Virus record (IMG/VR): IMGVR_UViG_3300037461_001295
Location: 1 to 40,272 of that record
Direction: 5' to 3' (one strand)
Length of the DNA stretch: 40,272 bases
Source of the DNA: a virus
Lineage: Duplodnaviria; Caudoviricetes
The notes under the pieces were generated by a model that worked only from the letters and a program-made list of their open reading frames with translations, did not search any database and had not been told where the DNA came from. Made by a program: the position numbers and the translations under genes. Within the stretch, counting starts at the first letter, position 1. Each line of letters begins with the position of its first letter. This document shows positions 1 through 40,272 of the stretch, piece by piece.

Positions 1-117
1 TACTCCTAAAACTCCCTTCGTCCCGCGGGATCGGCGCGGTGAACGGCGGCATGAACATGAAGAACGGCCGGTCCTCCGCCGAGATCGAGCCGCTGACGAC
101 CCCGAGGAGTCTCATCT
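1..117 (+). repeat. Terminal direct repeat / circularisation overlap, left copy
   Basis: Matches 40156-40272 except C16 versus T40171. Confidence 0.97.
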
Positions 118-125
118 ATCGCCCC

Positions 126-313
126 CCAGAGAAAATCGGGGGTTGGGCATACTTAATTTCTTCGCGGGTACGGGGCCCCGCGAAGAAATGCCCGCTCCGC
201 CGGCGGCAGACCCGATGGATGCGATCGACGTGGGGGGCTGCCGGGCCGAGCGAAACGCCGCCCGCCCCACAGGGCGGCGTTTCGCTATATGCCCAACCCC
301 CGATTTTCTCTGG
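126..313. other. Nested palindromic element (26-bp perfect inverted repeat enclosing three hairpins)
   Basis: 126-151 is the exact reverse complement of 288-313; internal stems 156-168/177-189 (13 bp), 249-263/272-286 (15 bp) and an imperfect 204-213/234-243. Confidence 0.9.
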
Positions 314-321
314 CCGCCGGA

Positions 322-1782
322 TCATGTCGCCGCCCCCTGCGTCTCCGTCGTCCCGTCGTCACTGACGACCTGGGTCTTGCGGACCGTCACGCCATCCGCC
401 GCGTAGAGCCGGATCCGTGGCGAGCTGCCCCGCGTCAGGGTCACCTTCTCGAAGAGCCGGGCGTAGACCAGCTCCAGGAGCGAGTCCGTCGTCTCCAGGC
501 CCGCCTTGATCCCGGCCACGGTCGGCAGGGCCGAGACATCCGCCGCCAGGCCGGCGAAGTCCCACGCCGCCACGGCCGAGGTGTCGATCTTGATCGAGTC
601 GACGACGCCCGCCGCCGTCGAGAGGTCCGCCGCCAGGCCGGCGAAGTCCCACGCCGCCACGGCCGAGGTGTCGATCTTGATCGAGTCGACGACGGCGTCC
701 ACCACGTCGACCTTGGCCGCCAGGGCCGAGAGGTCCTCCTCCAGGCCCGTGATCCCGCCCCCGAGCGCCGCGATGGCCGAGGCGTCGAGCTCGCCCAGGA
801 CATCCGTCAAGGCGTTCAAGGCCGAGGTGTCGAGGGCGCCCAGGGCGCTCGTCAGGCCCGGGATGGCCGAGGTGTCGAGCTTGATGAGGTCGCAGACGTC
901 CGCCAGGGCCGAGAGGCTGATCTTGATCGTATCGACGTCCGCCGGCAGGTTCGCCGCGTCCAGCTCCGCCAGCCGGGCCTCCGTGCAGCGCGCCGCCAGG
1001 GCGGAGGTATCGACCTTGATCGAGTCCACGACCGCCCCGACGGTCGTAAGGTTCGCCGCGAGGGCCAGGTCGGCCCGGATCGTGGCGATATCCGCCGCCA
1101 GGACTTTGACCCCGTCCGTCGAGGTATCGACCAGGATGCTCGCCACCGCCGTCCCCACCGTCGAGAGGTTGGCCGAGAGGGCCAGGCCACTCTGGATGCT
1201 CGCCACGGCCGCCGCTGCGACGGCGACGCCGTCCGTCGACGTGTCGCTGAGGATCTTCGCCGTCTCGGCCTTGAGGGCCGCCACGTCGGCCGCCAGGGAC
1301 GCGCCCGCCGGGGCCCCCACCCGGGCGTAGGCGTCGCCGGTCATCGCCGGCGCCGCCGCCCCTTTCCAGTTCACGACGTTCACCCCGACCTGTCCCAGCG
1401 AGGCCGAGACGCCCGCCCCGGCGATCTGGACGGCGTCCGCCTGGAGGTAGTCGGACCCGCCGACCAGCGAGTCAAAGACGTTCGCCGGCAGGACCTCGAA
1501 CGCGTGCCAGACGGGCAGGGCCCCCGCGACGTGGGCCATGAGCTGGAGCCGCCCGAGGGTATTGGTGTCCGTCGTCGCCAGCGGGCAGTCGTACCACCCG
1601 AGCTCGTCGTGCGTGCAAGTCACCTCCGAGCTCTTCGCCGCCAGATTGCCGCCGTTCTTCGAGAGGCGGATGGCGGCGTAGCCGATCGTCAGGCCGCCTT
1701 CGGAGGAGTTGCCGTCCGTGGCGTCCAGGAACGGGCCGATCTTGACCGTCGCCGCGGTCGTCTGTTTGAGGAATCCGTCCAT
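322..1782 (-). CDS. Hypothetical virion-associated protein with Ala/Asp-rich DTS repeats
   Basis: 486-aa ORF, GC3-rich codons, GAG/GGA-type SD, sits in the late operon; repeated IKxDTSA motifs. Confidence 0.75.
   Translation of the reverse strand: MDGFLKQTTAATVKIGPFLDATDGNSSEGGLTIGYAAIRLSKNGGNLAAKSSEVTCTHDELGWYDCPLATTDTNTLGRLQLMAHVAGALPVWHAFEVLPANVFDSLVGGSDYLQADAVQIAGAGVSASLGQVGVNVVNWKGAAAPAMTGDAYARVGAPAGASLAADVAALKAETAKILSDTSTDGVAVAAAAVASIQSGLALSANLSTVGTAVASILVDTSTDGVKVLAADIATIRADLALAANLTTVGAVVDSIKVDTSALAARCTEARLAELDAANLPADVDTIKISLSALADVCDLIKLDTSAIPGLTSALGALDTSALNALTDVLGELDASAIAALGGGITGLEEDLSALAAKVDVVDAVVDSIKIDTSAVAAWDFAGLAADLSTAAGVVDSIKIDTSAVAAWDFAGLAADVSALPTVAGIKAGLETTDSLLELVYARLFEKVTLTRGSSPRIRLYAADGVTVRKTQVVSDDGTTETQGAAT
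539..694. repeat. Exact 69-bp intragenic direct repeat (87-bp period)
   Basis: 539-607 equals 626-694; encodes VVDSIKIDTSAVAAWDFAGLAAD twice. Confidence 0.92.
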
Positions 1783-1785
1783 ACT

Positions 1786-2991
1786 CTATCCAGCCCTCCG
1801 TCGTCGGTAATGGGCCGCCGCCAGGGGTATGGCCAGGCCGCCCCCGCTGGCGACATAGGTGATGTAGGCGGTGATCTGCCGATTCGTGGCACTGGCGTCC
1901 CACGTGGCCGGCGCTGGGCTGGGAATATCGTAGGTGGCGTCCTTACGCCCGTACCAGAAGCCGTCCGTGGCATCGTAGGTGATCCGCCAGTCGCTGTTCG
2001 CGTGGGCGACACAGGCGGCGTAGACCTGCAGGCCGCTGGCCAGGGCCTCGCCGCCGGCCGTGGCGACGTGGAACTCCGGGTTTGTGGCGAAATTCAACTC
2101 AGCACTTATGAAAACCCGCGTAGACGGGACGCCGGCTGTGCCGGTATAGACGCCGACCTTTGAGCCATTGACCGTCGAGTCATCCGCGTCGTAAATGTGC
2201 ACGCTGCTGAGCGTGCCAGCCGCCGGCATAGCGCCCAGGTAGAACGCAAAGAGCTGGTCGCCGCTGCCGGTATAGCCACCACTGACGCCGGTGCCACTAT
2301 CGCCCAGGGTCGGGTCCAGCAGGACCGGCCACTGCTGCTGCGCCCCGAGCCAGTCCAGCGGCAGATGCACGCGGAGGACGCCCGCCGCCGGCAGCCACTC
2401 CATCCGGCACCAGGCCCGCTCCAGCGGCTTGGCCACGGGACAGCAGTAGGGCCGATACAGGTGTCCGAGCTTGTCGCCGTAGCGGGCGCCGTAGATGGCG
2501 TAAGAGCCGACCACGTCCGCGGGCCGCGCGCAGCCTTCGTCGATCTCCTGCGAAGTCAACTCGCCCTGGTAGTGCAGCCGGGCCCCGCTGGGGGCGTCCA
2601 GGGCGAAGTCGAGATACGGGCGGCTCGGGCACTTGTCCAGGACGGCCGCGAACTTGAGCCCCTGGGGCGTCTTCGTCCACGTCGCCCGGGCCGCCAGGCC
2701 GAGCAGCTCCCGCGGCAGCTCGAACTCGTGGCCACCCTCAATCTGCTGGCGCACCGCCCCCGTCGCCGCCGGCAGGGACATGACGATACTGCCCCGCTGG
2801 CTCTTGCCGTCGTCGCTCCAGGGCAGCCAGAGCTTGGCCGCCGGAACGAGCCCAGACTCGGCGCACGGCCCATCCGTATGGGACATCCACTCACGCCGGT
2901 ATGTCGTCGGCACGATCGCCATACGGGCCCCGTTACGGTGATAAGACCCGGCGGGCGTCGCCGCCCGCCGGCTCGCGATAAGGAGCTGCAC
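1786..2991 (-). CDS. Hypothetical protein, probably two-domain; beta-rich C-terminal half (possible virion surface protein)
   Basis: 401-aa ORF in operon context; C-terminal half has a different codon style and is Gly/Thr/Ser/aromatic-rich. Confidence 0.65.
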   Translation of the reverse strand: MQLLIASRRAATPAGSYHRNGARMAIVPTTYRREWMSHTDGPCAESGLVPAAKLWLPWSDDGKSQRGSIVMSLPAATGAVRQQIEGGHEFELPRELLGLAARATWTKTPQGLKFAAVLDKCPSRPYLDFALDAPSGARLHYQGELTSQEIDEGCARPADVVGSYAIYGARYGDKLGHLYRPYCCPVAKPLERAWCRMEWLPAAGVLRVHLPLDWLGAQQQWPVLLDPTLGDSGTGVSGGYTGSGDQLFAFYLGAMPAAGTLSSVHIYDADDSTVNGSKVGVYTGTAGVPSTRVFISAELNFATNPEFHVATAGGEALASGLQVYAACVAHANSDWRITYDATDGFWYGRKDATYDIPSPAPATWDASATNRQITAYITYVASGGGLAIPLAAAHYRRRRAG

Positions 2992-3787
2992 TGCTGCTCG
3001 TGGCTGCCGGCGCCGGGGCGGGCGCCTCCATCTCGGCGACGAGGCGTTCCACCTCGGCCAGCCCCGCGGCCGCCGCCTCGTCCACCACCGTCGCCACCGC
3101 CGGCTGCGCCGCCGCGGCCGCGGCGTACTCCCGGTCCTCCCGGACGGCGCTCTCGTAGGCCGCCAGGAGCGGCACCGGCCCCTTGTAATGCTCGCAGCGA
3201 AGCGCGGGCTCCGCCAGGATGGGAATGCCCACCGCCGCGCAGCGGTCGCAGAAGAAGGCGTCGCCCGTCTGCTTGACGGGATTGCCCTGCGCCAGCGGCT
3301 GAAACTGCCGCTGGAACCACGGCCAGCCGACCCGCTCCAGGGCGGCCCGCGCGATCAGCAGGCAGCTGCCGCCGACCTTGCGGGTCGGGAAGGGCCCCGC
3401 CGGCAGCGGCTTGGCCCGCCGCCACCAGTCGCCCGTCGCCGGGTCGTGCACGTTCCAGCGCCAGTGGCCGTCCCGTTCCAGGAGGATCGGCGTCACGCCG
3501 GAGACGACCGGCCAGCCCCGCTGGCACAGGCCCAGGAGGCGGGCCAGGGTCCCCGCCGGCGGGACGGTATCCGCATCCACGCAGCAGACGTGCGTCACGC
3601 CGTCGCCGGACGCCAGGACCTGCTCGATGGCGGCGTTGCGGCCCTGGTCGGGCGAGTCGCTGTAGCTGAAGGTCCACTCGACGTTCGCGTGGACCGCCTG
3701 GCGGGCGCACCAGGCCGCCGTCTCCAGGTGGATCAGCCCGCCCTTCGGCACGGGGGTCACTAAGGCAATCTGCAAGCGGTTCTCCAT
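2933..3787 (-). CDS. Glycosyltransferase, GT-A fold (family 2-like)
   Basis: RNAAI...HVCCVDADT (DxD motif), GGSCLLIAR, GDAFFC...G, CEH pattern typical of phage GT-A proteins; AGGAG SD. Confidence 0.75.
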   Translation of the reverse strand: MENRLQIALVTPVPKGGLIHLETAAWCARQAVHANVEWTFSYSDSPDQGRNAAIEQVLASGDGVTHVCCVDADTVPPAGTLARLLGLCQRGWPVVSGVTPILLERDGHWRWNVHDPATGDWWRRAKPLPAGPFPTRKVGGSCLLIARAALERVGWPWFQRQFQPLAQGNPVKQTGDAFFCDRCAAVGIPILAEPALRCEHYKGPVPLLAAYESAVREDREYAAAAAAQPAVATVVDEAAAAGLAEVERLVAEMEAPAPAPAATSSSAAPYREPAGGDARRVLSP

Positions 3788-3827
3788 AACCCAACGCTCT
3801 CCTTATCGCGGTTCGCGTGTCGCTACG

Positions 3828-4055
3828 TCACTCGATCAGCCGGCCGCGGGCGTCCCGCGGCCAGACGTTCAGCTTCCGCGGGCCCCAGGGACAGAGGCCC
3901 TGGACCTTCGCCGGCGGCGGGCCCAGACCGCCGTCGCGGCGAACATCGTAGCCGGCGGCGTGGGCCCGCCGGCCCGCCTCCGCGCGGAGCTCGCGGCCCG
4001 AGACGTCGTCGGGGACCAGCTCGCCGCGGTCCATCTGCGGTACCGGTGCGTCCAT
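3828..4055 (-). CDS. Hypothetical protein
   Basis: 75 aa; start overlaps upstream stop (TAATG). Confidence 0.55.
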   Translation of the reverse strand: MDAPVPQMDRGELVPDDVSGRELRAEAGRRAHAAGYDVRRDGGLGPPPAKVQGLCPWGPRKLNVWPRDARGRLIE

Positions 4056-4231
4056 TACTTCGTCGCCTCCGGGTACCGCAGATCCACCGCCACGTTGCGG
4101 TAGTTCGCCGGCTGCAGTTCCGCCGGTTGCGGCGACTCCGCCGGCGGCTTCGGGCCCCGGTCCGGCCGCGCCGCTTCCGTCGCGGCGGCCGGCAGGGCCG
4201 TTTCGGTCGTGGCGATCCTTTCGTCTGGCAT
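4055..4231 (-). CDS. Hypothetical protein
   Basis: 58 aa from ATG 4231 after AGGAAGG; coupled to the next ORF. Confidence 0.5.
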   Translation of the reverse strand: MPDERIATTETALPAAATEAARPDRGPKPPAESPQPAELQPANYRNVAVDLRYPEATK

Positions 4232-4266
4232 GCGTGTCTGCCTTCCTGTCCCGCGGGACAAGTCAG

Positions 4267-4298
4267 GCCCGGGACGCCTCGGCCGTGGCGTCCCGGGC
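4267..4298. terminator. GC-rich hairpin downstream of capsid/decoration genes (terminator or stabiliser)
   Basis: Perfect 12-bp stem GCCCGGGACGCC/GGCGTCCCGGGC, 8-nt loop; U-tract weak on the minus strand. Confidence 0.5.
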
Positions 4299-4322
4299 GG
4301 TTTCTCTGTCCGGTCTTGGGGG

Positions 4323-5126
4323 CTAGCACGAGAGCTGCAGCATGACCAGCGGCATGGCGCCCGTCCCCGAGGCCGTCGTGTCGATGATGTAGCCGGCGAT
4401 CTGATAGCCCGTTTCCATCGTCAACGCCGTGGCCCCGTTCACGGAGCCGTCGCCGACGAAGCAGACCAGGCGGTCGTTCGCCGAGTTGCCGGGGACGCTG
4501 TCGCCGCCACCGGGCACGCACCAGCAGGGACCCCAGGTCTGGCCCCAGAAGTTGTACCCCGTCGTCACGGCCACCCGGGGCACGCACATGAAGGCGTTGT
4601 ACTCCAGGTTGCCCTTCGAGAGGTACCGGAACGGGTTCAGCGGCAACTCGCAGGCCACGCCGGCGGCGTGGGCGAGATCCAGCGGCTCGTCGAGCAGGAC
4701 CTGGCAGGTCCCGCCGCCCGAGGCGACGGCCGCGTTGCCGATGACCAGGCGGTTCTCGGTCAGGGTGGCGCCGCCGTGGCCCACGACGAGGTGGGCGCCG
4801 ACCAGCTCGTTCTCGGCGATGGCCCCGTCGCCGGCGTAGCCCTCGGCGGAGGCGATCGTGACGGGGATCTGCTGCTGACCCGCCACGTAGGCCGCCGGGG
4901 TGACCGAGTTGATCAGATAGCCCACCGGGGCGATGTTCGCCGCCCCGTAGCCCGCGTAGAGCGTCCCGAGCGAGCGGCAGTATTTGAAGACCCGGCCGTC
5001 CCAGGTCACATACCGCCGGCCGTACGGGTGCGACTGCGTCGTCGACAGGACGGCGAAGTCGTGCGGCTTGGCCGCCGGGCCCAGGATGGGCGTGAAATCC
5101 AGTTTGGGAGGTACGATCGTGTTCAT
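4323..5126 (-). CDS. Putative capsid decoration / minor head protein
   Basis: 267 aa directly after the capsid gene; GRRYVTWDGRVFKY motif and Gly/Ala-rich beta character; AAAGGA SD. Confidence 0.6.
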   Translation of the reverse strand: MNTIVPPKLDFTPILGPAAKPHDFAVLSTTQSHPYGRRYVTWDGRVFKYCRSLGTLYAGYGAANIAPVGYLINSVTPAAYVAGQQQIPVTIASAEGYAGDGAIAENELVGAHLVVGHGGATLTENRLVIGNAAVASGGGTCQVLLDEPLDLAHAAGVACELPLNPFRYLSKGNLEYNAFMCVPRVAVTTGYNFWGQTWGPCWCVPGGGDSVPGNSANDRLVCFVGDGSVNGATALTMETGYQIAGYIIDTTASGTGAMPLVMLQLSC

Positions 5127-5155
5127 GGTTCTAACGGTCCTTTCTGCGTCGGGAA

Positions 5156-5190
5156 AATCTCAGATCTCAACTCTCAGATCTCAAATCTCC
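5156..5190. repeat. Heptamer tandem repeat, AGATCTC family
   Basis: aaatctc agatctc aactctc agatctc aaatctc; second array at 6249-6270. Confidence 0.85.
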
Positions 5191-5192
5191 GC

Positions 5193-6152
5193 CTACGCGC
5201 TGGCCTTGAGGTTGATCTGGATGACGGCCGGACCCTCCTGCCGCGTCGCGCCCTTGGAGGCGAAGCCGTGGCAGTACCACTCGTTCTGCTGGTGGCTGTC
5301 CTGCCACATCTTCGGCGTGATGTCCTGGCCGATGCCCAGGGCGATCGCCCCGCCGACGCAGGCGAACGCCTTGATGCAGTCCGTCTCCGTCGTGTCCCGC
5401 GAGAGCTGCTCCGTCCAGAGGAACTTGAACCCCATGAACTCGTCGACCTGACCGTGGGCCAGGGCCTTGACCGTGTTGTAGTCGATGCTCTTGACCTCGG
5501 TCGTCTGGAGGAGCTGCCACTTGTTGTAGCTGTTGGCGATCAGGAAGCGCGGCTGGGTGAAGCCGTTGTCCTGGGTGAAGCCCGCCTCGTCGAGCAGCTC
5601 GCCGCAGAGGCCGATCTTGGCGATCGTCAGGGCCGTCGCCGTCGTGTCGCTGTGGCCGGAGCCCGCCGTGACGAGGGTCCCGTCCCCGGCGACGAGCCGG
5701 CACTCGCCCACGTCGTAGTTATTGACCGTGGTGATCGAGGGGGCCGTGCCGGCGGCGTCCGACGTCACCTGGGTATACGCCGCCCCGCCGAGCGCCTCGA
5801 TGATCAGGCTGTTCTCGGCCCGGTTGAAGGCGTTGACGCAGAGGACCGGGTACTTGCCCCGGAAGTCGATGATCGAGCGGATCTCGTCGGAGGGGTCCAG
5901 GTACTCGCCCCAGACGTCGTCGACGGTCCAGCCGCGCCGGCGGTCGTGATACGTCGGCGTCCACGGGTTGGTCTGATGCCGGGCCGACTTCCGCACGACC
6001 TCGGAGCCCTTGAGGCGGTCGCCGTAGAAGACGGCGCCCTGGACCGGCTTGATCTCGCAAATCTGACGCAGGAGCGCCCGGCTCTCCTCCGCCAGCATCC
6101 GCACGTTGGAACTATACTGCTCCACGTGCGCCTGATTGATCTCGGTTCCCAT
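5193..6152 (-). CDS. Major capsid protein
   Basis: 319 aa from MGTEINQAHVEQYSSNVRML; VKSIDYNTVKALAHGQVDEFMGFKF and GATRQEG motifs typical of BPP-1-like podovirus capsids; follows scaffold gene; GGAGAG SD. Confidence 0.9.
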   Translation of the reverse strand: MGTEINQAHVEQYSSNVRMLAEESRALLRQICEIKPVQGAVFYGDRLKGSEVVRKSARHQTNPWTPTYHDRRRGWTVDDVWGEYLDPSDEIRSIIDFRGKYPVLCVNAFNRAENSLIIEALGGAAYTQVTSDAAGTAPSITTVNNYDVGECRLVAGDGTLVTAGSGHSDTTATALTIAKIGLCGELLDEAGFTQDNGFTQPRFLIANSYNKWQLLQTTEVKSIDYNTVKALAHGQVDEFMGFKFLWTEQLSRDTTETDCIKAFACVGGAIALGIGQDITPKMWQDSHQQNEWYCHGFASKGATRQEGPAVIQINLKASA

Positions 6153-6223
6153 TGGAGAACTCTCCACAATCCATTGGTGATTGATGATTGATGCCCCGCG
6201 CCGCTGCGCGTCAGGCACGTCTT

Positions 6224-6383
6224 GGAGAGCTCCCCGCTACGCCTCGGAAATCTCAGATCTCAGATCCCAGAGGCTCACGGACCCTACCGTGTGCGTTTGG
6301 CCCCGCCGGGCTTGCGGACGCCGAGGGGATCGACGCTACCCGCCTTTGCTGCCCGCCGCGCCCGGACCGGTAAGGCTCCCCGG
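6224..6383 (-). promoter_or_regulatory. Structured capsid 5' leader with three copies of a bulged-stem motif
   Basis: Three stems pair GG[GGA/GUA]GC with GUCC (see findings). Confidence 0.6.
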
Positions 6384-6410
6384 CCGCGGCGGTATGCTGT
6401 CCTCGTGAAA

Positions 6411-7418
6411 CTACTTGCCCTTCCCTTTCGCGTGCAGGAGCTGCTGGCGGAGCGCCAGGACCTGCTCGGTGACCATGCGGTTCCGCGCATGTTTCGGATC
6501 GCGGTACTCCGGCGACGTCTCCAGCTCGGCGATCCGCCGTTCGAGCCCGCCGAGGTCCGGCCGCCCGCTGCCGGCGTCGATATGGAGCCGGTCGGGCGAG
6601 ATCATCGACCCGAAGGCGGCCATGATCTCCTGGAAGGCCGGCGTCGCCGCCAGGACCTGCTGGAGGGCGGTGCAGTCCGCCTGGTTCAGGCCCGCCTGGG
6701 CCGCCGCCGCCGCCATGGCCGAGTTGGCGAGCTGGACGCTCGTCTCGTAGCGCGGGCCCCACTTCGTCCGCAGGGCGGCCTCCCGCGCCTGCGCCGCCTG
6801 CGTCGCCGCCGCCGCCTCCGCCCGGTCCTCCGCCGCGTTATGGCTGAGGATCCGCTCGGTGAGGCCCTTATACTGCGCGGCCGTGAGCCGCAGCTCGTGG
6901 GCCCAGCCGCGGAGCGTCTTATCGGCCGCCTGGAAGGTATCGTCCGCCTGCTGGCCCGCGGGCAGAGGGATCGCCGGGTACTTGTCCGGACCCTCCGCCG
7001 GCCAGCCGGCCGTCTTGAACCAGGCGTCCCAGCCCGCCTGATCGCTCGGGTCGGTCGGGACGATCTGGCCCTTGCGGCCCAGGAGCTTCTCCTGGTTCGC
7101 GAACATCGTCGCCAGGTCGGCGACGCTCTTGACCGCGACGAGGGTCTTATTCGTGGCCAGGGCCGGGTCCATGCCCGTCCGCTGGAGCCAGCCGGGGGCA
7201 AAGGTCCCGTCCGCGTTCACCGGCCCGGCCGGGGCGGCGGAACCGCCGCCAGCGCCGGCCGAACCCGATGCCGCCGCTTGACCCGCGCCCGCAGCGGACG
7301 CGGCGGCTCCGGCGCCACCCGACCCGCCGGCAGCGCCGCCGTCGTCCAGGTAACGCCACGTGCGGGCAGGCCACCACAGGCTTTTCAGCGAGGCAATCTT
7401 GCCGGGGCGCCCCCTCAT
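6411..7418 (-). CDS. Capsid scaffolding protein
   Basis: 335 aa between portal and capsid; Gly/Ala-rich N-terminus, LRTKWGPRYE and C-terminal EYRDPKH motifs typical of podovirus scaffolds. Confidence 0.8.
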   Translation of the reverse strand: MRGRPGKIASLKSLWWPARTWRYLDDGGAAGGSGGAGAAASAAGAGQAAASGSAGAGGGSAAPAGPVNADGTFAPGWLQRTGMDPALATNKTLVAVKSVADLATMFANQEKLLGRKGQIVPTDPSDQAGWDAWFKTAGWPAEGPDKYPAIPLPAGQQADDTFQAADKTLRGWAHELRLTAAQYKGLTERILSHNAAEDRAEAAAATQAAQAREAALRTKWGPRYETSVQLANSAMAAAAAQAGLNQADCTALQQVLAATPAFQEIMAAFGSMISPDRLHIDAGSGRPDLGGLERRIAELETSPEYRDPKHARNRMVTEQVLALRQQLLHAKGKGK

Positions 7419-7888
7419 ACGGCCACCTCCTCCAGTTCCGCCGCGACCTGCTCGATCGTTTCGATCAGGGCGTTCGTCACGGCCACGCCCGGCCCCTCCT
7501 CCGTCGGCAGGACGAAGAGCGGGGCCGTCGGGCTCTCGACCCGGGCGTCCGGGGCCAGCCGCCGCCAGGGCTTGAGCGCCGCGCGGCAGGCGGCCACGCT
7601 CGGGGCCGCCGCCGCCACGACGGCCTGGAGCCGCCGCAGGTCGTCCGCCGTGATCTGGACCGTCCGGCGGCTGCGGGTGAGGTGATAGACGCCCAGGAAC
7701 TCCGTCGTCGGCCCCTCCGGGGCGGAGGCCGTGCGGCGCTCGCCCTTGAGCGAGACCGCCGCCAGGGGCCTCAGGATAGCCTGGACGCGGGCCACGACGG
7801 CCGCCTGGGCCGGCGTCAGCTCGGCAGCCGGCGGCGCCGTTGGGGTTACGGGAGCATTTTTGTCCTTCTCCTTATCGCGGTTGGACAT
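7415..7888 (-). CDS. Hypothetical protein
   Basis: 157 aa, overlaps both neighbours, stop coupled to the scaffold start. Confidence 0.6.
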   Translation of the reverse strand: MSNRDKEKDKNAPVTPTAPPAAELTPAQAAVVARVQAILRPLAAVSLKGERRTASAPEGPTTEFLGVYHLTRSRRTVQITADDLRRLQAVVAAAAPSVAACRAALKPWRRLAPDARVESPTAPLFVLPTEEGPGVAVTNALIETIEQVAAELEEVAV

Positions 7889-8156
7889 CGCTCGTGAGCT
7901 CCGAAAAAGGTTCCTTGGTTTGGCCGGCCCCGCGCGACCAGGCGAGGCCGATCTGGGTCGTGACCTCCTGCAGGACGCGCAGCGCCCCGCAGCGGTAGTC
8001 CGTCAGGTGCGGGTTCTCCGGGCAAAAGGGGTTGGCCCCGAACTTCTCCTCGAGGTCCCGCAACACCACCGCCCCGTCCCGCGTCCCGAAGCAGCCCCGG
8101 TAGGCGTCGAGGACCTGCTCCTCCGTCAAGGGCGTCTGTCCGACCACCGCCGCCAT
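7872..8156 (-). CDS. Small portal-adjacent protein (Bbp19-like)
   Basis: YRGCFGTRDGAVVLRDL motif; start overlaps the portal stop. Confidence 0.7.
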   Translation of the reverse strand: MAAVVGQTPLTEEQVLDAYRGCFGTRDGAVVLRDLEEKFGANPFCPENPHLTDYRCGALRVLQEVTTQIGLAWSRGAGQTKEPFSELTSDVQPR

Positions 8157-9829
8157 CAGGCCGCCTCCGCCAGGGCGGCCGCCGGCGAGCCGGGCTCCGG
8201 CCGCTTCGTGAGCTTGCCGAACTCCGCCGCCTGCTGAAACGCCATCTGTTGTTGCAGCTGGGCGGCCTGGTACTGCATCCGCTTCTCGCGGATCGCCCGG
8301 ACCTCGTCCCGCGGCTTGAGCCACCGGGGGGGCAGGGCCATCTTCTCCGCGATCCCGCGCGAGATCTCATCGAAGCTGAAGTTGTCCCAGATCTCCGGCG
8401 CAATCTCCGCAAACGGCGACAGGAAGATCATGGCGTCCTGCATCGCCATCATCTCCGCGTACTCCATCGCCAGGGCGAGCGTCGAGGTGTACCGGATATT
8501 CGCCAGGTTCAGCAGTCCGAGCGGCAGCCCGCCCAGGAGCTCGGGCACCTCGGCGAAGATCGCCAGGTTCACGCGGATCAGGGCGTCGAAGAGCTCGACT
8601 TTCATCTGCCCGAACTGTGGGCCCAGCAGCCGCATCTGATCGTGCAAAATCGCCCGGACCTCCGTCGCCGTCTTCTGGCGGTCCTGGTCCAAAAGCACCA
8701 TGAAGAGGTCGTTGAAGCAGGCCGCCCGGATGATCTGGCGTTTGCTGTCGGCGTACTCGATGCCCAGGTCCGGCCGCGCCCCGGTATTAAACGGCTCCGG
8801 CTTGAGCCCGGGATGGGCGGCGTTCGGGCGGTACCAGATGATCGAGCCGGGCTTGACGACGACGGCCGGCTTGCCCGCGCCGTCGACCCCGTTGGCCACG
8901 AGGCTCTGGGCCGGGGCCAGGATCGACGGCCGGACCAGGCCCTCCGCCCCGACGATGACCGCCTCCTCGATCTTATTGACCATCTTGACGTCCGGCAGGC
9001 AGGTCATCAGCGGCGCCCGCCCCTCCTGCTCGCCCGAGGCCACCATCCAGCGGCACACCAGGTATCGCAGCTGCGGCCAGCCACTCTCGCGCAGGACGTG
9101 CTTATCCTGCACGGCCACCCACGTCGAGGCGAGCGGCATGTCCCGCACGTCCCAGCGGCCCGGGGTGAACTCGGACCGGGGGACCGCCGCGTGGATCACC
9201 TCGAACTTCTTGTCGCGGCCCCGGCCGCCCTCCTGCTCGTAGGCGTCCGAGATCGCCTTGCCCACCGCCGCCTCGCCGCGGCCGAACTCGGCGACGAGCT
9301 GCCGCGTCGTCCAGGAGAACCGCCGCAGCACGGCGTCCGGCCGGTCCTCGCCGTCGACGCTGAAGACGCACTGTTCGTAGGGGTAGGTCGTATACCGGAG
9401 CACGCTGCGGCGGCCCCGCGCCGGCTCCATGACGCAGCGGCCCGCCGTCATGAGGTCCAGGAACGCCTTGTAGGCCGCCTCCGCGAAGTTGGAGCGGGCC
9501 ATCTGGTCCCGCATCTGCTCCGAGACCCCGAGCATCGACCGGCCGAACTCGCCGGCGAGCCGGCCGAACTCGATCGGCGGGGTCAGGAGGAACCAGGCCC
9601 GGTCCGAGGGACACATGGCCCCGTAGAGCCCGCTCGCCCCCCGCCCGACCGCCGTCTCCGCCGTCGAGTCGAAGAGCTCGCGGTGGAGGTCCTCACCCGG
9701 CGTCCGCGTCACGGTGACCGTCGCCCGCTGGGGCAGGCCGTACTCCATGACCTGCTGCACCAGGGCCTTGTGATTGGCGCGGTCGGCGTCCCAGCGGTTA
9801 TAGGTGGCGATGATCTCGCTGGCGTCCAT
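8156..9829 (-). CDS. Portal protein (head-to-tail connector, T7 gp8/Bbp21-like)
   Basis: 557 aa; FDSTA...L..GL...WF, RW...GE..GRAP, KTATEV, LGP motifs. Confidence 0.93.
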   Translation of the reverse strand: MDASEIIATYNRWDADRANHKALVQQVMEYGLPQRATVTVTRTPGEDLHRELFDSTAETAVGRGASGLYGAMCPSDRAWFLLTPPIEFGRLAGEFGRSMLGVSEQMRDQMARSNFAEAAYKAFLDLMTAGRCVMEPARGRRSVLRYTTYPYEQCVFSVDGEDRPDAVLRRFSWTTRQLVAEFGRGEAAVGKAISDAYEQEGGRGRDKKFEVIHAAVPRSEFTPGRWDVRDMPLASTWVAVQDKHVLRESGWPQLRYLVCRWMVASGEQEGRAPLMTCLPDVKMVNKIEEAVIVGAEGLVRPSILAPAQSLVANGVDGAGKPAVVVKPGSIIWYRPNAAHPGLKPEPFNTGARPDLGIEYADSKRQIIRAACFNDLFMVLLDQDRQKTATEVRAILHDQMRLLGPQFGQMKVELFDALIRVNLAIFAEVPELLGGLPLGLLNLANIRYTSTLALAMEYAEMMAMQDAMIFLSPFAEIAPEIWDNFSFDEISRGIAEKMALPPRWLKPRDEVRAIREKRMQYQAAQLQQQMAFQQAAEFGKLTKRPEPGSPAAALAEAA

Positions 9830-9832
9830 GCG

Positions 9833-10144
9833 CTAGGTCCCCACCAGGGTCGGTAAGGTCAGCCGCGCCGGCGTGCCCGCCAGGCCGCCGGTGACCATCG
9901 TCGAGCGGCCGCGGTTCTTGCCGGCGTACAGCCGCCGCAGCCGGAGGTCCGCCGCCAGGACCTCAGAGGCCGTCGCCCCGGGCAACGGCGGCGCCGGGGC
10001 CGCGGGTTTGCTGTCCTTCTTCTCGGGAAAGAGCGCCGTCGCCCCCCCGGAGACCACGGCGCGGAGCGTCTTGTCCTCCAGGCCCAGGGCCTCGTCGAAG
10101 ATCTCCTTGTTGATCTTGCGAAACGTCTTCGATAGCCAGCTCAT
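9833..10144 (-). CDS. Small Pro-rich protein upstream of portal
   Basis: 103 aa from MSWLSK; RGRSTMVTGGL...TL.G ending typical of genes just before podovirus portals. Confidence 0.65.
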   Translation of the reverse strand: MSWLSKTFRKINKEIFDEALGLEDKTLRAVVSGGATALFPEKKDSKPAAPAPPLPGATASEVLAADLRLRRLYAGKNRGRSTMVTGGLAGTPARLTLPTLVGT

Positions 10145-10284
10145 AAGAGCCAGTGTAGGCCGCAGGCCGCAGGCGGGAGGCGGCAGGGGAAGATTTCTCG
10201 CGAAAACCACGTTTTCGGGGGCAGCAGGCGGGAAGATTATTTCCGGCGTGTAGTACGAATGGAGTACAAGGGCGAGGTCCGTTC

Positions 10285-10638
10285 CTACGCCGCGGCCTCG
10301 AATCGAGCCAACTTATCCTTGAGGTGTCGTATCTCATCCTGCAGGGTTTCAACTGTCTCGCTCTGCTCCCAGAGCGCCTCGCAGAGGCGCATCCCCTGAA
10401 CGTATTCGTAAGAGCCGCTCACCGCGACGCCCATCGTGAGGAGCCGCTCAAAGTGTGCATAGAGTTCGTGCAAACCCTCTATTCGCGTTTCCGCATCCGT
10501 CAGCTGGCGACCCGGACACGGCCCAAACGGCAGCGAGCCGTTCTGTGGTTGAAGCCCACAGAGAGCACACGTCGGCGGGCTCCCCATCGGCATCACCCAG
10601 CAGTGTTTCCCCCGGTACTCGCTCGTCGCTAGTCCCAT
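10285..10638 (-). CDS. Hypothetical protein with His/Cys cluster (lower GC)
   Basis: 117 aa, AGGAGA SD; HCW...CALC...C; coiled-coil C-terminus. Confidence 0.6.
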   Translation of the reverse strand: MGLATSEYRGKHCWVMPMGSPPTCALCGLQPQNGSLPFGPCPGRQLTDAETRIEGLHELYAHFERLLTMGVAVSGSYEYVQGMRLCEALWEQSETVETLQDEIRHLKDKLARFEAAA

Positions 10639-10643
10639 GATCG

Positions 10644-10928
10644 TTATTCTCCTAACAGCATCCCGGAGTTCGCCAGCAGTTTCAGGATCAGTTCCGCCCG
10701 GTTCGCCGCGTGGGCCTTGCGGTGCACCCGGGCCAGGTACGTCTTGACGGTGAGCGGCCGCAGGCCCAGCCGGGCCGCCGTCTCGCGGACCGTGTCGCCC
10801 AGGACGATCCGGATCGCCACCTCCAGCTCCCGCGGCGAGAGGCCCAGCTCCCGCTGCACCCCCCGCCACAGGCTCACGTCCCGCAGCCGCGAGAGACTCA
10901 TCTGCTCCACGGAGAGCGGCCCCCTCAT
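10644..10928 (-). CDS. LuxR-type HTH transcriptional regulator
   Basis: LSPRELEVAIRIVLGDTVRETAARLGLRPLTVKTYLARVHRK...NRAEL matches the LuxR C-terminal HTH; ATGA overlap with upstream ORF. Confidence 0.88.
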   Translation of the reverse strand: MRGPLSVEQMSLSRLRDVSLWRGVQRELGLSPRELEVAIRIVLGDTVRETAARLGLRPLTVKTYLARVHRKAHAANRAELILKLLANSGMLLGE

Positions 10929-11551
10929 CCCAGCACCCTCCCCCCGTGGACCGTCGTCACCGGCGCCCGGAGCGCCAGGTCCGGCCGCGTCTGCTCCAGG
11001 CCCAGGACCGCGAACGCCAGGGCGGCCACCGCCGGGAAGTCCGAGAGGCGCAGCGTCGCCAGGTCCGTCTGCCGCGGCGGCACCTGGAGCCAGCCCCCCA
11101 GCTTCGCCCCCGCCGGGATCACTAGCCGGCCGATCCCCAGCATCCGCTCCAGGATCGGAAACGCGTAGCCAAAGGGACCCTTCATCGCACACAAGAGCGA
11201 ATGCTCCACACCGAAGCCGGGGACCCGGCCGGCGAACTCGGCCACGAACTGCATCGCCGCCACGTGCTCCCCGTCGCCCAGGAGCCGCACCCGGCCCACC
11301 TCCGCCACGCCGAGCGGCCGCGACTGGTAATACCGCTGGAGCGCCGCCGCCTGCTCCACGACGTGCCACAGCCGCGGGTCCGTCGCCTCATCCAAAACCT
11401 CCAGGACCGGAGCGCCGAGCCGATACGCCGCCCGATGCTCCCCGACGACCACGACGTAGCCCGGATGGACCGCCGGCCAGCCGACGCCCATGAAGATCCG
11501 CAGAAAACGCTCGTCGAGCTCCGGCGGGTAATGGCGCGTGCCCTCGATCAT
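10925..11551 (-). CDS. Hypothetical protein, possibly a degenerate terminase C-terminal (RNase H-like) fold
   Basis: 208 aa from MIEGTRHY; IFMGVGWP...GYVVVVG beta-strand pattern; coupled starts and stops on both sides. Confidence 0.55.
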   Translation of the reverse strand: MIEGTRHYPPELDERFLRIFMGVGWPAVHPGYVVVVGEHRAAYRLGAPVLEVLDEATDPRLWHVVEQAAALQRYYQSRPLGVAEVGRVRLLGDGEHVAAMQFVAEFAGRVPGFGVEHSLLCAMKGPFGYAFPILERMLGIGRLVIPAGAKLGGWLQVPPRQTDLATLRLSDFPAVAALAFAVLGLEQTRPDLALRAPVTTVHGGRVLG

Positions 11552-11802
11552 GAGGCGTTCCTCGTCGCTCGTATCGCGTCGCTCGTCGCTCGTATCGCGT
11601 CGCTCGTATCGCGTCGCTCGTCGCTCGTCACGGGGCGAAAGCCCCAGACCAGGCGGTCGAACAGCCGGCCGTTGCCCCCGGCATCCACGGCGTGGACCCC
11701 GTGCTCGGTCACCAGCTCGCAGCGGCACGGCCAGTTCGCCGTGGCCACCCGGCCGGTGGCGAGCTCGTAGGCCTCGAAGTAGTCACGGTATTTGGGGATC
11801 AT
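11548..11802 (-). CDS. Hypothetical protein; C-terminus encoded by heptamer repeats
   Basis: 84 aa, ATGA overlaps on both sides. Confidence 0.6.
   Translation of the reverse strand: MIPKYRDYFEAYELATGRVATANWPCRCELVTEHGVHAVDAGGNGRLFDRLVWGFRPVTSDERRDTSDAIRATSDAIRATRNAS
11561..11631. repeat. Heptamer tandem repeat, CGTCGCT/CGTATCG family
   Basis: About 10 units; related arrays at 13651-13683, 14284-14313, 20848-20881, 26431-26485, 28977-28999, 32837-32905. Confidence 0.9.
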
Positions 11803-12347
11803 TGGGCCTCCGGCGCGTCGTCAAGGTTCGTTGGGACTGGCTCCTTTGGTGGTTCTGCATCTGTATCTTTGATTTCTTCGAGCCTGGCGATTTGGTCCAT
11901 GATCCGCTCCACCTCGGCCCTCCAGTGAGGCGTGTAGCCTTGGGCATGCGAGATCAACTTGCACACCTCCGCGTGCCCGCCGTGCATCCGTAGCAAATGC
12001 GCGCAGAGCATACGGAGGATTTCCTGCAGCACTTCCATCTGTCGTCGCTGAGTGGCCCTGTGGTTGCTCAGTCGCCTGGCGTGATAGGAGGGTTTGTCCC
12101 CCGCCACCTTGTCAGGCAGCATAGGCCACGTCCACACACAACCGAGCCTTTTGGCTACAGCCTCCGCCATACCCCTCAGATTCTGCTCCGTCAGATGAAA
12201 GCCGCAGGCTCTAACGGCCATGTCCACAATCTGGCGCATGGGACGGTACACAGTCGTCAAGTCCTCCCTGTTCGCCACCAACCAGTCATCCAGGATACGC
12301 TGCTCGTGGTACTCTAAATAATGGGGCTGCTTCTTGGCTTTTGGCAT
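11799..12347 (-). CDS. Hypothetical protein (lower-GC insertion)
   Basis: 182 aa from MPKAKKQ after AAGGAG; visibly more AT-rich than flanks. Confidence 0.7.
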   Translation of the reverse strand: MPKAKKQPHYLEYHEQRILDDWLVANREDLTTVYRPMRQIVDMAVRACGFHLTEQNLRGMAEAVAKRLGCVWTWPMLPDKVAGDKPSYHARRLSNHRATQRRQMEVLQEILRMLCAHLLRMHGGHAEVCKLISHAQGYTPHWRAEVERIMDQIARLEEIKDTDAEPPKEPVPTNLDDAPEAQ

Positions 12348-12357
12348 TTCTGGCTCC

Positions 12358-13656
12358 TTATCGCTTGAAATAGCTGTCCCCTTCGACCGAGTACAACGCG
12401 TACCGCAGGGCGTCGGGGCAATGGTCGTGCTGTTTCTCGGGCTCATCCCGCGGGTCGCGGACCGCCGTGCCCTCCCGCCAGCGGTAGGCGATCATCTCGC
12501 GGATCGTCTGGGGGCAGGTCGAGAAGATCGTGAGCTGCGGCCGGCCGTCCTTCTGGACCTTGAGCTTGGCCTGGACCAGCTCGATCCCCAGGCGGACGTC
12601 CTTCTTTGCCGGCAAGGTCTCGACCCCGAGCTGCCGCAGCTCGAAAACGTCCTGGGCATCGTGGTCCGCCCACGTCGCGACATATCGGTCCCCGGCGGAG
12701 GCCGCCTGGATCCTGCCCGCGTGCCAGGCCAGCGACTCCCGCGCCGCGTAATGCTCCCGGTAGACCACCCACCGCCGGTCCGGGCCGACCCGGGCCAGCC
12801 AGAGGCAGACGAACGGGTTGTTGAACCCCAGGTCGATCGCCCGGTACCGCTCGGCGTCCGCCGGCAGGGCGAACGGCGCCACGACGTGAATGTCACGCCG
12901 GAACGTCTTGTAGACCGCACCCAGGAAGGCCGCGAACCGGCCGCGGATGCGGGTCTCCTGGACCTCCTCCGGCCACGACGCGATCAGGGCGTCGATCTCG
13001 GCGTCCGCCAGGTAGCCGCCGCGGCTGAGGCGGTTGTCTTCGAGGTCGGCGTGAAAGACGGCGTCCTCGGGACCGGGGTCGCGGTCCCTGGCCTCGAGCC
13101 ACTCCTGCGCGATCAGCGGCGTCGCCGACCAGGCCAGGAAGCCGCCCGAGTCCACCAGCCGCATCCGCAGCTCGTCGAAGATCGCCGCCGCGTCGTGCTC
13201 GCACTGCTCGTCGCAGTAGATCGCGTCGATCGCCCGGCCCTGGAACACCACGCGGCCCTGCTCGAACGCCTTGAGCTCGATCCGGTTGCCGTTATCCAGG
13301 AGGAGCTCCTTCGGGATGTCGGCGCCCTTATTGTGCCAGACGACGCCGGAGATCCGCCCGGCCGGCAGGTACGCCTTGATCTTCTCCTGCCACAGGATCT
13401 TGCCGACCATCTCCCACGTCGGGGCGATCGCCCAGGCGACGGCCCGCCGCGGCGTCCGGCGAAACGGATGCACCCCCAGGGCGAACGAGCAGAGGTCGTA
13501 CCCGATGTTGGCCTCGGATTTCCCCGACCGGTTGCCGCCGAAGAACCAGCGGTACTTCGCCCCTACGGCGTGGAACCGCCCCGCCTCGGGCAACGCCCGA
13601 TAGGTCAGGATCTTCCTGCCGATCGCGTTGATCTGCCGGTCGGAAAGCATCGTCAC
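12358..13656 (-). CDS. terL: Terminase large subunit
   Basis: Walker A GGNRSGKS, Walker B IYCDE, motif III SATP, nuclease AIDLG and DHCPDALRY. Confidence 0.95.
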   Translation of the reverse strand: MTMLSDRQINAIGRKILTYRALPEAGRFHAVGAKYRWFFGGNRSGKSEANIGYDLCSFALGVHPFRRTPRRAVAWAIAPTWEMVGKILWQEKIKAYLPAGRISGVVWHNKGADIPKELLLDNGNRIELKAFEQGRVVFQGRAIDAIYCDEQCEHDAAAIFDELRMRLVDSGGFLAWSATPLIAQEWLEARDRDPGPEDAVFHADLEDNRLSRGGYLADAEIDALIASWPEEVQETRIRGRFAAFLGAVYKTFRRDIHVVAPFALPADAERYRAIDLGFNNPFVCLWLARVGPDRRWVVYREHYAARESLAWHAGRIQAASAGDRYVATWADHDAQDVFELRQLGVETLPAKKDVRLGIELVQAKLKVQKDGRPQLTIFSTCPQTIREMIAYRWREGTAVRDPRDEPEKQHDHCPDALRYALYSVEGDSYFKR

Positions 13657-13859
13657 TCGTCACTCGTCGCTCGTATCTCGTCGTCGGCCGGGAGCTTGTC
13701 GCTGACGAGCAGCACGGACAGATCGTCCCGCGCGTCGGTCGTCACCGCAAAGCCCGTCACGTCCCCCGCCGTGCAGTAGCGCCGCAACCCCGCCTGCACC
13801 AGGCAGAACTGGAGGAACTCATTCCGCGGGATGTGAATCCGCTTCACCACGCGCGCCAT
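13653..13859 (-). CDS. Hypothetical protein
   Basis: 68 aa filling the terS-terL gap with ATGA coupling to terL. Confidence 0.6.
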   Translation of the reverse strand: MARVVKRIHIPRNEFLQFCLVQAGLRRYCTAGDVTGFAVTTDARDDLSVLLVSDKLPADDEIRATSDE

Positions 13860-13860
13860 G

Positions 13861-14388
13861 TCACTTGCCTCCCTGTTCGAGTTGCCGTCGCTGTTGTTGG
13901 CGGATCTCTTCGCACTCCTCCGGCGTCAGGACGTCCGCCGTCTCCATGACGATCCGCGCCGTCGGGCGCCCCTCGTCGCGGTCCCACATCCGCATCGTCG
14001 CCTGCAGGGCCACGCCGGTGAACCCCTTCTGGATGAGCTGCGCCGCCTGCTTCGCCGCGATCCGCTGGTTCGCCGGCAGGCGGCGGTCCTTCGCCGCCGC
14101 CCGGATCTCCTCCTCCGGCAGCTCCAGGTACCGGCATAGATGCCGCCAGAGGTTGCACCGCGCCGGCGGCGTCCCCGCCGGATTGCCCGATTCCCCGGGG
14201 CGAAACTGATGCTCGACGGGCGGCCGGCCGTAGCCCACTTCGGCCGGAATCGCCGCTTTTCCCTGTGCCGCAGGGACTCGACGCGTCGCTCGTCGCTCGG
14301 GTCTCGTCTCTCGCCGGACCTGCTGGCGCGGCTTGGCCCGCTTCTTCGAGGTCTTCTTCGCCGTCTTGGCCTGTCGGCTCTTCGCCAT
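13861..14388 (-). CDS. Terminase small subunit-like protein (DUF5681-type motif)
   Basis: VGYGRPPVEHQFRPGESGNPAG and DRDEGRP motifs; upstream of terL. Confidence 0.75.
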   Translation of the reverse strand: MAKSRQAKTAKKTSKKRAKPRQQVRRETRPERRATRRVPAAQGKAAIPAEVGYGRPPVEHQFRPGESGNPAGTPPARCNLWRHLCRYLELPEEEIRAAAKDRRLPANQRIAAKQAAQLIQKGFTGVALQATMRMWDRDEGRPTARIVMETADVLTPEECEEIRQQQRRQLEQGGK

Positions 14389-14391
14389 ATG

Positions 14392-15660
14392 TCACCTGCT
14401 CCCGACCATCGCCTGTAGCACGCCCGGCACGATGTCGGCCCGGGCCAGGCCGCCGAGATTCTTGACCCCGCGGCCGCGCTTCTTGCGGCCGATGTCCCTG
14501 ACGCACCGGTCCCGAAACGCCGTAAAACTCCCGGCCGGCAGCGTATTCTGAACCTGCTGTACCCAGAAATACACCCACGGCCCCAGGTCCATCAGCAGCC
14601 GGTCCGACGCCGCATCGAGGTTCTCCTCACACACCCGACCGGTGATCGCCGTGACGATGTGCCGGGCGAAGTCCACCGCCAGGGGATTACCCCAGGCGAG
14701 CTGCTTGGCCGAGAGGATCTGCCCGAGCGTCACGGCCTCCGGAACTGACGGGGGCCGGCCCGACGCGGCCACCTCACGGCGGCCCGCGGGACGGGGCTCC
14801 AGGCCCGATCCGGCCCCCTGGTCAGATTTCGGCAGGTTCGCAGCTTCCCTTCGTTGGGGTTGCTCGGCGGTTGCTGTGCTTGCTGTCGGTTGGGCTTGCC
14901 CTTGGCTTGCTTGCCCTTGCTCTTGGTTTTGCCCGGGCGCGGCGGAACCTGGAAGCTGAGAACCTGTAGGCGCGCGCGCAGGCTGCGGACTGGAAGCTGC
15001 AGGTTCTTGGTCTTGGCTTGCTTGGGCTTGCCCTTGTTCTTGCCCTTGCGCTTGCTTGCTTGCTTGCCCTTGCCCCTCTTCCAGATTCCCCCCTCTAGTC
15101 CCCCCTTTGGTTTCTCCCCCTTCCGCGCGACGGCACCCGGACCACGGCCGCCACGACCGCGCCGCCGCCGCCTCCGCGTGCGTCAGGTAGCAGGCCAGGC
15201 CGTTGCCGATCATCCAGTCCAGGTGGTCGATCATCCGCACGGGATCGAGGCCCCACTCGTGCATCAGCCGGGCCGGATCGCCCCATACGATCCCCCAGTC
15301 GTCGTCCCGCGCCGCGTGGGCCCAGACCGTCAGGGCAAAGACCCGCTGCGCGTCGCTGGCCGCCCGCCAGAACCCCTTGCGGAACAAGTCCAGACACAGC
15401 GGGATAAAGGGCGGGTTCGCCGCCCCGTGCCTCCAGCAGGCCCACGGGCCTCTCGCGTTGACCACCGCCAGATAGGGCGTCGTGTAGGGGTTGTACCGCT
15501 GCCGCGGATCGGCCGGCCAGGGGAAGCGCCGCAGGGGCAGGCTCACCAGCGCCTCCGGCGCCACTCCGAGCGGCCCGGCCGCCGCCGCGACGGCCGCCGG
15601 CGTCTCAACCGCGGGCGCCGCCGGCCCCCGTGTCTGTTTCCTAGTTCTAGCTTTCGCCAT
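14392..15660 (-). CDS. Putative replication initiator with internal repeat region
   Basis: 422 aa; winged-helix-like segment (FIPL...FW..ASDAQRVFALTVWAHA...DDWGIV...L..NGL) followed by a Gln-rich low-complexity linker, as in lambda O-type initiators; next to ParB. Confidence 0.55.
   Translation of the reverse strand: MAKARTRKQTRGPAAPAVETPAAVAAAAGPLGVAPEALVSLPLRRFPWPADPRQRYNPYTTPYLAVVNARGPWACWRHGAANPPFIPLCLDLFRKGFWRAASDAQRVFALTVWAHAARDDDWGIVWGDPARLMHEWGLDPVRMIDHLDWMIGNGLACYLTHAEAAAARSWRPWSGCRRAEGGETKGGTRGGNLEEGQGQASKQAQGQEQGQAQASQDQEPAASSPQPARAPTGSQLPGSAAPGQNQEQGQASQGQAQPTASTATAEQPQRREAANLPKSDQGAGSGLEPRPAGRREVAASGRPPSVPEAVTLGQILSAKQLAWGNPLAVDFARHIVTAITGRVCEENLDAASDRLLMDLGPWVYFWVQQVQNTLPAGSFTAFRDRCVRDIGRKKRGRGVKNLGGLARADIVPGVLQAMVGSR
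14860..15125. repeat. Iteron-like GCTTGC(CC)TT repeats, candidate origin
   Basis: Many CTTGCCCTTG/GCTTGCTT copies with extreme strand asymmetry, followed by CCCCCTCTAGTCCCCC. Confidence 0.5.
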
Positions 15661-15759
15661 AACGACGCGGGCGCGTCGGCCGCGCCCGCCGTATCCGTCC
15701 CGTCGTTTCTACCGCTCCGTCACCTGCTCACTGCGCTTCTAGTGCCCGGGCCCCGCCGC

Positions 15760-16161
15760 TCAGCCGGCCGGGCCGGCCGGGGCCTGGCCGTCGCTGTTAT
15801 GCCCGGCGTGGCCCCCGGCGTGCAGTTCGCGGGCCTCGTAGGGCGGTCCCCGCCGCTCCACGGCCAGGGCCGCCGCGATCTTGGCCCCGTCGGCGCAGGC
15901 CTGCGCGACCGGCGTCACGCCGGGCAGTCCCATGTCCTCCAACAGCTTCTCCAGCCGGCAGCCCAGCAGGCCGTGCACGTACACGATGTTCAGCAGCCGC
16001 TGCCCCCACTCTTTCCGCAGGTGCGCCGCCTGCTGGCGCTGCGCCGCCGCCTCCAGGCCCGGCAGCCGCGCCGCCAGCAGTTCCGCCGCCCGCCGCTCGA
16101 TCGCCTCGTCACTCAGCCACAGGGCCCGCCAGGCCCGCCGCAGTCGATCCGTCAGTCCCAT
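15760..16161 (-). CDS. Hypothetical protein
   Basis: 133 aa, GGAGG SD. Confidence 0.65.
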   Translation of the reverse strand: MGLTDRLRRAWRALWLSDEAIERRAAELLAARLPGLEAAAQRQQAAHLRKEWGQRLLNIVYVHGLLGCRLEKLLEDMGLPGVTPVAQACADGAKIAAALAVERRGPPYEARELHAGGHAGHNSDGQAPAGPAG

Positions 16162-16180
16162 CCGAAACCTCCAGGAAGAA

Positions 16181-16224
16181 AGTGGTCAGTAGTCAGTTGT
16201 CAGTGGGCAGTTGGCAGTGGTCAG
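16181..16224. repeat. Heptamer tandem repeat, CAGTNGN family
   Basis: agtggt cagtagt cagttgt cagtggg cagttgg cagtggt cag; related arrays at 18812-18853 and 20134-20188. Confidence 0.85.
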
Positions 16225-16417
16225 CCACCTCCACGCGGCACAGGACCCGGCGGAACTGCCCGTCCGCCAGCGGGAAGCTCGTCGCCGAGACCAGCCGCAG
16301 CCGCCGGCCCATCCGCAGCGACGTTAGCTTCGCCCGCACGGCGTCCTCGACCGCCGCCCGGAACTCCGCCGCCGGCCGCTCCGCCAGGTCGAACTCCAGG
16401 TCCGTGACGATCAGCAT
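16193..16417 (-). CDS. Hypothetical protein
   Basis: 74 aa from MLIVTDL after GAGGA, overlapping the ParB stop. Confidence 0.6.
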   Translation of the reverse strand: MLIVTDLEFDLAERPAAEFRAAVEDAVRAKLTSLRMGRRLRLVSATSFPLADGQFRRVLCRVEVADHCQLPTDN

Positions 16418-18300
16418 TCGGGATTCCTCGCGCACGCCCCACAGTTGCCGTCGCCGACGCACTCGCCTGCCCCGGACCGGACCGGGCAGACGCCCGGCCC
16501 CGGCGGCTCCGGCGCCGTGTCCTCGTCGTGCGGCACGGCCGGCGTCGCGACCGCTTTCTTCGGCCGGCCGCGTTTCTTCTTCGCGGGCTCGCCCGCCGCG
16601 GTCTCGACGGGCTTATGCTGCTCCTTGGCCAGGAGCCGGTTATACCGCTCGTTGGCGTCGATGCCGAAGACGGCGGCCACGGTCACCACCCAGTGCGTAG
16701 CCGACCGATCGGGCCAGCGGGCCTGCTGTTTCAATGTCCCAACGAACGACTGCCAGGCCTCCCCCATGACCGTCCGCAGGAAATCCGCCGGGTTCTTCTC
16801 GAAGGCCGCCGCATACGCCCGGGCCCGCTTCGGGAAATCGCCCGACCAGGCGTCTACCTCCGGCCAGGAGCCGCTGAGGTGGCACAGGAAGAAGACCGTC
16901 TCCAGCTGCGGTAACGGCACGTCGCCGAGGGTCTTGCCGGCCAACTCTTTGCAGATCGTCTGGACGACCTTCTCCCACCGCTGCTGTTTCTGCTTTTCGG
17001 CCTTCTCCTTCGCCAGCTCCGCCGGCGTCGGGTCCTTCTGGATCTTGACGTACACGAGCTTATTCTTGCCCTTGCCCGCCACGACGATCGCGGGGACCGC
17101 ACCCTTGGTCCCTTCCTTGACGACCTCGACCCGGTCGACCGTCACGAGGTCCTTGCCGACCGCCCGCTTGAGTGCGGCAATCTCCTGGCGGTAGTGCTCG
17201 TGCTTCGACCCCCAGTGATCCTTCGGCTCGGCCAGGAGCGAGACCGGCACGACGGCCGCCCGCGCGGCGTCCCCGGTGATCCCCGCCTTTTCGAGCAGGG
17301 CGTCCCGCGTCGCGCGGTAGGCGTCCCGGGCCGCCTTCTCGCTTTGGCGCTGCCAGCATTTCGGATCGAGGCAACGGACCTGCTCGCCCTCGTCGCCCTG
17401 GACGTCCGGGTCCTCCCAGAGGAGCTGATTGATCGCGTCCGTCCGCTTCGGGCAATCCGCGCAGACCCGGGCCGACTCGAACGGGGCCCGGACGAGAAAG
17501 AGCTTCTCCGTCTTGAGCCAGTCGGCGACCGTCTCGGCCGTCGCGTTCCACGGGTTGAAGCGGTAGTCCTTCTCCACCTTCTGGAGCCAATGCTCCTGGA
17601 GGGCCGCCGGCAGCCGGGCGATACGGACCCAGTGCTCGGCCGTCCAGCGGTCGAACCGACCGAAGCCGCCGTGGCCGTAGCGGTCTTGGGGCTCCGCGGC
17701 GTCCCGGGCCACCGCCTCCTTCCAGGCGGGGATGAGGTTGCGCCCGATCATGGCGTGGGTCAGGACCCAATGCCGGGTCTTGCCGAGCTTCGATGCGACG
17801 GCCGCCGCGTCCTCGCCGTACTTATCCAGCCATTTGGCTACCCGCACGCCCTCCTCCAGCGGGGTGAGGTCCTCGTGCAGGTTGGCCATCGCCACGATGT
17901 CGTAGGCCAGGGCGTCGGGGATCTCTCCGAGGTCGCGGACGGGCAGGCGGTCCAGGCCCACGACCTGCGCCGCCGCCAGCCGCCGATGCCCCGAGAGGAC
18001 CTGCCGATAGACGTCCCCGTCGAACCGGCGGACCGTCAATGGCTCGATGATCCCGTTCGCCTTAATCGACTCGACCAGGTCCCGGAACTTCGGCTTTCTC
18101 TCGTCGATCGCCCGCGGGTTGTCCGGGTGCGGCACCAGGTCCGCCGCGGGCCACAGGACGATCTCCATCGCCCTGCCCGCCATCCCCGCCGGCAGTGGCG
18201 GATTCGCCGACCCGGGCGCCGGCCCACCTGTCCTTGTCGCCTGCTCCTCCAGGGCCTCACGAGCCAACTCCACCGAAGTCTTGCCTTTCTTCCTCGCCAT
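16411..18300 (-). CDS. ParB/Spo0J-domain protein
   Basis: PHPDNPR...LVESIKANGIIEPLTV...VLSGHRRLAA...ANLHEDLTPLEE, then HTH; later CxxC...C...C cluster; AGGAG SD. Confidence 0.9.
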   Translation of the reverse strand: MARKKGKTSVELAREALEEQATRTGGPAPGSANPPLPAGMAGRAMEIVLWPAADLVPHPDNPRAIDERKPKFRDLVESIKANGIIEPLTVRRFDGDVYRQVLSGHRRLAAAQVVGLDRLPVRDLGEIPDALAYDIVAMANLHEDLTPLEEGVRVAKWLDKYGEDAAAVASKLGKTRHWVLTHAMIGRNLIPAWKEAVARDAAEPQDRYGHGGFGRFDRWTAEHWVRIARLPAALQEHWLQKVEKDYRFNPWNATAETVADWLKTEKLFLVRAPFESARVCADCPKRTDAINQLLWEDPDVQGDEGEQVRCLDPKCWQRQSEKAARDAYRATRDALLEKAGITGDAARAAVVPVSLLAEPKDHWGSKHEHYRQEIAALKRAVGKDLVTVDRVEVVKEGTKGAVPAIVVAGKGKNKLVYVKIQKDPTPAELAKEKAEKQKQQRWEKVVQTICKELAGKTLGDVPLPQLETVFFLCHLSGSWPEVDAWSGDFPKRARAYAAAFEKNPADFLRTVMGEAWQSFVGTLKQQARWPDRSATHWVVTVAAVFGIDANERYNRLLAKEQHKPVETAAGEPAKKKRGRPKKAVATPAVPHDEDTAPEPPGPGVCPVRSGAGECVGDGNCGACARNPEC

Positions 18301-18325
18301 GTCCGTCTCCTATGTGATTTTCAGC

Positions 18326-18796
18326 TCACTGCAGTCGTGGGGCAGCGTTCTCGCGGGCCAGCGGCACCAGGAAATCCTGGCTCGCCCCGAACTCGTCCGT
18401 CGCGCGGAGGTGAACGAGGTGCTTGCGCGGCGTCCGGGGGATCGTCGCCGTCAGGGTCCACGTCCCTGCCGCCGGGTCCACCGCGACCTCGGCCGGGATC
18501 GTCGCCGAGACCAGCTCGACGCTGAAGGCGTCCCCGTCCGGATCGCAGGCCCGGCCCGTCCGGCTATAGGCCCCCCGCGGGACCTCCCACCGCGTCGGAT
18601 CCGCCGTTACCGGCGGCAGGACCACCCCCGGCAGCTCCGCCGCCGGCGGCAGGGCCAGCCAGACCGGGACCTGGTCCCGATAGTCCGTCGCCGGCGGGCA
18701 CGGCTCCTGCCCGCGCGTCGTCAGCCCGATCTCCACCGCCGCCGCCAGTACCAGCGCCGCCGCCATCGTCCGTCGCATCGGTCGTGTCTGTCGCAT
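18326..18796 (-). CDS. Putative exported protein with Ig/cadherin-like domain
   Basis: Basic plus hydrophobic N-terminus; ACDPDGD...V.LRATDEFGAS pattern typical of cadherin-like Ig folds. Confidence 0.6.
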   Translation of the reverse strand: MRQTRPMRRTMAAALVLAAAVEIGLTTRGQEPCPPATDYRDQVPVWLALPPAAELPGVVLPPVTADPTRWEVPRGAYSRTGRACDPDGDAFSVELVSATIPAEVAVDPAAGTWTLTATIPRTPRKHLVHLRATDEFGASQDFLVPLARENAAPRLQ

Positions 18797-18828
18797 GATG
18801 CCTCCGAAGAATAGTAGTCAGTGGTCAG

Positions 18829-19050
18829 TTATTGGTTGTCAGTGGGCGGTTGCCGCCGGCGTTTGTGCCGCGGCCGGTGCAGCCGCCGCACGAACTCCCG
18901 ATCGTCGAAGAGGTTCAGGTCGCCGAGCCCCCAATGCGCCGCCAGGGCCAGCCGCTCCCCCATGGTCAACAGGGCCAGCCGCGCCCGGCAGCCGGCCCGC
19001 GTCTCCAGGACCGGCCCCATCGTCAGTCGCTCCAGTTGCAACGCGTCCAT
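18829..19050 (-). CDS. Hypothetical protein
   Basis: 73 aa, GGGAG SD. Confidence 0.55.
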   Translation of the reverse strand: MDALQLERLTMGPVLETRAGCRARLALLTMGERLALAAHWGLGDLNLFDDREFVRRLHRPRHKRRRQPPTDNQ

Positions 19051-19053
19051 CGG

Positions 19054-19809
19054 TCACGCTCCCGCCGGGGCCGGCCCCAGCTTGCTGTTGACGCAGGGCA
19101 GGCCGTCCGGATCGGCATGGTCGTAAAACCGGTGGCCGCGGCCCGACGGCCTGGCCGGCACCTGCTGCATGCACTCCGGACACGTCGCCGTCAGGACGAC
19201 CCCGCCCGGGGCCGGCTTCGCCGCCGGCGTCTGGCGCGGCGTGCCTGTGTCCAGGACGCACGCCAGATCGACCTCGATCCCGCCGTCCACCCACGCCGCC
19301 GCGTAACGCATCCGCTGCGCCGGCTGGATCCCCCACCCGCGCAAGCCCCCCACGGCAGAAACCCGCACTGTCTGGCCGTGTTTGCCCCCACGCGGGCCCA
19401 CCCGCAGCGCGCCGGCCGTATTGCCCTCCGTCTCCATCAGCCGCAGGCGTCGTCGCGAGGCCGAGTACCACAGCCGCAGGTACTTCGTCGCGGTCAGGCC
19501 CGCCGCCAGTGCCGCGGAGATCGACAGCGTGCCCGCACGCCCGATGCTGACCCATTCACCCACCACAGGCCGCGACCCGCCCCAAGTGCCGCCCTGGTAC
19601 TCGACCCAGTCATCGGCCGCGGCAGTCTTCGCATTCTTCGCCATCGTCATCATCTCCTTATCGCCCGCAGGTACTCCGTCCTCATACTCGATCGCCGCGT
19701 CCAGGGCCGCCGCCTTTTCGTCGTCCGAGACGTGCGCGTAGGCGTCGTTCGGCCGCTGGAGCGGCGCGGGGTTGCGCTGGTATCGGCGCGGGTGGCTACC
19801 CGTCTTCAT
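19054..19809 (-). CDS. Hypothetical protein with C-terminal Cys/His zinc-finger-like motif
   Basis: ATGA-coupled start at 19809 (alternative internal start near 19650); CPEC...H...C. Confidence 0.6.
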   Translation of the reverse strand: MKTGSHPRRYQRNPAPLQRPNDAYAHVSDDEKAAALDAAIEYEDGVPAGDKEMMTMAKNAKTAAADDWVEYQGGTWGGSRPVVGEWVSIGRAGTLSISAALAAGLTATKYLRLWYSASRRRLRLMETEGNTAGALRVGPRGGKHGQTVRVSAVGGLRGWGIQPAQRMRYAAAWVDGGIEVDLACVLDTGTPRQTPAAKPAPGGVVLTATCPECMQQVPARPSGRGHRFYDHADPDGLPCVNSKLGPAPAGA

Positions 19810-20126
19810 GGCGCCGTCTCTCGCCCGGCGGCCGGCGCGACGCCGGCCCCGCCCTCCGGTAGGGCGTCCGGCGCCTGGCCACTTTTGAGATCGTCGCGGA
19901 CGAGCCACTGCGTGGCCGCCACGAGGTCGTAGACGAGCTGCGCCACGATCGCGATGACGGCCAGACCGAAGATCATCCAGGGCGAGGCCCCCTGCTGACT
20001 GAGCATCCAGATCGCCACGACGGCGATCGCCGTCTTTTTCCTGCCGACGTGACTGATCACGCCGGCCACGGCCGCCTCGATGTTGCTGGCGACCGGTTTG
20101 TCAACGCCGTTGCTCCTGCTGTCCAT
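19806..20126 (-). CDS. Small two-TM membrane protein (holin-like)
   Basis: 106 aa from MDSRSNG; GRKK then two hydrophobic helices and a charged tail. Confidence 0.55.
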   Translation of the reverse strand: MDSRSNGVDKPVASNIEAAVAGVISHVGRKKTAIAVVAIWMLSQQGASPWMIFGLAVIAIVAQLVYDLVAATQWLVRDDLKSGQAPDALPEGGAGVAPAAGRETAP

Positions 20127-20178
20127 CCGTGGCCTCTCAGTTCTCAGTTGCCAGTTGGCAGTTGTTAGTTGCAAGCCG

Positions 20179-20490
20179 TCAGTTCTCCGCCAGGGCGGCC
20201 GCCAGGAGCCGCAGGCCACGGGCGATGATCTTCATCAGTCGCCGCGTCACGGCGTCCGCCTGCCGCGTCGCCCGGATCCCCGCCTCCAGGAGGACGACGT
20301 CCCGGACCGCCTTGACCATCTCGTCGTAGTCCGGCTCCCCGAGGTGCGGCGCCAGCCGCTCCGCCCGCTGGGCCGCGAACTCGATCAGCTCCGCCGCCGA
20401 GCCGCGGATCTCCACGCCCGCCTCCTCCAGGCAATCGAAGACCAGATTCGCCAGGTACTCCTTCAACTGCGTCTCCTGCTCACTCGCCAT
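20179..20490 (-). CDS. Hypothetical helical protein
   Basis: 103 aa, overlaps the lipoprotein gene. Confidence 0.65.
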   Translation of the reverse strand: MASEQETQLKEYLANLVFDCLEEAGVEIRGSAAELIEFAAQRAERLAPHLGEPDYDEMVKAVRDVVLLEAGIRATRQADAVTRRLMKIIARGLRLLAAALAEN

Positions 20491-20830
20491 GGCCGCTCAA
20501 TGCCTCCACTGCCTCGGTGAATTTCTCGATCCGTTCGCCCCGGAACTCCGCGAGTCCCGGGCTCATCCCCGTCAGGGCGGCCCGCGCCGCCGCCTCGACC
20601 GGCGGCCAGGCCGCCGCGATCGCCGCCGGCATACCATAGACCAGCGACTCATCCATCCGCGTCAGTTCGGCCTCCGTGGCCCCGCCGGCCAGGGCATCCG
20701 CCCGCACCCCGACCCACGCCTGCCGCATCGCCGGCAGCAGGGCCCGCTCCCGGGCCGCCGAGCTCAGGCACCCGCCCAGCGGCAGGACCGCCAGCAGGAA
20801 AACGATCGTAGGAAACGTCCGTGCTCTCAT
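20480..20830 (-). CDS. Putative lipoprotein
   Basis: MRARTFPTIVFLLAVLPLGGC lipobox; AAGGAG SD. Confidence 0.7.
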   Translation of the reverse strand: MRARTFPTIVFLLAVLPLGGCLSSAARERALLPAMRQAWVGVRADALAGGATEAELTRMDESLVYGMPAAIAAAWPPVEAAARAALTGMSPGLAEFRGERIEKFTEAVEALSGHGE

Positions 20831-21033
20831 GTGTCGCTGCACTCCTTTCGTTGCTCGTCGCTCGTCTCTCGTATCTCGTCGGCGGCCACGTCGCCGCCGC
20901 CACGCTCCCACCAGTCCGGGATCGGCGAGCTCCGCGTCGCAGAGCCGTCGCCCCAGATATCGATGTCGTGCCCGCTGCGGCCGCCGCCGCCGTCAACCGG
21001 GTCAATCCCGTCAATCAGGTCCTCACCCATCAC
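20827..21033 (-). CDS. Small hypothetical acidic protein
   Basis: 68 aa, coupled at both ends; termini encoded by repeats. Confidence 0.45.
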   Translation of the reverse strand: MMGEDLIDGIDPVDGGGGRSGHDIDIWGDGSATRSSPIPDWWERGGGDVAADEIRETSDEQRKECSDT

Positions 21034-21422
21034 GCCGCCTCCCCCCGTCCCTGCTGCCGCCGCAGGCGGCCGTTGAGCTGCTGGAGCTCCAGGACCTGCT
21101 CTTTGGTCAGCGGTTCGCGGACGGCGTAGAGCTCGACGCGGAGGATCCGCTCGCCCTCGGGCGCGTCCTTGGCCAGCTCCTGCAGGAGCCGGATCGAGGC
21201 CCCGTGCCCGTCGCGGGCCTGGACCAAGTGCTCGCGGTACTCGCAGAAACTCCTACGGTACTGCACCTTGACGAAGAAGACCCACGTCCAGCGGTCCCAG
21301 AGCGTCCGGCAGTCCGGCTCCGCCCCGGTCACCAGCCAGGTCCGCGGCCAGCGGGCCAGGCCGTACTCGACCATCGGCACCAGCTCCGGCAGCGTCGCCG
21401 CCAGTTTTGCCGCGGCCACCAT
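21030..21422 (-). CDS. Hypothetical protein
   Basis: 130 aa, TGATG coupling. Confidence 0.6.
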   Translation of the reverse strand: MVAAAKLAATLPELVPMVEYGLARWPRTWLVTGAEPDCRTLWDRWTWVFFVKVQYRRSFCEYREHLVQARDGHGASIRLLQELAKDAPEGERILRVELYAVREPLTKEQVLELQQLNGRLRRQQGRGEAA

Positions 21423-21595
21423 CAGGCGGCCTCCCCGTCCTCTGGCCGGATGATGACCTTGAGCCGCTCATTGGCCCGGCGGGCGTCCGAGATGAACCCG
21501 TTCGGCGACGGGTCGAAGGTGAGTTCCAGTTTCGAGCCCTTGGCCGAGCGATTCACCACCCGCCCGGGCCCGACGATCTTCCGTTTTGTCGCCAT
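21422..21595 (-). CDS. Small basic hypothetical protein
   Basis: 57 aa MATKRKIV... after GGAGAG. Confidence 0.55.
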   Translation of the reverse strand: MATKRKIVGPGRVVNRSAKGSKLELTFDPSPNGFISDARRANERLKVIIRPEDGEAA

Positions 21596-21615
21596 CCTTG
21601 ACTCTCCAGATCCGA

Positions 21616-22020
21616 TCAGAACAACAGCCCCTGTCCGCCCGCCGGCACCGGCGCCGGCGTCACAAGCGTCTTGATCTCCGCCGGCAGCGCCGCCACCGCC
21701 TCGGTCGTGCAGGGCGGGCGCCCGGCCTTCACCGACGTCGCCCCGCCCACCGTGCGACAGCCCAGGTCGTGCCACCAGGCCCAGTCGCGTACGACGCAGC
21801 GCTCGCAGGCCCGCAACACCTGGAGCTGGCACTGCCGCATCTCGGGGCTCATGTCGTCCCCGGCCTCCAGCTTGAGATCCAGGGCCAGGAACTCCGCGTC
21901 CGTCAGGCCCATGTATTGCCAGGGGAACCCCGCCGGCTTGATCACCCGGCCGCTCGTCCTGCAGAACGCGGCGAATTGCTCGAAGCGCGGGTCCGCCAGG
22001 ATCTCTTTGATCGTCGCCAT
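21616..22020 (-). CDS. Hypothetical protein
   Basis: 134 aa from MATIKEIL after GGGAG. Confidence 0.6.
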   Translation of the reverse strand: MATIKEILADPRFEQFAAFCRTSGRVIKPAGFPWQYMGLTDAEFLALDLKLEAGDDMSPEMRQCQLQVLRACERCVVRDWAWWHDLGCRTVGGATSVKAGRPPCTTEAVAALPAEIKTLVTPAPVPAGGQGLLF

Positions 22021-22340
22021 CTCAAGAGATCTCCCGGCCCGAGCCATCGAAGAGCCCGGGCATCCAGAACGCCCACCACATCGCGGCCAGCGCCCCAGCG
22101 ATCCGTCGTATCCGTCTCATAGACTCCTTTCGCGGAAACTCAGGCGGCCGCGCCGCCGATCCCTGGCGGCGCGGTCCGCGGTCCGAAGAAGAAAGCGCCC
22201 CGGCTCCGCCGGAGGCGCGAGCGATTTTCATGAAGGGGGATAGGGGCGTGGCGGGGTGACTGGCGCTAGTGACGGAATGAATGATGGCTTACGGCCGCGC
22301 CAAGGGGCGGGCCTCTTGACCGGCCCGCTTGGCCGGTCCC

Positions 22341-22387
22341 CTTGCATGGGGTGCAAGAGGTCGGTGGTTCAAGTCCACTCGCCCCGA
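22341..22387 (+). other. attP: attP core: 3' half of tRNA-Pro(GGG)
   Basis: CTTGC-ATGGGGT-GCAAG anticodon arm (GGG), T arm GGTGG-TTCAAGT-CCACT, acceptor 3' strand CGCCCCGA; no 5' half; about 20 bp from the integrase stop. Confidence 0.88.
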
Positions 22388-22408
22388 GTCGGTGTTTGCA
22401 TAGGCCTC

Positions 22409-23509
22409 CTACGCACGGAGGCGGTTCAGGCGAGCAGCCCCAAGCTGTCTCGCCGTTTCTACTGCGCCGGCGTCGGCGGCCAGGTACCTCTGCGTCGTCG
22501 CGATGTCACTATGCCCCAGGAGGGCCTGGACGCTTCGCAGGTCCATCCCGTCCCGCAGCCAGTTCGTCGCGCACGTCGAACGCAGATGCTTCTGCGAGAG
22601 GCCCGCCGTGCCACCATTTTGTCGGAGCCGACGAAATGGTCGGTGGTTCTCGTCGGGCAGCTTCCGCTGGCGGTCCGTCAACCGCCCTCGGCCCTGGAGC
22701 CAGGAGAGGTACTCGTACCGCGCTGCGGAAAGAAGCAGGTACGGCTGATCCTTCGGCAGTACCTGCCGCCGATACCGCAAGGCTTCGGCCGCCTGGGCGA
22801 CCAGAGGCACGACGCGGCAGTCCCGGTCCTTCGGGACCCACCGCCACGTCGCCGGCGTCTCGTCATGCGGCTGGACCGTGATCGTCCCGGCCGCAAAGTC
22901 GACGTCGACCTCGCATAGCTGCTGCGCCTCCGCCCGGCGCAGGCCCGCCGTCGCCATGACCAGGACGCGGCCCTCGGTCAGGCGATCATCCTCGACCGCC
23001 CGGGCCGCCTCGATCAGGTCGGCGAGCTTCTCATCGCGATACACTTTCACCGGCCGCCGCGGCACCTTCACCGCCGGCAGGGTCTCCCAGTGATCCAAAA
23101 GGACCCGCCGCTTGACCTCGAGCCAGCGGAACGGCGGGCGGACCATCTTGAGGTACGCCGCCGCCGTCACGGGCTTATAGCCCCGTTGCAGGCCGCGCCG
23201 TGACCGCCCGGGCAGCTCGGCCAGGCGCCGGAACCCGTCCGGATCGTCCGGCGCGAATCCGCCGAGCAGGGCCGCCCGGAACCGCTCCGCCGCGTCCACG
23301 TCGAACGCGTCGAGCAAGACGTCCCCGCAGACCGCCGTCAGCAGCCCGAACGCCAGGTGCCGCATGTAGACGGTCCCGGCGTCCTGGTCGGGATGCGCCT
23401 GGTCGTACGCCGCCAGCAGGCCCGATAGCGACATCGTAGCCGTAGGGGCGAATGATGATTCGCCCGTACCCGTAGAAAGATTGCCGTGCTGTTCTTCGTG
23501 TGCTTGCAT
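22409..23509 (-). CDS. int: Tyrosine recombinase / phage integrase
   Basis: TAGLRRAE (catalytic R), PK, KHLR, LLGHSDIATTQRY (H and Y); AAGGAGG SD. Confidence 0.93.
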   Translation of the reverse strand: MQAHEEQHGNLSTGTGESSFAPTATMSLSGLLAAYDQAHPDQDAGTVYMRHLAFGLLTAVCGDVLLDAFDVDAAERFRAALLGGFAPDDPDGFRRLAELPGRSRRGLQRGYKPVTAAAYLKMVRPPFRWLEVKRRVLLDHWETLPAVKVPRRPVKVYRDEKLADLIEAARAVEDDRLTEGRVLVMATAGLRRAEAQQLCEVDVDFAAGTITVQPHDETPATWRWVPKDRDCRVVPLVAQAAEALRYRRQVLPKDQPYLLLSAARYEYLSWLQGRGRLTDRQRKLPDENHRPFRRLRQNGGTAGLSQKHLRSTCATNWLRDGMDLRSVQALLGHSDIATTQRYLAADAGAVETARQLGAARLNRLRA

Positions 23510-23592
23510 AGTGACCTCCTTTCGTGTCTGTCGAAATGAAGCACGGCCGTAAGCCCACCCGGAGGTAGGGGCGAATCATCATTCGCCCGTAC
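23442..23592. repeat. Pair of 28-bp REP-like palindromes (GTAG...GTAC) around the integrase start
   Basis: GTAGGGGCGAATGATGATTCGCCCGTAC at 23442-23469 and GTAGGGGCGAATCATCATTCGCCCGTAC at 23565-23592. Confidence 0.88.
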
Positions 23593-23719
23593 GCCCCCGG
23601 GCAGGCCACAGCCTAACATGAGGATGGTCCCCACGCAAGCACGCCAGCCAATCGTCCCTATCCCGTTGTCAAAGAGCCATCCACGGTTCGTCGGCGGTCA
23701 ACCAAGCCCGCCGCAAACC

Positions 23720-23962
23720 CTACCCCGTGGAGCGTTGTTCATTCTTCGTATCTTGTATCTCGTTTGCCGGCGTCGTCTCCAGACGCTCGTTACGGTGGCG
23801 AAGTTCTTCGATCCCGCTCACGACGGCCAGCCAGACGACGGTCGCCGTGTCCGTGCCCGGGCGATCGTCGCCATACCGCCGGACTGTCGCGTAGTCCTCG
23901 GGCCGCAGTGTCACGACAAAGCTACGGTGGTCCGAAACAAGCGGTTGGACTGTCGTTTCCAT
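23720..23962 (-). CDS. Small protein, possible ribbon-helix-helix DNA binder
   Basis: 80 aa; SFVVTL strand followed by two helices; upstream of int. Confidence 0.55.
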   Translation of the reverse strand: METTVQPLVSDHRSFVVTLRPEDYATVRRYGDDRPGTDTATVVWLAVVSGIEELRHRNERLETTPANEIQDTKNEQRSTG

Positions 23963-23966
23963 TGTG

Positions 23967-24245
23967 CTACCCCTTCTGATCGCCGTCGTAGACGGCCGGC
24001 GCCATTTCGCCTGTGATCCCCTCCCCGTCCTTCAGGGCCGGTGGCGTGGCACCGAAAGCCATGCCGGCCGTCGCCTGCCGGTGCAGGTCCTTGGCCTCGG
24101 CCACCGCGTCCACGACGCGGAAGCAGACCGGCTCGGCCCGCACGCCCCAGACGTCCCACTGGTATTGGGCCGCCCGCGCGGCGGCCTCCCGGGAGAACAT
24201 CGCCATATAGACCGGCGTCTGCCGCGGCTCATCCACCGCCGTCAC
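23967..24245 (-). CDS. Hypothetical early protein
   Basis: 92 aa, co-directional with int. Confidence 0.55.
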   Translation of the reverse strand: MTAVDEPRQTPVYMAMFSREAAARAAQYQWDVWGVRAEPVCFRVVDAVAEAKDLHRQATAGMAFGATPPALKDGEGITGEMAPAVYDGDQKG

Positions 24246-24417
24246 CCAGACGCCCGTCTCCCGGTCCCGCAGCAGTCAGATCTCCGTCGGCGGCGGGACG
24301 ATGCGTATCACTTTAGCCTTGCCCATCGTCAACTCCTCCCCTACCCGCACAGGCCGGGGCCCGGCCGGCGGCCTCCCTGCCGCCGGTCGTCGACCCGAGC
24401 CCCGAGAGGTACCCAAG

Positions 24418-24723
24418 AAAAAGCCGCCCGGACCGGCCCAGCGGAGGGAGGGGAAGCGAGAAAGACCTGGCCCGGGCATAGCCTTGGTCACACCACAATA
24501 AAAGGCCGTCCGTGTCTGCGGCAGCGGCCGGCCTTCTCAGAAGGAGCCCCCGGGCCGGGTGATGGCCCTCGGGGTGTACGGCAGGGGAAAAAGGGCCGCC
24601 TGTGATCGGAGCGGCCCCTAGGTTGGAAGCCCGTACCCCAAGGGTGGGGTCGGAACGAAATGAGGCAAAAAAGGACGCGGCAGTTACGGAGGGATCCGGG
24701 ATGGGGATCACTGCCGCGTTTTG
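24418..24723 (-). terminator. Four tandem terminator-like hairpins in the leftward leader
   Basis: GC stems each followed by a U4-6 run on the minus strand (A runs at 24418, 24500, 24588, 24667). Confidence 0.55.
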
Positions 24724-24780
24724 TTGGCTGATCAACCAGGTCAGTAAGGTCACTGCGGTCCGCATGTCAGAAGAAATCCC

Positions 24781-24809
24781 TTGACGCGCTGCCCCAAACC
24801 TGCTATCGT
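24781..24809 (+). promoter_or_regulatory. Sigma70-like rightward promoter
   Basis: TTGACG-17 bp-TATCGT with extended -10 TG. Confidence 0.55.
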
Positions 24810-24966
24810 CGATCTCAGACAATCCCGCCCAGGAGGGGCGACATTCCCCGAGTCACACGCTTACGGTGCCGGTCGGCCAACCGAACGCCTGCCAGCCTTC
24901 CCGGCCAGCCGCCACCGCCCACGATCATTCCCTTGTCACACGTGTCCATCCCTGAAGCACGATCTG

Positions 24967-24996
24967 ATTATCGGCAGGAGGCCCCCAAGTCGTCAA
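24967..24996 (-). promoter_or_regulatory. Sigma70-like leftward (early/int) promoter
   Basis: TTGACG-18 bp-GATAAT on the minus strand. Confidence 0.6.
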
Positions 24997-25041
24997 GGGA
25001 AAATCCCGCTTTTTGGCGGGATTGTCCCGCCGTAATGCGGG

Positions 25042-25070
25042 TTGCCCGCGCGCAAGTTTCGGGGTACGTT
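25042..25070 (+). promoter_or_regulatory. Candidate promoter for a leaderless repressor mRNA
   Basis: TTGCCC-17 bp-TACGTT, then ATG 6 nt downstream with no SD. Confidence 0.45.
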
Positions 25071-25076
25071 GCAGTT

Positions 25077-25605
25077 ATGTCACGACCAGAGACGAAAAAA
25101 AAATCTGCATGGCGACATCCCACTATCGCTCTACGAGGAGCTGGAGCGATGGACTGAGGAGCACAAGGGCAATACCAAGCGCCAGTGCATGCAGGCGGCC
25201 ATGGAGCTGTGGCTGAAGTTGCCGGACGTGGTCAAGGCGCTCTCGCTCGTTTGCCACCGGGACAGTCCGCTGTTCCGCAAAGTCGCCGACGAGACCGCGG
25301 TCCGCCTGGCCCCGGTGGCCAGGATTTTCGTGGACGAGCAGTGTCTGGACGCCCGCCGCGAGTTCGAACGGATCGGTCTCGTCGCCCAAGAGTTGCGTCC
25401 CCTGGCCTACGCCCACCTCACGGGCTGGCAGGGCGAGATCCTGGACCGTATCGTCAGGCTCTTCGAAGAGGTCCCGACGGCCGCCGGCCCGGCCACGACG
25501 GAGTCGGGGTTGCAGGACCTGGCAGAATCTGCGGCCGACGACGCCATAGCGCGCAGAGCAGATGCCGGCGGAAAGCCGGCGGGTAGGCGTAAAGCAGGGA
25601 AATGA
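25077..25605 (+). CDS. Putative ribbon-helix-helix repressor, frameshifted at an A9 tract
   Basis: KNLHGDIP-LSLYEELERWTEEH-KGNTKRQCMQAAMELWL fits RHH strand-helix-helix; divergent from the int operon; ATG 25077 is in frame only with A8 instead of A9 (25095-25103). Confidence 0.6.
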
Positions 25606-25794
25606 GTGTCTCCATCGTCTGGTCGTCGGGCAGACTAGCCAAAGCTCGTTCCATCAGCGCGGGCCCTCATCAAAGATGCCATACAAATGCGCTTGCGACC
25701 CCAACCGTCTCGTGATAGTACAACGTCCGGGCCGTCGGGTCTATTGCCGTTTTTTTTTTCGCAAACCGCGTTCCGCGGGGAAAGGGGAGCGTCT

Positions 25795-26232
25795 ATGAAC
25801 CGTCTCGTGATTCTCACCGCCTTGCTGATCGTCGCCGGGCTCGGCCTGAACTGCGCCGAGCTGTCGACCTCTACGGCCGGCTACGGCGAGAGCATCGAAA
25901 TCGTGGCCCTCAAAGACCAGGTGGCCGATATGCGGCGAGAGATGACGGGCCTGGACCGCCGAGTGCAGAATCTCGAACTGCAGGCGATCATCCGGGACCA
26001 GAGCCCCCCCGCCACGCTCAAAGACGAGAACTGGAAAACCGCGAACGAAGCAATCTTGCATACCGCGAGTCAAAAAGGCTGGCTCGCCGCTTTACAGCAG
26101 GCCGTAGACCCCGTGTGGCAAATGGAGATGCACCTCAGTATGTCTCAGGCCGCCGCCTTGTGTAGGGCCATCGAGCCCTTCGCTAACCCCGTCACCCCCG
26201 CAGCTTCACAATCGCCACGAGCAGCCCCGTGA
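25795..26232 (+). CDS. Exported/lipoprotein, lysogenic-conversion or superinfection-exclusion candidate
   Basis: 145 aa MNRLVILTALLIVAGLGLNC; coiled coil; GGGGAG SD; follows the repressor, lower GC. Confidence 0.65.
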   Translation: MNRLVILTALLIVAGLGLNCAELSTSTAGYGESIEIVALKDQVADMRREMTGLDRRVQNLELQAIIRDQSPPATLKDENWKTANEAILHTASQKGWLAALQQAVDPVWQMEMHLSMSQAAALCRAIEPFANPVTPAASQSPRAAP

Positions 26233-26425
26233 CCGTCGAGGCCAGCAGGCTGATCAGGACCGTCGCCCAGAGGGGCAGCCGGTTTCTTAGGGCGTTGACG
26301 GCCTGCCACAGGTCGTCGTGCTCATCCCGGTTCTCCCGCTTCAGGTCCCCACAGGCCCGCTGCAGCTCCTCGATCTCCGCCCCGTGCTTGGCCCCGATCA
26401 CACACTCGCCGTTGCCCATAACCAC
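26192..26425 (-). CDS. Small coiled-coil protein with C-terminal TM helix (lysis-associated type)
   Basis: 77 aa, last gene of the late operon; LPLWATVLISLLASTVTGLLVAIV. Confidence 0.7.
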   Translation of the reverse strand: MVMGNGECVIGAKHGAEIEELQRACGDLKRENRDEHDDLWQAVNALRNRLPLWATVLISLLASTVTGLLVAIVKLRG

Positions 26426-26491
26426 CGTTCCTCGTCGCTCGTTGCTCGTCGCTCGTCACTCGTTGCTCGTCGCTCGTTGCTCGTACGTCGG

Positions 26492-29005
26492 TCACAGTCC
26501 CAGACCGCTGTGGATGCGGTAGCGCACGATCACCCGCATTACGGTGTCGTTCGCCGCGTTGCCCCCGTAGTCCGCCCCCGTGTTGACCAGGACGAGGGCC
26601 TTATTCACCAGGCTCGTCGCCGCCGTCCCGGCGAGGCTGACCGGGATGGCGAAGGCCCCGGTGTCCGCCGTGGCCGTGATGAAGCCGCTGGCCACGATGT
26701 CGGCCGAGGCGGCCGCCCCCGCGTCGTTCGTGTAGCTGATCCGCAGGTCGTCCGGCGACGAAGGCTCCGTCAGGGCGTTGGAGCCGTAGTCCAGCCACAA
26801 GCTCGCGCCGCAGAACTCCAGGAACTTGCCCGCCCCCGGGGCCGCCACGAGCGTCACCGCCGTGTCGGCCAGGTCCTTGAGGTTGGCGTTCGTGAGGTCC
26901 ACGATGGCGATGCTCTCGCGGACGTAGGCGGCAGCGTCCACGTCGCTGTCCTCGTAGAAATCCAGCCACCCGGCCGAGGTCGCGCCGTTGGACACCTGGA
27001 GGCCGGCCAGGGCCTTGAGCAGTCCATTCTGGTCGAGTTGCAGCCGCACCACTTCGCCGGAAGCGTTGCGCGTCGTCCAGTACCAGCCGCCGTAGCCGCC
27101 CGTGGCGTCGCGCAGGCCGTAGAAGCTGATCCCCGTGGTGCCGCTGTCGGTGGAGGTCCCGACGCGCAGGCCGCCGCCGACCCCGTTGGTCGTCGTGTTC
27201 GGCGTCATGAGCAGTTGCCGGGTGGCCGCGCCCGCCGCCTCCGGCTGGAACAGCACGCCGTCGATATAGACCTTCTTGCCCGCCGCAATACTCAGCGCCC
27301 CCGTGCCCGTGGACGGATTCAGATCCACGCCACTAACCTTGCACTCGTAGCCCGCCGTGCTGCCCGCAATGTAGAGACTGTAAGCGCCCGTCGCGGCGGC
27401 GACCAGACTGCCGCCGACGATCGTGGTGTTCGTTCCGTTCTCGTAAAAGGCGTGATAGGCCCCGGTCCCAGTTCGGCCCGTCAGAATGCCGCCGACGAAC
27501 GTGCAGCGGTTGCCCGAGTTATTGACGCCGTATCGCTTATTGGACGCGGTGTAGCAGTCGATGAACTGATGCGTGTTGGAGGAAGCGTCGATCAGGATGC
27601 CGTCGGTATTGGTACGCAGGTCCGCCCCGCTGTGCAGCCGGTACACCCGGCAGCCGGTTGACGTAGAGGTGAAGTGCGCGTTCGCGAAGGCCCCGGTATC
27701 CCCTTCGTCCGAATCCTCAACCTCAACCTCGAAAATCGACAGGTCGCCGCCGGTGACGTACAGCCCCTCCTCGTAGCAGCGATAGATGGTCGAGAACTGA
27801 ACCCAGCCGTACCCGGCCCCATAGTCCACCCCATGCTCCTTGCAGAAGTTGATTTTCAGGTTCGCCAGGTTGATGCAGGCGGCCGTCGCCTCCGTGACGA
27901 TGCCGGAGCCTGACGCCTGATTCTCGCCGTTGCCGTTGAGATAGAGGCCCTGGACCGTGACGTTCTTGGTCCCCGCGGGAATGGAGATCATGTCACAGTC
28001 GGAATCGTCCGCCAGGTACAGTTGCGTATTGGCCGTGTCGGGGACCGTCGAGAAAATCGTCTGGCCGTCGCCGCGTAGGATCACGCCGGCTTTCATTGTG
28101 AGCGTATCGGAAATCAGGTAAGTGCCCGTCGGGAGAACCACTACGCCCCCGCCCGCCGCGTAGGCGGCGTCGATGGCCGCCTGGATGACCGTCGTGCTGT
28201 CCGTCGCCCCGGTCGGATCGGCCCCGGAGTCCGTCACGACGTAAGTCCCGGCGTCGTAGAGGCCGCGGAGCGCCAGGTTGCCCGCCGCCGTACCCAGGCC
28301 CAGACTCGCCAGGGACGACGCCAGGTTCAGATCGTCCAGGACGGCCGTCCAGAGCGGCGAGGCCGCCAAGTCCGGCAGGGCGGAGCCCGTGACGCTCAGG
28401 TTGCCGTCGGCGTCGAAGATCGCGTAGCCGCTCGCCCGGTCCACGGCGCTGGGGACATTGACGTCGTAGCTCTGGCCCTCGGTCTCCGGGATCAGCAGGG
28501 CCCGGTAGAGTTGCCGCTGGAGGTACTGGACCTGGCAGCTCAGCTTGTCGAACGCGTCCTCGATGGCCCCGAGGTTCACGTAATAGCTCCCGTCGATGCT
28601 CGTCGTCTGGGTCAAGGGCGGATACCGGGTGATATGGACCGTCACGGCCGTCGTCGGCGCCGTCGTGAAGGTCACCGTCCCGCCGGGGGTCCCGTCCCAG
28701 TAGTCCCCGTCGCCGTCGTTGTCGGCGACGGTGTAGTCGCTATTGAGCGTCTGGACGCTCTCGGCCCCCGTCGCCGTCGTCCGCAGCACGACCCGGACCT
28801 CCGAGGTCGCGAAGACCCCGAAGGGGAACGTGAACGCCGTCGTCGAGCCGTCGCCGCTATAGCTGATCCCGTCGACCGCCGAATTCACTTCGCCGGCGGC
28901 CACGCCGGCCAGCAGCAGGCCCAGCCCCACCGCCGCCGCCAGCAGCAGCGCCACCCACACCACGCCCGCCATCGCCCGTCGCTCGTCTCTCGTCGCTCGA
29001 TCCAT
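26492..29005 (-). CDS. Tail fibre/tailspike: signal-peptide-like leader, T7 gp17-like N-domain, pectate-lyase-like beta-helix
   Basis: YSGDGSTTAFTFPF...DYTV...GGTVTF...IEDAFDKL; GADPTGATDSTTVIQAAIDAA...GGGVVVLPTGTYLISDTL; AAAGGAG SD. Confidence 0.88.
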   Translation of the reverse strand: MDRATRDERRAMAGVVWVALLLAAAVGLGLLLAGVAAGEVNSAVDGISYSGDGSTTAFTFPFGVFATSEVRVVLRTTATGAESVQTLNSDYTVADNDGDGDYWDGTPGGTVTFTTAPTTAVTVHITRYPPLTQTTSIDGSYYVNLGAIEDAFDKLSCQVQYLQRQLYRALLIPETEGQSYDVNVPSAVDRASGYAIFDADGNLSVTGSALPDLAASPLWTAVLDDLNLASSLASLGLGTAAGNLALRGLYDAGTYVVTDSGADPTGATDSTTVIQAAIDAAYAAGGGVVVLPTGTYLISDTLTMKAGVILRGDGQTIFSTVPDTANTQLYLADDSDCDMISIPAGTKNVTVQGLYLNGNGENQASGSGIVTEATAACINLANLKINFCKEHGVDYGAGYGWVQFSTIYRCYEEGLYVTGGDLSIFEVEVEDSDEGDTGAFANAHFTSTSTGCRVYRLHSGADLRTNTDGILIDASSNTHQFIDCYTASNKRYGVNNSGNRCTFVGGILTGRTGTGAYHAFYENGTNTTIVGGSLVAAATGAYSLYIAGSTAGYECKVSGVDLNPSTGTGALSIAAGKKVYIDGVLFQPEAAGAATRQLLMTPNTTTNGVGGGLRVGTSTDSGTTGISFYGLRDATGGYGGWYWTTRNASGEVVRLQLDQNGLLKALAGLQVSNGATSAGWLDFYEDSDVDAAAYVRESIAIVDLTNANLKDLADTAVTLVAAPGAGKFLEFCGASLWLDYGSNALTEPSSPDDLRISYTNDAGAAASADIVASGFITATADTGAFAIPVSLAGTAATSLVNKALVLVNTGADYGGNAANDTVMRVIVRYRIHSGLGL

Positions 29006-29023
29006 CGAAGACTCCTTTCGTCC

Positions 29024-32000
29024 CTACCGCCGGCGGCGGCGCCGTACGGCGGCCCGCCGGCCCGCGGCTGTCTGCGGTTTGTCGTTCTGGCTGGGCGGTC
29101 CGCCCAGCACGTAGCTCGGATCCAGGTTCCACACCGCCCGCACCAGGTCCCGCGGGCCGGTGTACGGCACGCCGAACCAGGGGGCCAGATTCTTATACAG
29201 CCGGTGCGTCGCGTCCAGGATCTCGGCGTCGTCCACGTCGCCGGCGGCCACCCGCTCGCCCAGGCGGTACAGGTCCGCCCCCGTCTGGGCCAGGCCCTGC
29301 AGGGCCGGCACACCCTCGCCGCCCCAGCCCCGGTACGCCGCCACGACGGCGGGCCCGATCAAGGGGATCATCTCGACGGCCTGGCCGCCGAAGATCTCCC
29401 GGGCGTCGTCGTCGTCGTCGGGCAGCCGGCGGTTCGCGATCATCCACATCAGCGAGGCCTCGATGCCGATGCCGATGAACGTCTTGACGGCCCGCTCATA
29501 CTGGCGGTTCTTCATCAGCATGGGCAGGTCGTAGCTCGTGACGTTCCAGAGCTTGTTCAGCTCGTTGGTGAACTGCGTCAGCAGCAGCAGATACTCCTGG
29601 CTCGTGCGGTAGATCTCGGGCAGCTGGAACACCCGGGCCCCCGCCTGCGTCAGGCTCGTCGCCAGGCGGGCCTGCGCCACCGCCCGCGCCTCGTCGCCGT
29701 GGGCCGCCATCTCGTGCAGGTACACGCCGTACCAGCCGATCGTGCGGCCGACGCTGTCCATCCAGACCAGGCCCCGCATCCCCGCCTCGCCCAGCCACTG
29801 GCGGAGGTCCTCGTACTTGGCCGGGTCGCGGGCCCGCATCTCCTCGAGCTCCCGCTCCAGGGCCGGCCGCTCCGTCAGCGGATCGCGGCTGGTCACGAAG
29901 TCGCGGACCTGCGTCCAGTGCGCCGTCGCCGCCAGGCCCGCCCGCAAGAGATCCAGCCCCGCATAGGGCAGCATCCGCACCATCGAGACCGGCTGCTTGA
30001 TCATCGTCGAGAGCTTGTAGGCCAGAAAGGCAATCGCCGTATTGCGGCGGATCCGCCGGGCCAGCCGCTCCGCCTCGCCATAGGTCCGGTAGATGTTGGG
30101 GTTGCCCACGGCGTCCACGTACCGCCGCAGCATCTCGTGGACCTCCTTGCCGCCGCGGTCCGTCACCGCCGCCCGCACGCCCTCGTCGCTGAGCAGGGCG
30201 TGCAGGTCCTTGACGATCCCGCCCAGGGCGATGTAGTGCTCCTGCCGCTCGATCTGCTCCAGCAGCAGCGTCCAGGCGTCCAAACGGATCGGCTTCTGGT
30301 ACTCGGGCTTGATGTCCTTGCGGCTGATCGTCATGCCCTTCTCCGCGTAGCCCCGCTGGAAGTGGTGCCGCTGCATCATCTCCGTGAGGACCTGTCGCTC
30401 GTCGGGGCTGTAATCCACCTCCATGCGGCGGATCGGCGTGTAGTTGGGCTCGCGGCCCATGTCCCGGTCCTCGGTGTCGATCACCGCCTGCCGCAGCCGG
30501 TCGTAGTGCTGGTCGTAGTGGTCCACGATCCAGTCGGCCAGGGCCTTGAGGTCCGCCCGGGCCTCGACGAACTCCTGCACCCGCGTCTGGTCCGCCTGGC
30601 CGATCCGGTTGCCGAAGGTCACCGCGAGGCGGGCGGAGAGGTTCTGCATGAAGTTGTAGATCCCGATCGCCTGCTGGACCGTGATCGTCTCACCGTTGAT
30701 GATCAGGGCGTCGGCCGTCAGGTCCCGCAGCGTGAGATTCAGCCGCGCCAGCTCCGCCTCCGCCGCCGCCACCCGCGCGCGGATCCGGACCAGCTTGGCG
30801 CTCTCGGCCTCCACCACCCGCTCCCAGAAGATCCGGAAGACCGCCCCGGCGAAGTTGACCCGCCGATCCAGCCAGTCGAAGAGCCGCTCCGGCGTCAGCG
30901 TCGCCGCGTAGCGGTGCCACCAGCGGTCCCGGGCCGTCTCGGCCGGTGGCCGCACGATCGGGGCATCCAGGTCCAGCGGTGGCAGGTCGCCGCCGCGGAC
31001 CGAGTCGATCACCGCCTGCGCGTCGCGGGCCCGGCGGTCGTCCCGGGCGATATTCTCGCGGGTCCGCAGGATCTTGCCCTTACGCCGCAGCTCGCGGACC
31101 GCCCGGGCGATCTGCTCCAGCTCCGCCACCGTCCACTCTGACGGGCTCTTGGCCTTGATGATGGCCAGGGCCTTCGCCGGGGCCTGGGCCTCCGGATGCT
31201 CGGCGAAGAACTTCCGCGCCGCCTGCCGTTCCGCCACGGTCCGCCGCGACCGCCACCGTGGATCGATCTGGCTCTGCAGCTCCTCGATGGCCGCCCGCTG
31301 GTCGAAGGCCACGGTCTTGCCCACCGGCCGGCGGATCGACGCCAGGAGCTTGGCCACGTACTCCCGCAACTGCTTGCGGGCCTTGACCCGCTGCTGCTGG
31401 GCGCGGTAGGCCGCCCGGGCCTGCGCCACACCCTCAGCCGTCCCGGCCCGGTAGGCGTCCACCAGGGCCTCCCGCAGCCGCTTGAGCTCCGCCGCGTCCT
31501 CCAGCAGGCCGCTGATCAGCTTGCCGAAGAGGACCTGCTTCTCCGCCTCGACGATCTGCTCGGCCACCTTCTCGGCGTCCACCGCCTCGATCTCGGCCTG
31601 CTGCTCGGCCGTCAGGGTCTCCGTCGCCAGGACCTGCCCGACCGACAGGTCCCCCGTGAGCTGGCCGGCCTTGATCGCCTCCCACTCCGCCACCAGTCGC
31701 TTGTGCCAGGCGCGGGGTTTCTCGGGCACGTCCAGCGACCAGGCCCGGACCCAGGCCGAATCGGGGTTGCCCAGCTCCGCCCCGAGGCGGGCCATGAACT
31801 GCCGGAAGTCCAGACTCCCCGGGTGCGGATCGGCCGGGTCCGCCACCGTACCCCCGGCGATCAGGATGTCCCCGTAGTCCGCCCGGTCCATCCCGGCCGC
31901 CTCACCAATCGCCGTCAGGGCCTGGTTGACCTCGAACGCCCCCAGCCCCGCCCGCAGGAGGCGGCGCTTCTCGGCCAGGATTTCCAGGAAGGGATCGCCG

Positions 32001-34927
32001 CTGCGCAGAGCCTCGGTCAACGCCTGCTCGCTGAGGCCGCCCGCCAGCTGCCGCTCGCCCGCCACGACCTGCTGGAGCCGCTGGAGGAAACCGTCGAGGT
32101 CCTCCGGCCAGCCCAGTTCCGCCGCCGCATCGTCCCAGTGCTGCCCGGCCTTCGGGTCATGGGTGATCATGTTCCACATGGCCATGTTGGCGCCCTTGCC
32201 GAACCGCTGGCCCGCGTAGCCCTCGACCTCGCGCTTATACCCCTCGGGGATGTAGAACATCCCGGCCCCCGTGGACCGGAAGGCCGCCTGCTCCGCGCCT
32301 TCGGCGGCCGCCTGGTAGATCGGGTGCTGGCGGATCGCGTCCTCCGTCGCCTTGAGCTCCCGCCGCCCCGTCTGGCCCTTGGCCGCGTAGCCGGTCTTGG
32401 CCTTGATCATCTCGGCGATCGCCGCGGCGAGCTGCTGCTTCTTGCCCCGGACCGTCACGCCGATCTCTTTGGCCTTCTCCTCCAGGGCGGCATAGCTCAA
32501 ATCGCCCAGGGCCCCGCGGACCGGGTCCGGCTCCTCCAGGATCGACGCCCCGCCCAGCGACGACCAGAGCTGCTGGAGCGCCGGCCGGACCTGCTCGCCG
32601 AAGTCCTCGATCATCCGCTTCGACCAGGCGGCGAAGGTCCGCGCCCCGGCCTCGAAATGGAACGTCGCTGCCTTGGCGAGGTCCGCCCAGTCCTGGGGAT
32701 CGAAGAGGCTGGTGCCCCCCGCCTGCCGGCCGCCGGGCAGTTTGCCCGTGGCCTTGCGCCGCGCGAGGATCTCGGCGTACGCCTCCGGCGTGACCAGGCG
32801 GTTCGTCGAGCCCCACGCCGCCGGAGGCGGCGCGGCGCTCGTCTCTCGTGTCTCGGCACTCGTCGCTCGTGTCTCGGCACTCGTCGCTCGTATCTCGTCG
32901 CTCGGTGCGGCAACGATGGCGCTCCGGTCGAAGATGACAACCTCTTCGTTGACCGTGGCGTTATCGCGTATGCCCCGCACGACCAACGCATCATGGCCGG
33001 CCGTCCGCGCCCTGTCACTCAGGGAGGCCAAATCCTCAGCGCTACGTATCGGCACCCACGCGCCGCCGATCCGCGCGTCAAACGGCATGACCTGTTCCCC
33101 CGTCAGGATGCTCTCGTACGCGCCGGTTTCGTCCTGGAGGGCCGCCGCTTCCGGCGCGGGCCGGTAGTTGACGCCGGCCGCGGCGTCGATCACCAGGGGA
33201 TTGCCGATGCGGACCGGGACCTCCAACACATGGGCCCCATAGTATTCGGCCGTCTGCTGGTCCTGCCCGAGATAGATGCCCGGTCCCAGGCTGCCTTCGT
33301 AGGCAGGCGTAGCGGCGGCCAGTTCATCCACCGTAATGGGCTGATCCGTGCCGTGGTACAGTGTCACGGTCGGCGCCTGGGCGGCCGATTCCGCTGCGCC
33401 TGGGGCTGCCGGCGGGCCGATCTCCGGTGCGGGGGCCGGTTGGACCGTCTCGGCCGCCGGGACGGCCGTAGCGGCGTCAGCGGCCCGCTCGGGCACCGGG
33501 ACGGCAATCTCCGTCAGCCGCACGTCCGGCAGGGCCCGCTGGACCGCCGACCGCTCCCGCCGCAGGGCGTCGATCTCCGTCGTCACCGACAGAGCCGTGC
33601 CCGGGGCGCCCAGGACGGTGAACGATTGCAGGCTCTTGGCCCCCACCTCCAGCAGCCGCCGGCGGATCTCCGCGATCGTCGCCCGCTGGACGGCCTGCGG
33701 CGAGTCGGCCCCGGCGAAGGAGAGCCGCACCTGCCGCCAGTATTCCTCGGTCGGCAGGTCCCAGTCCGGCATCGGCACCTCCGGCGTCCAGGAGGGGGGG
33801 ACCCCGAGCCGCTCGGTCAGCCACTTGCCGAACTCCTCCGCCGTGATGTTGACCGACTCCTGCGCCAGCTCCTGGAGCGTCTCGGCGGCGAGGTAGCCGC
33901 CGAACTGGGCCGCGTGCCGCGCCGCCAGGTTCCGGAGCGTCCCCTGCGCGAGGAGGCGGTCCACCACGCCCTTCATGCCCAGCTTGACGAGGTTCTTGCC
34001 GCCGGGCAGCGTTTCCAGCAGCAGCGAGATCTGGCCCATCTCCAGGGCCCCGTTGAGGGCCCCGATCCCGAAGGAGGCCGCCTTGGCGATCTTCGGATCG
34101 ATCCCGGCGTCCAGCAGGTCCAGCACGGCCAGACCCGCCTCCAGCTGCCCCACCCGATAGGCCCCCGCCAGGCCGGCCCCGAGTTTGACGCCGCTGAAGG
34201 TCAGCGACGGGATCAGGGCCTCCTCCCCGAGCGTCGGCGAGGCCGCCGAGACCGTCACGCCCGCCGCCGCCCCGGCGACGCCGCCGACAAGGCCGCCCAC
34301 CGGCGCCGCCTCCAGCGTTTGGCCCAGCAGCGGCAGCTGCTCGGCCGTCGCCCCCAGCATCTTCTCCCACAGCGGCCGCTGTTTCGCCAGAAAATCCGCC
34401 GACCGCAGGCCCCGCAGCCGCTCGATCTCGCGCCACGTGTCCGCGGTATCGCGATTGAGCAGCACGTCCAGACCCAGATCGGCGAGCTGCACGTTGACCT
34501 GGCCGTCCTGATACGCCTGGCCGATCCGGCCCCAGGCGTCGTCGTAGTCGAGCCGCTCCCCGAAGAGCTGCTCGGTGATGTCGTCCGTGTGGGCGACGGC
34601 GATCTCCGGCGGCAGGCCCAGCTCGAGCTGATAGAATGTCTGGAGTTTGCCTTCGGCATCCGGCTGATAACGTCGCCCCACGATCGTCCCCGCCCGTTCG
34701 TCCAGGGGATCGAAGAGCTTACGCGTCTCGGGGTCGGCAATCCCCAGCCGGTCCGCCCAGCCGGGCCCCTGGGGCCGAAAGGTCACGACCTGCCCGAAGA
34801 GCGGATCGCGGACCTCGGCCGCCTCCTCCGCCGTTGCCTGCTGCCGCAGCGTCGTCAAGGACGGCACGCCAGCCGCCGCCTCCTGCCTCAGTTGTGCCAG
34901 CGTCTTTACCGCCACTTGCCCACCCAC
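29024..34927 (-). CDS. Large polyvalent internal virion (ejection) protein with ADP-ribosyltransferase-like domain
   Basis: 1967 aa, helical, at the T7 gp16 position; LYHGT...LGPGIYL...AEYYG...GHDALVV...EVVIFD domain; EAGARTFAAWSKRMIEDFG motif. Confidence 0.8.
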   Translation of the reverse strand: MGGQVAVKTLAQLRQEAAAGVPSLTTLRQQATAEEAAEVRDPLFGQVVTFRPQGPGWADRLGIADPETRKLFDPLDERAGTIVGRRYQPDAEGKLQTFYQLELGLPPEIAVAHTDDITEQLFGERLDYDDAWGRIGQAYQDGQVNVQLADLGLDVLLNRDTADTWREIERLRGLRSADFLAKQRPLWEKMLGATAEQLPLLGQTLEAAPVGGLVGGVAGAAAGVTVSAASPTLGEEALIPSLTFSGVKLGAGLAGAYRVGQLEAGLAVLDLLDAGIDPKIAKAASFGIGALNGALEMGQISLLLETLPGGKNLVKLGMKGVVDRLLAQGTLRNLAARHAAQFGGYLAAETLQELAQESVNITAEEFGKWLTERLGVPPSWTPEVPMPDWDLPTEEYWRQVRLSFAGADSPQAVQRATIAEIRRRLLEVGAKSLQSFTVLGAPGTALSVTTEIDALRRERSAVQRALPDVRLTEIAVPVPERAADAATAVPAAETVQPAPAPEIGPPAAPGAAESAAQAPTVTLYHGTDQPITVDELAAATPAYEGSLGPGIYLGQDQQTAEYYGAHVLEVPVRIGNPLVIDAAAGVNYRPAPEAAALQDETGAYESILTGEQVMPFDARIGGAWVPIRSAEDLASLSDRARTAGHDALVVRGIRDNATVNEEVVIFDRSAIVAAPSDEIRATSAETRATSAETRETSAAPPPAAWGSTNRLVTPEAYAEILARRKATGKLPGGRQAGGTSLFDPQDWADLAKAATFHFEAGARTFAAWSKRMIEDFGEQVRPALQQLWSSLGGASILEEPDPVRGALGDLSYAALEEKAKEIGVTVRGKKQQLAAAIAEMIKAKTGYAAKGQTGRRELKATEDAIRQHPIYQAAAEGAEQAAFRSTGAGMFYIPEGYKREVEGYAGQRFGKGANMAMWNMITHDPKAGQHWDDAAAELGWPEDLDGFLQRLQQVVAGERQLAGGLSEQALTEALRSGDPFLEILAEKRRLLRAGLGAFEVNQALTAIGEAAGMDRADYGDILIAGGTVADPADPHPGSLDFRQFMARLGAELGNPDSAWVRAWSLDVPEKPRAWHKRLVAEWEAIKAGQLTGDLSVGQVLATETLTAEQQAEIEAVDAEKVAEQIVEAEKQVLFGKLISGLLEDAAELKRLREALVDAYRAGTAEGVAQARAAYRAQQQRVKARKQLREYVAKLLASIRRPVGKTVAFDQRAAIEELQSQIDPRWRSRRTVAERQAARKFFAEHPEAQAPAKALAIIKAKSPSEWTVAELEQIARAVRELRRKGKILRTRENIARDDRRARDAQAVIDSVRGGDLPPLDLDAPIVRPPAETARDRWWHRYAATLTPERLFDWLDRRVNFAGAVFRIFWERVVEAESAKLVRIRARVAAAEAELARLNLTLRDLTADALIINGETITVQQAIGIYNFMQNLSARLAVTFGNRIGQADQTRVQEFVEARADLKALADWIVDHYDQHYDRLRQAVIDTEDRDMGREPNYTPIRRMEVDYSPDERQVLTEMMQRHHFQRGYAEKGMTISRKDIKPEYQKPIRLDAWTLLLEQIERQEHYIALGGIVKDLHALLSDEGVRAAVTDRGGKEVHEMLRRYVDAVGNPNIYRTYGEAERLARRIRRNTAIAFLAYKLSTMIKQPVSMVRMLPYAGLDLLRAGLAATAHWTQVRDFVTSRDPLTERPALERELEEMRARDPAKYEDLRQWLGEAGMRGLVWMDSVGRTIGWYGVYLHEMAAHGDEARAVAQARLATSLTQAGARVFQLPEIYRTSQEYLLLLTQFTNELNKLWNVTSYDLPMLMKNRQYERAVKTFIGIGIEASLMWMIANRRLPDDDDDAREIFGGQAVEMIPLIGPAVVAAYRGWGGEGVPALQGLAQTGADLYRLGERVAAGDVDDAEILDATHRLYKNLAPWFGVPYTGPRDLVRAVWNLDPSYVLGGPPSQNDKPQTAAGRRAAVRRRRRR

Positions 34928-36516
34928 TGGTTGTAATAGGCCTCTTGCTCGGCCGGGCTGTCGTTGAGGCCCTTGACGGTGTCCTCGAACTCCTGCCGCG
35001 TCCGCGGCTCAGCGCCCGGGTTCACCGGGACAAACGCCGCCGCCGGGTCCGCCCCGCCGGCCAGGCCCGCCCACTGCTGCCGCACGCCCTGCCACCACCA
35101 CTGGCCGATCCCGTAGATGCTGGACGCCCAGAGGAGCTTGCGGATCCGCTCCGTGATGGCCGGCTTGGCCGTCGGGGCCAGGAGTTCCTCGTACTTCGCC
35201 CGCACCTGCTCGTCCGTCGCCCCCGGGTTGGCCCCCAGCCACGCCCGAAACCGCAGCTTGGTGTCCAGGTACTTCGCCTCCGCCTCGCGCGTGCCCCACT
35301 TGCCGAAGGTCTCCAGGGTCTCGTAGTGGTCGTCGATCGCCTTCTCAAATAGGGCCACGCTCGGGGCGCCGACGATCTCGGCCCAGTCCCCCGCCTTCTC
35401 GTAGGCCGTCACGTACTGCTCCCGGGTCCCCGTCTCCAGCCGGCTCGCCACCGTCCGCAGCCAGGCGAGGGCCTCACCCTTGGGCAGCTGCTTTTGCCGC
35501 ACGAGCGAGAGTTTCGCCTCCGCCTCCAGGAAGGTCTCGAAGTCGTTCTCCAGCGGCGGCTTGACCATCAGGGCCCGGGCCTCCCGCGCCACGGCCGCGT
35601 CGAGGCGGTTGTCCCGGACCAGGGCCGGCAGCATCGCCAGGTCGAGCGTCCCCTCCAGCGCGCGGGCCAGGACCTCGTCGGCCGTTTTCTCCAGCTCGAT
35701 CCGCTGCTTCTGCTCGGCCAGGGCCGCCTCATCGCGGGCGAAGGCTTCGAGGTCCCGTTTCGCCCCGGCCGCCTCTTCGATATCGAGGCCCCAGAGCTTC
35801 TGGTACTCGGGGTCGGCGAGTTGGGCGACGGCCGCCTGCCAGCCGTCCGCCGCCGCGATCGCCTGGAGGTCCGCCCGGGCGGCGCCGAGCGTCGCCTCCA
35901 TCCCCGCCTGCAGGATCTTCGCTTCGAGGGCCTGCCGCGTCTGGGGCTCGAACCGGTCCGCGTAGGCCTCGAGCAGCTCGCCCGCCTCGCCCGCCCGGCC
36001 CGCCTGGGCCGTCGCCAGGATCTCGGCGGTGGCGTCCTGGAGCTCCATCCCGTCGAGCGTCCGAACCGCCTCATCCGCCCAGTTCGCCGCGACCTCGTTA
36101 TACCGGGTTTCGAGATGCGCCCGGGCGCGGGAGGAGAGCCCGCCGGCCAGCCGCTCGAACTCCTCCTGGAGGGCCCCGGGATAGGCTTCGAGCTCCCGCT
36201 CGTAGCCGGTCCGCCCTTCGCCCGTCGCCGGATCGACCTCGACCTGCGCGAGCTCCTTTCTCCGCCCGCCCAGCGACCGCAGGTATTGGAGGCGGAACTC
36301 ATCGAGCCCCCGCCAGGCCCGCGACGCCGCCAGGGCGTCGGCCCGGGCCAGCTTCTCGTCGGCCTTCCTTTCGGCGTAGGCGGCCACCTGCCCGCCCAGC
36401 CCGGCAACGGCGCGGCCGACGCCGGCCGCGTAACGGTCGGCCAGGCCCGCGAGCTGGCCCCCGCCCCCGACGGCAGGCCGGACCGAACGATAGAACCTCG
36501 GGATCGCACTGCTCAT
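34906..36516 (-). CDS. Internal virion protein (gp15 position)
   Basis: 536 aa Ala/Glu-rich helical protein; IPRF...GLGGQV N-terminus; synteny. Confidence 0.7.
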   Translation of the reverse strand: MSSAIPRFYRSVRPAVGGGGQLAGLADRYAAGVGRAVAGLGGQVAAYAERKADEKLARADALAASRAWRGLDEFRLQYLRSLGGRRKELAQVEVDPATGEGRTGYERELEAYPGALQEEFERLAGGLSSRARAHLETRYNEVAANWADEAVRTLDGMELQDATAEILATAQAGRAGEAGELLEAYADRFEPQTRQALEAKILQAGMEATLGAARADLQAIAAADGWQAAVAQLADPEYQKLWGLDIEEAAGAKRDLEAFARDEAALAEQKQRIELEKTADEVLARALEGTLDLAMLPALVRDNRLDAAVAREARALMVKPPLENDFETFLEAEAKLSLVRQKQLPKGEALAWLRTVASRLETGTREQYVTAYEKAGDWAEIVGAPSVALFEKAIDDHYETLETFGKWGTREAEAKYLDTKLRFRAWLGANPGATDEQVRAKYEELLAPTAKPAITERIRKLLWASSIYGIGQWWWQGVRQQWAGLAGGADPAAAFVPVNPGAEPRTRQEFEDTVKGLNDSPAEQEAYYNQWVGKWR

Positions 36517-36530
36517 GCGTCACTCCCTGC

Positions 36531-36621
36531 GGTCAATGGGGTCAATCCGGTCAACGGGGTCCCTCCGCGACTCCGGCGGAGGAGGAGGAGGACCTGATTG
36601 ACCTCATTGACCTTAGTGACC
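36531..36621. repeat. 9-mer repeats (GGTCAATNN) in direct and inverted blocks
   Basis: ggtcaatgg ggtcaatcc ggtcaacgg ... gacctgatt gacctcatt gacc; also 37063-37123, 39460-39540, 20992-21021. Confidence 0.85.
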
Positions 36622-36625
36622 ATGC

Positions 36626-37033
36626 TCAGAAGAAACTCGAAAAGGCGTTGATCACCCCGCTCGTCTTCGCCCGGGAGGCGGCCTTCTTGAGCTCGCGGGC
36701 GTCGCTCATCAGACCCTGGTATTCCAGCTCGGCGTTGCGGGCGAGCATCATCTTGTCGAGCACGAACTCCGTCTTGGTTTCGGCCAAGACATCGACGGCC
36801 GTCCCCGTCATCCGCACCCCCGCCTCGCCGAGGAGCTGCCGCTGCGTCGCCAGGGTCCGCCGGGCGTCCTCCTCCAGGCGGATCTGGTCCCAGACGGTCT
36901 GGACCCGGACCTCGCCCGCCTGGCGTTTCTTCACGCGGCTCTGGGCCGTGAGGCTCTTGGCCTCCGAGAAGCCCGCGTAGAGCTGCCCGCCCGCGGCGGC
37001 GGCCTTACCTGCGATCGCTAAGGCTTGCCACAT
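36626..37033 (-). CDS. Small internal virion protein (gp14 position)
   Basis: 135 aa from MWQALAIAG after GGAGG; GEAGVRMTGTAVDV motif. Confidence 0.75.
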   Translation of the reverse strand: MWQALAIAGKAAAAGGQLYAGFSEAKSLTAQSRVKKRQAGEVRVQTVWDQIRLEEDARRTLATQRQLLGEAGVRMTGTAVDVLAETKTEFVLDKMMLARNAELEYQGLMSDARELKKAASRAKTSGVINAFSSFF

Positions 37034-37133
37034 GACGCGCCTCCCGCACAAATCATCAGTGAGGTCAATAGGGTCAATCCGGTCCAGGAAGGGACCGCAT
37101 TGACCGCATTGACCGGATTGACCATGGATCCCA

Positions 37134-39563
37134 TCAGCGCACCTCCACCGTCGCCACCAGGGCCCGCAGGGTCAGCGGCAGCGGGTAACTCTGGACCACC
37201 GTCACGCGGGCCCCGTCCGTCGCGTAGCTGGTTGGCAGGGTCATCTCCTCGAGGTCCCCGGTGAAGAGGTCGGGCACCCCGGCCAGCAGCGGCGCCCCGC
37301 CCGTCGTATAGGGCGGCTCGTAGAGCGACGCCGCGTCCGGCCCGAACGCCGCCCCGAGCGTCTCGGCCACGCTCGCGGTCAGCCGTGAGACGGCCTTGCG
37401 CCGCTGCCAGGTCGTGCCCTGCTCGCCGGCCAGGTCGTAGCGGACCGTCGTCAGCGTCGAGGTATAAGACCAGCCCACGTGGACGACCGAGGCCGCCACG
37501 TCGAGCGTCACGGCCCCCGACGCCACCGTCTTACCCGCGACCGGGGCCCCGTCGGCGCAGATCGCCACGTCCTCGCCTTCGAGGTGATCGAGTCCCGAGA
37601 TCGTCGTGGCCGCCGTCGAATCGTAGGAGAGCCCGCCGTCCACGAAGTAGGCGTCCTCCTGATCGTCGCCCCAGTCCCAGGGTTTGAGGTACTCCACGTA
37701 GCGCACCGTCGCGCCATCGACGCTCCGCCGGACGGTGAGCCACAGTTCGTCCTCCGTCGCGCCCGGGATCGCGCAGAGGCTCTCGACGACGCCGGCGCCC
37801 CCGAGCGGATGCCGCGACCAGGCGACGACCTGGAAGTTCCGGTCGTAGGTCAGGGCGACGAGTTGCCCATCCGCCCGGCAGGACCAGAGGATCGTATGCG
37901 GCTGCTGGCACCAGGCCAGGCCGGTGAGCCCGCCCTCGGTGACGTGCTCGGCGAAGAGCGTCAGGTCCGGCGCCACGAGGGCATCGGCGTCGTAGCTGTA
38001 GAGGACCTCGCGGAGCTTCCGCCCGCCGCGCTGCAGGACCAGGAGGATGTTGTCCGCCATGACCGGCGGCACCGCGGCGCAGGGCAGGGCCAGCGTATTC
38101 GAGATCGAGGGCGGATTATTCGGCTTGATCGCCTGGGTCGTATCGAGCGGCTCCAGCTCAAAGAGACTGCCCGTCGTCCCGACGACCAGGCCGCGCTTTC
38201 TTTGGCTCTGGAGCCAGAGGATCGGGTCCTGCTCGCTGCGCCCCATCTCGTAGCCGAACGAGTCGTCGTCGTCGGTCCCCGCCGTAAAGTCCTCGTATTC
38301 GCCCGTCTTGGAGAACCACAGCGTCAGCGGCTGGTACGTCGTCGCCGCGTAGACGATCCGGTCGTTATAGCTGCCCACGGCCGCCGGATGGCCGCGGTAC
38401 TCACTCCAGGCCCCCTCACTCCAGCGGACCGTGGCGTCGGTATTGGCCAGGGTCCGCAGGACCGTCGCCGCCGCCGTCCGGGCGCCCGAGACCTTGGTGA
38501 TCTGGACGACCCCGACGTGCATGTAGGCGTGGGCCCAGACGGTATAGCCGATCGTGCCGGAGGTGTAGGCCGTGCAGTAGGCCCGGATCAGGACGTCCTG
38601 GCCGGTGTCGTTCGTATAAACCTCCGTCGGCGACGAGACGGCCCCCGTCGCCGTGACGATCGTATAGGCGCTCCAGGTGGACCCGGCGTCGTAGCTCATC
38701 TGGAGCTCCAGCGTCCCCGTCCACGTCCCGCCGACCGACCACTGGAACTTATTCTCCGCCTGGACGCTCACCGTCGCCGAGCCCGTCGCCGCCGCCGAGA
38801 GGGTCCCGGCCACGGAGGAGATCTCCACCAGGTCACGCAGCCGCCACAGGCTGCCGACGTGCCCGGCGACAAACGTATCCGCCGAGGCCGTCAGGGTCAC
38901 CGTCCCCGTCGTGCCGTCGGCCGCGATCGTGGCCGCCGTGAGGTTCTCGTCGAGGAAGGGCCCGTCGTCGATCCCGGCGTCCGCGATCGTCCAGCTGTTA
39001 TGGCCGCTCCGCGTCAGCTCCTGCGGCCAGTCGTTCCCATCGACGAGGTAGCAGACGTCGGCGTTCTGGAGGACCTGGAGATTCGCCAGGTCGCCCTCCT
39101 CGAACGGCGTCGCCAGCTCGTAGATCGCCCCGGCGTCCGTCTCGACCAGGCCGTGGTCCCGGAAGACCCGCATCAGATTGGCCGTGAACTCCAGGACGTA
39201 GCTGTCGTCCGTCGAATACCGAAAGGGGATCAGCCGGGCGAGGTTATTGCTGTCCGTGGCCGCGACGTAGTACGTCCCCGGCCGGCGGAGGAGCGGGCCC
39301 TGGGGGACGGGCAGGAGGTTTTCGAGCGTCGTCGCCGAGCGGTAGTACCGCTCCGCATCGAGCCGGGCCGCCGCCAGCGGCGAGAGCTCGCCGCCGGTGA
39401 AAGCCGACTGCATCAGCGGAAACGACGAGGCCCGGGCGAAGGGCGCCAGCGCCGTTGCCGTCAGTAAGGTCAATAAGGTCAACACGGTCCCACCCCTCCG
39501 GAGGGACTGGACCTCATTGACCTCGTTGACCTGATTGACCTTTTCCGCGTCTCGTCTCATCAT
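37134..39563 (-). CDS. Tail tubular protein B / nozzle (T7 gp12-like) with signal-peptide-like N-terminal extension
   Basis: QSAFTGGELSP, RRPGT, RLIPF, LWFSKTGEYEDF, AWSRH, YFVDGG motifs; start overlaps the tail A stop (ATGA). Confidence 0.9.
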   Translation of the reverse strand: MMRRDAEKVNQVNEVNEVQSLRRGGTVLTLLTLLTATALAPFARASSFPLMQSAFTGGELSPLAAARLDAERYYRSATTLENLLPVPQGPLLRRPGTYYVAATDSNNLARLIPFRYSTDDSYVLEFTANLMRVFRDHGLVETDAGAIYELATPFEEGDLANLQVLQNADVCYLVDGNDWPQELTRSGHNSWTIADAGIDDGPFLDENLTAATIAADGTTGTVTLTASADTFVAGHVGSLWRLRDLVEISSVAGTLSAAATGSATVSVQAENKFQWSVGGTWTGTLELQMSYDAGSTWSAYTIVTATGAVSSPTEVYTNDTGQDVLIRAYCTAYTSGTIGYTVWAHAYMHVGVVQITKVSGARTAAATVLRTLANTDATVRWSEGAWSEYRGHPAAVGSYNDRIVYAATTYQPLTLWFSKTGEYEDFTAGTDDDDSFGYEMGRSEQDPILWLQSQRKRGLVVGTTGSLFELEPLDTTQAIKPNNPPSISNTLALPCAAVPPVMADNILLVLQRGGRKLREVLYSYDADALVAPDLTLFAEHVTEGGLTGLAWCQQPHTILWSCRADGQLVALTYDRNFQVVAWSRHPLGGAGVVESLCAIPGATEDELWLTVRRSVDGATVRYVEYLKPWDWGDDQEDAYFVDGGLSYDSTAATTISGLDHLEGEDVAICADGAPVAGKTVASGAVTLDVAASVVHVGWSYTSTLTTVRYDLAGEQGTTWQRRKAVSRLTASVAETLGAAFGPDAASLYEPPYTTGGAPLLAGVPDLFTGDLEEMTLPTSYATDGARVTVVQSYPLPLTLRALVATVEVR

Positions 39564-40150
39564 AGTCGCGAATCCTTCCAGGTCCCGGCGTGGATGACGA
39601 CCGGGCTCGACTCCAGACTATCGGCCGCCAGCGCCTGCGGCTCCGAGACCCGCTCGTGCCACTCGCGGAGCATCGTCGCCACCTCGACCCCGCCGGAGCC
39701 CAGGAGCCCCGGGGCGATGGCCGCCGCCAGGCGGTAGACGAGCGCTTCGACGAAGAGGTCGTCGTAGACGTCCGTGTCGAGCGTGTAGCGGATCATCGAG
39801 ATCAGGGCGCTCGACGTGTCCGTCAGGAGGGTCCGGCCCTCCACCTTCCACTCGACCGTCGGGTCCTCCAGGGCCGTGACGGCGATGCAGTCGGTCGGCA
39901 AGCTGTAGGCGTAGGCGTACCCAAAGGCCGGCGTCGTCGTCAGGTTGCCCGAGATGTCCCGCCGGGTCTCCAGGCACTTGGGCCGCAAGGCCCGGGCCGC
40001 CGCCCGGAAGGCTAGCTCGAAGTGCATCCCCACCTGGAAGGCCTCCTGGCTCACCGTCTCGCCCGCCCCGGGGGTCAGACTGTGGATCTGCTTCGTGCTG
40101 CCGCACTTGGCCAGGGCCATATTCCCGATCGTCACCAGCGAAAAGCTCAT
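39560..40150 (-). CDS. Tail tubular protein A / adaptor (T7 gp11-like)
   Basis: IGNMALAKCG, PAFGYAYAYSLPTDCI, VEGRTLLTD, DDLFVEALVYRLAAAIA; double AGGAG SD before ATG 40150 (an in-frame ATG also lies at 40270). Confidence 0.88.
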   Translation of the reverse strand: MSFSLVTIGNMALAKCGSTKQIHSLTPGAGETVSQEAFQVGMHFELAFRAAARALRPKCLETRRDISGNLTTTPAFGYAYAYSLPTDCIAVTALEDPTVEWKVEGRTLLTDTSSALISMIRYTLDTDVYDDLFVEALVYRLAAAIAPGLLGSGGVEVATMLREWHERVSEPQALAADSLESSPVVIHAGTWKDSRL

Positions 40151-40155
40151 CAGGA

Positions 40156-40272
40156 TACTCCTAAAACTCCTTTCGTCCCGCGGGATCGGCGCGGTGAACG
40201 GCGGCATGAACATGAAGAACGGCCGGTCCTCCGCCGAGATCGAGCCGCTGACGACCCCGAGGAGTCTCATCT
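40156..40272 (+). repeat. Terminal direct repeat / circularisation overlap, right copy
   Basis: Matches 1-117 with one mismatch. Confidence 0.97.

Follow-up and report, generated by a model that had tools for sequence, protein, structure and literature searches.

Does the tail nozzle of this phage carry a genuine export signal and, if so, where would its virion be completed? To our knowledge, the accepted view is that virions of tailed phages are completed in the cytoplasm. A preliminary description of the DNA analysed here (the window, a 40,272-base virus record with a GC content of 69% and a 117-nt repeat at each end) had proposed that the nozzle begins with a signal-peptide-like leader partly built from 9-mer repeats, and that nozzle and fibre are specifically exported. 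We find that the nozzle leader is very probably a translated export signal, and that the podovirus tail appears here in a real and conserved variant that is apparently unreported; the assembly route built on it is a proposal. A predicted export signal sits on the protein that closes the DNA channel and persists in nozzles down to 35% identity; were the export real, the last assembly steps and the sealing of the DNA would take place across a membrane.

The window is a complete-looking temperate podovirus, with terminase, portal, capsid and tail genes, an integrase, an att site and circular ends. Profile matches identify the large and a probable small terminase, portal, scaffold, capsid, adaptor and nozzle, as well as three ejection-type proteins, a fibre, a ParB-like protein and a tyrosine integrase, and the tail is of the epsilon15/HTVC010P-like type. 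The adaptor, or tail tubular protein A (39560..40150, minus strand; PHROG 394), is followed by the nozzle and then by the ejection proteins, and the nozzle thus lies at the place expected for the T7 gp12 type. The nozzle ORF (37134-39563, minus strand, read from 39563 to 37134) encodes 809 residues, of which residues 50-808 match PHROG 376 (E 5.6e-186). The solved chain 8ck1_A matches at E 2.5e-170, and the top Foldseek matches are nozzles, with a TM score of 0.52 to 8ck1 for a model of moderate confidence only (pLDDT 62.9); no Pfam family matched the nozzle at E 0.01. Since residue 50 corresponds to profile position 6, the family N-terminus lies at about residue 45, with Met51 inside it. The translated ORF and its register with homologues thereby divide into a 45-residue leader (39429..39563, minus strand) and a predicted mature nozzle of 764 residues (tail tubular protein B, T7 gp12/Carin1 type; 37134..39428, minus strand).

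The features first described for the leader were recovered on re-examination. It spans codons 1-45 exactly, from 39563 to 39429; its first ATG forms an ATGA overlap with the adaptor stop, a second ATG following directly; and Arg and Lys residues, a hydrophobic region (score 2.34) and an A-X-A site are all present, the last as an A-R-A that lines up with where the mature protein begins in relatives, just before the usual nozzle N-terminus. This arrangement is that of a Sec/SPase I signal, with a basic, repeat-containing n-region, an h-region at about residues 27-43 and small residues at positions -3 and -1 of the predicted cleavage site A43-R44-A45, although the n-region is long (26 residues, net charge about +1). 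Tat signals have an S/T-R-R-x-F-L-K-like consensus. By eye, we recognised neither a Tat nor a lipoprotein signal in the leader, in which RR is followed by GG and Cys is lacking, and RR is absent from most relatives. In the AlphaFold model the leader is a separate helix of low confidence, which says nothing on export.

Absence of the leader from relatives had been named as an outcome that would speak against it, and the opposite was found. A viral scan with the single sequence returned only 3 distant loci. Among the 120 matches listed from 190 nozzle homologues found, the closest 25 (57-66% identity) include 22 with a hydrophobic leader, 20 by score and 2 by eye; the other three are one weak case and two proteins annotated from a short start. 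Mature starts of the close relatives lie mostly five residues before a conserved M/L-Q-S, which is the position of S46. More distant homologues split into proteins with textbook MKK-type leaders, carried by many relatives at 35-41% identity among the matches listed, and proteins that begin directly with the family motif. A broader set of loci was taken from viral, metagenome and genome collections (one search kept 80 of 588); the nozzle N-terminus was readable in 183 of 186 sequences, giving 132 loci after removal of near-duplicates at 90%. Leaders were called where a start codon was followed by an uncharged 9-mer with a mean hydropathy of 2.0 or more that finished close to the family start, a heuristic, distinct from SignalP, that gives visible false positives. 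On this basis, 36 of the 132 non-redundant loci have a nozzle leader, 34 by rule and 2 by eye (L160 and L005, the latter with a score of 1.64).

Leaders of this kind are predicted for nozzle and fibre and are lacking in head and neck proteins, a restriction first noticed in the window that holds across relatives. The window fibre or tailspike (26492..29005, minus strand), which combines a T7 gp17-type docking domain with a pectate-lyase-like domain, has its own leader of about 37 residues, with a Shine-Dalgarno (SD) pairing of -8.2 and no Met after the leader. Within the 35 loci flagged by the rule, window included, fibres have a leader in 6/6 cases, as opposed to 0/24 adaptors, 0/6 portals, 0/11 scaffolds and 1/12 capsids, the single capsid being a false call whose Met lies at the family start. 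Among the remaining 97 loci the same rule called 0/92 adaptors, 1/43 capsids and 1/13 fibres. The earlier statement that head and internal proteins lack leaders stands for capsid (5193..6152, minus strand; PF19821), portal (8156..9829, minus strand; PF12236), adaptor and scaffold, and by eye for the gp14-like internal virion protein (36626..37033, minus strand; PHROG 418, weakly PF24072) and the gp15-like protein; it does not extend to the gp16-like ejection protein (29024-34927, minus strand), whose start is not fixed. The latter has a DarB-like match (PHROG 10089) and a weak ART-PolyVal match below the cut-off (PF18760). Co-occurrence of leaders on gp12-like and gp17-like proteins, which the preliminary description had proposed to survey, comes down to one independent pair, a weak point of the export reading. 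The six closest fibre homologues all have a leader and ten more distant ones all lack it. Other ORFs of at least 200 residues near the nozzle are signal-like in 66/254 cases at leader loci vs 20/609 elsewhere, a comparison that includes a few false calls and loci that are not phylogenetically independent.

In a FastTree phylogeny of 122 nozzles (10 short ones set aside), the leader trait requires 5 changes, compared with 27.7 for shuffled labels. One node with support 99 holds 30 of the 31 leader-bearing rows and 20 leaderless rows, and the window nozzle falls within a clade of 11 that all have leaders. Leaderless nozzles inside the support-99 node that have signal-bearing neighbour genes (L001, L023, L134 and L139) suggest a graded series, from export of appendages alone to export of appendages and nozzle. 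A planctomycete is the probable host, according to a search that covered Planctomycetota and Pseudomonadota: a candidate attP beside the integrase (22341-22387, plus strand) shares all 47 nt with the 3' part of a tRNA-Pro(GGG) in one Planctomycetota genome (G035) and matches two more with 2 mismatches (3/401 genomes), with no match in 151 Pseudomonadota genomes. Genome G035 has no nozzle and stands alone in its class, without relatives at order or class level, and GTDB genomes contained no close prophage. Mapping the leader to a host phylum, as had been suggested, gave no phylum rule, and we rejected the leader as a host-phylum trait: nozzles occur in 12/401 Planctomycetota genomes, and 11 of those 12 lack the leader, the sole exception being on a 20-kb contig in a Pirellulales MAG. 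As judged from the tree and these counts, the leader trait is a property of the phage clade and not of the host phylum.

How, then, might such a virion be assembled? A Sec/SPase I leader places the mature protein in the periplasm. Comparison of sequences demonstrates the leader, shows that it is conserved and confined to outer tail and appendage proteins, and reveals no good start at the usual N-terminus. On this basis we lean, with moderate confidence, toward Sec export, cleavage, periplasmic folding and a late joining to heads. The nozzle would be translated from the ATG coupled to the adaptor stop, and nozzle and fibre would cross the inner membrane by Sec rather than Tat, given that no S/T-R-R-x-F-L-K-like motif is seen by eye. 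SPase I would cut the nozzle leader after A45, and the mature nozzle and fibre would fold in the periplasm, while DNA-filled, adaptor-capped heads would be made in the cytoplasm. Because a periplasmic nozzle cannot reach heads in the cytoplasm before the inner membrane opens, joining would be late, when lysis breaches that membrane; no endolysin was recognised in the window, and lysis is therefore an assumption of this scheme. If export is real, virion maturation would be tied to the timing of lysis. Two observations count against this reading: a Met at the Met51 position is kept in 20/25 close relatives, and L160 has no standard start codon for its leader.

T7 tail parts are added within the cytoplasm. 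Heads of that phage receive gp11, then gp12, then gp17, the adaptor binding first and the nozzle hexamer next, and both together create the fibre sites, according to the parts of PMC6702177 consulted. The same parts place the first 45 residues of the T7 nozzle in the adaptor-binding platform, which fits removal of the leader here, and describe a closed portal that retains DNA briefly, an adaptor that reopens the portal valve and a nozzle that then holds the DNA (PMC6702177). Heads awaiting a periplasmic nozzle would consequently need another means of DNA retention, and we found none. Nor did glycosylation or paired cysteines stand out as a benefit of export, and both were rejected as such. Glycosylation motifs (D[ST][AILVMT] and NxS/T) were not enriched in 27 leader-bearing vs 81 other nozzles, D[ST]x motifs having observed-to-expected ratios of 0.73 vs 0.79. 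Cys content was 0.87% in leader-bearing vs 0.70% in other nozzles (p 0.013, uncorrected), an excess that vanishes with independent pairs, and Cys counts were even in 14 of the 27 nozzles, with no even-number bias. It is also possible, if doubtful, that a widespread tailed-phage clade has an obligatory two-compartment assembly, in which the DNA-gating nozzle and every appendage would be secreted and put together in the periplasm and filled heads would have to pass the inner membrane for sealing, perhaps without classical lysis.

A more specific form of passage without lysis would have the exported nozzles and fibres assemble into tail platforms within the envelope, onto which heads would pass through the inner membrane, extruded or budded into the spacious periplasm of planctomycetes. 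It predicts a signal pattern identical to that of late joining and would agree with the lack of a recognised endolysin. A claim of non-lytic phage release exists for a Planctomycetes strain with a different phage, in the portion of the report consulted (PMC10945688). We nevertheless consider it improbable: no machinery for membrane crossing was identified, the window has holin-like and lipoprotein ORFs by eye (19806-20126 and 20480-20830), and relative G002 has a signal-bearing SLT lytic transglycosylase (L222:18230-18889, minus strand; PF01464, E 2e-8). The window contains small envelope-type ORFs at 18326-18796, 19806-20126, 20480-20830, 25687-26232 and 26192-26419, which comprise a signal with an Ig-like domain, a holin-like membrane protein, two lipoprotein-like proteins and one that is C-terminally anchored.

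Slightly less probable again is a leader that acts as a temporary tether on the cytoplasmic side of the membrane until assembly, to be then removed or tolerated. The problem of DNA retention would disappear, and the Thr-rich, only moderately hydrophobic h-region of the window (best 9-mer 2.3) would suit such a role. SPase I, however, acts on the outer face of the membrane, and the basic-hydrophobic-small-residue layout, with mature starts in register across relatives, fits this enzyme; moreover, distant relatives have textbook signals.

The start codons bear on whether a cytoplasmic nozzle is also made. Conservation of Met at the Met51 position in 20/25 close relatives could be read as evidence for two starts, Met51 giving the cytoplasmic virion nozzle and the long form being exported as a decoy or superinfection block. 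This we rank a little lower than the tether, as Met51 (39413) falls within the conserved N-terminus and, as the preliminary description had noted, has no SD: anti-SD pairing is 0 kcal/mol there, compared with -5.5 at Met1 and -10.0 at GTG27. The remaining 5/25 close relatives have no Met at this position. In its 45-residue leader and lack of an SD-backed family start, the window nozzle differs from the canonical family, whose cytoplasmic proteins start at the family N-terminus. Taking an anti-SD pairing of -4.5 or better as SD-backed, such a start exists at the family N-terminus in 1/36 leader loci vs 48/96 others, making a cytoplasmic form of the nozzle unlikely; 12/36 leader loci have no start codon whatever there, 22/36 have an upstream SD-backed start, and the fibre has no ATG at its family N-terminus in 7/7 cases. 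In loci without a leader, the nozzle family start directly adjoins the adaptor stop (median gap 1 nt in 91 loci, 77/91 within -15..+30), and ATGA coupling to the adaptor is retained in 10/24 leader-bearing relatives, with the leader inserted between. The best SD within the leader (-10.0) precedes the GTG at 39485 and is paired within a hairpin; a start at this GTG would still keep the h-region and A-R-A. On this reading, gene callers mis-start these nozzle genes, and the database copy of the window nozzle protein starts at residue 28. At the L160 adaptor-nozzle junction, an intact h-region and a cleavage-like site lack any ATG, GTG or TTG, and a 7-mer array there opens with an ATC that has an SD-like stretch in front of it.

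The 9-mer repeats raise the question of whether the leader is encoded by accident. A search for the pattern GTCAANNNGGTCAA gave 11 matches in the window vs 0 in 100 shuffles. Paired inverted arrays (GTCAA/TTGAC; 39460..39541), identified by repeat search and folding, form a predicted mRNA hairpin within the leader (-83.2 kcal/mol over 191 nt, z -2.65, with 3/200 shuffles equally stable), and the two peptides attributed to them, VNQVNEVNEV and VLTLLTLLT from the inverted block, are both there. Repeat searches also found the paired element in non-coding form at the junctions of the nozzle and gp14-like genes (37063..37123) and of the gp14-like and gp15-like genes (36531..36621), which made chance read-through a serious rival. 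That an intergenic hairpin of frame-preserving 9-mers merely keeps the frame open and happens to encode Leu and Thr is nevertheless very improbable and largely refuted, since most close relatives have leaders without the 9-mer peptide, the leader state is clustered on the tree and the same rule called 0/116 adaptors. Because an LTxLT peptide occurs in only 6/25 of the closest nozzle relatives, some others having different repeat-like peptides and many none, the repeats are best seen as incidental to the leader: a dispersed hairpin element would have landed in a tolerant n/h region, the signal being independent of the 9-mers.

In known systems, the nearest parallels differ from the predicted export of nozzle and fibre. 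T7 (gp12 nozzle, gp11 adaptor and gp17 fibre; PDB 7boy, 6r21) has the same order of adaptor, nozzle, ejection proteins and fibre, and its nozzle shares the fold of the window nozzle (Foldseek E 3.5e-12), but in the window nozzle and fibre have signal-like leaders and the genome has an integrase. The closest solved homologues, the Carin1 tail nozzle (PDB 8ck1) and LME-1 orf18 (9efk; E 5.4e-62), have the family motif within about 10 residues of the start of the deposited chain, which leaves no room for a leader. Nozzles of Salmonella phage epsilon15 and Pelagibacter HTVC010P type are the best cultured-phage matches (about 32-42% identity, 209 records); as judged from the alignments, the best 40 of 209 align from query residue 41-55 and leave the window leader unmatched. 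Phage users of Sec include filamentous phage coat proteins and signal-bearing endolysins and antiholins (PMC4823517, PMC8385771, PMC8951688). Unlike the window proteins, none of these belongs to the tail of a tailed dsDNA virion. The MAT fibres of Bdellovibrio (PMC10769870) are phage-like and are made for the cell surface. They are cellular adhesins, whereas the window genes belong to an intact phage morphogenesis module. Where export or periplasmic folding enters phage reports, the consulted text of PMC8951688 places a signal peptide on the endolysin only and that of PMC13412088 ascribes a DsbA effect to receptors, neither including tail export. Titles and abstracts from a full-text literature search, with subscription journals and supplements outside its scope, contained no report of signal peptides on tail nozzles.

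The window has further features at its gene junctions. Families of 7-mer tandem repeats (5155-5189, 11561-11629, 13650-13682, 16181-16224, 20137-20187, 26431-26484 and 32833-32904) lie mostly at gene junctions and enter some N-termini, and similar repeats invade the leaders of relatives. A perfect 26-nt inverted repeat (126-151 / 288-313), its arms 136 nt apart, sits a short distance upstream of the adaptor gene on the circular map; Rfam gave no matches in the window. In the virion operon, a weakly glycosyltransferase-2-like gene (2933-3787, minus strand; E 0.01) with homologues in about 11 loci could be a modifier of virion proteins. Finally, the accessory genes between capsid and adaptor (322-1782 and 1786-2922, minus strand) are without leaders in the window, and relatives G001-G003 have accessory genes with leaders, including a homologue of 322-1782 (L221:15425-15985; L219:17617-18849), so that the route of this family appears to switch between the window and its relatives.
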